Part shown: piece after piece, positions 1 to 64,000 of the stretch | Numbering within the stretch: the first letter of the stretch is position 1 | How the letters are laid out: every line of letters begins with the position of its first letter | Assembly: GCA_022703585.1 (NCBI GenBank) | Contig: JAKLDJ010000003.1 | Span: 78,250-142,249, forward strand | Source of the DNA: Candidatus Omnitrophota bacterium | Lineage (GTDB): Bacteria > Omnitrophota > Gorgyraeia > Zapsychrales > JAKLDJ01 | DNA length: 64,000 bases | Direction: 5' to 3' | The notes under the pieces: generated by a model | Databases searched by the model: none | The model's input: the letters and a program-made list of their open reading frames with translations, nothing else | What the model was told of the DNA's origin: nothing | Translations under genes and position numbers: made by a program

Positions 1-707
1 ATGATTGCGAAGACCATCGGGATTTGGCAGCGGAGGTCAATATTATTGGTACCAAAACGATCGTTGATTGCCTCAAAGACTGTAGAGCCAAATTGATTTA
101 TATTTCAACCGATTCCGTTTACGACGGTATCAAAGGTCATTTTTCAGAAAACGACTCTGTCGATCCCCCTAATTATTATGGAATTACTAAACATAAAGGC
201 GAACAGGAGGCCTTAAAACACGGCAATGCCTTGATTGCTCGCACAAATTTTATCGGCTGGAATGTCGGCGATAAACTTAACTTGGCCGAATGGGTGATGG
301 ATGCGCTTTTGGGCAAGAAACAAATAAATGGTTTTACCGATATCCAGTTTTCTCCTATCTACACATTTGAATTGGCAAAGCTGTTGGATCAAGCGATTGC
401 CAAGGATTTAAAAGGTGTCTACAATTTTGCCGGGTGCGGTTCGTTGACGAAATATGAATTTGCTTGTTTGCTGGCCAAGAAATTTAATCTCGACAGCTCC
501 CTTATAAAACCTATTTCTGTCGAGGAGCATGCATTTAAGGCGAGACGGGGAAAAAATTTGTCCCTGAATACAAATAAATTAGCACGTGATCTCGGCGTTT
601 TGATTCCCACCGTGGAAGAATCCATTGATTTATTTGTTAAAGATTACAATAACGGTATCTTGCAGGAACTTAAGAGCACAAATCGTTTAGCAAAAAGGCG
701 TCGTTAA
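1..707 (+). CDS. dTDP-4-dehydrorhamnose reductase-like sugar-nucleotide reductase (RmlD family), 5'-truncated at window edge
   Basis: Frame 3 is open from the window edge (upstream codons DCEDHRDL..., no stop). Motifs ISTDSVYDG, YGITKHKGE and FSPIYTFELAKLL match the RmlD substrate-binding domain. Stop TAA at 705-707. Confidence 0.6.
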   Translation, partial: DCEDHRDLAAEVNIIGTKTIVDCLKDCRAKLIYISTDSVYDGIKGHFSENDSVDPPNYYGITKHKGEQEALKHGNALIARTNFIGWNVGDKLNLAEWVMDALLGKKQINGFTDIQFSPIYTFELAKLLDQAIAKDLKGVYNFAGCGSLTKYEFACLLAKKFNLDSSLIKPISVEEHAFKARRGKNLSLNTNKLARDLGVLIPTVEESIDLFVKDYNNGILQELKSTNRLAKRRR

Positions 708-708
708 T

Positions 709-2568
709 ATGAATATCTTTGCGCAATCGGCAGCTGCGGCACAGGACAGCAATCGGCACCTTAAAGGAATTTTGTTAAAACATATTCCGCTGATCGTGTT
801 TATCGTATCGGCAGGTGTGGGTGCTTCGCTGCTGGAAGGTATAAGCCTGGCTTTAGTGATACCGATTTTAGGCGACGCCGCCGGCCAAGTTACTTCTAGA
901 ATTCCGGCACCCTTTAACCAGCTTTGCGGGCTTTTTTCCGGATTAAGCCTCGCCGACAGAGTGCGTATTGTTGCCTTGCTGATCGTTGTTGTAACTGCCG
1001 TAAAAGGCATTCTGATTTTCTTCAATAACGCGATGGCGAATAAACTGCAGATCGAGATTGTCAAACACTTCCGCATGCTGTGTTTTAACCAATTCACGAA
1101 AGTCAGCATGAGCTACATCAATGATCAAAAAAGCGCGCATTTGCAGACCATTGCGGTTCATTATACGCTGTCGTTGGGAAGGATGTTTAATGCCATCGGT
1201 ATCGTGGTGCCGAAGTTTTTTACCGTCGTTATACTTCTTGTCATGCTGATGCTGTTGTCATGGCAATTGACGCTGGCTTCTTTGGTTTTAATCGGGATCT
1301 CTTCTTTGGTTTTACGCAGGATTGTCCGGAAGGCCAGCGCGGCGAGCCGAAAACTTACCGACGCCGACAAGGGCATCAATAGCGTTGTCCTTGATTCGCT
1401 TTTGGGAATGAAGGTAGTGCGTTTGTTTAACCGCGAAAAACATATGCGGGATAAGTTTGAAGAAGAGGTAGACCGTGTTAATGCGCATCTTTACCATGTG
1501 GTCAAGACCCATGGTTCGGTTCAACCGGTTTTTGAAATTACCGGTGTCGTCAGCCTTGCTTTTATTCTTATTCTCGGCTCCTTCATGCTTTTAAACGGCG
1601 CAAGCGGCGGGCTGGAAATTATTCTGACGTTCATCATTATTTATTTTCGTATCTTGTCGCCCAGTTTGGCCCTTAATACCGCCCGTGTTCAGGTCGCGAC
1701 TGAATTGCCGTATTACCAGCAGATTTGCCATTTTCTCGAATCGTTCGACAAGCCTTATATAACCAATGGTTCCCAGGATTTTCATAGCCTGTCGCAGGGA
1801 ATAGAATTTTGCGGCATACGTTTTCGGTACAACGAACAGCAATCTTTTGTCTTAAACAGTGTTTCCTTTTATTTGCCTAAAGGAAAGAAAATCGGGATTG
1901 TCGGGGTTTCAGGCTCGGGAAAGACGACGATATGCGAGCTATTGCTTCGTTTTTATGACCCGCAGCAGGGTGATATTCTGGTCGATGGCGCGGATTTAAA
2001 GAAATTTGATTTTTATTCCTGGCGCAGGCATATCGGTGTTGTCAGCCAGGATGTTTTTCTTTTTAATGATACCATTGGGGCCAACATCGGTTTTGCCAAA
2101 CCCGACGCCACAAAAGAAGACATTAAAAAAGCGGCGCAACAGGCCTACGCGGATGAGTTTATCGAGAAATTGCCCCAAGGCTACGAGACAATAATCGGCG
2201 AGCGCGGCGTGCGCTTGTCGGGCGGGCAGAGGCAGCGGCTGGCTATTGCCCGTGCCGTTGTTGTTGATCCGGAAATATTTATTTTCGACGAAGCGACTTC
2301 CGCCCTGGATACGGAGTCGGAAAAATATGTGCAGAAGGCCATTGAAACAGTAGGAAAAGGTAAAACGGTCATTACGATCGCCCATCGCCTTTCAACCGTT
2401 TCGGATTCCGACAAGATTATCGTGATGGATCAGGGCAGAATCGCGGAAGAAGGAACCCACGATCAGCTTTTAGGAAAAAACGGATTGTATACCAAGCTTG
2501 TCCAGATGCAGAACCTTGAATGGGAGATTAAGCAGCAGGAGAAAATAATCGCTTCTACGGCTGAATAA
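709..2568 (+). CDS. ABC exporter, fused permease-ATPase (MsbA/PglK-like type I exporter)
   Basis: N-terminal half has about 6 hydrophobic helices. C-terminal NBD has Walker A GVSGSGKTT, ABC signature LSGGQRQR, Walker B IFIFDEATSALD and H-loop IAHRLST. ATG at 709 lies 1 nt after the upstream stop. Confidence 0.85.
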   Translation: MNIFAQSAAAAQDSNRHLKGILLKHIPLIVFIVSAGVGASLLEGISLALVIPILGDAAGQVTSRIPAPFNQLCGLFSGLSLADRVRIVALLIVVVTAVKGILIFFNNAMANKLQIEIVKHFRMLCFNQFTKVSMSYINDQKSAHLQTIAVHYTLSLGRMFNAIGIVVPKFFTVVILLVMLMLLSWQLTLASLVLIGISSLVLRRIVRKASAASRKLTDADKGINSVVLDSLLGMKVVRLFNREKHMRDKFEEEVDRVNAHLYHVVKTHGSVQPVFEITGVVSLAFILILGSFMLLNGASGGLEIILTFIIIYFRILSPSLALNTARVQVATELPYYQQICHFLESFDKPYITNGSQDFHSLSQGIEFCGIRFRYNEQQSFVLNSVSFYLPKGKKIGIVGVSGSGKTTICELLLRFYDPQQGDILVDGADLKKFDFYSWRRHIGVVSQDVFLFNDTIGANIGFAKPDATKEDIKKAAQQAYADEFIEKLPQGYETIIGERGVRLSGGQRQRLAIARAVVVDPEIFIFDEATSALDTESEKYVQKAIETVGKGKTVITIAHRLSTVSDSDKIIVMDQGRIAEEGTHDQLLGKNGLYTKLVQMQNLEWEIKQQEKIIASTAE

Positions 2569-2598
2569 ATTCTATTCATTTCAAAGGATGGTATTTTA

Positions 2599-3660
2599 AT
2601 GAAGATTCAGATTGGAAAAAAACGGATCGGCGAAGGCGAGCCGCTCTATTTTATTGCAGACATTGCGGCTAATCATGACGGTGATCTTTCCCGGGCGCTT
2701 AAGCTGATTGACTTGGCGAAGGAGGCGGGGGCGGACGCGGCAAAATTTCAGAATTTTCAAGCCTCTAAAATCGTCAGTCGTAAAGGTTTTGAGGGCCTGG
2801 GGGGACAATTAAGCCATCAGGCCTCCTGGAAGAAATCAGTTTTTGAGGTCTATCAGGATGCCAGCCTCGATTTTCACTGGACTGAAAAGCTCAAAAAGCA
2901 TTGCGACGATGTCGGCATTGAATACATGACTTCTCCGTATGATTTTGAGTCGGTTGACCATGTTGATCCGTATGCAAACGTTTATAAAATCGGTTCTGGG
3001 GATATTACCTGGCTCGAGATTATTGAATACATCGGGCGAAAAGGAAAGCCGGTTATCTTGGCGACGGGAGCGGCGTCTCTGGAAGAAGTGAAACGCGCCA
3101 TGAAGGTTTTGGCCGGGGTCAATGACAGAATCGTCTTGATGCAATGCAATACCAATTACACGGGGAGCCCGGAAAACTTTCGGTATATCAATTTGAATGT
3201 CTTAAAAACGTATGCTGCCCTTTTTCCCAATACTATTCTGGGGTTATCGGACCATGCGCCGGGGCCTTCGGCGGTGCTGGGCGCGGTGGCTTTGGGCGCG
3301 CGGGTCTTTGAAAAACATTTTACCGACGATCGCGGGCGCGAAGGCCCGGACCACAAATTCTCCGTGATTCCTTGCGAGTGGAAAGAAATGGTCGCGCGTG
3401 CCGACGAGGTCTACAGAGCGCTTGGGGACGGCGTTAAGAAGGTCGAGGATAACGAGCAGCAAACTTCGATTGTACAAAAAAGGGCATTGCGTTATACGCG
3501 TGACTTAAAGAAGGGTGCGACTTTGACGGCGGCTGACCTGTTTCCGCTTCGTCCGATTCCGCCGGGGGCATTGCCGCCATACGAGATTAAAAATATTCTG
3601 GGCAAGAAATTACGCAGAGATGTTCAGGAGCAGGAATGTGTTATGAAAGGGGACGTTTAA
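2599..3660 (+). CDS. NeuB-family nonulosonic acid synthase (N-acetylneuraminate / pseudaminate / legionaminate synthase-like)
   Basis: N-terminus GEGEPLYFIADIAANHDGDL...AKEAGADAAKFQ matches the NeuB TIM-barrel motif, and the C-terminal segment is SAF/antifreeze-like. RBS AAGGATGG precedes the ATG. Confidence 0.85.
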   Translation: MKIQIGKKRIGEGEPLYFIADIAANHDGDLSRALKLIDLAKEAGADAAKFQNFQASKIVSRKGFEGLGGQLSHQASWKKSVFEVYQDASLDFHWTEKLKKHCDDVGIEYMTSPYDFESVDHVDPYANVYKIGSGDITWLEIIEYIGRKGKPVILATGAASLEEVKRAMKVLAGVNDRIVLMQCNTNYTGSPENFRYINLNVLKTYAALFPNTILGLSDHAPGPSAVLGAVALGARVFEKHFTDDRGREGPDHKFSVIPCEWKEMVARADEVYRALGDGVKKVEDNEQQTSIVQKRALRYTRDLKKGATLTAADLFPLRPIPPGALPPYEIKNILGKKLRRDVQEQECVMKGDV

Positions 3661-3661
3661 T

Positions 3662-4267
3662 ATGCTTAAAGGTCAGCAGATAGCTCTTTTGGCCATCGAA
3701 AGAGAGGATTTAAAGGCGCTTCGGGGCTGGCGCAACAATACCAAATTTAGAAAACATTTCAGGGAGTATCGTGAGCTGAATTCGGAATTGCAGGAAAAAT
3801 GGTACCGTGAATCCGTTCAGAATAATCCGGCGACGATGATGTTCGGCATACACCGGCTTTCGGACAATGAATTATTGGGTTGTTGCGGTTTGACCTATAT
3901 CCATCCGGTCTATCGGCATGCCGATTTATCGTTATATATCGGGTGGAAGGATGCTTATATCGACGACGAGGGTTATGCCCGTGAGGCCTGTGAGCTTCTT
4001 TTTGACTACGGATTTAAAGATCTTGGCCTGAATAAAATCTGGACCGAGATCTACGTTTTCGACACTAAAAAGAAAGAGCTTTATGACAGCCTTGGATTCA
4101 GGGTGGACGGTATTTTACGGCAGAACTATTTTCACGAGGGGCGGTTTTGGGATTCCTATATTTTGTCCTTGCTGGTTAGTGACTGGAGGCAGAAGAATAG
4201 CAGTCTTTCGGGGAGAAAGAAATCTCTCGTCTCGAACAAAAGGAGAAAAAATGTCCGAAAAATATAA
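3662..4267 (+). CDS. GNAT-family N-acetyltransferase (RimL/PseH-like)
   Basis: About 200 aa. The C-terminal block EGYAREACELLFDYGF...NKIWTEIYVFDTKKKELYDSLGF resembles the Acetyltransf_3 core. ATG lies 1 nt after the neuB-like stop. Confidence 0.6.
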   Translation: MLKGQQIALLAIEREDLKALRGWRNNTKFRKHFREYRELNSELQEKWYRESVQNNPATMMFGIHRLSDNELLGCCGLTYIHPVYRHADLSLYIGWKDAYIDDEGYAREACELLFDYGFKDLGLNKIWTEIYVFDTKKKELYDSLGFRVDGILRQNYFHEGRFWDSYILSLLVSDWRQKNSSLSGRKKSLVSNKRRKNVRKI

Positions 4268-4955
4268 TGCCGTAGCAATTATTACTGCGCGGGGAGGCAG
4301 CAAAAGGATCCCGCGAAAGAATATCCGGATGTTCTGCGGCCATCCGATTATCTGGTATTCCATCCAGGCGGCTTTGGATTCGGGCTGTTTTGGCGAGATC
4401 ATGGTTTCTACCGACGACAACGAGATTGCCAATATCGCCAAAGAAATGGGTGCCAAGGTGCCGTTTATGCGCTCTAAGAAAAATTCAGACGACGATAGCA
4501 CGACGGTGGATGTCTTGGAGGAAGTGCTTACGGAATATAAAAAGAAGGGAAAGATCTTTGATTTCTTTTGCTGTCTCTATCCGACGGCACCGTTTGTATC
4601 GGGGGGCCGTTTAAGAGAAGGCTGTGAAGCCTTGGTGTCTTCCAAAGCGGACAGCGTGCTTCCTATTGTTCGTTTTAGCTATCCCGTATGGCGGGGATTA
4701 AAGGTTGAAGACGGCAGGATAAAAATGTGGTGGCCCGAAAATTATAATAAAAAGTCTCAAGACTTGCCGCCTGTTTTTCATGATGCCGGCCAGTTTTATG
4801 TGATGCGGACAGAAAGCTTGCTTAAGCAGAAACAGCTTTATGCCCAAAACTCGATAGGGCTCGAGATTCCGGAATCGCAGTGCCAGGATATCGACAGTGA
4901 TGAAGATTGGAAACTGGCTGAAATGAAGTATCAGTTGCTTAACAGAAAAAGTTAA
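4251..4955 (+). CDS. CMP-nonulosonic acid synthetase (acylneuraminate cytidylyltransferase family, NeuA/PseF-like)
   Basis: N-terminus AIITARGGSKRIPRKNI is the hallmark cytidylyltransferase motif. I chose the internal ATG at 4251, preceded by RBS AAAGGAGAAAAA, rather than the long upstream extension of ORF 4083. Confidence 0.8.
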   Translation: MSEKYNAVAIITARGGSKRIPRKNIRMFCGHPIIWYSIQAALDSGCFGEIMVSTDDNEIANIAKEMGAKVPFMRSKKNSDDDSTTVDVLEEVLTEYKKKGKIFDFFCCLYPTAPFVSGGRLREGCEALVSSKADSVLPIVRFSYPVWRGLKVEDGRIKMWWPENYNKKSQDLPPVFHDAGQFYVMRTESLLKQKQLYAQNSIGLEIPESQCQDIDSDEDWKLAEMKYQLLNRKS

Positions 4956-4988
4956 CCACAAACGTTCACGTATCTCATAAGGCGTTAT

Positions 4989-5987
4989 ATGGAATTTAAA
5001 GAGACTGATATCCGCCCCGATCGCTTGATGCAGGGTCAAATCAAACATACCAATGCTGACCGGCGAAGGCTTTTATCGCATAAAGGCAAATTTGTCTCCA
5101 TCCCCTGCCCAGCCTGTAATTCCAGGAAGGCTCGAATAGCTTTTAAAAAGGGCGGGCTAACCTATAAGGCCTGTTTGGACTGTGAGACTTTATATGTCAA
5201 TCCCAGGCCAACGGCAGCGATTTTAGAAAAGTGTTATGCTGAGTCCGAAGTTTATGCTTATTGGAATAAATATATTTTTCCGCAATCCGATGCTGCGCGG
5301 CGCAAGAATATTATTTGTCCCCGCGTAGACCGCCTTATTGAGATTTGTCGACGATACGCTATTAAGAATGCAACGTTGCTGGAAGTCGGATCAGCCTTCG
5401 GGACATTTTGTGAAGAGGCGAAGTCTCGCGGATTCTTCAGTCGCGTCATCGCTGTTGAGCCGACTCCTGACTTGGCCGAGACCTGCCGCCGTAAAGGGCT
5501 AGAGGTGATCGAGAAGCCTATCGAGCAGATCAAATTTCAACCCGGGACAATCAATGTTGTGGTCAGCTTTGAAGTCATCGAGCATTTGTTTTCACCTCGG
5601 GACTTTTTACGTAGCTGTGCGGCTGTTCTTTCTCCCGGCGGTTTACTGGTGTTGTCCTGTCCTAGTTGTAAAGGGTTCGACATTGTTACATTGCAGTCCC
5701 TTTCTGCTTCGATAGACCATGAACATTTGAATTATTTTAACCCTAATTCGCTTCCTCATCTAGTGGAACGATGCGGGTTTGAAACACTGGAAGTCCTGAC
5801 TCCCGGCGTGCTGGATGCGGAGATTGTCCGCAAAAAAATCCTGTCGGGTGAATTTGACGTGTCGGAAGATCCGTTTTTAAAACAAATTTTAATTGATGAC
5901 TGGGGACGGGTTTCTCAAAAATTCCAGAAGTTTTTGTCGGACAACTTGCTGTCGTCGCATATGTGGCTTGTTGCCCGCAAGAAATAA
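4989..5987 (+). CDS. class I SAM-dependent methyltransferase with N-terminal 4-Cys zinc ribbon (TcaB9/TylC3-like architecture)
   Basis: CPACNS...CLDCETLYVNP gives a CxxC...CxxC ribbon, followed by LLEVGSAFGTF as a motif-I-like glycine-rich loop. Confidence 0.7.
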   Translation: MEFKETDIRPDRLMQGQIKHTNADRRRLLSHKGKFVSIPCPACNSRKARIAFKKGGLTYKACLDCETLYVNPRPTAAILEKCYAESEVYAYWNKYIFPQSDAARRKNIICPRVDRLIEICRRYAIKNATLLEVGSAFGTFCEEAKSRGFFSRVIAVEPTPDLAETCRRKGLEVIEKPIEQIKFQPGTINVVVSFEVIEHLFSPRDFLRSCAAVLSPGGLLVLSCPSCKGFDIVTLQSLSASIDHEHLNYFNPNSLPHLVERCGFETLEVLTPGVLDAEIVRKKILSGEFDVSEDPFLKQILIDDWGRVSQKFQKFLSDNLLSSHMWLVARKK

Positions 5988-6064
5988 GAAAGAATATTGA
6001 TAATGGATAGAATCGGTTTGGGCGCTGTTGTTGGTGGTTCACAAAGAAGCAGGGGAGAAGCGGT

Positions 6065-7198
6065 TTGAACTATTGTACGCAATGCCTTCAGCCGGATACC
6101 CGGCCCAATATTAAGTTTAATGCGCAAGGGGTTTGCCCGGCGTGTGAATACTGGTCCACGCTCAACGTCATGGACTGGGATGAGAAACGAAAGATTTTGC
6201 TGGAGATTTGTGATTTTGGCATTGCTCATAAATCATGGGGCTATGACTGTATTATCGGAGTGAGCGGCGGTAAGGATAGCACCCGGCAAGCGTTGTTTGT
6301 CAGGAATGTGCTGAAGATGAACCCGCTTCTGGTGTGCTGCACCTATCCTCCCGATCAGGTTTCTGACCGGGGAGCGTACAATATCCAAAACTTGATTTCT
6401 CGCGGATTTAATACGGTTATCGTCGGTCCGGCTCCGCAGACCTGGAAAAAGAATATGCTTAACGGCTTTTATAAATACGGAAACTGGCAAAGGTCTACGG
6501 AGCTCGCGCTATTTACGAGTGTCCCTCGCTTGGCGATTGCCTACCAGATTCCCTTGATCTTCTGGGGGGAGAATCCTGCTCTAATCTTAGGAGAGCTTGG
6601 TGTGAGATCCAACGGATACGATGGCAATCAAATGAAGTGGGCCAACACACTGGCCGGCGGAGATCCGTCTTGGTTGTGTGTCGACGGGATAACGAAGAAA
6701 GATGTCCTATGTTACAGTTATCCGGCGGATGAGGAAATGACCCGTGCCGGTTTAAGGATCATCTATTTAAGTTACTTTTGGAAAGTATGGTCAAGGCTTG
6801 AGAACGGGATGCTTGCTGCCGTTCACGGCCTGGATGTCCGGGATGATCATTCAGAAACCATCGGCGATATACTCGGCGTCGAGGCATTGGACGAGGACTG
6901 GATTACTGTTAATCAAATGATCAAATTCCGAAAATTCGGATTTGCCAGGGTCACGGAACTTGTCTGTGAAGAGATACGTTTTGGCCGGATGAAACGGGAA
7001 GAAGGTATTCCGTTGATAGAAAAATATGACGGGAAATGTTCGGATAAGCTCGTCGGGAATTTCTGCGATTATCTGGGGATATCTATCGAAGAGTTCTGGA
7101 GAGTGGCGGATTCCTATACGAATAAAGAAATATTTGAAAAAGACAAAAAGGGTTCCTGGAAATTAAAGTACCCAGTCGGTGTCTGCCATGCACGGTAA
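6065..7198 (+). CDS. N-acetyl sugar amidotransferase (WbuX/PseA/WbpG family, PP-loop ATP pyrophosphatase)
   Basis: N-terminus YCTQCLQPDTRPNIKFNAQGVCPACEY is the family-typical Cys cluster. PP-loop SGGKDS is present. TTG start with RBS AGGGGAGAAG. Confidence 0.8.
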   Translation: MNYCTQCLQPDTRPNIKFNAQGVCPACEYWSTLNVMDWDEKRKILLEICDFGIAHKSWGYDCIIGVSGGKDSTRQALFVRNVLKMNPLLVCCTYPPDQVSDRGAYNIQNLISRGFNTVIVGPAPQTWKKNMLNGFYKYGNWQRSTELALFTSVPRLAIAYQIPLIFWGENPALILGELGVRSNGYDGNQMKWANTLAGGDPSWLCVDGITKKDVLCYSYPADEEMTRAGLRIIYLSYFWKVWSRLENGMLAAVHGLDVRDDHSETIGDILGVEALDEDWITVNQMIKFRKFGFARVTELVCEEIRFGRMKREEGIPLIEKYDGKCSDKLVGNFCDYLGISIEEFWRVADSYTNKEIFEKDKKGSWKLKYPVGVCHAR

Positions 7199-7811
7199 AG
7201 TCGCGATTATTGATTATGGGGTCGGCAATGTTCATTCGGTTGCCTGCGCCCTGTCATTTCTCGGATATAGAAATATGACGACGCGGGATCCCAAAATCAT
7301 CCGCCAGGCAGATGCCTTGATTTTGCCCGGGGTTGGCGCCTTCGGCCAGGCGATGGCCAATTTAAAGAAATTTGACCTGTTGGAACTTTTAAACGGAGAG
7401 GTCCTCCGTAAGGGAAAACCGATTCTGGGGATTTGTTTGGGTATGCAGATTCTAGGAAACAGCTCGGAGGAGTCGCCGGGACATAAGGGGCTTGGCTGGA
7501 TCGATTTTGATGTGGTCAGCATACCGCAATCGCCACAATTAAAAGTCCCGCATGTAGGATGGAATACGCTGCGGGTGGAGAATCAAAAAGATTTATTCAC
7601 AGGGCTAGAAGAAGAACCGCATTTCTATTTTGACCACAGTTATTACGCTGATTGTTCTAATGGTTATACGGTCGCCCGCTGTCATTATGGCGCGATGATG
7701 CCGGCAGTTGTCGTCAAGGGCAATATCACCGGGGTCCAGTTTCATCCCGAAAAAAGCCAGAGAAACGGCTTGAAATTATTCAGAAATTATTTTAATCATC
7801 TGGGGGTCTGA
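7179..7811 (+). CDS. HisH-like class-I glutamine amidotransferase (WbuY-type; glycan amidotransfer, not histidine biosynthesis)
   Basis: VAIIDYGVGNVHSV, the catalytic Cys in GICLGMQIL, and GVQFHPEKS are present. The gene is flanked by amidotransferases, with no other his genes nearby. Confidence 0.85.
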   Translation: MSAMHGKVAIIDYGVGNVHSVACALSFLGYRNMTTRDPKIIRQADALILPGVGAFGQAMANLKKFDLLELLNGEVLRKGKPILGICLGMQILGNSSEESPGHKGLGWIDFDVVSIPQSPQLKVPHVGWNTLRVENQKDLFTGLEEEPHFYFDHSYYADCSNGYTVARCHYGAMMPAVVVKGNITGVQFHPEKSQRNGLKLFRNYFNHLGV

Positions 7812-7812
7812 T

Positions 7813-8685
7813 TTGCTTAAAAAACGGCTTATAGCAACATTGATCGTGCGGGAGGGGATCGTTGTGCAAAGCATCAATTTCCGCAGGTATTTGCCCGTGG
7901 GCAAGCCCGCGATTGCCATCGAATTCTTAAATTCATGGGGTATTGACGAAATTGTCCTTATCGATATTACGGCATCCAAGGATCACTCCCGGAAGAAATA
8001 TGATTTTATCGAAGAGATTACCCGTAAGTGTTTCGTTCCCTTGACTGTAGGGGGCGGTATCAGTTCGGTCGACGACATCCGCGCGCTGCTGGGTTTTGGG
8101 GCAGACAAAATATCGGTCAATTCGTATTGTCTGGCTCATCCGGAATTTATTAGTGAAGCGGCGAAGATCTTTGGCAATCAATGTATTGTGGTAGCTATCG
8201 ATGCCGTTGGCTCTTCCCCGTCGGACTATCGTGTGTACAACGCGGCAAAAGGGGCGGTTATGGATGTCTCTCCGGTTGATTGGGCAAGAAAAGCGGAAGC
8301 GATGGGGGCGGGCGAAATCTATATAACATCGGTCGATCGCGACGGATCAAAAAAAGGTTTTGACCTCGGGCTTATTGATTTGGTCGCCCGCAGCGTGAAG
8401 ATCCCGGTTATTGCCAGCGGCGGGGCGGGAAAATCATCCGATGTTCTCGATGTTTTCTGCCGGACGAACGCCTCTGCGGTTTCAGCTGCCAATTTCTTTC
8501 ATTTCTCGGAGCACAGTGTCATTGTCACAAAGTCAATCTTGAGGAGCAAGGGAGTAGATATTCGTTTAAACACGCACGCCGATTACGAAAAAAGCCCCTT
8601 CGGGGATGATTTTCGTTTAAAGAAAAGGTCAGAGGCCTATCTCGGGGACCTGCTTTTTGAGAGGATCGAGAAAGAGATCATATGA
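7813..8685 (+). CDS. HisF-like cyclase subunit (WbuZ-type)
   Basis: IATLIVREGIVVQS...DEIVLIDITAS and two G-rich phosphate-binding loops are present. TTG start 2 nt after the hisH-like stop, preceded by GGGGG. Confidence 0.85.
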   Translation: MLKKRLIATLIVREGIVVQSINFRRYLPVGKPAIAIEFLNSWGIDEIVLIDITASKDHSRKKYDFIEEITRKCFVPLTVGGGISSVDDIRALLGFGADKISVNSYCLAHPEFISEAAKIFGNQCIVVAIDAVGSSPSDYRVYNAAKGAVMDVSPVDWARKAEAMGAGEIYITSVDRDGSKKGFDLGLIDLVARSVKIPVIASGGAGKSSDVLDVFCRTNASAVSAANFFHFSEHSVIVTKSILRSKGVDIRLNTHADYEKSPFGDDFRLKKRSEAYLGDLLFERIEKEII

Positions 8686-9938
8686 TTTACTGCAAGAGAT
8701 GTCTATATCCGGAAAATCACCCGCTCCATCTAATATTTGATAGCGAAGGGGTCTGTTCCGGGTGCCGCGTTCATGAGGAAAAAGATGTGCTGGATTGGCA
8801 TGAACGGGCGCAGAACCTGGGACGTATTTTTGATGATTACCGAAGCCGTTCGGGGAAGAATTATGACTGCATCATTCCGGTTAGCGGTGCCAGGGATTCC
8901 TATTTTATCGTTCATACGGTTAAAAACGTATTTAAAATGAATCCGTTACTGGTTTCCTATAATCAGCATTACAACACGGATATCGGCATACGGAATTTAG
9001 CGTACTTACGGATCAAGTTTAATTGTGATTATTACCAGTTGACCGTATCTCCGGAAATCGTCAAGAAGATCACGCGCGCGACCATGCGAAAACGGGGCAG
9101 TATCTACTGGCACTGCATTGCCGGCCAGACGGTTTACCCGGTGCAAATGGCGGTTCAATTTAAAATCCCCTTAATTGTCTGGGGGGCGCATCAGGGGGTC
9201 GACCAAGTCGGAATGTTCTCTCATTTGGATGAAGTTGAGATGACGAGGAAATACCGCAAAGAACATGACCTGATGGGGCTCGAGGCCGAGGACCTGGTTG
9301 ACGAATTCGATTTTATAGAAGAAAAAGATATGGCTCCGTTCGTTTACCCGGACGACAAGGAAATTGAGAAAGTCGGAGTGAGAGGGATCTACCTTAATAA
9401 TTACATACGGTGGGATTCAAAAAAACAGCATGAAGACATGATTCGGCTCTACGGATACGAAACCGCTTTGCAGACCAGGACATTTGATAATTATAACGAC
9501 ATCGACTCTTTTAATTATTCCGATGTCCACGACCATATCAAGTTTCTAAAATGGGGTTATGGCAAGGTCAATGACCATGTTGCCAGGGAGATTCGTCTTA
9601 AACGGATGACCGCGCAAGAAGGCGTAGAAAAGATCGATGCCTATTTATACCGGCCCCCTAAAAATCTTTCTAAATTCTTAGAATGGATCGGGATGACCGA
9701 AAGGGCATTTAATTTTGTGATCGACCAACACCGCAGTCCGAGCGCATGGAAGAGAAACGCGAGATGGGAATGGGAGTTAAAGTCGCGTATCACAAAAGAA
9801 CTAATCGATGATTCGTCTAGGACGGTCGCTCTAGACAAAAAAGAAACTTGCGACTTTGTTTTGACGTCTTCACGAAAACCGGGATATGTCGAGGATAAGT
9901 ATATCTTAATCGGGAAAGGTGCTGTAGGGAACGCTTAA
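8682..9938 (+). CDS. N-acetyl sugar amidotransferase, second paralog (WbuX/PseA family)
   Basis: N-terminus YCKRCLYPENHPLHLIFDSEGVCSGCRVHEE and PP-loop SGARDS are present. ATGA overlap with the hisF-like stop. Confidence 0.8.
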   Translation: MIYCKRCLYPENHPLHLIFDSEGVCSGCRVHEEKDVLDWHERAQNLGRIFDDYRSRSGKNYDCIIPVSGARDSYFIVHTVKNVFKMNPLLVSYNQHYNTDIGIRNLAYLRIKFNCDYYQLTVSPEIVKKITRATMRKRGSIYWHCIAGQTVYPVQMAVQFKIPLIVWGAHQGVDQVGMFSHLDEVEMTRKYRKEHDLMGLEAEDLVDEFDFIEEKDMAPFVYPDDKEIEKVGVRGIYLNNYIRWDSKKQHEDMIRLYGYETALQTRTFDNYNDIDSFNYSDVHDHIKFLKWGYGKVNDHVAREIRLKRMTAQEGVEKIDAYLYRPPKNLSKFLEWIGMTERAFNFVIDQHRSPSAWKRNARWEWELKSRITKELIDDSSRTVALDKKETCDFVLTSSRKPGYVEDKYILIGKGAVGNA

Positions 9939-9942
9939 TCTT

Positions 9943-12087
9943 ATGCTTGAAACGGCGAACATTTATGTGGAATATTTGACCGTCTGGAATTGGCTTAAAG
10001 TTATTCTTCCGGCGCTGCGTCTTTACGCCCGCGAACAATCCGGGCGCCAATGCCGTTGCTATATTTTTGACAGCACGCCTGTCGCATTGTGGCTGGCCAG
10101 GCATTGGGGTCGGATAGAGGGATTTTTGGTTGAAAAAATAGACTTTCAAATAGCGGATGTCAAGGATGAGCAGGGGTTATCGGGCTTGTCTTGGGTTTGT
10201 CACAAGAATCCCGTTGAAATCCAAAGGATGATCCTCAATAATCCTGATTTTATATCCTTTACCGGCGGTCTCGACCCCCATTCCTTTGCAAAGGCATATT
10301 TGGCAAAATTACCTGTTATTTATTACAGCCTTATCGGTCCTCAGAAATACAGCGAAACAGGACACGTGGCATTCATGATTCAGATCGTGCATTGGCATCA
10401 GCGTCGGCTGGGCCATCATTCTTTGCGTGTCGATCTCTATGTTATCCCAAGGCTCTGGATGAAAGAGCTTCAAGAATACGCCAAATCCTATGGCGGGCGC
10501 TTGTGCGCGCTGGGGCCAGTGAAACTTTGGCGCTGGAAATGGGCAGAGTATAAAAGCAGGCTGAGCAATGTAAACCTTAATTTGATTAAGGCGCTTGTGC
10601 GGCACAAAATCTTTGAGTTCAGCGTCAAGCAGGGGCGGGTCGAGAACAAGTTTTATTTTAAGACTGATATTGTTCGGATGTTAACCGAAAGTTACGGGCA
10701 ATTTAATCTGGACGATCCGCAGTGCCATAGCGATGTCTTTTATGCCGATGAAAAAGCCCTGCGCCTGAAAGATATACTCCTCTATTTTAACTCAGTTACT
10801 GATCCTATTGATGAGAAGAAGTACGCGCTCCTTCAAAAACACGACCTTGCCGCTGTGGCTTTGACACCGCAATCATGCCTTGTTGACCCGGCGCTGGTTC
10901 CGGTGTTCCGTGCCGACGCAAAAGTCTCCATCGATGTCCCAAGCTATCCGGCTAAGGCGAGTCGGGAGATCAAGTCGCTGGCGGTGTCATTGGCTCACTA
11001 TAATAAGTTACGCAGCTATTGGCGTCAGTTCCTGCAGCGCTACAACATCAAGCTTTACACAAGCTGGCTTAACTGCGAGGCGAACACGATGGCCATTGCG
11101 GATGCGCTTACCGATGTCGGCGGGATCTCTTCGATCTACCAGCGTTCCTACAAGCCGGGTGTTTCTCCTCAATTAGCCGTGGGAACGGATATCATTTTTG
11201 GATTTTCCAACAGGGATTGTGAACTTCAGGCAGGGAGCGGTTCGCAGTTTCGTTATTACGTAACTGTCGGATATCTGGGGGACAATCGTTTTGATGTTTT
11301 GCGCCCCAGGGCTTCGCAGATCCGCAATCAATTATTAACGCACGGTGCTAAACACATTATCGCTTATTTCGACGAGAATACGCTGGATGATGGAAGATGG
11401 TTCCACGGGCACAAGATGGCGCAGGATAATTACCGTTTTTTGTTGGAAAAATTATTATTTAATTCTGAGCTGGGCCTTGTTTTAAAACCTAAGGTCCCCG
11501 GTACGTTACGCCGCAGATTAGGCGATATCAACAGGCTTTTGGTCGAGGCTGAAAAGACTGGGAGATGTTTCATGTTCGGGGAAGGGAGCATTTTCGGCTC
11601 TTATCCGCCTGCCGCCGCGGCCTTAGCGGCTGACATTGCGATTCATGACCAGTTGGCGTGCGGCACGGCAGGATTGGAAGCGGCTCTTGCCGGCATTCCC
11701 ACTTTGTTAATTGACCTCGAAGGGTGGTCTTTTAGCCCGTTATATGGGTTGGGAGATCATGTTGTTTTCACGGATAGAGACAGCGCTTGGCGTGCCTGTG
11801 AAGCGTATTTTAAGGATCCCTTGGCTCATCCCAGAGCGGGCAACTGGTCATCAATGATTAACGAATTTGACCCTTTTCATGATGGACGGGCGGCGCAGAG
11901 GATGAGCCGTTATTTAAAAGATCTTTTAGAGGGTTTGCGTGCGGGAGAAAAACCAACGGAGGTAATGGAAAAAGTTGCTGAACGCTATGCCCGTCAATGG
12001 GGCAAAGACAAGGTTCAACGAGGACCAAGATACGATGTTCATCTTTCTGTCGGAGAAAGTCTCAATCGTAAGGAGGTACGTCTGTGA
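9943..12087 (+). CDS. hypothetical 714-aa protein, possible GT-B-like/capsule-biosynthesis-like glycosyltransferase
   Basis: Long ORF with no hallmark motif I can name. The C-terminal segment GTAGLEAALAGIPTLLID...VVFTD resembles a GT-B C-terminal Rossmann half. Confidence 0.5.
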   Translation: MLETANIYVEYLTVWNWLKVILPALRLYAREQSGRQCRCYIFDSTPVALWLARHWGRIEGFLVEKIDFQIADVKDEQGLSGLSWVCHKNPVEIQRMILNNPDFISFTGGLDPHSFAKAYLAKLPVIYYSLIGPQKYSETGHVAFMIQIVHWHQRRLGHHSLRVDLYVIPRLWMKELQEYAKSYGGRLCALGPVKLWRWKWAEYKSRLSNVNLNLIKALVRHKIFEFSVKQGRVENKFYFKTDIVRMLTESYGQFNLDDPQCHSDVFYADEKALRLKDILLYFNSVTDPIDEKKYALLQKHDLAAVALTPQSCLVDPALVPVFRADAKVSIDVPSYPAKASREIKSLAVSLAHYNKLRSYWRQFLQRYNIKLYTSWLNCEANTMAIADALTDVGGISSIYQRSYKPGVSPQLAVGTDIIFGFSNRDCELQAGSGSQFRYYVTVGYLGDNRFDVLRPRASQIRNQLLTHGAKHIIAYFDENTLDDGRWFHGHKMAQDNYRFLLEKLLFNSELGLVLKPKVPGTLRRRLGDINRLLVEAEKTGRCFMFGEGSIFGSYPPAAAALAADIAIHDQLACGTAGLEAALAGIPTLLIDLEGWSFSPLYGLGDHVVFTDRDSAWRACEAYFKDPLAHPRAGNWSSMINEFDPFHDGRAAQRMSRYLKDLLEGLRAGEKPTEVMEKVAERYARQWGKDKVQRGPRYDVHLSVGESLNRKEVRL

Positions 12088-13127
12088 CCGATGTTCCTTT
12101 TAAGAAGTATTCCAAATCGTCAGGTTTTTATACAAAAACGCATAAGGAATTTTTTACGGAAAATGAATCCCTTTTAGCCAAGATAGAAGAACACAATCGG
12201 ATTTACCGGGAGCAGCCGGTCCGGGAGTATTGTAAATTATGCCATGAAAAGCTGCCGACTCTTAAGGATCTCGTTTCGCATGATATTCCTTACTTTTTTT
12301 GTTCCAATTGCGGGCATTTCAACGGAGCCTACGAAGATACCAAGGAATTTGTAAAAAAGATTTATCTCGAAGACACCAATTATTCGGATCACTACGTGAA
12401 TGCTGAATTTGATTCGCGAACCAAGAATATTTATGTCCCTAAAGTAGATTTTCTCGCAGAGAATCTTCCTCCGGGTATCCGGCCAAGGGTTCTTGATATA
12501 GGTTGTGGCAGCGGCAATTTTGTATACGCCTGTTTACAAAGGGATATTGAAGCGGTGGGGATAGACTTTTCGGCCAAGGCCGTTGACTTTGGAAATCAAC
12601 AAATACGGCAACGATTAAATAAATCTCCGCTGACACTGGTTTCGGAAGAGACATTCTTTCAGTCTATTGTCGGGTCGGATGCCAGTGTCTTAAGCGCTAT
12701 CGGGGTCCTTGAGCATTTGCGCGAACCGGATAAGCTTTTTGATGCGTTTGAAAAGAGCCGGATGACCTATTTGTTTTATTCTGTGCCGATGTTCTCTGCT
12801 TCGGTGATTTTTGAGAATGCCTTTCCGGCAGTATTCCCCAGACAGCTCGGAGGGGACCACACGCATTTATTTACCGAATCTTCGGTCGAATGGATGCATA
12901 AAAACAAGAATTTGTGTTCGCTTGCGGAGTGGCGATTTGGGACGGGTGTTATGGATTTGTATAGAAGCCTTTTGATAACCCTCAAGAAGAACGGTGCATC
13001 GGACAAGCTTCTTAAAATCTTTGAAGAGGGGTTTGCCCAAAAGATTGATGCCTTACAGGCTGTTCTTGATAAGAATAACTTTTGCTCGGAAATCCATTGC
13101 CTGGTAAAGAAAGAAAGGATGTCATGA
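12084..13127 (+). CDS. class I SAM-dependent methyltransferase with N-terminal zinc ribbon
   Basis: CKLCHEK...CSNCGHF gives CxxC...CxxC, and motif I is VLDIGCGSGNF. GTG start overlaps the upstream stop; RBS AAGGAGG. Confidence 0.7.
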   Translation: MTDVPFKKYSKSSGFYTKTHKEFFTENESLLAKIEEHNRIYREQPVREYCKLCHEKLPTLKDLVSHDIPYFFCSNCGHFNGAYEDTKEFVKKIYLEDTNYSDHYVNAEFDSRTKNIYVPKVDFLAENLPPGIRPRVLDIGCGSGNFVYACLQRDIEAVGIDFSAKAVDFGNQQIRQRLNKSPLTLVSEETFFQSIVGSDASVLSAIGVLEHLREPDKLFDAFEKSRMTYLFYSVPMFSASVIFENAFPAVFPRQLGGDHTHLFTESSVEWMHKNKNLCSLAEWRFGTGVMDLYRSLLITLKKNGASDKLLKIFEEGFAQKIDALQAVLDKNNFCSEIHCLVKKERMS

Positions 13128-13414
13128 ATATCTTGAGCTATTTTCATATCGATATGTGGACGCTTTGGGGTCTCGTCTCCCAGGGCCTTTTTTTCTTAAG
13201 TTTTGTTGTCCAGTGGTACGAATCGGAAAAGAGAAAGACTTCTGTTATCCCGATGGAATTTTGGTATCTGCGCATCTTAGGGGCGTTGATGACCTTTATT
13301 TATGCCGTCGCGCGTCGGGATATCGTTTTTTTGGCATCGACGGTGCTGCAGATTATTATTTATTCACGCAATATCCATTTGATCAGTCTCAAGGCTCCCG
13401 CCGGAAAGGGGTAA
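13124..13414 (+). CDS. small 2-TM membrane protein, lipid-A-disaccharide-synthase N-terminal-like domain (GT2 accessory)
   Basis: About 96 aa with two hydrophobic helices, WYESEKRK between them and a YAV.RRD motif. ATGA overlap with the upstream gene. Lies directly upstream of a polyprenyl-P GT2. Confidence 0.55.
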   Translation: MNILSYFHIDMWTLWGLVSQGLFFLSFVVQWYESEKRKTSVIPMEFWYLRILGALMTFIYAVARRDIVFLASTVLQIIIYSRNIHLISLKAPAGKG

Positions 13415-13418
13415 GGCT

Positions 13419-14354
13419 ATGACCGTGCCGTTTAATCCAATCGAAATCTCGGTTGTCGTACCTGTTTATAACGAAGAAGGAAGCGTGGTGCATCTTTACA
13501 CGGAGATCGAGGCGGTTTTGCGGGCCATGGGCCTGACGTTTGAGATTATTTTTGTTGATGACGGCTCTACCGACGGCACGGCCGCGAAACTGAAAACCTT
13601 ACGGCTTTTAAGGGTAATTCGTTTGCGCAAGAATTACGGCCAATCCTGTGCCCTGGATGCCGGTGTCAAGGCAGCGCGCGGGAAATTTATCGTGACCCTA
13701 GACGGTGACGGCCAGAATGATCCTGCGGATATCCCTCTTTTATGGCGCACGATCCAGAATGGCTATAGCGTTGTCTGCGGGTGGCGTTTTAAACGGAAAG
13801 ATTCTTTCTTAAAACGCTTTATTTCCCTGGGGGCACGGTTTTTAAGACGCCGGTTAGTGGATGACGACATCCATGATGCGGGGTGTACACTACGCATATA
13901 CAGACGGGAATGCTTTGAGGATTTGGACCTTTATGGGGAGCTGCACAGAATGATCCCGGCCCTTTTAAAATGGAGAGGGTTTAAGATCACGGAGGTTAAG
14001 GTTAATCACCGGCCGCGAATAGCTGGATGCACAAAATACGGCTGGGACCGGGTGCTCAAGGGATTTTTAGACATGCTCTATGTCTGGTTTTGGCGTAAAT
14101 ATGCCTTTAGGCCTTTGCACTTGTTCGGGGCATTCGGAATTTTCTTCATGCTGTTCGGTAGCCTTCTGCTTTTGTTTTTAACAGGTCTTAAAATATTTTT
14201 AGGATATCAGCTTTCTAATAAAATATGGCCGTTGGTGGGATTCTTTTCTGTCTCGATCGGCGTCCAATTCTTGATGATGGGATTTTTGGCTGCGAACTTG
14301 GTGGATCAGAACCGAGCCCGTAAATATTCCGTGGAATCTATGTCGGGAGAATAA
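13419..14354 (+). CDS. GT2 polyprenyl-phosphate sugar synthase (DPM1/ArnC/GtrB-like) with C-terminal TM helices
   Basis: ISVVVPVYNEEGS...FVDDGSTDGT...LDGDGQNDP fits GT2 DXD architecture. The hydrophobic C-terminal 80 aa is typical of GtrB/ArnC. Confidence 0.8.
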   Translation: MTVPFNPIEISVVVPVYNEEGSVVHLYTEIEAVLRAMGLTFEIIFVDDGSTDGTAAKLKTLRLLRVIRLRKNYGQSCALDAGVKAARGKFIVTLDGDGQNDPADIPLLWRTIQNGYSVVCGWRFKRKDSFLKRFISLGARFLRRRLVDDDIHDAGCTLRIYRRECFEDLDLYGELHRMIPALLKWRGFKITEVKVNHRPRIAGCTKYGWDRVLKGFLDMLYVWFWRKYAFRPLHLFGAFGIFFMLFGSLLLLFLTGLKIFLGYQLSNKIWPLVGFFSVSIGVQFLMMGFLAANLVDQNRARKYSVESMSGE

Positions 14355-14382
14355 GTGAGTTCAAGGCAGTTCTCGTTATGAG

Positions 14383-14434
14383 GGCTGCCGGGGCTTGCAT
14401 TTCTTTTCCGCGGGAATAGCAGCAACGATTTTTT
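14383..14434 (+). terminator. candidate intrinsic terminator (imperfect GC hairpin followed by a T-run)
   Basis: GCTGCCGGGG...CCGCGGGAATAGCAGC can pair (GCTGC/GCAGC arms) and is followed by AACGATTTTTT. Lies in the 101-nt gap after the GT2 gene. Confidence 0.3.
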
Positions 14435-14455
14435 AAGGAAGGGGGTCATCGTTAT

Positions 14456-15205
14456 ATGGATTCATCGTCTGCTCATCTAGAGGAGCACTATACATCTCTC
14501 GGGAATTTAAAGTCTGATTTTAGAAATAAGAATCTTTACGAATTGATTAGTTCCTGCCTGGATAAAAAAACACTCCTGGATATCGGATGCGGGGCGGGCC
14601 ATTTCTTAAATATTGCCCACGAGAAAGGGTTCCAAGTTTCCGGAGTAGAGCCTGATCAAAAGCTCATAGATCTTTCTCGGAAATTATATCCCGGAAATCT
14701 TAATATTACGAATTGTCCCGCTGAGCAGATCGACACCATCCGGGGAAAATTTGACAACATTACGGTGATTGATGTGCTCGAGCACGTTGAAGATGATATG
14801 TCTGTTTTGAAAAAAATAAAAGGATTATTGGCAGAAGACGGCCGGTTAATTATTTTGGTTCCCTGTCATCCTCATCTTTACGGAAAGCGGGATAAGGCCA
14901 TGGGCCATTACCGCCGTTATTCAAAGAGCAATCTTGTTGATAAATTGGAAAAGAACGGATACCGGATCCTAAAACTGCGTTTTTGGAATATGCTCGGCTA
15001 TTTACCCTATTTAATTTCTGAAAAGGTATTGCAGCGCGAAATCAGTTCTTCCTTTCGCGAAAATAAGAGCGGCAGCCCGCTTCATAATGCGGTCAGCAAG
15101 GTATTGAATTTATGGTTTAAATATGCGGAAAATGCAGTCAACTTTGGTTTTGGTCTGAGCCTGATATGCGTGGTAGTCCCCAGAGAAACAAAGGAAGAAT
15201 ATTAA
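14456..15205 (+). CDS. class I SAM-dependent methyltransferase
   Basis: Motif I TLLDIGCGAGHFL, with acidic post-I and motif II/III spacing. RBS AAGGAAGGGGG. Confidence 0.75.
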   Translation: MDSSSAHLEEHYTSLGNLKSDFRNKNLYELISSCLDKKTLLDIGCGAGHFLNIAHEKGFQVSGVEPDQKLIDLSRKLYPGNLNITNCPAEQIDTIRGKFDNITVIDVLEHVEDDMSVLKKIKGLLAEDGRLIILVPCHPHLYGKRDKAMGHYRRYSKSNLVDKLEKNGYRILKLRFWNMLGYLPYLISEKVLQREISSSFRENKSGSPLHNAVSKVLNLWFKYAENAVNFGFGLSLICVVVPRETKEEY

Positions 15206-16540
15206 ATGCCCAAAATACTACTTATCAATCCTCCTTGCTCTGCTCTGTATTCAAAACTCAGAAGAATTTCTCCCATCTATCCCCCGCTGGGTTTGTTGTA
15301 TCTCGCGTCTTTCTTGGAGAAAAATAACGTTGACGTGGCTTTCTATGACGGCCTGGCAGAAGGCAGATCTGTATCTGATGTTGAAAAGATATTATCGGTA
15401 TCCGATGCCGAGATTGTCGGAATCACCTGCACCACGTCTACCTTAAATGAGGCTATTCAAATTGCAACCTACGCTAAACATTGGGGGAAAAGGACATTTC
15501 TCGGGGGCCCGCATGTCACCGCGCTGCCCAAATTGACTTTAGAAAAGCATCCTTGTTTTGATGTGGGTGTCATCGGAGAAGGAGAAATCACTCTCCGGGA
15601 ATTAATCGCAGGCAAGCCGTTAAATGAAATCGACGGTATTGTCTATCGCCACGACGGCGAAGTGGTCATGAATAAAGCAAGGGAGGCGATTGAGGACCTG
15701 TCCAGCTTACCGCATCCGGCCAGGCATCATTTGAAAAATCAGCTATACCAGCCCGGCATTAAGGAATACGCGCGTGCCAATAACTTCTTTACGCTGATTA
15801 CCGCGCGGGGGTGTCCCTTTCAATGTATCTTTTGTGCCTCAAAAGCGATTTGGGGCTGTCGTGTGCGAGAAAGGTCGCTTGAGGATATTTTCCTCGAGCT
15901 GGAAGAACTTAAGGGAATGGGCATGACCTATCTGAGAGTTCTTGATGACACATTCACGTTAAAAAAGAGCAGAGTGCGTGAATTCTGCAAATATATAAAG
16001 AATTATAATATCCACTGGAGTTGTAATGCGCGAGTGGACAGAATGGACTCTGAAATAATCCATATGCTAAAAGACAGCCATTGTGTTTTTGTCGAATACG
16101 GCATTGAAAGCGGCAATCAAAAGATATTGGATATCATGAAAAAAGGCATCACGCTCGAGCAAATCCGGCAAGCCGCGCGAGTGACTAAAGAGGCAGGAAT
16201 GCGATTCAACTGTTCCTTTATCGTCGGCAACATAGGAGAAACGTTAAAGACCGCCGAGGAAACGGTGCAGTTAGCCAAGGAATTGAATCCGGATTTTGCC
16301 CAGTTTAACATGCTGACGCCTTATCCCGGGACCGAAGTATATTCCATCTGTAAGGAAAAAGGATATTTGATCAAAGATTTTGAAGACTATCGAAACCCAA
16401 AATATCAGGATCCGGTGATTGCGCTTCCGGGCTTACCGGCCAAGGAGCTCAAGAAATTGCTTATGCATGCTTACCGCTATTTTTATTGGCGGCCGCAAGC
16501 TATTTTTAAATTGCTGTACCATACGATTTTCTTTAAGTAG
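15206..16540 (+). CDS. cobalamin-binding radical SAM enzyme (class B radical SAM, likely methyltransferase)
   Basis: The N-terminus is a B12-binding-like Rossmann domain (KILLINPP...LGLLYLASFL). Radical SAM cluster motif CPFQCIFC (CxxxCxxC). Confidence 0.85.
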   Translation: MPKILLINPPCSALYSKLRRISPIYPPLGLLYLASFLEKNNVDVAFYDGLAEGRSVSDVEKILSVSDAEIVGITCTTSTLNEAIQIATYAKHWGKRTFLGGPHVTALPKLTLEKHPCFDVGVIGEGEITLRELIAGKPLNEIDGIVYRHDGEVVMNKAREAIEDLSSLPHPARHHLKNQLYQPGIKEYARANNFFTLITARGCPFQCIFCASKAIWGCRVRERSLEDIFLELEELKGMGMTYLRVLDDTFTLKKSRVREFCKYIKNYNIHWSCNARVDRMDSEIIHMLKDSHCVFVEYGIESGNQKILDIMKKGITLEQIRQAARVTKEAGMRFNCSFIVGNIGETLKTAEETVQLAKELNPDFAQFNMLTPYPGTEVYSICKEKGYLIKDFEDYRNPKYQDPVIALPGLPAKELKKLLMHAYRYFYWRPQAIFKLLYHTIFFK

Positions 16541-16562
16541 AACGATTTTAGGGAAAGAGGAA

Positions 16563-18278
16563 ATGATGTCTAGAGAAGCGCAGGCGGTATTTACTGAAAA
16601 CAGAAAATATTTTGCAGGCATTATTTTGGTTTTGGCGATTTTTATTGCCGTGTGGGCCTGGGTAGTGGTGGCTACGGCACCATGGGGTGATGAGAACTTT
16701 CATCTGGCGGCAGCAGCAGGTCTTCATTATTCCGGGAAGGCCGATCTTTGGGATATTGATAAAAACAAAATTTCAGATCTCACCGATAATCAGGACTATA
16801 ATCGGGGTCAAATTATTACCCGCCCTACGGCATTTCTTATGAAGATTTCTCTTAATAACATGCTTTTATTTCATATCATTCCGCTTTTTTTCTCTCTTCT
16901 GACTCTTGGTTTCTGGGCATGGTATGCTGGTCGGCGCATGAAATTTGGGCTTGGTGCCGTGATGTTGTTATCAATATTTATTTTGGGGCAACCGATTTTT
17001 CTTGAAGAGGCGGCATATTTGAGGGCGTATTCGGCCCTGGGATTATTTATGAGTGTTGCGGTTATCGGATTATGGGAGGCACGTGAGGGTTTTATCCGGA
17101 AGCGATGGGCGGCTGTTATGTGGGGAGGGCTAGCGGTAATGATGGCTATCGTGGTCCCGCAATTAGACCATTGGCAGTCGCAGCATATTCTGGCGATTAT
17201 TTTTTCCGCTCTTTTATTGCACGATAAAGTCTGGCAACGGACTCAAAAGTTTCTTTCTAATCCCCGGAAGGTTGCCTTCGTGGCGGTGCCCCTGTTGTTA
17301 TTGGCGCCTTTCGCGGTGATTGTCATTGATCAAATGATGGTCGGGATAAAGATGGGCAGCCGTCCGATGCCTTTGTCATTTGTCACCTATTGGGATAACA
17401 TTGCCGGCCTTTTGCGTTTTATGTTGGCGTTAAATGTCTGCCTTATTGGTTTTAAATGGTTGGCTCAGGGGCTGGTTAAAAGATCTTTTTGGTCGTGGCT
17501 TTATGTTTCCGGTATCTTGTCCGGGATTTTCCTGGCTTTGTTTCTGCCTCTAAGCCACATCTTTTATTCCCGCTTCTTTTATATCCATGTCCTTTTGGGG
17601 AGTATCGGTTTTTTGGGGCTCTTTTTAGAAAAAAATCCACAACCCGGGCTCAGGAGAGCGATGATAGCCGGTTATCTGGTAATCGGTATCTGTTTTTCGG
17701 GAATCAATTTTTATTATGATCGCGACAATAGACAAGACGGCGTGGTATGGCTCAAGGAAAATTTGAAGAAAAACGACATTCTTTTCGCATTCTCTCCTCA
17801 ATATATGTTTAATAACGGCGAAGAACTTATAGGGCGTACTTATTTTATCGGTAGATCGGCGGACCTTGAGAAAGTTGAGGAAATTATCCGGATTGCCCAA
17901 AACCCGGGAACCGGCCGCATTTTCTTTTTTTGCGCCGATTTCTACCAATTCAAGAATCGGCTTTATCATTGGACGACGGGCGGGGACAGGATTTTTAAAT
18001 ACGGCGACGAGGTAAATTATATTTATTATGCTATCCCCTCAGAGAGCGTATTAAGAAACCCAAGGGGGTTTGACATCAGGATTTACGATGCTGCTGTTTT
18101 AGCGGAGGGCTTAAAGACGCTTCGGGAAGAGGGTTTTGCCGAGCGGATTCCTCCGGTCAGTATGCATAAGAAGTTAATCAAGGGAGCCTTTGGCGCGTTC
18201 AATTTGCCGACAAAAAGGGAAGATATTCTCGAGATCCCTTTGGTCAAATGGTTCTTTAGTTTTTTTTCCCGGCAATAA
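16563..18278 (+). CDS. GT-C fold membrane glycosyltransferase (ArnT/PMT-like), putative
   Basis: More than 10 predicted TM helices. The first loop contains the WGDENFH acidic motif typical of ArnT/PMT polyprenyl-P-sugar-dependent transferases. I chose the internal ATG at 16563, preceded by RBS GGGAAAGAGGAA. Confidence 0.55.
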   Translation: MMSREAQAVFTENRKYFAGIILVLAIFIAVWAWVVVATAPWGDENFHLAAAAGLHYSGKADLWDIDKNKISDLTDNQDYNRGQIITRPTAFLMKISLNNMLLFHIIPLFFSLLTLGFWAWYAGRRMKFGLGAVMLLSIFILGQPIFLEEAAYLRAYSALGLFMSVAVIGLWEAREGFIRKRWAAVMWGGLAVMMAIVVPQLDHWQSQHILAIIFSALLLHDKVWQRTQKFLSNPRKVAFVAVPLLLLAPFAVIVIDQMMVGIKMGSRPMPLSFVTYWDNIAGLLRFMLALNVCLIGFKWLAQGLVKRSFWSWLYVSGILSGIFLALFLPLSHIFYSRFFYIHVLLGSIGFLGLFLEKNPQPGLRRAMIAGYLVIGICFSGINFYYDRDNRQDGVVWLKENLKKNDILFAFSPQYMFNNGEELIGRTYFIGRSADLEKVEEIIRIAQNPGTGRIFFFCADFYQFKNRLYHWTTGGDRIFKYGDEVNYIYYAIPSESVLRNPRGFDIRIYDAAVLAEGLKTLREEGFAERIPPVSMHKKLIKGAFGAFNLPTKREDILEIPLVKWFFSFFSRQ

Positions 18279-18311
18279 GAATATTTATCAAAACATCAAA
18301 GGGAGCGATAG

Positions 18312-20117
18312 ATGCTGATTTTGGGAATTAGTTTTGGCCATGCCGCGGCGGCGGCCTTGTTAAGGGACGGACAAATTATTGCCGCCATGGAAGAAGAGAA
18401 GATCTCTCGCATTAAAGGGCACGTGACTTTTCCGCTATTGGCGATCGGATATATGTACAAAAAATTCAATATATCGGCAAAAGATATTGATATTTTAGCG
18501 ATCGGATGCGAAGACCTGGTGGAGTTTGCTTACGGGCACCGGGCACTTAATAAGTTTTTTGGGCATACCTCTTTCGTTGATAAAATTTCCGGGGCTATTC
18601 AAGACAAGATCAAGACGATTTTTCCTTCGTTTGCGAGTGCTCCCGGTTTACGAAAGAAATTTTATCGCTATTTGGAAGAAATAGGTTTTCCCGAAGAAAA
18701 AGTCCGCTTGGTTAATCATCATCTGGCGCATGCGGTCAGCGCTTACTACACTTCTCCTTGGGATGATGCGGCTGTTATTACCAATGACGGAAAAGGAGAC
18801 GGACTTTGCGGCGCCTTCTTTGAAGCCAGGGGCAATGAGATTTTTTGCCGGGACCGCATCAAGGACTTAAACTCGGTAGGTCAATTTTACCAGTCGGTTA
18901 CAAAATTCCTGGGTTTTAAAATTAACCGTCATGAGGGGAAAATCACAGGCCTGGCGGCTTATGGGAATTTTTCCAGAACATTTCCTCTGATGAATGAAAT
19001 ATATAAATTCGAAAATGGCAAACTCCGGAATCTGTTTCACGACAACAAAGATCTCCGGGAAAACCCCATCCGCTATTTTCATGACGTCGTCAAAAATAAA
19101 GATTTTATTGCTGATGATTATGTCAGAAGCCTGGATGGGGGTTTAAGGCATTTTGCTATTGGCTACCAATTGTATCTCAATTTTTTTCGAGAGAGGATGG
19201 CGGGTTTTTCTCCTGCGGATATGGCGGCCGGCATCCAGGAGATTGCCGAGCAGGCGATTGTTGCCTACGCCAAAGCGCAGTTTGCTATCTATCCGCACCA
19301 GCATGTTTGTTTAGCCGGCGGTGTCTTTGCTAATGTTAAAATCAATCAAAGAATCCGGGAAATCGCCGGAGTCAAAAATGTTTATATTCAGCCGGCTATG
19401 GAAGATTCCGGGACGGCCCTGGGGGCGGCGATCCATATCTGGATGAATCATAAGGGAAAGATGGCAAAACCGACTTTTAATGTTTACTTAGGGCCGGAAT
19501 ATACCGATGCGCAGATAGAAGAGACTCTTAGAAAATATAATTTGAATTACAAAAAGGTCAATGAACCCGAAGAGATTTTGGGGAGGCTTATTTTTGAGGG
19601 CAAGATCATAGGAAGGTTTAATGGGGCGCTGGAATGGGGGCCGCGAGCCTTGGGGAACCGTTCCATTTTAGCGCGGCCGATCGATAAAACAATCAACGAT
19701 ACTTTAAATGAGCGTTTAAAACGTACGGAATTTATGCCGTTTGCGCCTTCCATGCTTGATGAAGACGCAAAAGATTTTCTTATCGGCTATTCACCGGACC
19801 ATATTTCGGCAAAATATATGACCATCACCTACAATGTTAATCCCGCTCGGATTGAACAAATTCAGGCGGCGGTCCATGTGGACGGGACGGCGAGGCCGCA
19901 GGTTGTTTTTGAGAAAGACAACCCTTCTTTTCACAAGATCATTAAGGCGTACAAGAAACATTCCGGCTTCGGCGTTGTTATCAATACGAGTTTTAACATG
20001 CACGAAGAGCCGATTGTCAATACTCCCGAGGATGCTATTCGGGCTTTTCTGGTGGGGGCTGTGGATGTGTTGAGCCTGGGAAATTTCTTGGTCGAGGAAA
20101 GGCCGGCGCGCGGGTAG
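18312..20117 (+). CDS. carbamoyltransferase (NodU/CmcH/TobZ family)
   Basis: N-terminus ILGISFGHAAAAALLRDGQIIAA...EEKISRIKGH and the VNHHLAHA metal-binding HxH motif match the Carbam_trans N-terminal domain. The C-terminal YrdC-like half is present. Confidence 0.85.
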   Translation: MLILGISFGHAAAAALLRDGQIIAAMEEEKISRIKGHVTFPLLAIGYMYKKFNISAKDIDILAIGCEDLVEFAYGHRALNKFFGHTSFVDKISGAIQDKIKTIFPSFASAPGLRKKFYRYLEEIGFPEEKVRLVNHHLAHAVSAYYTSPWDDAAVITNDGKGDGLCGAFFEARGNEIFCRDRIKDLNSVGQFYQSVTKFLGFKINRHEGKITGLAAYGNFSRTFPLMNEIYKFENGKLRNLFHDNKDLRENPIRYFHDVVKNKDFIADDYVRSLDGGLRHFAIGYQLYLNFFRERMAGFSPADMAAGIQEIAEQAIVAYAKAQFAIYPHQHVCLAGGVFANVKINQRIREIAGVKNVYIQPAMEDSGTALGAAIHIWMNHKGKMAKPTFNVYLGPEYTDAQIEETLRKYNLNYKKVNEPEEILGRLIFEGKIIGRFNGALEWGPRALGNRSILARPIDKTINDTLNERLKRTEFMPFAPSMLDEDAKDFLIGYSPDHISAKYMTITYNVNPARIEQIQAAVHVDGTARPQVVFEKDNPSFHKIIKAYKKHSGFGVVINTSFNMHEEPIVNTPEDAIRAFLVGAVDVLSLGNFLVEERPARG

Positions 20118-20149
20118 TTTTATTTTAAAACATCATAGAAGGAATACAT

Positions 20150-21640
20150 ATGAAGAAATTCAGAGTTTTGTTTTTATATCCTAACGGAAAACTGATGAAT
20201 CCTCCTCCGATTGCGATCGGGATATTTACGGCATTATTAAGGGAGAATGGTTTTGAGGTGGATTTGTTTGACACCACGCTTTATTCCGAACCCGGCAGCG
20301 TAGGATCGGATGATGCCAAGAAGGAAAATCTGCAGGTCAGGCCTTTTGATTACGGTTCGCGGGGCGTTAAGTTAAAAGAACGGCCTATCGCGCCGGATCT
20401 GCTTAAAAAAATTGAGGAATTCCGTCCTGATCTAATAGCGATATCAATTCTAGAATGCACCTATTCGGCGGCGCGCGCCATGCTGCAGGCTATTGAGAAG
20501 ACAGACATTCCCGTTATCGCCGGAGGGGTTTTTCCGACCTTCGCGGCCGAGAAAATGCTTATGCATAAAAATGTCCGTATGGTGTGCCGGGGCGAAGGAG
20601 AAGGGGCGTTGGTGGAGGTATGCCAGCGGATGGCGGCAGGCAAAGATTGTGATGACGTCGAGAATCTTTGTGTCAAAAGAAACGGGCGGCTGGTCCAGAA
20701 CCGGATCAGAAAACCCGTTGATATTAACAGCCTTCCGGTGTCAGATTTTAGTCTTTTTGAAGAGGCAAGGTTTTTCCGCCCTATGGCGGGAAAGGTTTAC
20801 AAAACCATTCCCATTGAGACAAACCGGGGATGTCCCTACACATGTTCTTTTTGTAACTCACCGTCCACGTCCGAAATGTATAGGGAGAATGGCTGCAAAT
20901 TCTTTAGGACAAAGAGCATGACGGCGATTCAGCGAGAGCTACGGCATCTTAAAAAGCAATGGGATGCCGAATATGTGTATTTCAGCTCGGACAATTTTCT
21001 GGTGAACTCGGATGCCGAATTTAATCAGTTCCTTGAAATCTACAAGGAGATTAATCTTCCCTTTTGGGTACAATCCCGCCCGGAAACGATCACTGAATAT
21101 CGGGCGAAGAAACTGAAAGAGATCGGCTGTCACAGGATTTCTCTGGGATTAGAGCATGGCAATGACGAGTTCAGGAAGAAGGTCCTTAAGAAGAAATTCG
21201 ATAATGAGGTAATGATCAGGGCCTCAAAAATCCTTGCCGATGCCGGGATACCGCTTACGGTCAATAATATGATCGGGTTTCCCGATGAAACCAGAGAGCT
21301 TATTTTTGACACCATAGAACTTAACCGCCAGCTGGTTACCGACACGATGAATTGCGCGGTCTTTGCTCCGTTTCACGGGACACCGCTGCAGAAGTTGTGC
21401 GTCGAACGCGGATACGTATCGGAAGACACGATTTTCGGTTCCATTAATGTCGACATACCCCTTAACATGCCCCAGCTGACCCAAGAGGACATCCGGGGGA
21501 TACGCCGGACATTTTCGCTGTATGTGCGTTTGCCTAAGAGTAATTGGCCGCAGATTCGAAGAGCCGAGAAATTCGACGAGGAAGGAAACCGCATTTTCGC
21601 CGAACTGAGCAAAATGTACCAGGAAAAATATTTTAAGTAG
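20150..21640 (+). CDS. cobalamin-binding radical SAM enzyme (second paralog)
   Basis: N-terminal B12-binding-like domain (RVLFLYPNG...IAIGIFTALL) and radical SAM motif CPYTCSFC. Confidence 0.85.
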   Translation: MKKFRVLFLYPNGKLMNPPPIAIGIFTALLRENGFEVDLFDTTLYSEPGSVGSDDAKKENLQVRPFDYGSRGVKLKERPIAPDLLKKIEEFRPDLIAISILECTYSAARAMLQAIEKTDIPVIAGGVFPTFAAEKMLMHKNVRMVCRGEGEGALVEVCQRMAAGKDCDDVENLCVKRNGRLVQNRIRKPVDINSLPVSDFSLFEEARFFRPMAGKVYKTIPIETNRGCPYTCSFCNSPSTSEMYRENGCKFFRTKSMTAIQRELRHLKKQWDAEYVYFSSDNFLVNSDAEFNQFLEIYKEINLPFWVQSRPETITEYRAKKLKEIGCHRISLGLEHGNDEFRKKVLKKKFDNEVMIRASKILADAGIPLTVNNMIGFPDETRELIFDTIELNRQLVTDTMNCAVFAPFHGTPLQKLCVERGYVSEDTIFGSINVDIPLNMPQLTQEDIRGIRRTFSLYVRLPKSNWPQIRRAEKFDEEGNRIFAELSKMYQEKYFK

Positions 21641-21662
21641 AAAACCCGCGCAGGGGAGATCA

Positions 21663-23480
21663 ATGGTTTCCGGAATTTTTTATGTTGTGATCGTTCAAAA
21701 TAAAAGACGGTTGCGAGCGTATTTGAGAAAGCAGGCCAAAGCCGTAACCGAAAAACGCTCATGCTTGATTCTATGTGAGCCGTCCGTGGATGAGCTGGAT
21801 TTATTAAAGCAGGCGCAATGCGAAATCGTTTCCAAGCCGTCTTTGATGCGGTATCGGGACCAATTCCTTAGGGAGTATATTGATTTGATAGGCATGTTAA
21901 GCCGTGAACTAGATAGCTTGATGTGGTGGGCGACCGATGCCTCGTCAAAGAATCGGCACATGTCGACCCTGCCGGCTTTGCTGGAACAATTTTTATTGGC
22001 CATGGAGACCGCTAAGCGCAAAGACGGTGATTGTCTGGTCATTTATAATGTCCCGTGGCCGGTTATTTCATCTCTAGCGAAATCATTAAGCGCCTGCGAT
22101 ATTCGTACAGTAGTCTTGAGCGATATTTACCAGTGGCATGCGGAATTGTTTTTTGGCTTTGTCCGGCGTGTCGGATCGGTCTTATGGAATATTGTCCGGA
22201 CTTCGCTTAACAAATGTTACGCCCATTTTTATTTCCCAAGATTACCCAAGATCGATGAACAATGCTATGTAGCGAAAACGTTTATTTATGAACATTTATT
22301 TACAAAAGACGGTCGCTATCAGGATATTTTCTTCGGCTCCTTGCTGGATTTTTTGCAGAAAAAAAAGAAGCTCCTCGTGCTTGCCTATGTCTGGGATCAT
22401 CACCGCCGTGTTATGAAGAAGATGAAAGAATATCGGGATTTGACCATTATTCCGGTGGAATGCTTTCTGTCCTTTTGGAGTATTGTTAAAGATTCGCTTA
22501 AGGTGCTTTTTTATAAGGCACGTACTAAAAGCAAGATTTTGTTTTTCGGTTTTGACGTAAGCGATATGATCAACCAGGAATTTACCCGGACGTTTTCTAA
22601 GATTCAACCCATCCAGCTTCTTCATTATTCACTGACCCGGTGTTTTTTAAAGCATTATTCCGTCGAGACATTTCTGATGACGTATGAAAATAATCCCTGG
22701 GAGAAGATGTGCATCCTGGCGATGAGGCGGGATTCGCCCAAAACGCAGCTGTTGACCTATCAGCACGTGGTCGTTCCTCAGGCAACGGCAAATATGTTTA
22801 CCAGCCGCCTGGAAGAGGATGTGCTGCCTCAAGCGGACCGAATCTTAACCGCGGGCCGGATTCCCAAAGAGACGATCGAAAAGTACCGTACCTCGCAAAA
22901 GGTGAAAGTAGAGGCTGCCTGTGCGCTGCGGTTTGAATATCTGCGGAATATTCCGATAAGTCCGCGCCGCAAAGCCGGAAGGATCGTTGTCGGACTAGAA
23001 GGCGTTCCGGCGATTTGTCAATTGGTCAACTATCTCTTTGAGCAATTAGGAGATAACCGCCGTTTTGAGGTATTGATCCGCACTCATCCCACATTCCCCT
23101 GGGAATCTTTTTCTTCAAAAATAAAATACGATATTAAATCTTACCCGCATTTTAAGGTTTCGCACGGCACCTCGGCCAAGGCCGATATTGATTGGGCGGA
23201 TCTGATGATTTATTGGGGCAGCACGGTGGCTTTGGAGGCTTTAAGCGCGGGGAAACCGGTTATTCACTTTGATATGGCAACGGTGCTGGATTTTGATCCG
23301 TTGTCCGATTGTCCTTATTTGCGGCGCACTGTTTCTAGTCAGGATTCGCTGGTTGTCGCAATAGACGAAATTTATAGCTGGGATGATACCGCCTTTGCGT
23401 CTCAACAACGGCAGGCCCGTCAATACATTGAAGAATATTTTTACCCGGTGACGGAAGAAAATCTTACAAAGTTTATCTAA
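21663..23480 (+). CDS. hypothetical 605-aa protein, possible GT-B-like transferase
   Basis: I can name no family. The C-terminal GSTVALEALSAGKPVIHFD resembles the GT-B nucleotide-binding half. RBS GGGGAG. Confidence 0.5.
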   Translation: MVSGIFYVVIVQNKRRLRAYLRKQAKAVTEKRSCLILCEPSVDELDLLKQAQCEIVSKPSLMRYRDQFLREYIDLIGMLSRELDSLMWWATDASSKNRHMSTLPALLEQFLLAMETAKRKDGDCLVIYNVPWPVISSLAKSLSACDIRTVVLSDIYQWHAELFFGFVRRVGSVLWNIVRTSLNKCYAHFYFPRLPKIDEQCYVAKTFIYEHLFTKDGRYQDIFFGSLLDFLQKKKKLLVLAYVWDHHRRVMKKMKEYRDLTIIPVECFLSFWSIVKDSLKVLFYKARTKSKILFFGFDVSDMINQEFTRTFSKIQPIQLLHYSLTRCFLKHYSVETFLMTYENNPWEKMCILAMRRDSPKTQLLTYQHVVVPQATANMFTSRLEEDVLPQADRILTAGRIPKETIEKYRTSQKVKVEAACALRFEYLRNIPISPRRKAGRIVVGLEGVPAICQLVNYLFEQLGDNRRFEVLIRTHPTFPWESFSSKIKYDIKSYPHFKVSHGTSAKADIDWADLMIYWGSTVALEALSAGKPVIHFDMATVLDFDPLSDCPYLRRTVSSQDSLVVAIDEIYSWDDTAFASQQRQARQYIEEYFYPVTEENLTKFI

Positions 23481-23512
23481 CAGTTATGTAGCGAATAGAA
23501 GGGGGATGTTTC

Positions 23513-24448
23513 GTGATTCCTAAAAATAATGATATGCGCTTTGAGGTAACAACAAAATGCAATTACAATTGCATTATTTGTCCGCATCATAAGCTGAACC
23601 GCAATCTTGAAATTATGAGCTTTGCCTTGTTTAAGAAGATCTTTGACAAGATTAATGCTGAAACGGCACAATACAACACGATGACTTTCTCCGGAATGGG
23701 GGAAGCGCTGCTGGACCCGACATTGGACAAGAAACTCGAATACGCAAAAAAGCGCAAGAAGGATCTGGCGGTATTGCTTTTGACCAACGGCTCGCTTCTA
23801 ACGCTTAAAAAATTTAAGCGGTTGGAGAGCCTGGGGCTATCATCCGTGCGGATCAGTTTTTACGGAGACAACCCGGAAAGCTATACCAAGGTGCATGGTA
23901 TCACAAATAAGAATATGTTTTATAATGTGCGGGATAATTTGCTGGCCATATCGAAAGCCAAACGAAAAACAAAACTGATCCTTACTTTTAATTTGGTCAA
24001 GGGCGGCAATGAAGGCGCTGTGGAAAACTGGATAAAGCTTTGGGAGGATCGGGTGGACCTCACGGAAGTCTGGCGTCCGCACAACTGGGTTGACGCCAAG
24101 AAATACCGGAAAGTTCAGCGAAAGAAGCTGAAGACCTGCGGCCGGCCGTTTGAAGGGCCTCTGCAAATCCAGGCTGATGGAACGGTCAATATGTGCTGTT
24201 TTGATTTTGACGGGAAATTGACCTTAGGGGACCTCAAGACGCAGAGCCTTAAAGAAATATTTTCGTCACCGTTGTTCAAGAAAATCGTCGCCTGCCACTC
24301 CAGCGGTAATTTTAGCGGTAGCGGGCTGATTTGCACGCACTGCGACCAGCGCAACGCCGATAAAACCGGTGTCATGATTTACAATTCTCATTTTGACGTT
24401 AATGAGCGAGTCAAGATGCTTTCGACGACGTATAGAAAAGTTATTTAG
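23513..24448 (+). CDS. radical SAM protein with C-terminal SPASM/twitch-like Cys-rich domain
   Basis: CNYNCIICPH (CxxxCxxC) near the N-terminus. C-terminal cysteines NMCCFDFDG...CHSSG...CTHCDQ are present. GTG start with RBS AGAAGGGGGA. Confidence 0.8.
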   Translation: MIPKNNDMRFEVTTKCNYNCIICPHHKLNRNLEIMSFALFKKIFDKINAETAQYNTMTFSGMGEALLDPTLDKKLEYAKKRKKDLAVLLLTNGSLLTLKKFKRLESLGLSSVRISFYGDNPESYTKVHGITNKNMFYNVRDNLLAISKAKRKTKLILTFNLVKGGNEGAVENWIKLWEDRVDLTEVWRPHNWVDAKKYRKVQRKKLKTCGRPFEGPLQIQADGTVNMCCFDFDGKLTLGDLKTQSLKEIFSSPLFKKIVACHSSGNFSGSGLICTHCDQRNADKTGVMIYNSHFDVNERVKMLSTTYRKVI

Positions 24449-24458
24449 GAGAACTTGA

Positions 24459-25454
24459 ATGGTCAGCTCCGGAGCTGTCAGTCAGGATATCGTTTCGGCC
24501 CTCTACAAGAATTACTATGAAAGCAGCGGGGATAATCAGGCGTTTATTTCCTCACATTGGCAGTATTATTTGCCACAGGTCCAAGCCCTGGCAAAAGAAG
24601 GGAGAATCGTTCCTTTGCGCGGAGATTCTTTTGGAGATTTTCAGAATACGTCTTTGTCCCGCCGATTATTTTCGATGGCCACCATCGGGAGTTATTTATT
24701 AACTTTTAAGGATCGATGGACGATTCTCAAGTTAATAAAGGTGACGGGCAAGGTTTTTAAAAGGCTGGGATTCCATCTGACCTATGACGGTTTTCGGCAA
24801 ATCTGTTCGTTAGCGTTAATTGCGAAACATATTCCTAATACAAAGAAAAAGATTACGGTTCTTTGTATAGGGGATGGTTACGGACTTTTGTCCGATCTTA
24901 TTAAAGAAATTTATCCTCATGCGAAGATTTGCTTGCTTGACCTGGGGAAAATTCTCACTTTTCAGGCCCATTTTTGCCAGCAGGCTCACCCCGAGAGCAA
25001 GCATGTTCTGAAATCCCGATTTGCTCCGTTGGCGGATGAGAGGGATGCGGATTTTACTTATTGCCCGGCCGAAGATTTATCTTTATTAGACACCTATTCA
25101 TTTGATTTGGTTGTCAATATTGCTTCGATGCAGGAAATGAATGAAGACACGATCAGGGCCTATTTTAGTTTCCTGCGCGGTCATATGAAGAAAGATAATC
25201 TTTTTTATTGTTGCAACCGTATTGAGAAGCAAATGCCCGGCGGGGAGGCCTCGCGGATTCTTTCTTATCCCTGGGACGGGAGGGATGTTCATATCGTTGA
25301 CGAGATCTGTCCATGGTTTAGATATTTCTTCTCTAGCTGGACCTTGGCTCGTGGTCCTAAGGTCATGGGTTGGCGGATCCCTTTTATTAATTATTTCGAC
25401 GGAGATATCCATCATCGATTGACGCGCATGCATATCTCTGGCAAGGCTTGCTAG
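24459..25454 (+). CDS. hypothetical protein, possibly a Rossmann-fold methyltransferase-like protein
   Basis: VLCIGDGYGLL glycine-rich loop followed by an acidic residue (CLLDLG). No other motif I can name. RBS AGGAGAA. Confidence 0.4.
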   Translation: MVSSGAVSQDIVSALYKNYYESSGDNQAFISSHWQYYLPQVQALAKEGRIVPLRGDSFGDFQNTSLSRRLFSMATIGSYLLTFKDRWTILKLIKVTGKVFKRLGFHLTYDGFRQICSLALIAKHIPNTKKKITVLCIGDGYGLLSDLIKEIYPHAKICLLDLGKILTFQAHFCQQAHPESKHVLKSRFAPLADERDADFTYCPAEDLSLLDTYSFDLVVNIASMQEMNEDTIRAYFSFLRGHMKKDNLFYCCNRIEKQMPGGEASRILSYPWDGRDVHIVDEICPWFRYFFSSWTLARGPKVMGWRIPFINYFDGDIHHRLTRMHISGKAC

Positions 25455-25494
25455 GCGGGACAGGCGTTCAATATATTGCATTATATAAAAGCAT

Positions 25495-26631
25495 ATGACT
25501 TATAATAATTATTCTCCCAAAGTCACTGTTTTAATGACCGTGTATAATGCCGGGTTGTATCTGGCGCATTCTATTAAAAGCGTTTTAAGGCAGACGTACA
25601 AAGATTTTGAACTGCTCATTATTGATGATTGTAGCTCCGACGGCTCTTTTCAAGTCGCCAGTTCTTTTAATGACGACCGCATAAAGGTCCATCGTAATTC
25701 CAGCAATATGGGGCAAACGAAATCTTTGAATGTCGGCTTAAAGTTAGCAGCAGCTCCGTATGTTGCGCGTATTGATGCCGATGATATGGTTTTTAGCCGA
25801 TGGTTGCAGGAACAGGTTGCTTTTATCGAGGATCATCCCGAATTGAGCGTGGCGAGTACCCAGGCCGTTATTATTGACGAGAACCATAACCTGCAGAAAA
25901 CATTACGTTCTTCTGTTGCGCAGGAGGAAATTCTCTTAAAATCGCTTATCCGTTCCCCCATTAACCATGTGGGATCCATTATGCGACGGAATATCATTCT
26001 GGAAAACGGCGGATATGATGAAAATTTTAAGATTGCGGCAGATTATGACCTCTGGTCTCGCCTGATCGAACGCGGGTATAAAATTAGCAGCACAAAGGAA
26101 ACGTTGGTGGCAATCAGGGTGCATAGCCAATCGGTAAGCATCTTAGAAAGGGGAGGGCGTGACCGCAGTGAATTGCTGCAAATTATGCATAAAAATATAA
26201 AAACCCTGGCAAATGCACAGTTTGATGCGCATGATGCCCAGTTGTTGTGGATGCTTATTTACGATGTTGATTCTTTAGCAGATCATGATTTCCGAGAAGC
26301 GAAAGAAGTTATAGAAAATATTTATGGAAACTTAAAAACTTCTTTGCCTATATCGCTTTCGTATCGGACGAGGGCATTACAGCGACAGATGCAGGTCATT
26401 TATGCCAAACGCGTCTTTGCGCTGATAAAGAAAAATGATGTTTTGCGCGCGCGCTTACTGATGTATGATTATTTCGATACTTACGGATGGGCCAATATAT
26501 TTCTGTTATTTCTTATTTTGACTTTTACCGGGAAGTCGATGATTGCTTTATTGCCGCGGTTGTACGACGGCATTGTGAGATTAAACACACGTCTTAAGTT
26601 TGAGAAGAAACTTTTGACAATTTTTGCATGA
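25495..26631 (+). CDS. GT2 family glycosyltransferase
   Basis: VTVLMTVYNAGLYL...YKDFELLIIDDCSSDGS and DXD at RIDADDM are present. Confidence 0.8.
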   Translation: MTYNNYSPKVTVLMTVYNAGLYLAHSIKSVLRQTYKDFELLIIDDCSSDGSFQVASSFNDDRIKVHRNSSNMGQTKSLNVGLKLAAAPYVARIDADDMVFSRWLQEQVAFIEDHPELSVASTQAVIIDENHNLQKTLRSSVAQEEILLKSLIRSPINHVGSIMRRNIILENGGYDENFKIAADYDLWSRLIERGYKISSTKETLVAIRVHSQSVSILERGGRDRSELLQIMHKNIKTLANAQFDAHDAQLLWMLIYDVDSLADHDFREAKEVIENIYGNLKTSLPISLSYRTRALQRQMQVIYAKRVFALIKKNDVLRARLLMYDYFDTYGWANIFLLFLILTFTGKSMIALLPRLYDGIVRLNTRLKFEKKLLTIFA

Positions 26632-26638
26632 GGGCGAT

Positions 26639-28621
26639 ATGGAAACAAAGATGCTCAAAAATCCGATTGACGAGAAAACTTTTATCGACTACATCCTTTT
26701 GTGGCTTATAGGAGTTTTTTGTTTTCTTTATACTCTTTTAGGGTCAAGATTTGCCGAGATGAACGTGACCTTTTCTTTTCTGGGTTTTCCGATTTTTGTC
26801 GGCGAATTTTTGATGATATTCTGCTTGATCTTGCTATTGATCAAGCATAGAGGCCGTGTATCTTTAACAGAGAAATGGCACTATTTTCTGCTGGGTTATG
26901 CTCTTTGGGTGATCGTGCGAGGGCTATGGGGATATTTAACTTACGGGCCGCTTTCGTTCCGGAATTCCGCGCTCTTTTATTATCCCGTGTTCGCATTTAT
27001 TTGCTTCGATTGTTTCAACCGCACGTTCTTTGGCAGAAAGATAAACGTTCTTATTTTGTTCCTGCTCGGGATTTCCATGCTGTGGAATTTGCTTAATACT
27101 TATTGTCAGTGGGCCTATCTGTGTTTATTTGTTTTAATTTCGTTCCAGTTCAAGAAAAAATGGGTTTTGTACCTATCCTTTGTTTTTGTTATTGCATATC
27201 TTGCGCAGCATAAATTGCTCTTTGAGGGGAGCCGGTCGCATGTCGTCGGAAATATTGCGGCAATTATATTCTTTTCTTATTTCCTGATAAAGAAATTTAC
27301 AAGGTCAAAATGGCAAGGAATCCTCATCGCTGTTTGCATATTTCTTGCCGCTTTATTCGGACTCTTTATCGGGGCTGATAGAAACGCGCTCAAATCCATG
27401 GTGTCCTTCACTGATCTGATCCGAGATTACCAGTATAATGAGGGAGAAATCCGCAGGTTAGGGAAGGGTTTTGTGTTCAAAGATGTTCCGGCAAATCTTT
27501 ATAATCCCGACGATGCCAGCCCGGTGAACGATGTCCTGCCGTTTTTCCGTCAATTCCAAAAGACCCAGTATAATTATTACAGGGAGTTTGTTGCCCTGAA
27601 GATGTCAGAGGCGATTGACCGGTATGCCAAGCAAATAACGACGATCGTCAGCAAGGTTATCAGTGAGCAGGAGTTAACAGGTTCTCCGGAAAAGGTTGCT
27701 GCTATTAAAAAAATCTTTAAGACGATCTTGGAAAGAAGCCAGAGATCTGTCGACATCTACATCCACCGATTATCGGTCCGTGTCGTAGAGATCGGGGAGA
27801 ATGCGGACGGCGCAGTGGTTGATAATAGTATTATTCTCATTGAGGCGAAAACCCTAAGGGAATTTCGAGCCGTACTCGAGCCTCTGGTGAGGGAGTTAAA
27901 TGGTCTGACTTCCGGGGAGTTGCCAGATTTGACGGCATATAATGCTGTGTCGCCGAATCCTTCAGCTTCTAAAACCAAGACGGATGATGATAGCGCTAAT
28001 AAAATAATTAAATATATAGCCAAGGGCGGGGAATTTAAGGGTGACCTGATTGAAAAGGAGATTGGCGCTATCCTGAGCGAGAAAAATGAGATCCCGAAAG
28101 AGCAATTGATCGAGCAGATAAAGAGTAACAACAGCGGCGAGCGTCCGGTGGAGATTGCACGCACCAATATCGTTTTTCGCTTGCTCATATGGAGAGATAT
28201 GTTAGTTGAACTTCTGGAAGAAAAAGCTATTTTTGGGATAAATTTTGGAAAGCCGCAGCGGTCAAGGTCTCTTGAAATTCTTAATTGGTCCCAGTTGGAG
28301 TGGGGCCGGGACGGCTGGATCACGCCTCACAATTCTTTCTTTCATATTATTTACCGAGCGGGAGTTGTCGGGATTGTTATGATCCTGACGATCTTTTGGG
28401 CGGTAGGGCATTTGGCCAGGATTTTTATAAAGAAGAAATCCTGGCAAGGAGGGTTGCTAGTTGCCGTGCTTGTTTATTGGCTGGCGATCGCGAATTTTCT
28501 GGTTTTTCTGGAGCTTCCTTATAACGCTATTCCTTTCTGGTCCTTTTTTGGAGTGGCGTGGGCTTATGCCGAAAGCTTAAAACACGCCAATCAAGAGGTA
28601 AAATATGAAGCTCGCGCGTAA
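26639..28621 (+). CDS. O-antigen ligase/polymerase-family membrane protein (Wzy_C-like) with an unusually large inserted soluble domain
   Basis: About 9 N-terminal TM helices, then a hydrophilic segment of roughly 250 aa, then the TPHNSFFHIIYRAGVVG His-Asn motif characteristic of WaaL/Wzy_C, then 2-3 C-terminal TM helices. I chose the ATG at 26639, preceded by RBS GAGGG. Confidence 0.6.
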   Translation: METKMLKNPIDEKTFIDYILLWLIGVFCFLYTLLGSRFAEMNVTFSFLGFPIFVGEFLMIFCLILLLIKHRGRVSLTEKWHYFLLGYALWVIVRGLWGYLTYGPLSFRNSALFYYPVFAFICFDCFNRTFFGRKINVLILFLLGISMLWNLLNTYCQWAYLCLFVLISFQFKKKWVLYLSFVFVIAYLAQHKLLFEGSRSHVVGNIAAIIFFSYFLIKKFTRSKWQGILIAVCIFLAALFGLFIGADRNALKSMVSFTDLIRDYQYNEGEIRRLGKGFVFKDVPANLYNPDDASPVNDVLPFFRQFQKTQYNYYREFVALKMSEAIDRYAKQITTIVSKVISEQELTGSPEKVAAIKKIFKTILERSQRSVDIYIHRLSVRVVEIGENADGAVVDNSIILIEAKTLREFRAVLEPLVRELNGLTSGELPDLTAYNAVSPNPSASKTKTDDDSANKIIKYIAKGGEFKGDLIEKEIGAILSEKNEIPKEQLIEQIKSNNSGERPVEIARTNIVFRLLIWRDMLVELLEEKAIFGINFGKPQRSRSLEILNWSQLEWGRDGWITPHNSFFHIIYRAGVVGIVMILTIFWAVGHLARIFIKKKSWQGGLLVAVLVYWLAIANFLVFLELPYNAIPFWSFFGVAWAYAESLKHANQEVKYEARA

Positions 28622-29624
28622 AAAGATTTACCTGATTACCGGCGGGGCCGGTTTTATCGGCAGCAACTTTGTTCACTATCTGTATGAGAAAGAAGAAAAT
28701 ATTGAGGTCAGGGTCCTTGATAAATTAACCTATGCGGCCAATCTCCGCAATTTAAAAGAATTCGAATCGCGAAGAGGTTTTGAATTTATTAGAGGGGATA
28801 TTTGCGATGCAAAAGTCGTTAAAAAGGCCATGGCCGGCGCGCAGGTTGTGGTAAATTTTGCCGCCGAGACCGCCGTTGACCGCTCCATTGATGACCCCCA
28901 ATCCTTTTTGAAGACGGATATCTTCGGCGTTTATGTGCTTTTAAACGAGGCGAGAAAAAATAAAAATCTTAAAAAATTTATCCAAATTTCTACAGATGAA
29001 GTTTATGGCCAGATTTTAAAAGGAAGTTTCATGGAAACATCGCCGTTAAATCCCCGGAATCCCTATTCGGCTTCAAAGCTCGGGGGTGACCGTTTAGCCT
29101 ATAGTTTTTTTGCCACCTATCGCCTTCCCGTTACGATTACCCGGGCTTCCAATAACTACGGCCCGTGGGCTTATCTTGAGAAAGTTATCCCGCTTTTTAT
29201 AACCAATCTTATCGATGGCCGAAAGATTCCTGTTTACGGGGAAGGAAAACAAATCAGGGATTGGCTTTATGTGAAGGACCACTGTACGGCTATTTACCTG
29301 TTGACCTGCAAAGGGGCGGACGGCGAGGTTTACAACATCGGAGGCGGACAGGAATGTACGAATATCGCATTAGCCCGTCAGATTATCAAGCTCATGGGCA
29401 AAACGCAAAGAGACATTGAATTTGTTCAGGACCGTCCCGGCCATGATTTTCGTTATAGCTTAGATTGTTCCAAACTTAAAAAACTCGGATGGGAGCCGCA
29501 GTACAATCTTGCCAAGGGGCTTCAGGAGACCGTTGAATGGTATGGGGCGAATGAGAATTGGTGGAGGCCCGTCAAACAAAAAATGGATCAGAAATATTTA
29601 ACCGGTTATTGGGGGAGAAAATAA
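28605..29624 (+). CDS. rfbB: dTDP-glucose 4,6-dehydratase
   Basis: KIYLITGGAGFIGSNF, the catalytic YSASK, and overall RmlB-like length are present. RBS AAGAGG. Confidence 0.9.
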   Translation: MKLARKKIYLITGGAGFIGSNFVHYLYEKEENIEVRVLDKLTYAANLRNLKEFESRRGFEFIRGDICDAKVVKKAMAGAQVVVNFAAETAVDRSIDDPQSFLKTDIFGVYVLLNEARKNKNLKKFIQISTDEVYGQILKGSFMETSPLNPRNPYSASKLGGDRLAYSFFATYRLPVTITRASNNYGPWAYLEKVIPLFITNLIDGRKIPVYGEGKQIRDWLYVKDHCTAIYLLTCKGADGEVYNIGGGQECTNIALARQIIKLMGKTQRDIEFVQDRPGHDFRYSLDCSKLKKLGWEPQYNLAKGLQETVEWYGANENWWRPVKQKMDQKYLTGYWGRK

Positions 29625-30367
29625 TGAAAGGCGTTTTGCTCGCTGGCGGAACGGCAAAAAGACTGAGGCCGCTTACTAACGTCACCAATAAGCATCTTCT
29701 TCCTGTCTACAACAAGCCGATGATTTATTATCCGCTTGAAACTTTAATCAAGGCGGGAATCAAAGATATCCTTATTGTCACTGGTGGCGAGCATATCGAA
29801 GATTTCTTCAGGCTTTTAGGCTCCGGAAACGAATGGGGTGCCCGTTTTAAATATACCATTCAAGAAGGGAGTACTGGTACCGCCGCGGCGTTGTTATTAG
29901 CCGAAGATTTTGTCGGGGATGAGGAGTTTATGGTTGTCCTGGGGGATAACGTTGTCAGTGAGAACGTCGAGAAGTTCGTACGGGAATTTAAGATAAAAAA
30001 GGACGGGTCGAAAGCGAAAATCCTGATTGCCAAAGTCAAAGACCCTCAAAATTACGGCGTCGTCACTTTCCGGGGAAATAAAATAAAAGAGATTATTGAA
30101 AAGCCTAAAAAACCAAAATCATCCTATGTCAATACCGGTTTGTGGATGTTCCTTCCTGAAGTTTTTGATCTTCTTAAAACACTTAAAAAAAGCCCGCGGG
30201 GTGAATACGAGATAACCGATGCCTTGTCTTTTTACGCAAAAAGAGGGCAGCTTTCCTACGCTATTTTGCGCTCCGCATGGACCGATGCCGGTACCTTGGA
30301 ATCTCTTTATCGGGCGACGGTCCTCATGAAGAAGATTGACGACCAACGCAAAAAGAAGGGCAAGTAA
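29624..30367 (+). CDS. glucose-1-phosphate thymidylyltransferase-like sugar nucleotidyltransferase (short form)
   Basis: MKGVLLAGGTAKRLRPLT...KHLLPVYNKPMIYYPLETL matches the RmlA N-terminus, but the protein is about 247 aa with no long C-terminal oligomerisation region. TAATG overlap with rfbB. Confidence 0.75.
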   Translation: MKGVLLAGGTAKRLRPLTNVTNKHLLPVYNKPMIYYPLETLIKAGIKDILIVTGGEHIEDFFRLLGSGNEWGARFKYTIQEGSTGTAAALLLAEDFVGDEEFMVVLGDNVVSENVEKFVREFKIKKDGSKAKILIAKVKDPQNYGVVTFRGNKIKEIIEKPKKPKSSYVNTGLWMFLPEVFDLLKTLKKSPRGEYEITDALSFYAKRGQLSYAILRSAWTDAGTLESLYRATVLMKKIDDQRKKKGK

Positions 30368-30376
30368 ATTTGCCGT

Positions 30377-31249
30377 ATGAATATTCTTGTTACCGGGGCG
30401 AACGGATTTGTGGGCCAAGAGCTTATCCGTATCCTCGCAAAAACGCAACATAGAATATGCGGGCTCGATTTAGAGCCCGGCAAAGCAGTCTTGCCTAAGA
30501 TTTTTGAGAAGTTCTACGTCCAAGACATCACAAAAAAGTTTAACCTTAATCAATCCTTTGATGTTGTTTTTCATTTGGCTGCATGCAATCTGACGCATGT
30601 GGGCAAGGCCGACCGACAGAAATATTACGATGTCAACGCCGAGGGGACAAAAAATCTTATTGAGTCGTCAAAAATAAGAAAATTTGTTTTTTTATCTACA
30701 GCAAAAGTTTATCAATTGCTCCCGGGTGAAATCAACGAGGCGAGTCCGGTTTCGCCGTTAAGCGACTATGAGAAAAGCAAACTCGAGGCGGAAGATGTTT
30801 GCCGTCAATATTTTTCTGACGATGATTTAACGATATTTCGCTCGGTCAATATTGTCGGCGAGCGGCAGGCAGAAAAAGCGGTTATACCGGTGTTTTTTAA
30901 GAATGCGCTGGCGGGTAAACCCCTTGAGATCATCGGTTCGGGCCGGACAAAAGCGCAGCTTCTTTATATCGAAGATTTACTTGATGCCGTTACGCTCATT
31001 TTAAACCGGGAAAAAGGTTGTGGCATTGTCAATCTTGCCGGCGAAGAGAGTATTGAAATTCTAAAGCTTGCTGAAAAGGTCATCGATATTTGCCGGTCGG
31101 CATCCAAAATCATTTGCACGAATACGGATGCTGTTATCTTTCCAGAAATTTCCGCCGAGAAGATAAAAAGAATTTTAGGATGGCAGGCAAAAATTTCTGT
31201 TGATGAAATGCTGAAAAGATATTTTAATTTCTTGCGGAACAATGGATAA
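30377..31249 (+). CDS. NAD-dependent epimerase/dehydratase (SDR) family protein
   Basis: NILVTGANGFVGQEL Rossmann motif and YEKSK catalytic YxxxK are present. Confidence 0.75.
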   Translation: MNILVTGANGFVGQELIRILAKTQHRICGLDLEPGKAVLPKIFEKFYVQDITKKFNLNQSFDVVFHLAACNLTHVGKADRQKYYDVNAEGTKNLIESSKIRKFVFLSTAKVYQLLPGEINEASPVSPLSDYEKSKLEAEDVCRQYFSDDDLTIFRSVNIVGERQAEKAVIPVFFKNALAGKPLEIIGSGRTKAQLLYIEDLLDAVTLILNREKGCGIVNLAGEESIEILKLAEKVIDICRSASKIICTNTDAVIFPEISAEKIKRILGWQAKISVDEMLKRYFNFLRNNG

Positions 31250-32384
31250 AAAAGAAAAAATACTCATTTGCGGGATTCTTCCGCCGCCGTTTTTTGGGCA
31301 CAGCAAGATGTACGAAATGTTGCTGCAGTCGGATTTTGTAAAAGAGTTTGAGACCGTATTTTTAAACATGCGATTTTGGACGTACGGCAAGCATAAAAAA
31401 GTTACGGCCGAAAAATTATTTAAACTAGTTCTTTATTATATCCAATTTGTCATTTTGATTATCGCAAGGCGCCCGCGCTATATTCTTTACAATATTAGTT
31501 TTGACAAGATGCCATTCTTAAAAGATTTCTTATTTTGCGCTACCGGCATTATATTGAGGCGCCGTGTTGTGGTCCATGATTTTGGCCAGTATGTGCGTGA
31601 ATTGCATGATGCCTTACCGCGTTGGCAGCGCGGTATGCTGCGCTGGATGCTGCGCCATGCGGCTGGCAGCATTGTCATGGGCGAGAATGTCCGCCAGGCG
31701 TATAAGGGGCTCATGGATGATACAAAGATCTTTGTCGTTCCCGGCATTACGGAAGATACCCGCGGGTGGGACGTCCAGGCCAATCGGCCGGCAGTTGATT
31801 TGCTAAACGTGCTCTATTTTTCTTATATGAGCCGGAGCAAAGGGATTTTTGTTGCGTTTGACGCGGCGGCACGAATTCTTACTGCCCGCAGGAATGTCGT
31901 TGTAACTTTTGGCGGCCCTATCGAAAGCGATGAGGTTGCTTTTCGGTTGGAAGAATTGCAGAAAAAATATCCCGGCAGGGTGCGTTATTTGGGTTATGTA
32001 GAAGATGTCCGCGAGTGTACTGCAGTTTTCCGCGGCGCGGATGTGTTTATGTTTCCGACTCTAAGGGATGTGTTTGGGTTAGTTCTTTTGCATGCGATGG
32101 CAGAAGGTGTGCCGGCGGTGGCGTCTTTGGAAGGAACAATTCCTGAAGTCGTAGTCGACGGTCAGACTGGTTTTTTGTGCAAAAAGGGGGATGCGCAGGA
32201 TTTTGCGCAAAAGATTCTTTCGCTTCTTTCTGATGATACCTTGCGCGGAAAAATGTCTGTAGCCAGCCGTGCGCGTTTTGAGTCGGTGTATAGTCTGGAT
32301 CAATATGGCAAGCGGATGATTGAGGTGCTTACCCGCTTGTCGGGTTTTGGAAAAGTCTTAAAAGAATCACTCGCGAAAGCCTAG
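31242..32384 (+). CDS. GT4 family (GT-B) glycosyltransferase
   Basis: The C-terminal EGVPAVASLEGTIPEVVVDGQTGFL E-x7-E motif is typical of GT4. Confidence 0.8.
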   Translation: MDKKEKILICGILPPPFFGHSKMYEMLLQSDFVKEFETVFLNMRFWTYGKHKKVTAEKLFKLVLYYIQFVILIIARRPRYILYNISFDKMPFLKDFLFCATGIILRRRVVVHDFGQYVRELHDALPRWQRGMLRWMLRHAAGSIVMGENVRQAYKGLMDDTKIFVVPGITEDTRGWDVQANRPAVDLLNVLYFSYMSRSKGIFVAFDAAARILTARRNVVVTFGGPIESDEVAFRLEELQKKYPGRVRYLGYVEDVRECTAVFRGADVFMFPTLRDVFGLVLLHAMAEGVPAVASLEGTIPEVVVDGQTGFLCKKGDAQDFAQKILSLLSDDTLRGKMSVASRARFESVYSLDQYGKRMIEVLTRLSGFGKVLKESLAKA

Positions 32385-32392
32385 GAATACCT

Positions 32393-33802
32393 ATGATGAT
32401 GAGCAGGCCGCGTTTTTTTAATAATCTTATTATTTATTGCTTCGCTGCTTCTTTTGCCTATTGGGTGTATCTCTTTTTTGCTTCGCATATGGCGATTTCA
32501 TGCGATGCGATAGGCTATGAAAAACTGGGAAGGCTTTTATATCAAGAAGGGTGGGGCGCTTATTTTATTACCGGCCCCAATCGCGAACCCGTTTATCCGT
32601 GGCTGGTTTCGGTGGCGATGCGGATAGCTGACGGGACGGGTATCTCGTACATGTATGTTCAGAAATCTTTTCAAATTCTTATTCTGGCGATTAGCCAATT
32701 CCTGCTGTATCGCTTTCTGGTTTTGCTCAATATCCGTCGAGGAATCATCGTGGGTGCTATTTTATACTTCGGATTCTCTCCGTCTCTTGTTAACGCGGGT
32801 TTTAGTCTTTATTCGGAGATAGCGGCGTATCCGTTTATTTTGGGGATTATCGGCTCAACCTATTTTTTGTGGAAAAGAACACAGGAAAAGAAATTGTGGA
32901 GCGTTTTGGGATGGGCCATTTGTTTGGAATTTTGTTTTATCGGAGGAACTTTTGTCAAAGGTGTTCTGGAGATTGGATTCCCTTTATATTTTCTATTTTT
33001 AATCATTGTATTTATTCGTTGGCGAAAGAAAGAAAGGGCATCCTGGCAATACGCGCTACCGCTTGTTTTAACGGCAGTAATTTTCTATGGAATTTTAGGG
33101 GGATATAAGGGGCTTAATTATCGGCATAATCAATGTTTTACGCTAACCGACCGGGGAGCGTGGGCGCTATACGGCAATACGATTCGCCGGATGGAGCCTT
33201 TAACTTTCAAAAGTTTTCTGTCTAATTTGGCATCGGTTCCCGGAGAAGGGGCCTGCCGGGCATTTTTTTCCGAGGAAGAATGTTATTTCTGGTCTGCCCA
33301 GAAATCCGATGGCATCGGCATGCCGCGCCTTGGCGAACTTGTTGCCCAGGGGATTCCCGTTAACGAAATCAATCATGTTTTAGTCCGGGATTCGGCAAAG
33401 GCGGCTTTAAGAAATCCGTTTCAATATGCATTACTATCGGCCACTGAGGCGGTTAAGATGCTTTTTTGGGAGTCGACGCGGATCGGGTTTGTGGATTACC
33501 CTGCTTGGCTCGAACGTTTATTTACTCTTGGTATTGTTAAAAATGGGATTCGGTTTGTCATTTCAGGATTAACGATTTTAGCCTTTTTTTATCTTTGGGC
33601 GCGCAAAGAAGGCGGGATACTTTTGGCGATCAAGTGGTTTTTAACGATTTATATTATTCTACATTCTTTCTTTTTGATCGTTACCCGGTGGGCCTTACCG
33701 GTTGCGCCGCTCTACATCATTATCATCGCTTATTTTCTTGATCAAATATCCGGAAGGCTTTATGCCGTCAAGGAAAAGGGTGGAAAACAGGAGAATCTTT
33801 GA
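32393..33802 (+). CDS. hypothetical polytopic membrane protein (possible polymerase/GT-C-like)
   Basis: 469 aa with at least 10 hydrophobic helices. No motif I can name. RBS AGGAA. Confidence 0.5.
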   Translation: MMMSRPRFFNNLIIYCFAASFAYWVYLFFASHMAISCDAIGYEKLGRLLYQEGWGAYFITGPNREPVYPWLVSVAMRIADGTGISYMYVQKSFQILILAISQFLLYRFLVLLNIRRGIIVGAILYFGFSPSLVNAGFSLYSEIAAYPFILGIIGSTYFLWKRTQEKKLWSVLGWAICLEFCFIGGTFVKGVLEIGFPLYFLFLIIVFIRWRKKERASWQYALPLVLTAVIFYGILGGYKGLNYRHNQCFTLTDRGAWALYGNTIRRMEPLTFKSFLSNLASVPGEGACRAFFSEEECYFWSAQKSDGIGMPRLGELVAQGIPVNEINHVLVRDSAKAALRNPFQYALLSATEAVKMLFWESTRIGFVDYPAWLERLFTLGIVKNGIRFVISGLTILAFFYLWARKEGGILLAIKWFLTIYIILHSFFLIVTRWALPVAPLYIIIIAYFLDQISGRLYAVKEKGGKQENL

Positions 33803-34866
33803 TTAAGGAAGACAGAAACATAATAATCGATGTCTTAAAAGGCATTGCTATTATTTTAGTCGTTTGCGGCCATGTTATTCAACGCACCATGGTTTTAAAT
33901 GGTGCGGACTTTTTCTTAAATCCTGCCTTTAAAATTATCTACACGTTTCATATGCCGTTATTCTTCTTTCTTAGCGGATATTTGATGGCATGGACGCTGG
34001 GCAGAAGAAGTTTCTTGGATGCGTTCAAATCAAGATGCAAGACCTTGCTTATTCCCTTTGTTGTGTGGGGGATGCTGGGTGTTTTTACAATTTATTTTCT
34101 TAATCTGATCGACGGCAAGAAAGTATCGATCGTTCATCTCCCCCAGGGTCTTTTCAATGATTTATTATTGATTCCTGCGGTATGGTTTTTATTTGCGCTA
34201 TTTATATCGAGCTGTTTGTTGATCTATTCGGTTCGATTGGCGAAACGTCTTGGCGTTGCCGGATTCTTTTTGGTCTATTTTCTTGTTGTTTTGCTTCCGT
34301 TTAATGAATATGGTGCGCTCTATTATATTAAATGGTTCTACTTGTTTTATCTGGCCGGGTATTTTTTTAATAAAAGCCGTTTCACAATAACGAATAAAAT
34401 TACCGGCGCGACTATTTTGGCTGCTTCCCTGATTGCGTTTATCGCGCTTGTGCCGTATTGGAATAAGAATGACTATATCTACATCAACAAAATGGAATTA
34501 ATGTCTTCGGACTACCTTTATGAATTTATGAGAATAGCATACCGGTACGCCCTTGGATTTCTAGGCATCATTATTGTTTCCTATGCGGGAATCTATTTAG
34601 CGAAAACAAAACTACGATTTCCCTTGGCCTATCTCGGTATTTATTCGTTGGATATTTATTTGTTTCAAAGGTATATTGTCGAAGGGTTTTACCCCAGAAT
34701 AGCAAGCAATGCGGGCATTAACTTTGATTTTAATTCTCCGATTTTTCTTTGCGGCTTTGTGCCGTTGGTTGCGATATTCTTTATTGGGGTGTGCCTGTTG
34801 GTTTCAAGGTTACTGATCAGGCGAATCCCGTTATTGGGCAAGCTGCTTTTGGGTAATCGGACCTAA
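33799..34866 (+). CDS. acyltransferase family 3 (OafA/OatA-like membrane O-acyltransferase)
   Basis: N-terminus IIIDVLKGIAIILVVCGHV fits the acyltransferase-3 motif. About 10 TM helices. TTG start with RBS CAGGAGAA. Confidence 0.75.
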   Translation: MIKEDRNIIIDVLKGIAIILVVCGHVIQRTMVLNGADFFLNPAFKIIYTFHMPLFFFLSGYLMAWTLGRRSFLDAFKSRCKTLLIPFVVWGMLGVFTIYFLNLIDGKKVSIVHLPQGLFNDLLLIPAVWFLFALFISSCLLIYSVRLAKRLGVAGFFLVYFLVVLLPFNEYGALYYIKWFYLFYLAGYFFNKSRFTITNKITGATILAASLIAFIALVPYWNKNDYIYINKMELMSSDYLYEFMRIAYRYALGFLGIIIVSYAGIYLAKTKLRFPLAYLGIYSLDIYLFQRYIVEGFYPRIASNAGINFDFNSPIFLCGFVPLVAIFFIGVCLLVSRLLIRRIPLLGKLLLGNRT

Positions 34867-34882
34867 AACAAGGGGAAGAGAA

Positions 34883-36280
34883 ATGTTTGACTGGGAGAAA
34901 CATTATGATGATTTGGCCCCAAAGCGCGATGAATTTCGCCGGCGCTACTGGTATTACTATCATCAGCTGGAGTCATACTACCGTTTCTTTATTCCTGAGG
35001 GAAGAAGAGTCCTTGAGGTGGGTTGTTCAACCGGGGCGCTTTTAAGCGCGCTTAAGCCTTCTTACGGCGTTGGAGTTGATATCAGCGGTGGCTCTATCGA
35101 TATCGCCCGGCGCAATTTTCCCCAAGCTACCTTTCATCATGGCGGCATTGAGACCGTTCCTGATGGCGAGGTTTTTGATTATATTGTTCTTTCCGGGCTT
35201 TTGGGAGAGCTTGATGATGTTCAAAGTTTCTTGTGCAAGCTTCGCAGAGTCTGCACCCGGGACACGCGCATTGTCATTGAATACCACAGCTTGTTTTGGC
35301 AGTATATTCTTAGAACGGCCAAACGGCTTGCATTCAAGAAACCGGAGGGGATGCGAAACTGGCTTACGTATCAGGATATTGAAAACTTTTTGAGGCTTGC
35401 GGGTTTTGAGCCTGTGAAATCAGACCGGCACACTCTTTTGCCTCTATACATTCCTTTGATTAGCACCTTGATCAACCGTTTTATTGCGCGGCTGCCTTTT
35501 ATCAATGCGTTAACCTTTAACCATTTCATTGTTGCCCGTCCGGTTTTTGGCGCTCGTGAGGAGCTCTCGGTTACGATTCTTGTACCCTGCCGAAACGAGA
35601 AAGGCAACATCGAACAAGCGGTTACCCGGACTCCTGTCTTTGGGCAACATCAGGAATTTATCTTTGTTGAGGGCTGGTCCAAGGACGGGACTTATGAGGA
35701 AGTCGAGCGGATTATAAAAGCGTATCCGAAGAAAGATATAAAACTCTATAAGCAGCCCGGCAAGGGTAAGGGGGATGCCGTGCATTTTGGCTTTGAGAAA
35801 GCCGGCGGAGATGTCTTGATGATCTTGGACGCTGACCTTACAGTCTCGCCGGAAGATATGCCAAAATTTTATCAGGCCATTCAACAGGATAAGGGAGAGT
35901 TTATTAACGGCTGTCGCCTTGTGTATCCTATGGAAGACGATGCCATGCGTTTTCTAAATCATGTCGCGAATAAATTCTTTGGGATATTTTTTTCTTGGCT
36001 TTTAGGGCAACGGTATAAAGATACTTTGTGCGGTACGAAAGTGATCCTGCGGAATCATTATCGAGAATTGGTCGCCAACCGTTCTTATTTCGGTGATTTC
36101 GACCCCTTCGGAGATTTTGATCTTATTTTTGGCGCCAACAAGCTCGGCTTAAAAATGCTCGAAGTGCCCATCCGTTATAAGAGCCGTACCTACGGGGAAA
36201 CGCAAATCCAAAGATTCCGTCACGGGTTACTTTTATTGAAGATGTGCGGTTTCGCAATGAGGAAGGTAAAATTCATATGA
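34883..36280 (+). CDS. bifunctional class I SAM methyltransferase / GT2 glycosyltransferase fusion
   Basis: The N-terminal half has motif I VLEVGCSTGAL. The C-terminal half is GT2-like (ILVPCRNEKGNIE...ILDADL) and DPM1-like. Confidence 0.8.
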   Translation: MFDWEKHYDDLAPKRDEFRRRYWYYYHQLESYYRFFIPEGRRVLEVGCSTGALLSALKPSYGVGVDISGGSIDIARRNFPQATFHHGGIETVPDGEVFDYIVLSGLLGELDDVQSFLCKLRRVCTRDTRIVIEYHSLFWQYILRTAKRLAFKKPEGMRNWLTYQDIENFLRLAGFEPVKSDRHTLLPLYIPLISTLINRFIARLPFINALTFNHFIVARPVFGAREELSVTILVPCRNEKGNIEQAVTRTPVFGQHQEFIFVEGWSKDGTYEEVERIIKAYPKKDIKLYKQPGKGKGDAVHFGFEKAGGDVLMILDADLTVSPEDMPKFYQAIQQDKGEFINGCRLVYPMEDDAMRFLNHVANKFFGIFFSWLLGQRYKDTLCGTKVILRNHYRELVANRSYFGDFDPFGDFDLIFGANKLGLKMLEVPIRYKSRTYGETQIQRFRHGLLLLKMCGFAMRKVKFI

Positions 36281-37407
36281 CACCATCCCGGAAATTTGTG
36301 ATTTTTATTTTCGTCGTAGGTATTTTTGCCGCAGGGTTATGCCAGGGCTTTACCATTGCCTTAAAAAAGCCGCTTTGGAATGATGAAATTTTCAGCCAGG
36401 TGTCGAGCGTGGAAGGCAAAAGCTGGCCGGTGATTTGGACAGGCCGTATCGGCGAAGGTAATAATTCACCGCTTTTTTATTCTATCCAGAAGGCCATTTG
36501 TAAGGCCTTTAATTACCGGTCGGAGGATCTATGGCATAAGGACGATATTCGCGCCCGTTTTATCTTAAGAATCGCTCCGGTTTTTTGTATGTCTCTGGGA
36601 ATGGCATTGATCGCCTGGTTTCTTTGTGTTTATTATTCTTTGCTGGGCGGTTTGATCGGGTTTATTGTTTCGATTTCGTCTTACATGGTCTGGTATTATT
36701 GGGCGGAAGCCAGGCCGTATGCGCTGATATTCCTGGCTGCGACTGTCCAGGCGCTTGCTTTGTTTTATTATTGCCGTTTTGAGAAGAAGTTAAGTTTCTG
36801 GGGTATGATGGCAGCCAATTTGTTTGTCGCTTTTGCTTTTTCGCTGAGCGTTATTCAGATTGTAGCTTCGGGAGTCATGTTGTGGGTTAAGGGATATCGC
36901 CGGATATGGCCTTTGTTGTTGAGCGTCGGACTACCGCTGGGGGTAGCGTTTGGTTATCATATAGCGGCACCTCATTATTCGTTCTTCTTTGGGCCGTACG
37001 GGAAACCGTATCAGCTTATTTTTGCAAATATTCCGTCCGGACGATTAGCGGCGTTCTTTATTTTTCCGGCTTTGGTTTTAGGGTGGGACTGGTACATAAA
37101 AAAAGAGCGGAAGATTGCTCTTTGGCCTTTCTTCGCCTGGGCATGGTTGACATTTTTTGGGTATATTGCCTTTATCGGATATCTAAAATATTTAACATTA
37201 TTTCAGGAGTCACCGCAATTCGAGGTATCCAATCGTTACTTTATGGCCTTGACGCCGTTAGGCATCATCGCCGTTTCTGTTGGGATTCTTGAGCTGGTTA
37301 AGCGTCCGCGGGCACTATGGGCGAGGGCCATGGTGTGGGCTGTTGCCCTGGCGATCATTCTTCCTCGCCTAGCGAAGGCATTCCATTGGATGATGAACGG
37401 CCTGTAG
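36277..37407 (+). CDS. GT-C/PMT_2-like membrane glycosyltransferase, putative
   Basis: 376 aa with at least 9 TM helices. The first loop LWNDEIFS resembles the ArnT/PMT DE motif. ATGA overlap with the upstream gene; RBS AGGAAGG. Confidence 0.5.
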   Translation: MTPSRKFVIFIFVVGIFAAGLCQGFTIALKKPLWNDEIFSQVSSVEGKSWPVIWTGRIGEGNNSPLFYSIQKAICKAFNYRSEDLWHKDDIRARFILRIAPVFCMSLGMALIAWFLCVYYSLLGGLIGFIVSISSYMVWYYWAEARPYALIFLAATVQALALFYYCRFEKKLSFWGMMAANLFVAFAFSLSVIQIVASGVMLWVKGYRRIWPLLLSVGLPLGVAFGYHIAAPHYSFFFGPYGKPYQLIFANIPSGRLAAFFIFPALVLGWDWYIKKERKIALWPFFAWAWLTFFGYIAFIGYLKYLTLFQESPQFEVSNRYFMALTPLGIIAVSVGILELVKRPRALWARAMVWAVALAIILPRLAKAFHWMMNGL

Positions 37408-37490
37408 GGCATTTTTAAGGAGTTCACGTTGATGAATAAAGGCATAAAGAATAATTCCGGGCAAAATAAATTTCTTGGCTGGATTAACGG

Positions 37491-39170
37491 TTGGGATGCT
37501 TATTTTATTGCCGTTACCTTATTGTATCTGCTATGGAGGGCAAGAGTATTTTTCGAACGATGCGTTTACCCTTAAGCCATCTGCCGACGGTCCTTTTAAT
37601 TGTCGGGTATCCAATCTACTGGCTGGAGCTTTATGCCTTTCGGGCCGGCCGAGGGAATACCACTCCTTTAGCCTGGATCATCTTTTGTATTTTTGCGCTC
37701 ATTGTTCTTTATCGAAATTATACTCGCCTAGTAGCCGGTGCGCGTGATTTTTGTGTACGGTTTTCTCAAGAGCCCTTATCGCTCAGGCTGCTACTTGTTG
37801 TCGCGGGGATCGGGGCCGGGGTAATTTCTTTGTGCGCGTTTTACGCCGCATTGTTACCGCCGCATTTGGTGCAAGAATCCGATCTTTTGAATTATCATCT
37901 GACTCTGCCCCGGCAACATCTCATCATGCATTCTTTTAAGCATATTCCCTGGTCGACGGCAGATTTATATCTTCTGCCGATTGATTTTTCCCTGGCGCCG
38001 TACTGGTTGGCAACGAACTTACCGAATAAATTCCCTCAGTTCTTGTTCTTTGCCGGCATTATCCCGGTTTCTTTTAATCTGGTTAGGCGTTTCAGCGGGA
38101 ATAATTTCTTGAGCCTATGCCTGATAGTTCTGGCTGTTTTTGGGTCTCACAGCGTCGGCATACAAGCCGGAACGGCCATGCTGGATTTGGCTTTGTGTTA
38201 TCTGTTTCTGGCGGCATTGGATAGCTTTCTCGGTGGTGCGATTCTAATAAGTGCTCTGGAGTTTGTATTCTTATTCTGGTCAAAATCTTTTATCCCATTG
38301 CAACTGGGATTGACCTTTATGGCGCTGTTTTGCCTAATGTTCGTACTAAAAAAATGGTTTATGTATAAAGTGGACTGGAATCTTGGCAGGGAAATAGAGG
38401 CGGGTACGCTCAATAAAAAGAAGCTTCAACAATTCGCAGTGTTGTTTTTGATATGCAGTATCTTTATCGCCGGGCCGTTCATCGCAAAATCCATGTATTA
38501 TGCAGGGACTCCGCTTTTTCCTTTTAAGGTGGGGATTCTAAATCCGGGAAATGGCTTAGACAGAAATTCCCCTCAGTGGCAATCATTGTTGGAAAAGTCA
38601 AAACAATGCGTTACCACTCGCGACGATTATGGGGCCGGGCGGTCGTTGAAGGAATTTATCGGCCATTTTTGGCTTATCGCCGTTCCCGAAGAGGGCGTCA
38701 ATAACCGCTATGACTATCCGGTGGGGCTCATGTACTTGCTTTTTGTCGGGCCTTTTCTTTATGTGTTTATCAGTTCTCTGCGGAAGAAAAAAATCGGCCT
38801 GCTGCCTTTTTTTGTAGTTGTTTACTGGCTGGTATGGTGGGTGGGTTCACAGCAGACCAGGTTTTTGTTTATCCCTATTTTGCTGATGTTCATCTCAGTT
38901 ATCGCGACAAATAAATTTCAATCCCGCATTCTCATCATAGCGATGCTTATAGCTCTATTTTTGACGGGATTGTCGGTTTTTAGGGCGCATCGCGCTGATT
39001 TTGGCTGTGCGTCTTGGGAGGTTCTACGCCCGAAAGATAGAGAACTTATTGCGATGTCGAAAACAGTTAACCGGAATCAGCCGGTTAAATTAAATTATCC
39101 CGACGTTGCTTTTGCGGACTTTGAAGTAGACGTGCAGGATACGAATTCAGTCTTTGTTTTGCAACATTAA
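37491..39170 (+). CDS. hypothetical polytopic membrane protein (start uncertain)
   Basis: 559 aa with at least 12 hydrophobic helices. TTG at 37491, or ATG at 37533/37560; none has a convincing RBS. Confidence 0.5.
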   Translation: MGCLFYCRYLIVSAMEGKSIFRTMRLPLSHLPTVLLIVGYPIYWLELYAFRAGRGNTTPLAWIIFCIFALIVLYRNYTRLVAGARDFCVRFSQEPLSLRLLLVVAGIGAGVISLCAFYAALLPPHLVQESDLLNYHLTLPRQHLIMHSFKHIPWSTADLYLLPIDFSLAPYWLATNLPNKFPQFLFFAGIIPVSFNLVRRFSGNNFLSLCLIVLAVFGSHSVGIQAGTAMLDLALCYLFLAALDSFLGGAILISALEFVFLFWSKSFIPLQLGLTFMALFCLMFVLKKWFMYKVDWNLGREIEAGTLNKKKLQQFAVLFLICSIFIAGPFIAKSMYYAGTPLFPFKVGILNPGNGLDRNSPQWQSLLEKSKQCVTTRDDYGAGRSLKEFIGHFWLIAVPEEGVNNRYDYPVGLMYLLFVGPFLYVFISSLRKKKIGLLPFFVVVYWLVWWVGSQQTRFLFIPILLMFISVIATNKFQSRILIIAMLIALFLTGLSVFRAHRADFGCASWEVLRPKDRELIAMSKTVNRNQPVKLNYPDVAFADFEVDVQDTNSVFVLQH

Positions 39171-39183
39171 AGGAAATTAAACT

Positions 39184-40875
39184 ATGTTTACCGAAGTAAG
39201 ATGCCATTTGTGCGGCAGCGACTCATACGATGTGGTTTACAATAACCTCAGGGCGCAAGGGGATTTTGACCAAAAAGATTTTTATAAGATAACGGATCAT
39301 GCGGCGGAAGCTTCTCTTAGGATCGTATGCTGCCGCCGATGCGGGTTTACTTTTCTTAACCCCCTGCCGGATCAAACGACTATTGTGGATAATTATGTAT
39401 CAATGGTCGACGATAAATATCTGCAGGAAGAAAAAGGGCGCCGGGCGTCGGCCCGGTCCGTCTTAAACTATCTTAATAGTATTAAAAAAGATAAAGGGGT
39501 TCTTCTGGATATCGGCTGTGCCGCCGGATTTCTCTTGGATGAGGCGCGTAAAGACGGGTGGGAGGTTTATGGCGTGGAACTTTCTCGCTGGGCTGTCGGG
39601 TATGCCCGGAAGACACTGTGTCTTGGAAATATAGTCCAGGGTACGCTCAAGGATGCCAATTTCTCCCGGAATTTCTTTGATGCGGTGGTAATGACGGACG
39701 TGATTGAGCATCTTATCCAGCCAAAAACGATGCTTGAAGAAATACGCCCCTTACTAAAACCCAACGGCGTGATGTGTTGTGCGACACCCGATGTCGATAG
39801 TTTGGTCAGCCGTCTGTTGGGGGCAAAGTGGTGGGGGATCAAATGTTCCCATCTTCACTATTTTAACAAATTCACTCTCGATGAACTCTTTAGGGCAACT
39901 GGTTTTACGGTCGCCAAGATACGATCGCACGCCAGGACGTTTTCTCTGGGATATTGGGTAGAAAACTTTGCAAGCTACAAACCGTCATTGCGTTTTATTG
40001 ACAGTTTTCTTAAAAAATATCCGAAACTAGCGGCGTTCTCTGTTTCGCTTGATCTCGGCGACCAGATAGAGGTCTTCGCGCGCAAGAGCCGGCAGATAAA
40101 ATACCTTCACGAGCTGGAGGCGGGGCTTGAAGAAGAAAGGCCGAAAGGAAGAAAGAAAATCATTGCTATTTTTCCAGCGTACAATGCGGCTAAAACCCTG
40201 GAGAGGACATTTAAGGATATCCCTAAGGATTGTTTTGATGAGATAATCTTGATTGACGATGCCAGCAAAGATGATACGGTCGAGATTGCCCGCCGGTTGA
40301 ATCTTAAAGTTTTTGTTCACGAAGAAAGGAAAGGTTACGGTGCCACCCAGAAAACAGGCTACAACAAAGCCCTGGAAATGGGTGCTGATATTGTCGTTAT
40401 GGTCCACCCGAATTATCAGTATGACCCTAAGGTTATTCCGGCCTTGATCGAGCCGATCTTAAAAGGCAGGGCGGAAGCGGTATTCGGTTCCCGCATGATG
40501 AAAGGCGGCGCCCTGGAAGGCGGAATGCCGCTATGGAAATACAATGCCAGTATCCTATTAACCGCTTTGCAAAATATCGTTTTGGGAATTTATTTGACGG
40601 AGTATCACACCGGCTTTCGGGCCTATAGCCGCAAGTATTTAACCGGCGTAAATTTTGAGGCCAATTCCAACGGCCTTATTTTTGATACCGAGATCATTGT
40701 CCAGGGGGCTTTGAAGTTTATGAAATTTGAAGAGGTTCCTATCCGGACAAGATATTTTGATGAGGCTCCATCCATAGGGCTTTGGCCACTGATTGTCTAT
40801 GGCATCAATATCCTCAAGACCCTCTTAAAATTCATGCTGCACAAGCGAATCTGGGATTTTAAACAATTTGAATAA
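39184..40875 (+). CDS. bifunctional Zn-ribbon class I methyltransferase / GT2 (DPM1-like) fusion
   Basis: N-terminus CHLCGS...CRRCGF plus motif I LLDIGCAAGF. The C-terminal half KIIAIFPAYNAAKTLE...ILIDDASKDDT...HTGFRAYSR is GT2. It is a paralog of 53272..54042. Confidence 0.8.
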   Translation: MFTEVRCHLCGSDSYDVVYNNLRAQGDFDQKDFYKITDHAAEASLRIVCCRRCGFTFLNPLPDQTTIVDNYVSMVDDKYLQEEKGRRASARSVLNYLNSIKKDKGVLLDIGCAAGFLLDEARKDGWEVYGVELSRWAVGYARKTLCLGNIVQGTLKDANFSRNFFDAVVMTDVIEHLIQPKTMLEEIRPLLKPNGVMCCATPDVDSLVSRLLGAKWWGIKCSHLHYFNKFTLDELFRATGFTVAKIRSHARTFSLGYWVENFASYKPSLRFIDSFLKKYPKLAAFSVSLDLGDQIEVFARKSRQIKYLHELEAGLEEERPKGRKKIIAIFPAYNAAKTLERTFKDIPKDCFDEIILIDDASKDDTVEIARRLNLKVFVHEERKGYGATQKTGYNKALEMGADIVVMVHPNYQYDPKVIPALIEPILKGRAEAVFGSRMMKGGALEGGMPLWKYNASILLTALQNIVLGIYLTEYHTGFRAYSRKYLTGVNFEANSNGLIFDTEIIVQGALKFMKFEEVPIRTRYFDEAPSIGLWPLIVYGINILKTLLKFMLHKRIWDFKQFE

Positions 40876-40893
40876 CATGTCCGATAGAGGGGA

Positions 40894-41964
40894 TTATCGG
40901 GTAGGCGCCGACGAGGATTTTCTGTCGGCGTTGTAGGATCTCTTTAAGTCTTCAATGTGTTGTTCAACATTCTTCGCAGTAACGTAATATCCGAAATCGT
41001 CAGGTATCCGTATGTTTCTCAGCCCGAATATCCGTGCGATCACCATATCTGCGACCATTGAACGGAAATGGGATGTTTCGTAATAATAGTAATTATTGGT
41101 TGTTATGGAATTTAGCCCGCTGAAATCCCAGTAACCGGAAACCCGGCTCAATTCTCTTTTAAATTTATTTAGTTGGTCGATATCGTTGTCAAAATATGTT
41201 GTTTTGTGCAAGGGGTTAATAAAGAATTTAAAACCAATATTATATTTCTCGCAAATCTCCTTGATTTCAGCCATGATTTTTACGGTTTCCTTGATCCTGT
41301 CTCCGCCGTAGTGCGTGGTTTCCAGAAAAGTGCTGCTCTTTATGTGGCCCGGGATATCTTTCTCGATTCTTTTATCGACATGCGGGCGCAGAAATTCTCC
41401 GGTGTCATACAAATCATAGAGAGTAGATTCTCCGTCTTTATTCTTTTTAAGGACGGACTTTAAAATTTTAAAATCGGGTTGTGCAAAAACGTAGGATAGG
41501 TAGAAATTGAAATCTTCCAATAGGTTTCCGGGGGGAGGCCTTCGGTACAATGTTTTGCTGCCGTGTCCCTTGGGGTCTATTTTGAAGCTAAAATCATCCA
41601 AGGCAATTAAAACATTCTTTATAACAAATCCTTCTTTGATCATCCAGCGGATATCTTCCAGCTCTTCCGGAGGAATGCTCTCGCTGTAGTACATATTGTA
41701 ATAAACACCGCCGGGGATTTTCTTGACATCAATATTGCTGATGCGCGAAGACCCGAAAATATAAGAATCATACTTATTTTTGTTTTTCTTAAGATAGTTT
41801 CTTTTTAAGAAATGGATGTTAGGTTCGATATTATTATAGCGGGGGTCTTTCCCTAAGACACAATATGGATCTAACGTATAATTGTAAATCGCGAGGGATC
41901 CCAGCGGGAATACGGCAATAAGGAAGATCTTTAGAAATAGTTTTTTAAGGGAATGATTAAGCAT
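40894..41964 (-). CDS. DltD/AlgJ-like periplasmic O-acyltransferase partner protein, putative
   Basis: N-terminal signal-anchor (LKIFLIAVFPLGSLAIY), FGSSR block I-like motif, and a position immediately downstream of an MBOAT gene with abutting stop/start. Confidence 0.45.
   Translation of the reverse strand: MLNHSLKKLFLKIFLIAVFPLGSLAIYNYTLDPYCVLGKDPRYNNIEPNIHFLKRNYLKKNKNKYDSYIFGSSRISNIDVKKIPGGVYYNMYYSESIPPEELEDIRWMIKEGFVIKNVLIALDDFSFKIDPKGHGSKTLYRRPPPGNLLEDFNFYLSYVFAQPDFKILKSVLKKNKDGESTLYDLYDTGEFLRPHVDKRIEKDIPGHIKSSTFLETTHYGGDRIKETVKIMAEIKEICEKYNIGFKFFINPLHKTTYFDNDIDQLNKFKRELSRVSGYWDFSGLNSITTNNYYYYETSHFRSMVADMVIARIFGLRNIRIPDDFGYYVTAKNVEQHIEDLKRSYNADRKSSSAPTR
40906..40930. terminator. perfect 7-bp inverted repeat between convergent operons, possible bidirectional terminator
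   Basis: CGCCGAC-gaggattttct-GTCGGCG, with TTGTAGG after it on the + strand. It overlaps the last codons of the minus-strand gene. Confidence 0.25.
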
Positions 41965-43458
41965 TTAAAATTGAAAATAAATGAATTGTTTCTCGCCGAA
42001 TTGTCCGAGCAAAATAATCGCGTAAATTAAACAATAATAAACCGCCCATCGTGCCCAAACCGGTTTCTTGCAAAGCATGTGCCGGATGTTGTTATGCCTT
42101 TGTAGTAAATGAATGAACTCCATGAAGCAGATCAGGGAGACCGCGATGAAAAAGTCGGGTTTATCCTGCCCGATGTAAAGCGCGCCCAAAATGCTTTTAC
42201 CTTGGTTGAGCGACGAGAGATTGGTAACGGCGTTGAGGATAAAACTTCCTACGCCGCTAAAAAGATGCGTCAGGATATATAAGGCGTCGTGGATGTTTCT
42301 TGCCCTAAAGAATATCCATCCGACGCATACAAGCGAGAATGTGATGGCGACACGGATATATTTATGAATGACAGGATACTTCTCCAAGCCGATTTTGTGA
42401 ACAATATTCTTTCTCAAATCATAAGTCCAGATGGAAAAAATCATATAGAATCCGTTGAGGGCTCCCCAGGCAATATAGGTCCAGTTAGCCCCGTGCCACA
42501 ATCCGCTGATGAGGAAGGTCACGAATAAATTATAATACCAGCGCGGTTTAGAGACGCGGTTGCCTCCCAAAGAAATATAGACATAATCCCTGAACCATGT
42601 CGAAAGCGAGATGTGCCATCTTTTCCAGAACTCGGATATTGATTTAGCGAAGTAGGGCCGGTTGAAGTTATCCATCAATTTAAAGCCCATTACCTGTGCC
42701 GACCCGATAGCGATATCGGAGTAGCCGGAAAAATCACAGTAAATCTGGAAGGCAAAGAAGACCGTTGCGACAATGAGCGATACGCCCGAATAGTCGTGCG
42801 GATTATTGTACACGGGATCCACAAAAGCCACCAGCCGGTCGGCAATAACGATCTTCTTAAACATCCCCCAAGCCATTAATTTCAGCCCGTCGGTAACTCT
42901 TTGGTAATCAAATGAGTGTTTTTCGTAGAATTGGTGGAGCAGGTGCTGGGGCCTTTCGATGGGGCCGGCGACCAGCTGAGGGTAAAACATGACATAAAGA
43001 GCATAAATCCCGAAATTCTTTTCGACCTTTTGGTTCCCTCGATAGACTTCGATGACGTAGCTTAAACTTTGGAATGTATGGAACGACAACCCTATAGGAA
43101 GGAGCAATGTTAGCGCGCTGACAGGATAATTCCAGTGAAGGAATTGAGCCGCATGTCCAAGATTCGCGTTAAAAAAATTAAAATATTTAAATATAAATAA
43201 AACCAGGCATGTTGACAAGATGCTTATCATGAGAAAAAACTTCTTTCTCTTGCCTTGTGATTTTGCTATCCAAATACCGGCAGAATAATCAATGATAATG
43301 AGCGCTGCTAATACGAGGATATAAATCGGGATAAAGGCCATATAAAAAATACAGCTGGCGGCAAGCAGCATAAACCAGCGGAATTTATGGGGAAGCAGGA
43401 AATACAGGATCGTAACGACGGGAAAAAAAATGAAGAATTGGAGAGAATTAAATACCAT
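41965..43458 (-). CDS. MBOAT family membrane O-acyltransferase (AlgI/DltB-like)
   Basis: N-terminus FNSLQFFIFFPVVTILYF is typical of AlgI. The conserved His region is WHISLSTWFRDYVY. About 10 TM helices. Confidence 0.85.
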   Translation of the reverse strand: MVFNSLQFFIFFPVVTILYFLLPHKFRWFMLLAASCIFYMAFIPIYILVLAALIIIDYSAGIWIAKSQGKRKKFFLMISILSTCLVLFIFKYFNFFNANLGHAAQFLHWNYPVSALTLLLPIGLSFHTFQSLSYVIEVYRGNQKVEKNFGIYALYVMFYPQLVAGPIERPQHLLHQFYEKHSFDYQRVTDGLKLMAWGMFKKIVIADRLVAFVDPVYNNPHDYSGVSLIVATVFFAFQIYCDFSGYSDIAIGSAQVMGFKLMDNFNRPYFAKSISEFWKRWHISLSTWFRDYVYISLGGNRVSKPRWYYNLFVTFLISGLWHGANWTYIAWGALNGFYMIFSIWTYDLRKNIVHKIGLEKYPVIHKYIRVAITFSLVCVGWIFFRARNIHDALYILTHLFSGVGSFILNAVTNLSSLNQGKSILGALYIGQDKPDFFIAVSLICFMEFIHLLQRHNNIRHMLCKKPVWARWAVYYCLIYAIILLGQFGEKQFIYFQF

Positions 43459-43511
43459 TATTATTTTAGCCGATTGAGTTTTGCCTGCATATGAGATACA
43501 GCGCTGAAATG

Positions 43512-45590
43512 TTATTTAATAACTTCTGAGGAGCCTCCGTAGGGAGGTGGATTAAAAGGAGCATACGGAGGGTGGGACTTGATTTTTGATAAGGCTCGAT
43601 CAAGCCTACCCTGTGCGTCTTGTAAGTCTTTTTTGGCTGCTATTTTTTCTAAACACGTTTCGGATAGCATCAGGATATCTTTTTGTTCTTCAGAAATAGG
43701 GTGGGCGCATTGATTCAGGACATTGTAGACAGCGCCTCCGGCTAAAGGATAATCTCGTTCGGTGGCATAACGGTTGAAAATATACCGAAAGTTTTTGTCT
43801 AACAGAGCCCGGGCGAATAGGCCTTCATTAAAATAGGTAACGCTGGGAAAAGCCGCTGAACCTGAAAAACCGATATGCTGGCCTTTTACGGGGTAAAAAG
43901 TATAAGGCCAGTTGAAAGGCAGAAAGAGCGCCAGTTGTTTCGGGTCAAGGTTTGCTTTTTTATAAGCAGCGTAACTTTCCGGAACTTTTGGATAGCGTTC
44001 GGCAATGATTTGCGATTCGGATTTCTGAAAAGTTAAGAATTTGACCACGTCTTCTGCATAAGGACGGGAGCTGCCCATGACATCAAACGAATAGCGGATG
44101 CAGTAAATACAAATAAGAAGGATAAGGCTTATGCTGAGCGGTTTTTCCCACTTCTTAAGGATCTTTGATCTTTCCAGAAAAAGATGAAAAATGAAGGCCA
44201 AGAAAAATGCGCAGGCGAGAGAGTAGACACCGATTCCAAAACGGTAATAACGCATTTCAAAAACCATGTACATTGCCTGCAAGATAATTACGATAATCGA
44301 CATTATAAAGAAGGATAATCCGTAAAAGAAAAACCGATGCTTTTTTCCCAGAAAAAGCATGGCCAGAAGGCTTGTTCCTAAAGCCAGGGGAAGCAATATT
44401 TTTGAGGGCAATATCCCCGGCCAGACCATAAACGCCGTTACATTCTTAAGCGCATCAGACAGATTTAGGTGGTAATGGTATTGTGTTCCGATTGTCATGA
44501 CGGCGTTGTCGTAGAACGGTGAGCGCAAAGGTCCGAGGGAAGCCGGGAAAAGGGGGGTTCCGGTCGTTATCCAGCTATATATATAGGAAATTGAGGCAAA
44601 GAAAACTGCTGCGGCCAACGACAGGATGGTGGCGGGTTGTTTCTTAAATGATAGCTTCCGGGCAGCATAGAGTTCTTTGTTGGCGAAAAATGATAGAGCC
44701 GTGATTATCAGAAAACATCCAAGATATGCCACACCCAGGTATTTGCAGGCCATTGCATTGAAGACAGAAATAGCGGCAAGGAAGAAATATTCTTTTTTTC
44801 TTGCCGTCAAAAAAACAAAAAACCCGAAGAGAGAAAGAAAAATTGAAAAGGCCAGTATTATATTGATGTGGACAGAGACATTTGCGCCTGATGCGACAAT
44901 GTGTTCTTCTGAAACTACGAACGCTGCGGCCGCCAGAGAAAAAACACCGGCACCCAAAGACCTCGCTGCACCGTAGACACAAAATAGCAGCATGACTTTG
45001 CTGAGGCCCTGAATGATCTGGGGGAAGACCGTCGAATGAGGATGCCATGCAAACCCCAGGGCATAGAGGAGATTTTCTCCCGGAGGAACCAGGAAGCGTA
45101 CGTCGGCAAAACGAGAAAAGAATTTTCCGCCATGATCAAGAAACTGTTGAATCATCGGAAAGTAAAAAGACAAGGCATCGCAGTCAAAGGTAGGATACAG
45201 GTTCCAGAAAAAAAGAAAACCAGCCATAGCCCCTAAAACGATAAATTCCCATCGGGGAGTTGATATTTTCTTCGCGAATTCTTTGGAGAAGTTCTTGCGA
45301 AAGAAAATCCAGTAATAACCTAATAAGGTTAGCGTGCTGCCGGTGATTGTGACCCCTAAAGGGTTAAACAAATGAATTACGGAGAGAGTCGATAGAATCC
45401 CTTCATAACAAAAATAGCCTAGGAACCAAGAGATGCCAAAGGCCAGGAAGGAATTCTCCGAGAAATTATTATCGGAATCTTGGCCGGATATTGAATTTGA
45501 TTCTTGCCGAAGGATTGTCCATAGGAAGTGACCAATGCCGAAGACTCCAATAGCGGTTAAAAAGGCATACAGCATATCAGCGACGAACAT
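43512..45590 (-). CDS. hypothetical 692-aa polytopic membrane protein
   Basis: About 14 TM helices plus a hydrophilic C-terminal domain of roughly 200 aa. RBS GGAGAAAAG upstream on the minus strand. Confidence 0.55.
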   Translation of the reverse strand: MFVADMLYAFLTAIGVFGIGHFLWTILRQESNSISGQDSDNNFSENSFLAFGISWFLGYFCYEGILSTLSVIHLFNPLGVTITGSTLTLLGYYWIFFRKNFSKEFAKKISTPRWEFIVLGAMAGFLFFWNLYPTFDCDALSFYFPMIQQFLDHGGKFFSRFADVRFLVPPGENLLYALGFAWHPHSTVFPQIIQGLSKVMLLFCVYGAARSLGAGVFSLAAAAFVVSEEHIVASGANVSVHINIILAFSIFLSLFGFFVFLTARKKEYFFLAAISVFNAMACKYLGVAYLGCFLIITALSFFANKELYAARKLSFKKQPATILSLAAAVFFASISYIYSWITTGTPLFPASLGPLRSPFYDNAVMTIGTQYHYHLNLSDALKNVTAFMVWPGILPSKILLPLALGTSLLAMLFLGKKHRFFFYGLSFFIMSIIVIILQAMYMVFEMRYYRFGIGVYSLACAFFLAFIFHLFLERSKILKKWEKPLSISLILLICIYCIRYSFDVMGSSRPYAEDVVKFLTFQKSESQIIAERYPKVPESYAAYKKANLDPKQLALFLPFNWPYTFYPVKGQHIGFSGSAAFPSVTYFNEGLFARALLDKNFRYIFNRYATERDYPLAGGAVYNVLNQCAHPISEEQKDILMLSETCLEKIAAKKDLQDAQGRLDRALSKIKSHPPYAPFNPPPYGGSSEVIK

Positions 45591-45877
45591 AACTTTTCTC
45601 CGATTTTTTCATATTCTATACCCGATGCTCTTTAGATAAAAGTTATTTTTAAGATTTATCGGCTAGTTTTTCTTCTTTCTGGAGAACAAAAAATAAAAAG
45701 AATAGTATTCCTAAGTTAAAATAGAGTATAATTTTAAAATAGATTCTTAAAAATGTCGAGATTTTAACAGAGTTGATGACCAGCCAGGATGCTTAAACAG
45801 CCGCAGAGTCGTTTGGCAAAACAACTTCGGGACGTTTATTATCTTAGGGCAATCTTGTTGTTTGCAGTGAAATATAT

Positions 45878-46672
45878 TTGAACCAAGCGGAGAGAGGAAA
45901 TTTGAGTAATTCATCGAGAAAATTTGAAATACTAAATGTCAGAATCGATGCAACTGATATTCTTTCTGTTTGTGCCTCCCTTGAGCATTGGATTCGAACT
46001 TCTGCCAAGGTTTATGTATGTATTGCTCCTGTGTCGACTCTCGTTGAATGCCAAGGAAACAAAAAATACCTTGATATCGTTAACAATGCAGCTGCCGTTA
46101 CCCCCGACGGAATGCCGTTAGTCTGGGTGGGAAAATGGAAGGGGTTTAAGAATATCCGCAGGACTTACGGCCCGGATCTTATGATTGCGGTTTGCGCCGA
46201 GGGACAGGATAAGGGATATAAACACTATTTTTACGGCGCTACGCCGGAGACATGCCGTTTGCTTGAGGTCAATCTTAAAAAAAGATTTCCCCGAATGAGC
46301 ATTGCAGGAAAGTTTTCCCCTCCATTTCGAGACCTATCGGAGGAAGAAGATAACCAGATCGTAGAATCAATCAATCGGGCCAACCCGGATATTTTATGGG
46401 TCGGCTTGGGCTCGCCAAAGCAGGATTACTGGATGTATTATCATCGTGATCGATTAAACGTGCCGGTTATGGTTGGGGTGGGGGCGGCCTTTGATTTTCT
46501 GGCCGGGACAAAACCGCAGGCGCCCCGTTGGATGCAGCGCTCCGGACTGGAGTGGCTATTCCGGTTTTGCTGTGAGCCCAAAAGATTGTGGCGCCGGTAT
46601 TTAATCGGGAATTCAAAATTCATTTTTTATCTGTTAAAAGACTGTTTTCGAAAGAATAAAGAAAGACAATAG
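45878..46672 (+). CDS. WecB/TagA/CpsF family (GT26) glycosyltransferase
   Basis: ILNVRIDATD, TPDGMPLVWVGKWKG and GLGSPKQDYW match GT26 conserved blocks. An alternative TTG start at 45902 sits 4 nt after GGAGAGAGGAAA. Confidence 0.75.
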   Translation: MNQAERGNLSNSSRKFEILNVRIDATDILSVCASLEHWIRTSAKVYVCIAPVSTLVECQGNKKYLDIVNNAAAVTPDGMPLVWVGKWKGFKNIRRTYGPDLMIAVCAEGQDKGYKHYFYGATPETCRLLEVNLKKRFPRMSIAGKFSPPFRDLSEEEDNQIVESINRANPDILWVGLGSPKQDYWMYYHRDRLNVPVMVGVGAAFDFLAGTKPQAPRWMQRSGLEWLFRFCCEPKRLWRRYLIGNSKFIFYLLKDCFRKNKERQ

Positions 46673-47009
46673 GCCAAACATTATCTCGTTTTATCCGAAA
46701 ACAGGACAGGAGCTAGGCTTGGCCGTTGCCCCGTTGCATGTGTTTCTCGCTATTATCGCCCCGGTTTTAAAGGCCTGTTACAACGATTTTCGACGCAATC
46801 CGCTTGATTTTTAAGGAGCGTCTCGAAGTCGGACCGGATACTCGGAAGTTTCATTCCCACCACAAGCTATCGGCTAGAATTATATAAGGGCTTAAGTCTT
46901 TGCTGATTCAGGGGTTAAGCTAAAAATACATCCCAAAGAATAGCTTGGGGATATCTTTAATCTTTGAGGCTTGTCTTTTTCTCTCTGATAGCCCCGGCAA
47001 GGTTAGGGC

Positions 47010-47037
47010 TTGACAATAATGTATTCTTTGGTAGGAT
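47010..47037 (+). promoter_or_regulatory. candidate sigma70-like promoter (TTGACA, 16 nt, TAGGAT) upstream of the WbaP-like gene
   Basis: Consensus -35 TTGACA at 47010-47015 and a weak -10 TAGGAT at 47032-47037. Lies in a 435-nt noncoding gap. Confidence 0.2.
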
Positions 47038-47108
47038 TTTAATGTTTAAAGAAGCAAGGTCTTGGCTCTAATTTAGTGTGGATGCGGTAGGCTTTTCTCT
47101 CTATCTAA

Positions 47109-48545
47109 GTGATCCCTTTTATGAGACCAAAAAATAAAAACTCCATTATCCGCTTTCTTTACATCGTATTAGATATATATATCACCTACGTCGCTATCTT
47201 CATTGCCTGTTTATTCAGGCAGGAAATACTGACGTTTCCGGTTTCTTTCCACTACCTGCTTGTGGATCAAGACAACCCTTTTCGCATTCTTTTCTTATCC
47301 TGGATTTTCCTGACCGTATTCTTTAATAATCTTCACGGCCTCTACCAGACCAGAAGAGAACTATTTGAAGGAGTGGAAATATGGCTGATCATAAAGTCGA
47401 TTTGCCTATCATCCTTAGGGATGATCACGCTGCAGTACATTCTTAAGATCCCCGGTTTTCCCAGAAGTATTTTTATTATCAGTATTATCTTGATGATTCT
47501 TTCGCTTTCTCTCTGGCGGGCGATTAAACGGGTATTTGTCGAATATCTCGTTTCACACGGCTACAACAATTTTAATGCCCTTATCATCGGTGCCGGAAGG
47601 ATCGGCACGGCCCTGTTTAAGGAGATTGAAAAAAGGCCGGGCTTAGGGATTCGGGTTGTGGGTTTTTTGGATGACCTCAAGGTCGAAGCGGGGGATAGCA
47701 AGCATGCGAAAGTTTTGGGTAAGATTTCTGATTTTGCCGAGATTGCCCGAAAGGAATTTGTTAATAAGATTTTTATTACTGTCCATCATGACAGCAATGC
47801 TTTTTTGAACTTGCTGGAACAAGCCCGGGAAATGAATATTGCGGTCAGGGTGGTTCCCCAGGGGTTTGATTTAACGTCGGGAGAATTTTTTAAATACAAC
47901 ATTGGCCTGATTCCGATTCTTGAATACGCGGATGTTCAGAACTTGCGCAAGCAGGCGGGGAAAAGGATCTTCGATCTTATTATTAGCTTGGCTGCTTTTA
48001 TTGTGCTCTTACCGGTATTTTTTGTTATCGGCGTTATCATTAAGTTTGACAGCGCCGGCCCGGTTTTTTATATGTCCAAAAGGTACGGAAAAGGCGGAAA
48101 GATATTTAATATGTACAAATTCCGCAGTATGACGCGCAATGCGGACAAATCGCTGGATCAGATACGCCACCAAAATGAAGTCGACGGGCCTATTTTTAAA
48201 ATCAAGAAGGATCCGCGGGTGACCAAGTTCGGCGCTATCTTGAGGAAATATAGCTTAGATGAGCTTCCGCAGATTATTAATGTTTTACAAGGGGAAATGA
48301 GTTTAGTCGGCCCTCGGCCTTTGCCCATTGATCAAATCGAAAAAGAGGACTTAAAACAGCTTAAACGCCTTGAAGTGCGCCCGGGGATGACGGGCCTTTG
48401 GCAAATCAGAGGCAGAAGCGATGTCGCATTCTCGCGGCTGGTCAAGTGGGATATCTGGTATATCAATAATTGGTCATTCTGGCTGGACCTGAATATTCTT
48501 TTCCAAACCATTCCTGTTGTTCTAAAGGGTAAAGGCGCTTATTAA
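47109..48545 (+). CDS. polyprenyl-phosphate hexose-1-phosphate transferase (WbaP/CpsE-like initiating sugar transferase)
   Basis: 4 N-terminal TM helices and a central Rossmann-like region. The C-terminus RIFDLIISLAAFIVLLPVF...KFRSM...DELPQIINVLQGEMSLVGPRP is the bacterial sugar transferase domain. Confidence 0.85.
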   Translation: MIPFMRPKNKNSIIRFLYIVLDIYITYVAIFIACLFRQEILTFPVSFHYLLVDQDNPFRILFLSWIFLTVFFNNLHGLYQTRRELFEGVEIWLIIKSICLSSLGMITLQYILKIPGFPRSIFIISIILMILSLSLWRAIKRVFVEYLVSHGYNNFNALIIGAGRIGTALFKEIEKRPGLGIRVVGFLDDLKVEAGDSKHAKVLGKISDFAEIARKEFVNKIFITVHHDSNAFLNLLEQAREMNIAVRVVPQGFDLTSGEFFKYNIGLIPILEYADVQNLRKQAGKRIFDLIISLAAFIVLLPVFFVIGVIIKFDSAGPVFYMSKRYGKGGKIFNMYKFRSMTRNADKSLDQIRHQNEVDGPIFKIKKDPRVTKFGAILRKYSLDELPQIINVLQGEMSLVGPRPLPIDQIEKEDLKQLKRLEVRPGMTGLWQIRGRSDVAFSRLVKWDIWYINNWSFWLDLNILFQTIPVVLKGKGAY

Positions 48546-48555
48546 TAAAGATTTC

Positions 48556-49866
48556 ATGATGAATCTCCAACGCTTTCAGCAGAACCTCGACAGCCTTGCC
48601 AGATTCTTTTTGTATCTGCTTATTTTTTGGATTCCTTTCAGTAACGCCGTCATTGAAAGCTGTGTCATCACGGTCTTTTTTTTGTGGCTGGTAAAGAAAT
48701 CTCTTTCAGCGTCTCCCGGGGCACTTAAAAATTTAACCGCGAAAAAAAAGATCCAGGAATTCCTCAGGGGTTTTAAAGTTAAGGGCAGCTTCTTAAATAT
48801 CCCGATCGCGGTTTTTCTTTACATGGGTCTCCTTTCCGCGCTTTGGAGCCGCGCACCGTTTCAGTCCTTGCACGGCTTAATTTCTAAAACACTGGAATGG
48901 TTTGTTATCTATTTTCTGGTTCTGGAATTTTTTACTGAAAAGAAATACATCATCGTTGCCTTGGCTGTCTTTTTATTCTCGGCGGTTTCGGTCTGCGCCG
49001 ATAGCCTTATCCAATTTTACATCACCGGAAAGGATGTCTTTTTTGGATATGCCTCTACCGAGAGAGCAACGGCCTGTTTTTATACGGGCAACGGTTTAGG
49101 CGGATATCTTTTGTTTGCCCTGTCATTGAGCGCCGGTTTTTTTATCGCGGAGACAAAGAATAAACCAAAAACGATTATTTTCGGGTTGATATTTCTTCTG
49201 GCATTTTGGGTTTTAGTGATAACTTTCTCAAGGGGGGCATGGGTGGCTATGGCCTTTGGAGCAGTTGCCTTCTTATTCTTTAAGAAAAGAATTCTTTCGT
49301 ATTTATTAATGTTGTGCCTTGTTGTCCTTGCCGTCGATTTCTTTTTCATTTTGCCTTCAGATATAAAGCAAAAGATTCGGATTGATCCGCAGGAAATGCT
49401 GGGAACTGCCGGATGGAGGAGGGATGTTTGGCAGGACAGCCTTAAGATGGTCAGGGATAAACCGTGGCTGGGCCATGGGCCAAATACGTTTATGAAGATT
49501 TTCCAGCAAGATCAATATCGCCGAAGGCCCGAGAATCGTTCGTATGATCCTACCTATGCCCACAATTGTTATGTGCAGATGGCCGCCGAGGTAGGATTGC
49601 TGGGGCTTGGGTGTTTTTTGTGGATCCTAGGCAGGTTCTTTAGAAATATCGGACGCATGATTCTGGATAAGAGGATTCAGGATCGCTCAGGCTTAAAAAT
49701 GATATTGCTGGGATTATTGATAGGATCTTTTAGTTTCTGCGTGCATAGTTTTCTTGACACTCATTTTTATTCTTTAAAACTATCCTCACTTTTCTGGTTT
49801 ATAATGGGGCTGAGTGTTTGCTTGCATAAAATATTGAGCCAACCGGAAATCTGTGATATAACATAG
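48556..49866 (+). CDS. O-antigen ligase/polymerase family membrane protein (Wzy_C)
   Basis: At least 10 TM helices and the motif [18 protein letters not shown] (H-N-x-Y...E-x-G). Confidence 0.7.
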
Positions 49867-49895
49867 CTTCTATTTATATTATTAAAGGGGGCTGT

Positions 49896-51868
<1,973 letters not shown>

Positions 51869-51880
51869 AACAGAAGGGTT

Positions 51881-53269
51881 GTGATGAATAAAGAAAAGCT
51901 GGTCTTGTGGTGTGATAAGGCGATGGTGTTCGCATTCTGTGCCCTGATCTATTTTACGCCTATCTCGATCGCCCTGGTTGAGATTTTTGCAGTTATCGTC
52001 CTTGTTTTCTTTTTTATTAAACGCGGAATCATTTTTTACGCCGATTTAAAGAATTTATTAGGCGAACGCCGGGGACCTGTCTTTGTCAAGGCGGTCAGAT
52101 TGTTTCTGAAATCTTTTGCGCCGGTTAAGAATTATCTGAACCGGCCGATCGGGATCTTTATCCTGATCGGATTTTTTTCGATCTTTATAAGCAAATACCC
52201 GATTCTTAGCATCAAAGGATTTTTCTTCAAATTATTGGAATGGACGTTCTTGTACTTTACTTTTATCGAGTGTTTTTCTGATAAAAAACGCTTGAAGATT
52301 TTTGTTACTGTTTTTATGGCGTCGGCGGTTTTGGTGTGTTTAAGCGGTTTCATCCAGCAATTTACCAAAGTCGACTTTATACGCGGTTATCAGTTTTCCC
52401 AGGGCAGGATTACGTCTTCTTTTAATCACGCGAATAATTTAGCCGCCTATCTTTTAATCGTTTCGCTCATATTCTTTGCCTTTGCATCTTTTAATAATTT
52501 GCGAAGTAGTGCTGGAAAGAATATGCCTATTCTGCGGCGCCCTATACTTTTACGACTCCTTTACGCAGGCCTTTTTGCGCTGTCGATGATATGTTTAGGG
52601 CTCACGTATTCCCGAGGGGCTTGGGTGGCATTCATTGCGGCATTGCTTTTTCTCGGGCTGTCCAAAAGAAAAGTCTTCCCCGTTTGCGTGCTGGTTATTG
52701 CCGTTTTTCTTGCCGTATTCCTTCCCTTGCTGAGCATGAAGAGAAATGTTTCGTTTTCATCGGATAACACTACTTTGCAGTTGGAACAAAAAACAGTGCA
52801 AAAGACCGAAAATCAGCCGGTGGGAAAACCTGCCCCTAAACAGCAAAATTTTAACGCTTCGGGAAGGATAGTTTTCTGGAATGATGCCGTTAAGATCATT
52901 CGAGAATTTCCGCTGGGTATAGGCCTGAACACGTATTCCAAGGTTTCTTATAAATATGACCAGGTATGGGGAGGCTATCCTCATAATTGTTACTTGCAGC
53001 TTGCGGCAGAGATGGGTATCTTAGGCTTGCTAGTTTTTCTTTGGCTCATGATTGTTCTTTTTAAGAATTCCATCCGTCATCTGCAAACAATGAATGATGA
53101 GTTTTTGACTGCGCTTCTAGCGGGTTCTCTGGCGGGTTTGCTGGGGTTTATGCTTCATAGCGGTGTGGATACCAATTTTTATTCCGTTCAGTTAGGCAAT
53201 TTAATGTGGGTTGTCATGGGGGTTATTGTCGCAGTCCAGCAAATCGATCTTGCGGGGCGGAAGGGCTGA
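51881..53269 (+). CDS. O-antigen ligase/polymerase family membrane protein (second paralog)
   Basis: GGYPHNCYLQLAAEMGILGL motif. The protein aligns block-by-block with 48556..49866. Confidence 0.7.
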   Translation: MMNKEKLVLWCDKAMVFAFCALIYFTPISIALVEIFAVIVLVFFFIKRGIIFYADLKNLLGERRGPVFVKAVRLFLKSFAPVKNYLNRPIGIFILIGFFSIFISKYPILSIKGFFFKLLEWTFLYFTFIECFSDKKRLKIFVTVFMASAVLVCLSGFIQQFTKVDFIRGYQFSQGRITSSFNHANNLAAYLLIVSLIFFAFASFNNLRSSAGKNMPILRRPILLRLLYAGLFALSMICLGLTYSRGAWVAFIAALLFLGLSKRKVFPVCVLVIAVFLAVFLPLLSMKRNVSFSSDNTTLQLEQKTVQKTENQPVGKPAPKQQNFNASGRIVFWNDAVKIIREFPLGIGLNTYSKVSYKYDQVWGGYPHNCYLQLAAEMGILGLLVFLWLMIVLFKNSIRHLQTMNDEFLTALLAGSLAGLLGFMLHSGVDTNFYSVQLGNLMWVVMGVIVAVQQIDLAGRKG

Positions 53270-53271
53270 TT

Positions 53272-54042
53272 ATGCTCCAAGGTAAGAAAATCATCGTTGT
53301 CCTCCCTGCCTATAATGCCGAGAAGACCTTTCAGCGGACCTATGATGAAATTCCCAAAGACATCGTCGATGAAATTATCCTAGTCGACGACCATTCACGC
53401 GATCATACGGCTGAGGTTGCGCGCAAGGCCGGTGTCTCGGTTATCACGCACGAAAGAAATCTAGGTTACGGCGGTAACCAAAAGACGTGCTACAAAGAAG
53501 CCCTAAAAAGAGGAGCCGATATTATTATTATGCTTCATCCCGATTATCAGTATCCGCCCAAGCTGGTCGCGCCCATGGCAGCGTTGATTGCTTCGGGGAT
53601 GTTTGACGTGGTCTTAGGCTCGAGAATACTGGGGGGCTATGCGCTTAAAGGAGGCATGCCTTTCTACAAATATATTTCCAATCGCCTTCTGACGGCGTTT
53701 GAGAATTTAATGACAGGACAAAAATTATCCGAATACCACACCGGATACCGGGCATTCTCAAGAGAAGTTTTAATCAATTTACCTATCTTAGAGAACTCCG
53801 ATGATTTTATTTTTGATAATCAAATACTGACTCAGGTATTCTGTTTCGGCTACCGGATAGGCGAAATAACTTCGCCGTGTTCGTATAATCAGGATTGTTC
53901 ATCGATAAGCTTTCGAAGAAGCGTCCAATATGGTTTTGGAGTTTTGAACAGCAGCATGCGCTATTGGCTTCAAAAAAGAGGCTTGAGGCATTACCGGCTG
54001 TTTGACAAGCAAAACGGTGCTAAGCTGGTCGTGAGCCTCTGA
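53272..54042 (+). CDS. GT2 polyprenyl-phosphate sugar synthase (DPM1-like, soluble)
   Basis: KIIVVLPAYNAEKTF...ILVDDHSRDHT...HTGYRAFSR. It is a strong paralog of the C-terminal half of 39184..40875. I chose the ATG at 53272, which follows the upstream TGA by 2 nt. Confidence 0.8.
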   Translation: MLQGKKIIVVLPAYNAEKTFQRTYDEIPKDIVDEIILVDDHSRDHTAEVARKAGVSVITHERNLGYGGNQKTCYKEALKRGADIIIMLHPDYQYPPKLVAPMAALIASGMFDVVLGSRILGGYALKGGMPFYKYISNRLLTAFENLMTGQKLSEYHTGYRAFSREVLINLPILENSDDFIFDNQILTQVFCFGYRIGEITSPCSYNQDCSSISFRRSVQYGFGVLNSSMRYWLQKRGLRHYRLFDKQNGAKLVVSL

Positions 54043-54070
54043 TGTGCCGGATTTTCGACAGGAGTGAGCC

Positions 54071-54098
54071 TTGCGTTTTATTGACAAAACTAATAAGT
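54071..54098 (+). promoter_or_regulatory. near-consensus sigma70 promoter upstream of pgk
   Basis: TTGACA (54071-54076), then 16 nt, then TATAAT (54093-54098). It lies 70 nt upstream of the pgk ATG in the 125-nt gap that ends the glycan locus. Confidence 0.45.
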
Positions 54099-54167
54099 CG
54101 GCTATAATAATGAATCGCTTTTAGCGACAGAGGGTGTAGGGTATTAAAATCACGGGGAGATTTAAAA

Positions 54168-55352
54168 ATGAATAAAATGATGCTTAAAGACGCGAATTTT
54201 AGCGGAAAAAAAGTTATTGTCAGAGCTGATTTTAATGTTCCCCTGGATAAGAGCCTGAAAATCACCGATGACCGGCGTATCAGGGAGTCCTTGCCGACCA
54301 TTAATTATCTGCTTAAAAACGGCGCTGCCAAGATTATCCTGATGAGTCACTTAGGCCGTCCCGATGCCCAAGTTGTTGAAAATCTTAGGCTTCGGCCCGT
54401 GGCCAAAAGACTGGAAGAGCTTCTTTCTCAGAAAGTCTTGGCGCTTGATGACTGCATTGGTGATGCCGTAAAACAAAAAATCGCCGGATCTCCGGAAAAG
54501 ATTATTTTACTTGAGAATTTAAGATTTCATAAAGAAGAAGAGAAGAATGACCCAAAATTTGCCCAAGAACTTAGCTCCCTTGCGGATATTTATGTTAATG
54601 ATGCCTTCGGAACCGCTCACCGGGCCCATGCTTCAACCGCGGGTATTGCCAAATATCTTCCGGCGGTCGCAGGCTTCCTACTGGAAAAGGAAATCAATTA
54701 TTTAGGGAAGGCCGTTTCCAATCCGCAAAAACCGTTTGTGGTTATTCTAGGCGGGGCCAAGGTTTCGGATAAAATTCTTCTCATTGAGAATATGCTACCC
54801 AAAACCGATTGCATTATTATCGGCGGCGGCATGGCGTATACCTTCTTGAAGGCCCAGGGCATAGCCATTGGTAATTCGAAATTAGAAGCCGACAAATTGG
54901 ATGTTGCCAAGAGCCTTTTGGAAAAGGCCAAGGCTAAAAATGTCAAGATCGCTCTTCCCGTCGATCATGTTATTACCAAGAGTATTGATTCGACTGATGA
55001 TGTTAAGACGGTTACTGATATACCTGATGGTTATATAGCGGTTGATGTCGGTCCGGTGACATGTAAGAATTTTAAAGGCATTCTTTCTACTGCCAAGACA
55101 ATTGTCTGGAACGGACCCTTAGGGATATTTGAAAAAGATGCCTTTGCTCAAGGGACCAAAGATGTTGCCCAGTATATAGGGAATCTAAAAGGTGTCATCT
55201 CGATTATCGGCGGCGGGGATACGGCGGCCGCGATGGCAAAATTTAAGATTGAAGATAAAATGACTCATATCTCGACCGGCGGCGGGGCGTCGCTTGAATA
55301 TCTCGAGGGCAAGGAATTACCCGGCATTGCCGTTCTTCAGGATAAGAAATAG
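54168..55352 (+). CDS. pgk: phosphoglycerate kinase
   Basis: IVRADFNVP, MSHLGRP, the FGTAHRAH hinge and GGGASLE are present. RBS GGGGAG. Confidence 0.95.
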   Translation: MNKMMLKDANFSGKKVIVRADFNVPLDKSLKITDDRRIRESLPTINYLLKNGAAKIILMSHLGRPDAQVVENLRLRPVAKRLEELLSQKVLALDDCIGDAVKQKIAGSPEKIILLENLRFHKEEEKNDPKFAQELSSLADIYVNDAFGTAHRAHASTAGIAKYLPAVAGFLLEKEINYLGKAVSNPQKPFVVILGGAKVSDKILLIENMLPKTDCIIIGGGMAYTFLKAQGIAIGNSKLEADKLDVAKSLLEKAKAKNVKIALPVDHVITKSIDSTDDVKTVTDIPDGYIAVDVGPVTCKNFKGILSTAKTIVWNGPLGIFEKDAFAQGTKDVAQYIGNLKGVISIIGGGDTAAAMAKFKIEDKMTHISTGGGASLEYLEGKELPGIAVLQDKK

Positions 55353-55388
55353 CTTGTTTATTGTTTGGTTATCTTTTTGGAGAAAATA

Positions 55389-56156
55389 ATGAGAAAAATA
55401 ATTATTGCAGGAAATTGGAAATTAAATAAAACCTCGCTGGAGGCCATTGATTTTGTCACCATGCTTAAAAGACAGCTGGATGATGTGACGGCGGTGGACA
55501 TTGTTGTTTGCCCCGTTTTTACTGCCTTAGCCGACTGTTCAGAAGTTTTGGAAAGCTCCAATATCGGCCTGGGAGCGCAGGATGTCTATTGGGAGGATTC
55601 GGGTGCTTTTACGGGCGAGGTTTCCGCGCCCATGCTCAAGGATATCGGCGTGCAATATGTTATTATCGGCCACTCCGAGCGGAGGCAGTTTTTCGGAGAA
55701 ACGAATACAAGCGTTCAAAAAAAGGTTAAAGCGGCCCTTAAGCACGGATTGATTCCCATTGTTTGTGTCGGGGAAACTCTTCAGGAGAGGGAAGCAAATC
55801 GTACCTTTGATGTTATTAAGAAACAGTGCGAAGAATCATTGGCCGGGTTTTCGGCTGAAGAAATACAAAAAATGATTTTGGCCTACGAGCCGGTGTGGGC
55901 CATAGGTACCGGTAAAACCGCGACCTCGCAACAGGCCCAGGAGGTGCACCAATTTATCCGGCAGCTTTTAGTTAAGATGCACGGCAAGGATACGGCTTCA
56001 ACAGTTCGCATCCAGTACGGCGGAAGCGTAAAGCCCGAAAACATCAAAGAATTAACCTCGCAGGAAGATATTGACGGCGCGTTAGTGGGAGGGGCCAGCC
56101 TTAAAGAAGATTCTTTTGTAAAAATTGTCAAGAATTGCTGTGATGTTCAAAAATAG
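55389..56156 (+). CDS. tpiA: triosephosphate isomerase
   Basis: IIAGNWKLN, GAQDVYWE, IIGHSERR, VCVGE and AYEPVWAIGTG are present. I chose the ATG at 55389, preceded by RBS GGAGAAA. Confidence 0.95.
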   Translation: MRKIIIAGNWKLNKTSLEAIDFVTMLKRQLDDVTAVDIVVCPVFTALADCSEVLESSNIGLGAQDVYWEDSGAFTGEVSAPMLKDIGVQYVIIGHSERRQFFGETNTSVQKKVKAALKHGLIPIVCVGETLQEREANRTFDVIKKQCEESLAGFSAEEIQKMILAYEPVWAIGTGKTATSQQAQEVHQFIRQLLVKMHGKDTASTVRIQYGGSVKPENIKELTSQEDIDGALVGGASLKEDSFVKIVKNCCDVQK

Positions 56157-56172
56157 GAGAAAGGATATTTAG

Positions 56173-56604
56173 ATGTTTGGATTTATCGTTTTTATTCATG
56201 TTCTTTTGTGCATCCTTATTACAATAGTTATTTTAATGCAGGCCGGAAAAGGCGGTGGTCTGGCGGAAAGTTTTTCCTCGGCCGAATCAATGTTTGGCGC
56301 CAAGACCAATACCATCCTTGTCAAGACGACGGCTGTGTTTGTTTCGATTTTTCTGGTGACCTGTTTAAGTTTAGCGGTTATTTCTTCCAAGGCCAACCGG
56401 TCGCTTATTGATAAAGAAGCGATTGAAAAAGCGGTAGCCGCGGCAGCTTCGGGCCAGCCGGTTGATCAAAAGGCGGCTGGCGCGGCATCGGCTCAACCCG
56501 GAACGATTTCTGGTGCACAAGCGATACAAGAAAATGCGCAGAAGGAGAATTTGCCAAATCAGCAATCCTCCCAACCCAACGAGCCAAAAAATCCTCAAAA
56601 ATAA
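56173..56604 (+). CDS. secG: preprotein translocase subunit SecG with a low-complexity C-terminal extension
   Basis: HVLLCILITIVILMQAGKGGGL and a second TM helix. Position after pgk-tpiA is the conserved arrangement. The C-terminal 60 aa are Ala/Gln/Pro-rich. Confidence 0.8.
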   Translation: MFGFIVFIHVLLCILITIVILMQAGKGGGLAESFSSAESMFGAKTNTILVKTTAVFVSIFLVTCLSLAVISSKANRSLIDKEAIEKAVAAAASGQPVDQKAAGAASAQPGTISGAQAIQENAQKENLPNQQSSQPNEPKNPQK

Positions 56605-58342
56605 TAAGCCAGGCCGTTCTCGCTTTCTCTTCCCCTGGATTTTGCTCCTGTCCTTCCTGTTTTTTTCTGTGAACTCTGTTTTAGCTCAATTGGCAATTTC
56701 CTCCGAAAAATACGGCGGTCAAATTGTCCTGGCCACGACTTCGGATCCCCGCTCCTTTAATCCTATTGTTGCCCAGGAGACATCAACGACGGGCGTTACC
56801 AGCCTTATCTTTGAAGGGTTGACCAGAACCAACGGCATTACCCTGGAAGTCGAGCCTAACCTTGCCGAAAGCTGGCAGGTAAGCGAGGATGGGTTATCCT
56901 GGGTGTTTCATTTGCGTCCCGGCGTACTCTGGTCTGACGGAAAACCCTTTGGCGCTGACGATGTCGTATTTACGTTCAATGATTTAATTTACAATGAAAA
57001 AATTCCCACTTCCGCGCGCGATGCCTTTACCGTTGAGGGAAAAATATTCAAGGTCGAAAAGATTGACGACTTGACCGTCCGGTTTACGCTGCCGTTGAAA
57101 TTTGCCCCTTTCTTAAGGGCGATGTCCCAGGAAATTCTTCCTAAACACAAATTACACAGTGCCGTTGCCCAGGAGAAATTTAATTTTACCTGGGGCATCG
57201 ACAGCGACCCTAAAGAAATCGTCGGGACCGGCGCCTATATGCTGACAGGGTATTTGCCCGGTCAACGGGTTGTCCTTGAAAGGAACCCGCGCTACTGGAA
57301 GAAATCAAAGACAGGAGAGCAACTTCCTTTTATTTCGGAAATAATCTATATTATCGTTCAAAGCCAGGATACGCTGTTTTTAAAATTCATAGACGGTGAG
57401 TTGGACTATTGTCCGATACGGGGCATGGATTATCCGCTCCTAAAACCCAAAGAAGGCAAAGGGAATTTTAGGATCTACAATACGGGGGCGGATTTTGGAA
57501 GTAATTTTATTGTCTTTAATCAAAATAGAGGCCTCCATCCGCGTACCCGCGAGCCTTTTGTCGAGCCCAAGAAACTGGCGTGGTTTACCAATCTTGAATT
57601 TAGAAAAGCGGTCGCCCATGCGATTGATAAAAAGCGCATTATTGATATCCTGATGAACGGTCTGGGATATCCGCAGGACTCTTCCTTAAGTCCCAGTAGC
57701 GGATTTTTTTATGATGCGAATGTTGTCCGGTACGATTATGATCTCGTCAAGGCCGAGACGATATTGTCCAATGCCGGTTTTGTTGACCGTAATGCCGATG
57801 GCATTCTTGAGGATGCGCACGGCAATAGGCTTGAATTTAATTTATACACTAATTCCGGTTCCAATGAGCGCTTACAGATTGCTTATATTATCCGGCATGA
57901 TTTGGAACGCCTGGGAATCAAGGTGAATTTTGTGGCTCTTGAATTTAATAATCTTGTGGCTAAATTGACATCGGATTACGCCTGGGATGCGATTATTATC
58001 GGTTTGACCGGCGGCATCGAGCCGCACTTTGGGAAGAATGTCTGGGCCTCTAACGGCCAACTGCATATGTGGTACCCCGGCCAGGAAAAGCCCCAAACAT
58101 TATGGGAAAAAAGGATTGATGAGATTTTTGATGCGGGTGTCCAGGAATTAGATGCACAAAAAAGAAAGGCCCTTTACGATGAGTGGCAGATGATTGTTTC
58201 CAAGGAGTTGCCGGTTATCTATACGGTGCTGGGGGCGAATATGTTCGCGGTCCGCAATAAATTCGGGAACCTGCATCCGAGCAGTTACGGCGGTGCGTTT
58301 CATAACTTGGAAGAAATCTATATTAGAAAAGAGTATCGTTAG
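56534..58342 (+). CDS. ABC transporter substrate-binding protein, family 5 (OppA/DppA-like)
   Basis: Signal-peptide-like KPGRSRFLFPWILLLSFLFFSVNSVLA followed by a family-5 SBP-like body. Start uncertain. The only in-frame ATG before the signal peptide is 56534, which overlaps secG by 71 nt. TTG at 56642 is the alternative. Confidence 0.7.
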   Translation: MRRRRICQISNPPNPTSQKILKNNKPGRSRFLFPWILLLSFLFFSVNSVLAQLAISSEKYGGQIVLATTSDPRSFNPIVAQETSTTGVTSLIFEGLTRTNGITLEVEPNLAESWQVSEDGLSWVFHLRPGVLWSDGKPFGADDVVFTFNDLIYNEKIPTSARDAFTVEGKIFKVEKIDDLTVRFTLPLKFAPFLRAMSQEILPKHKLHSAVAQEKFNFTWGIDSDPKEIVGTGAYMLTGYLPGQRVVLERNPRYWKKSKTGEQLPFISEIIYIIVQSQDTLFLKFIDGELDYCPIRGMDYPLLKPKEGKGNFRIYNTGADFGSNFIVFNQNRGLHPRTREPFVEPKKLAWFTNLEFRKAVAHAIDKKRIIDILMNGLGYPQDSSLSPSSGFFYDANVVRYDYDLVKAETILSNAGFVDRNADGILEDAHGNRLEFNLYTNSGSNERLQIAYIIRHDLERLGIKVNFVALEFNNLVAKLTSDYAWDAIIIGLTGGIEPHFGKNVWASNGQLHMWYPGQEKPQTLWEKRIDEIFDAGVQELDAQKRKALYDEWQMIVSKELPVIYTVLGANMFAVRNKFGNLHPSSYGGAFHNLEEIYIRKEYR

Positions 58343-58344
58343 GC

Positions 58345-59310
58345 ATGTTTAAATTTATCATTAAAAGAATCCTGGTTGCCATTCCGCTCTTGCTGGGTAT
58401 TTCTCTGCTGACCTTTATTCTGATTCAGGCGACGCCGGGAAACTACTTTGATACTTTAAAATTAAATCCTCAAGTCTCTCCGGAAACCATTGCCCGGTAC
58501 CAAAATCTGTATCATTTAGATAAACCTTTGATGCAGCAATATTTCTATTGGCTGGGGAACTTATTACGGCTGGATTTGGGTTATTCATTTTTTTATAATT
58601 GCCCGGTTTCAAAAGTCATTGCCGGGCGATTGTTTAACACCTTTATCTTGTCGCTGGCAGTTCTTATTCTCACCTGGTCTGTCGCTATTCCTTTGGGGAT
58701 TTGGGCGGCTGTCCGCCGGAATCATTTCGTAGACAGGATTTTATCTTTTTGTTCTTTTGCGGGGCTCTCGATTCCCAGTTTCTTTTTGGCGATGATACTG
58801 CTTTTTGCGGCGAGCCATTTTCAGATTTTGCCCTTAGGAGGAATGCGTAGCGCTAATTTTGACGATCTTAATACTGCCGAAAAGATAATCGATATCTTAA
58901 GACATCTGGCCATTCCCGCTATTGTTATTTCTTTAGGCTCCATCGCCGGGCTACAGCGTCTAATGCGCGGCAACATGTTGGAGGTTTTGCGCCAGCAGTA
59001 TATTTTGGCTGCGCGAGCGAAGGGATTACCCGAACACCGCGTGATTTACCGGCATGCGTTACGCAATGCCGTGAATCCGCTGGTAACTATTTTTGGCTAT
59101 CATTTCTCGGAATTATTAAGCGGTGCGGCCTTGATTGAGATTATCTGCAACTGGCCGGGCTTGGGATCGGTGATGCTCACGGCGGTGCGGGCGAAGGATG
59201 TTTACCTGGTAATGGCGAGCATGCTGATGGGAGGGGTGCTTTTACTTTTAGGAAATCTCTTGGCCGATATTTTACTGGCCTGGGTGGATCCGAGGATCCG
59301 TTATGAATAA
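58345..59310 (+). CDS. ABC transporter permease (OppB/DppB-like)
   Basis: 6 TM helices and an EAA-like loop LAARAKGLPEHRVIYRHALRNA. Confidence 0.85.
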   Translation: MFKFIIKRILVAIPLLLGISLLTFILIQATPGNYFDTLKLNPQVSPETIARYQNLYHLDKPLMQQYFYWLGNLLRLDLGYSFFYNCPVSKVIAGRLFNTFILSLAVLILTWSVAIPLGIWAAVRRNHFVDRILSFCSFAGLSIPSFFLAMILLFAASHFQILPLGGMRSANFDDLNTAEKIIDILRHLAIPAIVISLGSIAGLQRLMRGNMLEVLRQQYILAARAKGLPEHRVIYRHALRNAVNPLVTIFGYHFSELLSGAALIEIICNWPGLGSVMLTAVRAKDVYLVMASMLMGGVLLLLGNLLADILLAWVDPRIRYE

Positions 59311-60403
59311 AGAGGGAAAATCAGCCAGTCAATTCAGTATCGCGTTTAAAGGTTTTAAAAGAAACCGGGCAGCTTTGTTTTGCGGCTGGATATTGGCCTT
59401 GCTTTATCTCGCGGCCATTTTTGCCGATTTTTTAAGTCCGTATTCGTACAGAAACGAAGACAGGGGGTATTCGTATTGTCCACCGATGTCTATCCGGATT
59501 TGGGATAGCCAAAAAGGACTAACGCGCCCCTTTGTCACGGGGATTTCCTTGAGGTTCGATCAGTTCCACAAACGAATCTATGAGCCTGATTTTAGTAAAG
59601 AATATCCGGTAAAATTCTTAACAGCCGGCGATGAATATCTATTGTTGGGGGTGTTTCCCTGTCGTTACCACTTATTTGGGGTTGATGCCCCGGGGAGGAT
59701 CCATGTCTGGGGGGCGGATTCAAGGGGGAGGGATCTTTTTTCGCGAATTCTGTACGGTTCGCGGGTCTCGTTATCTATCGGCTTGATCGGGGTGACGATT
59801 TCATTTGTCATTGGTTTGCTGGTAGGCGGAATTGCCGGCTATTATGGCGGCAGGTTGGATAACATCGTGATGCGTATCTGTGAAATGTTCATGATGGTGC
59901 CGGGATTTTATCTTATGCTGGCATTAAGGGCGGCATTTCCGCCTAATTTAAATTCGTTGCAAATATATCTTCTGATTGTTGTTATTTTTTCTTTTATCGG
60001 CTGGGCGAGTTTGGCCAGGGTCATCCGCGGGATGAGCATGTCGTTACGGGAAAGGGAGTTTGTGCTGGCCGCCAGGGCTATCGGCCTATCAGATTTCTCG
60101 ATTATCATAAAACACATTTTACCGCATACATTATCGTATTCGATCGTGGCGGTGATGTTGTCTATTCCCGGCTATATTCTAGGCGAATCGGCGTTAAGCC
60201 TTTTAGGTTTAGGGATCCAGGACCCGTATGCCAGCTGGGGAAATTTGCTTTCGGAAGCCATGGGGATTGTTTCGATCCAATTTGCCCCCTGGATTATTTT
60301 ACCGGGTTTCTTTATTTTTGTGACGGTTATGTGTTTTAATATTGTCGGAGACGGCCTACGCGATTGCCTGGATCCGCTTTTAAGATTTGAGGGAAAAATC
60401 TAA
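59303..60403 (+). CDS. ABC transporter permease (OppC/DppC-like)
   Basis: N-terminal extension followed by 6 TM helices. EAA loop AARAIGLSDFSIIIKHILPH. Confidence 0.85.
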   Translation: MNKEGKSASQFSIAFKGFKRNRAALFCGWILALLYLAAIFADFLSPYSYRNEDRGYSYCPPMSIRIWDSQKGLTRPFVTGISLRFDQFHKRIYEPDFSKEYPVKFLTAGDEYLLLGVFPCRYHLFGVDAPGRIHVWGADSRGRDLFSRILYGSRVSLSIGLIGVTISFVIGLLVGGIAGYYGGRLDNIVMRICEMFMMVPGFYLMLALRAAFPPNLNSLQIYLLIVVIFSFIGWASLARVIRGMSMSLREREFVLAARAIGLSDFSIIIKHILPHTLSYSIVAVMLSIPGYILGESALSLLGLGIQDPYASWGNLLSEAMGIVSIQFAPWIILPGFFIFVTVMCFNIVGDGLRDCLDPLLRFEGKI

Positions 60404-60404
60404 C

Positions 60405-61190
60405 ATGTCCGAATCTCTTTTAAGAATTAATAATTTAACAATTAGCATTCAAGGAGAATCAGGATATAGCGAAATCGTCAAAGACTTAGCCCTGGAGATA
60501 GGGCCTTCGCAGAATGCCGCTCTGGTGGGCAGCTCGGGAAGCGGCAAGACAACCATTGGGTTAGCGATCTTAGGGCTTTTGCCGGAGGCGATGTATATTT
60601 CTAACGGCCAGATTATCTTTAAGGGAGAAAATTTGCTTAATCTGTCCGCGGCCAAAATGCGAAAAGCGCGCGGTAAAGAAATCAGCATGATCTTTCAGGA
60701 GCCCTTAAGCGCGTTTAATCCTGTTTTTACGGTGGGATTTCAAATCGAAGAAATGATACGATTTCACTTAAGACTAAAAAGGCGCCAGAGAAAAGAAAGG
60801 GTTCGCGCGCTTTTAGACGCGGTCGGCATCCCGGATCCAAAACGGGTGGCCGCAAGTTATCCGCATCAGCTAAGCGGCGGGATACGTCAGCGGGCGATGA
60901 TTGCCCAGGCGATTGCGGCCGAACCGAGCCTCTTGATTGCGGACGAACCGACCAGCAACCTTGACGTTACTCTCCAGGCGCATGTTATTGAACTGTTTAG
61001 AAAGTTAAAAGACACGTTAAAAATCTCAACACTTTTGATTACGCATGATTTGGGCGTGGTCCGTCAGCTGGCGGATAAGGTGGCTGTGCTTTATGACGGC
61101 CGTGTTGTCGAAACCGGGGAAACGCAAGAGGTCCTTTCGCGGCCTAAGCACCCCTTTACCTGTGAACTGGTTAAAACGGTATCGGTTTAA
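60405..61190 (+). CDS. ABC transporter ATP-binding protein (OppD/DppD-like)
   Basis: Walker A GSSGSGKTT, signature LSGGIRQR and Walker B LIADEPTSNLD are present. The ATG is 1 nt after the upstream TAA; RBS GAGGG. Confidence 0.9.
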   Translation: MSESLLRINNLTISIQGESGYSEIVKDLALEIGPSQNAALVGSSGSGKTTIGLAILGLLPEAMYISNGQIIFKGENLLNLSAAKMRKARGKEISMIFQEPLSAFNPVFTVGFQIEEMIRFHLRLKRRQRKERVRALLDAVGIPDPKRVAASYPHQLSGGIRQRAMIAQAIAAEPSLLIADEPTSNLDVTLQAHVIELFRKLKDTLKISTLLITHDLGVVRQLADKVAVLYDGRVVETGETQEVLSRPKHPFTCELVKTVSV

Positions 61191-62050
61191 TGCTTTTAGA
61201 ACTAAAAAACATAAAGAAGTATTTTCCCGCCAAGACAAGCTTGTTCGGGAGGAAAAAAGGTTTTGTCCGTGCCGTTGACGGAGTCAGCCTAACCATTCAG
61301 GAGGGAGAAAATTTAAGCCTGGTGGGTGAATCGGGCTCCGGAAAAACGACCTTGGGCAGGATTATTTTGAAATTAATGCCCTGCGATGAAGGCGGCATTA
61401 TTTTTGACGGAAAGGATATCACTCGTTTGTCCACGGGAAAGATGCGCCCATTTAGAAAAGACTTGCAGATGGTTTTTCAGGACCCCTACAACAGCCTGGA
61501 TCCGCGGTTTACGGTGCGCAATATTATCCGCGAGGCCATGGTTTTTGAGCGCGGGAAGCGTAGAAATCAAAGGGAAGAGAAGATCCGCGCGCTGCTTTCT
61601 GCCGTTAATTTGCCCCTTGATACTCTTAACCGTTTTCCTCATGAATTTAGCGGCGGAGAAAGGCAGAGAATCGCCATTGCGCGCGCCTTAAGCATGAATC
61701 CCAAATTGCTTATTTTAGATGAGGCTGTATCGTCTTTAGATGTCTTGGTGCAGGATCAGATTATCAACCTGCTGATGGACATACAAACGAAATTTAACTT
61801 GACTTACCTTTTTATTTCCCATAATTTACGTATAGTGAGGAAAATCAGCAGGAAAGTGGGCGTGATGCTCAAAGGCAAGATTGTAGAAATGGCCCCGGCG
61901 GAAGAAATATTTAACAATCCGCTTCACCCGTACACCAAACAACTTCTGTCGGCGGCTTTGGAGTATAAGGTGATCCCCTATCAAGGGGATCCGGATAAAA
62001 CAGATGGCTCATTGCGGGATATCGGCAATGGCCATTTTGTTGCCGGTTAA
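61190..62050 (+). CDS. ABC transporter ATP-binding protein (OppF/DppF-like)
   Basis: GESGSGKTT, FSGGERQRIAIARAL and LILDEAVSSLD are present. TAATG overlap with the upstream gene. Confidence 0.9.
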   Translation: MLLELKNIKKYFPAKTSLFGRKKGFVRAVDGVSLTIQEGENLSLVGESGSGKTTLGRIILKLMPCDEGGIIFDGKDITRLSTGKMRPFRKDLQMVFQDPYNSLDPRFTVRNIIREAMVFERGKRRNQREEKIRALLSAVNLPLDTLNRFPHEFSGGERQRIAIARALSMNPKLLILDEAVSSLDVLVQDQIINLLMDIQTKFNLTYLFISHNLRIVRKISRKVGVMLKGKIVEMAPAEEIFNNPLHPYTKQLLSAALEYKVIPYQGDPDKTDGSLRDIGNGHFVAG

Positions 62051-62089
62051 TTCGAAGTCAGCCAGAAATTATCTTTTTAAAGGAGCCCT

Positions 62090-64000
62090 ATGAGCGATTT
62101 ATTTTGGAAGAAAGTCAGCTATGTCTTTGGATTGTTGGCGCTGGCAGTCCTTTTTGGCCTTCTGGTATTCTCGGCCAATATTGAGATTAAGGACCTGGAT
62201 TTATGGCTCCATTTGAAGATGGGCGAATTTATATCCCAAAATCACTATGTCCCCGAGTCCGATGTTCTTTCCTGTTCAATCGCCGGGAAACCCTGGATTA
62301 ATCATGAATGGTTATTTCAGGTCATCGTCTATCAAATTTATCATGCCTTCGGGCCGGACGGCCTTATCAACATGCAAGTCGGCGTGGTGGTGGCAACGTT
62401 CTTGTTGCTGTTGTTTTTAGGCTACAACCGCGATCGGCAGTTTGGCGTTATCTTTTTGCTTTTGTTGATTCTGATGGTTTACCGGACCAGATTTACCATT
62501 CGCCCGGATATCTTTAGTTTGCTTTTCTTTGCTCTGTATATCCATGTCCTTGCATTGCATCTCGACAAGAAATGGTCGGTATTTGCTCTATTTTTTATCC
62601 AGGTCCTATGGACAAATTTTCATGGTTTTTTCTTCTTTGGCCCTTTCCTGGTTTTGGTAGGAATCGGTTCCGAATTCTTAAAACGCCGGGTTAGGCTTCC
62701 TTGGCAATGGAATACGGCCGGGAGGCTAAGCGACGGAGAATATGTCCGCCTCAAATGGATTTTCTTGATTGTTGTTCTCGCCTCTTTAATAAACCCCGCT
62801 ACTTTCAAAGGGGCCTGGTATCCGATCAATGTCCTGATTCATATCCCCGGGGAATCGCGTATCTTCTTTAACAATATTCAAGAATTAAGACAGCCGCTTC
62901 AGTGGAGCAATGTATTCTCTGCGGAACCGTTTCCGCATTACAAACTCTTAATCCTGCTTTCGGCGTTTAGTTTTATGCTGAATTTTAGAAAGATTGACAT
63001 TGGAGACTTATTGATATGGGCCATCTTTTTATTCGTCTCTCTGGTGGCTGTTCGCAATCTGGTCTTTTTCTCATTTGTGGCTTATCTGGTGTGCCTGACA
63101 AATCTGATGAGCCGTTCGCTCAACAGCATTCTTCCGTTGCGTTTTAACAACCAGAAATTTCTCTACATTTCGGTTGCTTCTTTGAAATTGATCCTTGCCT
63201 TCTGGATGATACAGTACGGAACAATGATTTCGAGGGGGGCGTATTTTGATTTTGACAAATATGAGTTAAAGAGCGAATTTGGCGGAATTAGCCAGCGCAA
63301 TTTTCCTAATAAGGCTGTTGATTTTCTGGTGGATAATCACGTGAAGGGCAATTTCTTTAATGATTTTAACTCCGGAGCGTATTTGATCGGGCGGTGTTTT
63401 CCCGATATAAAAGTATTTATCGACGGGCGTACCGAAGTCTATGGCCCGGAATTTTTCAAGAGTTACCAAAAGATATGGGGGCAGGGCGATACCGCCAGCC
63501 TAAAAAAGGCGATTGAAGACCATCACATCACGGGGGCGTTGCTTAATTCGGTTCACGAGCCTTTACTGGCTAAGCTTCTCAATAATTTCTACAAAGATAA
63601 AGACTGGATACTGGTCTATCTTAATTACGACGGGGTTATTTTCTTGAAGAACGTTCCTGCCAATAAAACTTTGATTGATAAATTCCGTATTGATTTAACA
63701 AAATGGAAGGTTAAAGAAATCGATTTGCAAAGGCTGGCTTCACGATCCGTGGCGCCTTACCAGTACGTCAATCGGGCTCATACGCTCGATGCCCTTGGTT
63801 TTCAAGAGGCAGCTTTAAGGGAAGCCAAACATGCTCTTAAGATTGCCCCCGACTACATGGATGCCTATAAAATTTCCGGCAAGATTTACGGGCAACAAAA
63901 GGAATTTCGAAAGGCGTTTGAGAATTTTCGTATCGCTTCTATGCTTGCGCCCGGAGATACAGAAACGAGGGCCAATTTAGGGTTGGCGTATGAGAAGTTG
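62090..64000 (+). CDS. polytopic membrane protein with C-terminal TPR repeats (GT-C-like?), 3'-truncated at window edge
   Basis: My manual translation of the frame from the ATG at 62090 (RBS AAAGGAG 5 nt upstream) runs open to the window end. It is absent from the ORF track only because it lacks a stop. N-terminal half has about 10 TM helices. The C-terminus has TPR-like repeats (AHTLDALGFQEAALREAKHALKIAP...). Confidence 0.6.
   Translation, partial: MSDLFWKKVSYVFGLLALAVLFGLLVFSANIEIKDLDLWLHLKMGEFISQNHYVPESDVLSCSIAGKPWINHEWLFQVIVYQIYHAFGPDGLINMQVGVVVATFLLLLFLGYNRDRQFGVIFLLLLILMVYRTRFTIRPDIFSLLFFALYIHVLALHLDKKWSVFALFFIQVLWTNFHGFFFFGPFLVLVGIGSEFLKRRVRLPWQWNTAGRLSDGEYVRLKWIFLIVVLASLINPATFKGAWYPINVLIHIPGESRIFFNNIQELRQPLQWSNVFSAEPFPHYKLLILLSAFSFMLNFRKIDIGDLLIWAIFLFVSLVAVRNLVFFSFVAYLVCLTNLMSRSLNSILPLRFNNQKFLYISVASLKLILAFWMIQYGTMISRGAYFDFDKYELKSEFGGISQRNFPNKAVDFLVDNHVKGNFFNDFNSGAYLIGRCFPDIKVFIDGRTEVYGPEFFKSYQKIWGQGDTASLKKAIEDHHITGALLNSVHEPLLAKLLNNFYKDKDWILVYLNYDGVIFLKNVPANKTLIDKFRIDLTKWKVKEIDLQRLASRSVAPYQYVNRAHTLDALGFQEAALREAKHALKIAPDYMDAYKISGKIYGQQKEFRKAFENFRIASMLAPGDTETRANLGLAYEKL

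Follow-up and report, generated by a model that had tools for sequence, protein, structure and literature searches.

Three-component periplasmic glycosylation is an established type of system, which includes the GT136 pentofuranose system (PMC11127046). In the topology model of GT-C glycosyltransferases, the extracytoplasmic loop that follows the first transmembrane (TM) helix bears an acidic motif of the DxD/DE type, and the donor phosphate is bound by conserved arginine or lysine residues, located both in periplasmic loop 2 and in the loop that belongs to the C-terminal four-helix cluster (PMC6801728). For membership of the GT-C class we looked for about 7–13 TM helices and for an acidic motif (DxD, DD or DE) after TM1. 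In a literature search we found no paper that mentions Omnitrophota together with GT-C enzymes. Among the closest described counterparts of the locus analyzed here are the Gtr systems (GtrA/GtrB/Gtr*), with which it shares a GtrB/DPM1-family synthase gene and a GT-C gene standing side by side at a surface-polysaccharide locus.

A glycan island with six polytopic membrane proteins

Omnitrophota is a phylum of very small cells that are possibly host-dependent. The stretch of 64,000 nucleotides that we analyzed (the window) belongs to a Candidatus Omnitrophota MAG; for the most part it is a single large surface-glycan island. The island codes for WbaP, WecG, GT4, Wzy_C and an MsbA/PglK-like ABC transporter, for nonulosonic-acid, dTDP-sugar and GDP-fucose functions, and in addition for radical SAM enzymes, a carbamoyltransferase and acyltransferases, a gene content that suggests a surface glycan with unusually rich decoration. 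Its frame is of the WbaP/Wzy type, as a preliminary description of this DNA had proposed:

47109..48545, + strand: WbaP-type initiating phosphoglycosyltransferase (Bac_transf, E = 7e-69, plus CoA_binding_3)
48556..49866, + strand: Wzy_C (O-antigen ligase/polymerase-like) protein (PF04932, E = 1e-26)
51881..53269, + strand: second Wzy_C protein, a paralog of the one at 48556 (PF04932, E = 8e-25; 31% identity)

Candidate GT-C proteins in the window number up to six and lipid-sugar synthases four, the majority of them inside this one island. We refer to the six membrane proteins as A to F:

16563..18278, + strand: protein A, a 571-residue membrane glycosyltransferase of predicted GT-C fold (AF2, Foldseek)
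36277..37407, + strand: protein B, a minimal 376-residue glycosyltransferase of predicted GT-C fold, with 11 TM helices and no periplasmic domain (AF2, Foldseek)
32393..33802, + strand: protein C, a 469-residue polytopic membrane protein (hydropathy) with no family
37491..39170, + strand: protein D, a polytopic membrane protein with a conserved GT2 partner
43512..45590, − strand: protein E, a 692-residue polytopic protein with profile matches, first in an operon with an MBOAT gene
62090..64000, + strand: protein F, incomplete at the end of the window, a polytopic domain with a TPR tail (TPR models are its only matches)

Hydropathy bears out all six open reading frames as the large polytopic membrane proteins that the preliminary description had listed, with about 9–13 hydrophobic segments apiece in the whole set and likewise in C to F. 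BLASTP detects no similarity between any two of them, so the "array" consists of distinct families and not of tandem paralogs. Searches of Pfam and NCBIfam with A to F gave no significant membrane-family match, neither the single sequences of A, B and E nor their family profiles found anything among all PDB sequences, and homologs of the C and D families yielded nothing useful from Pfam or NCBIfam. The label "PMT-like" that the set had been given stands at the level of fold and clan, but not at the level of sequence models: none of A to F matches PMT_2 (PF13231) or PMT (PF02366), even when E-values up to 1 are allowed.

Predicted GT-C fold of proteins A and B

Our structure models (AF2) cover proteins A and B and predict both to be GT-C-fold inner-membrane glycosyltransferases. 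From the modeled helices and the loop charges each reads as 11 TM helices, within the GT-C range; in A an alpha/beta domain in the periplasm completes the C-terminus (about residues 386–571). Confidence is high for A (pLDDT 89.6, pTM 0.89) and for B (pLDDT 94.7, pTM 0.94). In Foldseek searches of the PDB the top match of A is the ArnT structure 5ezm (E = 3e-5), after which come only further GT-C enzymes, and all matches with a probability of at least 0.75 are GT-C enzymes, with global TM-scores to the solved structures that are moderate (0.44–0.46). The best 40 PDB matches of B are all GT-C enzymes too, with STT3, ALG9 and Pmt4 in front and TM-scores that are again moderate (TMq up to 0.57). 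Between them, the two proteins match ArnT, ALG9/12/3/6, STT3/PglB/AglB, DPY19, PMT, AftA/B/D and Emb.

Fold prediction had been suggested as the means of telling GT-C enzymes from transporters or Wzy proteins, and for A and B it places transporters at a probability of at most 0.08 and a TM-score of at most 0.13, with no WaaL or RodA/FtsW-type fold among the matches listed. That the six proteins are instead Wzy-type polymerases, O-antigen ligases, flippases or transporters would suit polytopic proteins of a polysaccharide locus in which we recognized no Wzx flippase, and to which no sequence model gives a family; as a reading it concerns mainly C. We consider it very improbable, because the Wzy_C model (PF04932) matches the proteins at 48556 and 51881 and weakly that at 26624, but never A to F (0 matches), and because the periplasmic acidic and arginine motifs conserved in these families suit GT-C catalysis.

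Motifs were assessed in alignments of homologs. The A family is rare, with 37 representatives among 1.84 billion proteins in an exhaustive HMMER search, whereas a word-indexed homolog search with A found nothing beyond A itself, and an exact-sequence look-up of its cluster representative (P0001, 570 residues) found no encoding contig on record. Our alignment A2 comprises 23 A-family sequences that are just 21–34% identical to A; related loci were gathered with a closer alignment of eight sequences. The B family is larger (at least 125 members), and all its members with a named source are from Omnitrophota/Omnitrophica. The conserved motifs are:

16683..16703, + strand: WGDENFH, residues 41–47 of A, first periplasmic loop just after TM1, with D43 and E44 (kept in at least 90% of A2 sequences)
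17016..17033, + strand: YLRAYS, with R154-x-Y156 of A in periplasmic loop 2 (invariant in A2)
17385..17399, + strand: TYWDN, with D278/N279 of A at the periplasmic start of TM8 (invariant in A2)
17565..17582, + strand: YSRFFY, with R337 of A (at least 90% conserved), from the periplasmic loop within the C-terminal four-helix cluster
36373..36396, + strand: LWNDEIFS, residues 33–40 of B, first-loop acidic motif (D36, E37; invariant in 62 sequences)

Both first-loop motifs had been pointed out from the DNA sequence and were found in their places, D43/E44 being kept in at least 90% of the 23 A homologs and D36/E37 in every one of the 62 B-family sequences. In any single sequence, a loop of some 65 residues may well contain a DE pair, so it is the conservation that carries the evidence. 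We propose that WGDENFH is the catalytic site of A. The loop that holds it also contains juxtamembrane helices (residues 44–57 and 83–93), as does the first loop of B (35–46 and 65–77). Both proteins are oriented with the N-terminus in and the C-terminus out, their short K/R-rich loops being cytoplasmic, and every polar residue conserved in the families (DE, RxY, YWDN, SRFFY) is periplasmic, a distribution that agrees with the motif pattern published for GT-C enzymes (PMC6801728). B likewise has two conserved arginines in periplasmic loops, R146, which is invariant, and R320, which at least 90% of the sequences keep. By their positions R154/R337 in A and R146/R320 in B would serve the donor phosphate, and R337 in particular may bind it.

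Profile–profile comparison of the A and B families (hhalign, 95%, E = 3e-8) aligns both acidic motifs, and R154-x-Y156 of A with the invariant R146-P-Y148 of B, so at the level of profiles B is a distant relative of A. Both families also lead back to known GT-C enzymes. One divergent member of the A family, P0151, reaches 30.8 bits with PMT_2, above the gathering score of 26.1, and the weak matches of the B family go only to GT-C families, namely TMEM260-like (8 of 62 members), PMT_2 (2 of 62) and Glyco_transf_22.

On indirect grounds D, E and F are probably GT-C enzymes as well. Protein E is probably one because its family aligns with that of A (hhalign, 66%, E = 6e-5) with two conserved motifs in register, and TYWDN of A falls on a Y-D-N motif of the E family; 2 of its 19 members match PMT_2 weakly. 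Its neighborhood differs from genome to genome, and at one locus (L025) a DPM1-like GT2 gene adjoins the E homolog. Protein D, whose start probably lies a little 3' of the first TTG, has one weak match, to LIC_10190_fam (E = 5e-4; 18.8 bits, where the cut-off is 100), and its profile aligns weakly but collinearly with that of E, with motifs in common.

Conserved pairing with lipid-sugar synthases

The four GT2 proteins in the window (at 13419, 34883, 39184 and 53269) have ArnC, GtrB, DPMS, AglJ or PpgS as their best matches, in agreement with the Dpm1-like synthases noted earlier, and their pairing with GT-C genes is conserved in other genomes, where three of the four are conserved neighbors of A, B and D. 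The first belongs to the neighborhood of A:

9943..12087, + strand: 714-residue protein without known family, by gene order the tightest conserved neighbor of the A family
13082..13414, + strand: small LAB_N-family membrane protein (PF07578, E = 5e-23)
13419..14354, + strand: ArnC/GtrB-type polyprenyl-phosphate sugar synthase with two C-terminal TM helices (PDB sequence matches)
14456..15205, + strand: SAM methyltransferase that co-occurs with A (homologs in A-family loci)

Protein A itself starts at ATGATG, preceded by the ribosome-binding site GGGAAAGAGGAA. The GT2 protein at 13419 matches the PDB sequences of ArnC (1e-35), GtrB (4e-28) and DPMS (2e-19), and its homologs lie upstream of A homologs at four loci (L005, L008, L009 and L012), so it probably makes the donor for A. 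Methyltransferase homologs with 48–50% identity stand immediately 5' of the A homolog at three loci (L006, L007 and L008). The 714-residue protein found no counterpart in Pfam, in NCBIfam or among PDB sequences, and its homolog lies directly 3' of the A homolog in all six loci that have downstream sequence; we tested whether it is a paralog of the 605-residue protein at 21663, and it is not. Homologs of the LAB_N protein occur in four A-family loci, in two of them (L008 and L009) immediately 5' of the GT2 gene. We put this protein forward, as a guess, as a candidate flippase for the lipid-linked sugar of the A module; a literature search on LAB_N/PF07578 found nothing relevant.

Protein B is preceded by two further conserved genes:

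33799..34866, + strand: Acyl_transf_3 membrane acyltransferase, which by family match and gene order opens the conserved B module
34883..36280, + strand: methyltransferase fused to a DPM1-type GT2 (DPMS 1e-14, ArnC 2e-7; NCBIfam AglJ)

Homologs of this fused GT2 lie immediately 5' of B homologs at three loci (L001, L014 and L015). The GT2 stop and the B start overlap by 4 nt in the window and at the first two of these, and at L015 the genes are directly adjacent; L003, where B has no adjoining GT2, is an exception. The acyltransferase gene stands 5' of the GT2–B pair in the window, at L014 and L015, and at the P0012 locus. The GT2 at 34883 is thus the probable donor synthase of B.

The remaining synthases are:

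39184..40875, + strand: methyltransferase fused to a DPM1-type GT2 (DPMS 6e-13; NCBIfam AglJ, PpgS)
53269..54042, + strand: fourth GT2, of the DPM1/PpgS type (family matches), which abuts a Wzy_C gene on its 5' side

A DPM1-like GT2 gene lies directly 3' of D in all four other loci that have sequence there, and also at the P0012 locus, which makes the GT2 at 39184 the probable donor synthase of D, and D its probable GT-C partner. PpgS is among the best NCBIfam matches of the GT2 proteins at 39184 and 53269, but at 60–66 bits against an equivalog cut-off of 370. In the mycobacterial system (PpgS/Rv3779, a polyprenyl-phospho-GalNAc synthase and a GT-C enzyme), the synthase has no membrane helices and works with a separate GT-C enzyme. 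The PpgS-like synthases in the window likewise have no membrane helices and would need a separate GT-C partner, although Rv3779 is unrelated, as far as tested, to D and to the Wzy_C protein.

Comparison with the Arn and Gtr systems

The closest structural counterpart of A is ArnT (GT83; Cupriavidus metallidurans, PDB 5ezm/5f15): the alignment spans the whole protein, and in each of the two a polytopic N-terminal domain precedes a periplasmic one at the C-terminus. In the same way the GT2 protein at 13419 matches ArnC over its full length, membrane helices included. The LAB_N protein beside it belongs to a family named "Lipid A Biosynthesis N-terminal domain", so the A module (LAB_N protein, ArnC-like GT2 and A) might be an Arn-like system that modifies lipid A or LPS core, with ArnT and ArnC as the top matches of its two enzymes. 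The likeness weakens on closer comparison. ArnT has 13 TM helices, against the 11 modeled for A, and the two proteins are 11–12% identical in the structural alignment (TM-score about 0.45). Neither equivalog model is reached: A has no NCBIfam match, ArnT included, and the GT2 protein, whose best NCBIfam matches (ArnC and PgfS) are both under cut-off, scores 148 bits with ArnC against a cut-off of 529. There are no ArnA/B/D-type genes (Ara4N synthesis) among the window genes scanned, and A, unlike the Arn system, sits in a polysaccharide and nonulosonic-acid island, its conserved neighbors being the methyltransferase, the 714-residue protein and nonulosonic-acid genes. We therefore regard lipid A or LPS core as an improbable target.

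The best structural matches of B are ALG9/ALG12/ALG3 and STT3/PglB (ALG9 with TMq 0.55 and rmsd 6.5–7.2 Å), and like the ALG enzymes it is a compact all-membrane GT-C protein with no soluble domain; sequence similarity to these enzymes is undetectable. In PglB/STT3 a C-terminal periplasmic domain bears the WWDYG motif. YWDN in A recalls this motif, but it lies at a TM-helix boundary, and in B a periplasmic domain is missing altogether; we rejected an oligosaccharyltransferase role for the two proteins, and the pairing of B with a monosaccharide-type synthase also argues against it.

Two features of Gtr-type systems recur here: the window contains four GtrB/DPM1-family genes, and the pairs GT2–B, D–GT2 and GT2...A are found again in other Omnitrophota contigs. 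There are also differences. Among the window genes scanned we found no GtrA, SMR or MATE flippase (no GtrA_DPMS_TM), and little intergenic space is unassigned; in the A module the LAB_N protein stands at the position where a flippase is expected, and the B and D modules have no flippase candidate. Two of the synthases have a methyltransferase domain at the N-terminus, the island stacks several modules together, and the GT-C families have no Pfam or NCBIfam model.

Proposed mechanism and acceptor

We propose a transfer in three steps. At the cytoplasmic face, the adjacent ArnC/GtrB/DPM1-type GT2 would load one sugar, which may be methylated or modified in other ways, onto polyprenyl phosphate. 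The lipid-linked sugar would then be flipped over the membrane, in the A module possibly by the LAB_N protein. Finally the GT-C enzyme would pass the sugar to a periplasmic acceptor by means of its first-loop Asp-Glu pair. The acceptor is most likely the polysaccharide of the same WbaP/Wzy-type island, and the outcome would be a side-branch or capping decoration comparable to Gtr seroconversion and to other three-component systems. Most likely, then, several Gtr/Arn-type periplasmic glycosylation modules decorate the island's own polymer. To this explanation as a whole, with A and B as GT-C enzymes, D, E and F probably so, transfer in three periplasmic-glycosylation steps and the polymer as the most likely acceptor, we assign a probability of roughly 0.62. 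Our data show the fold, the motif conservation, the topology, the synthase family and the conserved gene pairing. The donor, the flipping step and the acceptor are inferred, donor and acceptor from gene order; for A and B, conserved adjacency to synthases suggests a donor sugar linked to polyprenyl-(di)phosphate.

Protein or S-layer glycosylation had been raised as another possibility, in which the GT-C enzymes would attach O-glycans to proteins of the envelope or S-layer in the manner of PMT, TMTC, TMEM260 or streptococcal PgfS-type systems. PMT_2/PMT (GT39) and TMEM260/TMTC do share with A and B the fold class, a DE pair after TM1 and a periplasmic or luminal orientation, and the A family is bridged to PMT_2 by the member described above, just as the B family is to TMEM260-like proteins, but these matches are all weak or indirect. 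The TPR tails of F and of three B-family members (P0050, P0108 and P0109) recall TMTC, whereas neither A nor B itself contains a TPR, MIR or other domain for protein binding. The match of the GT2 at 13419 to PgfS, besides ArnC, would also suit protein acceptors. Against them, the window shows no candidate for an acceptor-protein or S-layer gene, and the genes lie within a set of polysaccharide and nonulosonic-acid genes, with which they co-vary. We found nothing that favors such acceptors over decoration of the polymer and consider them unlikely.

The mechanism that we propose for polymer decoration is familiar and introduces no new principle; what is new are the protein families, which are very divergent and have no Pfam or NCBIfam model. 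Because GT-C enzymes are hard to spot by sequence, and because standard models miss A to F, periplasmic glycosylation in Omnitrophota is probably under-reported. The confident models, defined motifs and named synthase partners of the A and B families make heterologous reconstitution feasible even though the organisms are uncultured.

More tentatively, the window may contain at least three independent periplasmic modules in which GT-C proteins (A, B, and D or E) found new families, a LAB_N protein acts as flippase, and methyltransferase-fused synthases supply methylated sugars; taken jointly we regard these points as possible but doubtful. If LAB_N does flip a lipid-linked sugar, a widespread domain of so far unknown role would gain a function, and flipping in the A module would be done by this family instead of GtrA, SMR or MATE. 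The fused synthases, for their part, would bring methylated sugars to the periplasm.

Proteins C and F

Protein C scored as a relative of the A family in a single-sequence hhalign comparison (85%), but the value fell to 42% once one homolog was added, and the arginines of the A family are not conserved in C, which leaves C as a possible relative of A and a possible GT-C protein. Plasmid searches by tblastn with C and with D gave no match. For protein F, which lies outside the glycan island, BLASTP found a plasmid protein (E = 4e-22) that is encoded in an operon of the order GT2 – methyltransferase – GtrA – F homolog. By this homology F is probably a Gtr-type GT-C enzyme, the plasmid operon being a literal Gtr-like arrangement of GT2, methyltransferase, GtrA and GT-C genes.

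Proteins A and B resemble GT-C glycosyltransferases in predicted fold and motif layout

A preliminary description had set apart six polytopic membrane proteins, two of them (A and B) with an acidic motif of the ArnT/PMT type and the other four of unknown family:

16563-18278, + strand, protein A
32393-33802, + strand, protein C
36277-37407, + strand, protein B
37491-39170, + strand, protein D
43512-45590, - strand, protein E
62090-64000, + strand, protein F (cut by the window end)

Hydropathy bears out the polytopic character of all six, but neither Pfam nor NCBIfam yields a usable assignment for any of them (there is a weak LIC_10190_fam match for D, and F matches TPR repeats only). They show no mutual similarity by BLASTP. 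The motifs lie where they had been placed, WGDENFH at residues 41-47 of A and LWNDEIFS at residues 33-40 of B. There is a good ribosome-binding site ahead of the A start at 16563, and the sequence of A is that of database entries titled 'hypothetical protein PL155_05345' from Candidatus Omnitrophota bacterium. A word-indexed search with A recovered only A itself, and no more than 37 relatives turned up when 1.84 billion representatives were scanned exhaustively with HMMER.

By itself, the presence of DE in a single loop is uninformative, but its conservation within each family shows that the motifs are functional. D43/E44 of A are at least 90% conserved among 23 sequences that are only 21-34% identical to A, in which other conserved positions include R81, R104, R154-x-Y156, W171, W204, D278/N279 (in a YWDN motif), R285, N291 and R337. 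Among 62 sequences of the B family, the invariant residues include D36/E37, P65, Q71, R98, R146-P-Y148, Y227 and Y321. Over the first ~210 residues the A and B profiles can be aligned (hhalign 95%, E 3e-8), which superimposes the two DE pairs and places RxY of A on RPY of B. Neither profile matched any PDB sequence, and sequence comparison on its own did not classify A or B. P0151, the most divergent member of the A family (E 5e-16 to A), passes the Pfam PMT_2 gathering score over residues 77-234 and is, at the level of sequence, a bridge from the A family to PMT_2. GT-C families are also the only ones that members of the B family match, in each case weakly (TMEM260-like, by 8 of 62 members; PMT_2; Glyco_transf_22). 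One genome has tandem B-family paralogues (L015, 10001-12327). Three B-family proteins of ~580-610 aa (P0050, P0108 and P0109) end in a TPR tail, an arrangement resembling that of eukaryotic TMTC O-mannosyltransferases. Together with the PMT_2 bridge and the TMEM260-like matches, these TPR-tailed relatives hint at protein as a possible, though less likely, acceptor, in O-glycosylation.

We predicted the structures of A and B with AF2, using the family alignments as input, and obtained confident models (pLDDT 89.6 and pTM 0.89 for A; 94.7 and 0.94 for B). A Foldseek search of the PDB with the A model placed ArnT (5ezm) first, with E 3e-5, a TM-score of 0.44-0.46 and an alignment covering the whole protein, followed by ALG9, DPY19, STT3, AftA, AftD, PglB, Pmt4, ALG6 and AftB; transporters appeared only at probabilities of 0.08 or less. 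For B the best 40 matches are all GT-C enzymes (probability 0.97-1.00), namely STT3, ALG9, ALG12, Pmt4 (TMq 0.57), AftA, Emb, AglB, ArnT, ALG3, PglB, DPY19 and AftB. The global TM-scores are moderate, and the GT-C case for A and B rests on these exclusive match lists and not on close superposition. GT-C enzymes were matched in place of the transporter or Wzy folds that the preliminary description had named as the contrary outcome, and a polymerase, ligase or transporter role for A and B is effectively excluded, as judged from the predicted folds.

Topology was read from the AF2 helices and the charges of the loops. Each protein is predicted to cross the membrane in 11 TM helices, from an N-terminus on the inside to a C-terminus on the outside. 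On the cytoplasmic side of A lie short K/R-rich loops (RRMK, RKR, a QRTQK...PRK stretch, VKRS and LRR), whereas its conserved polar motifs all map to the boundary with the periplasm: DE follows TM1, R154xY156 links TM3 to TM4, YWDN is where TM8 begins and SRFFY links TM9 to TM10, with D202/W204 on this side as well. Like ArnT, A has a periplasmic alpha/beta domain (residues 386-571); in the model of B the chain ends after TM11. The layout of motifs in A and B matches the published pattern of the GT-C superfamily, in which a DxD/DE motif follows shortly after TM1 and an Arg-containing motif lies in the second luminal loop (PMC6801728).

Proteins E, D, F and C

The E family has 19 members, and both of those whose source is named are from Omnitrophota. 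Two members match PMT_2 weakly, and the E profile aligns to the A profile with 66% probability (E 6e-5), placing the conserved Y-D-N of E on YWDN of A and MRYYR on SRFFY. A small DPM1-like GT2 gene abuts the E homologue in locus L025 from another genome, and a GtrB-like GT2 is 3.6 kb away in L023; there is none near the E homologue in L024. E belongs to the sole minus-strand block (40894-45590), followed by an MBOAT acyltransferase, which three other E-family loci do not retain as a neighbour, and then by a protein of 356 aa that matches no family. Between D and E there is a weak but collinear alignment (25%, E 8e-4), with PPHLxQExDxLNYH on YPxFDVDSLxxY and GTPLFP on TGSPxFP.

F lies outside the glycan island, beyond the opp genes. 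Its homologue (32% identity, E 4e-22) is a hypothetical protein of 490 aa without a Pfam match, and the two share the motif after TM1 (KDLDLWLHLKMGE in F, RDPDNWWQVKVG in the homologue). The homologue is the last gene of a textbook three-component locus:

225914-229569, Pararhizobium qamdonense plasmid NZ_CP119568.1 (L021), operon GT2 - SAM-methyltransferase - GtrA - F homologue

The F homologue appears to belong to a Gtr-type GT-C family that has escaped annotation and reaches Proteobacteria too. C, as a single sequence, aligned to the N-terminal half of the A profile with 85% probability (CDAIGYE on WsDE), which fell to 42% once its one homologue was added, and the A-family arginines are not retained in it. 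The preliminary observation is confirmed; the GT-C reading stands firmly for A and B and indirectly for D, E and F, but not yet for C.

Candidate donor synthases and their association with A, B and D

The Dpm1-like synthases of the preliminary description are four GT2 proteins. Among solved structures and NCBIfam models, the best matches of all four are polyprenyl-phosphate sugar synthases:

13419 (start), ArnC 1e-35 (full length, including two C-terminal membrane helices), GtrB 4e-28, DPMS 2e-19
34883-36280, + strand, best matches DPMS, AglJ and ArnC
39184-40875, + strand, best matches DPMS, AglJ and PpgS
53269 (start), best matches PpgS and AglJ

All four score under the curated equivalog cut-offs, so their sugars cannot be named. 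The second and third are DPM1-type GT2s with an N-terminal class I SAM-methyltransferase domain, a fusion also seen in L001, L014 and L018; in other loci, including the Pararhizobium operon, the methyltransferase is a separate neighbouring gene.

The start of B overlaps the end of the methyltransferase-GT2 gene by 4 nt, an arrangement that recurs in L001 and L014. The two tandem paralogues in L015 are directly preceded by a GT2 without the methyltransferase domain, and at the P0012 locus a methyltransferase gene sits between GT2 and the B homologue. An Acyl_transf_3 gene precedes the GT2-B pair in the window and at three of these four loci. The exception is L003, where B follows a GT4 and is succeeded by a 621-aa protein that passes PMT_2. 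A DPM1-like GT2 lies directly 3' of D in 4/4 other loci with downstream sequence, plus the P0012 locus.

We recovered nine loci of the A family; their sources are MAGs of Omnitrophota, others labelled 'Planctomycetales' and a single MAG of Armatimonadetes. Four have an ArnC-like GT2 at most 5 kb upstream of the A homologue, three have a homologue of methyltransferase 14456 directly upstream of it, and nonulosonic-acid genes often adjoin it. Two other neighbours recur:

9943-12087, + strand, 714-aa protein with no obvious membrane segments; homologues at L005 11626-13701, L006 4204-6309, L008 11625-13733, L009 11694-13799, L011 11583-13754 and L012 8226-10340
13082-13414, + strand, LAB_N-family (PF07578) small membrane protein, directly upstream of the ArnC/GtrB-like GT2; homologues at L008 4376-4657, L009 5769-6041, L010 177-440 and L011 5218-5466

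The 714-aa homologue directly follows the A homologue in 6/6 loci with downstream sequence; the window differs, with this gene 4.5 kb upstream of A. The protein has no Pfam, NCBIfam or PDB sequence match, and comparison with the 605-aa protein at 21663 showed that they are not paralogues. The LAB_N homologue, present in four A-family loci, is directly 5' of GT2 in two. LAB_N lies at the position that the GtrA flippase has in Gtr systems, which could assign a role to the domain; searching the literature on LAB_N gave nothing relevant. The LAB_N neighbour, with ArnT and ArnC as best matches, hints at lipid A or core as another possible, though less likely, acceptor.

A variable glycan island and its proposed modules

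The window, part of a Candidatus Omnitrophota metagenome-assembled genome, has nearly all its genes on the + strand, and ~54 kb of it is a single surface-glycan island:

709-2568, MsbA/HepA/PglK-like ABC transporter
2599-9938, + strand, nonulosonic-acid gene set (NeuB, GNAT, CMP-type cytidylyltransferase, methyltransferase, HisH/HisF-like amidotransferase pair)
15206-16540 and 20150-21640, + strand, B12-binding radical SAM enzymes flanking A
18312-20117, + strand, NodU/CmcH-type carbamoyltransferase flanking A
23513-24448, + strand, radical SAM/SPASM enzyme flanking A
54168-62050, pgk-tpiA-secG, then oligopeptide ABC transporter (opp), the flank at which the island ends

The island also holds dTDP-sugar and GDP-fucose genes, transferases (GT2, GT4, WecG and a WbaP-type phosphoglycosyltransferase), Acyl_transf_3 and MBOAT acyltransferases, and Wzy_C proteins (two clear and one weak by Pfam). 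Two Pfam-less PP-loop proteins in the nonulosonic-acid set resemble N-acetyl-sugar amidotransferases, and several genes of this set have homologues beside the A family in other loci. The three radical SAM enzymes and the carbamoyltransferase around A point to uncommon sugars, C-methylated or carbamoylated; other A-family loci do not retain these genes beside A. In a related genome the pgk-tpiA-secG-opp flank (L003, 17210-21122) follows a different glycan gene set, which indicates a variable island at a conserved chromosomal site.

The best-supported reading of the island is that it contains several Gtr/Arn-type periplasmic glycosylation modules. In each, a GT2 would charge polyprenyl phosphate with a single sugar on the cytoplasmic side, the lipid-linked sugar would be flipped to the periplasm, and the cognate GT-C would transfer it there by means of its first-loop acidic pair. 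Three-component systems are an established route for post-polymerisation decoration of O antigens and other glycans, and still yield new GT-C families such as GT136 (PMC11127046). Unlike textbook systems, the window has no GtrA, SMR or MATE flippase (the A module has LAB_N at that place, and B and D have no comparable protein), two of its synthases are fused to methyltransferases, its GT-C proteins fall outside Pfam and NCBIfam models, and several modules are stacked in one locus. The system is of a known kind, with new and divergent members. As the modules are embedded in, and vary with, polysaccharide and nonulosonic-acid genes, we infer that the acceptor is most economically sought in the polymer of the island itself.

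The 665-aa membrane protein at 26624-28621 (+ strand), with homologues in L001, L003, L011 and L016, has only a weak Wzy_C match, near the C-terminus, and contains a soluble insert some 270 residues long (about residues 260-530). The Wzy_C gene at 51881-53269 (+ strand) abuts or overlaps the fourth GT2 gene, of DPM1/PpgS type (53269-54042, + strand), so that a Wzy_C protein is paired, unusually, with a synthase of lipid-monophosphate sugars.
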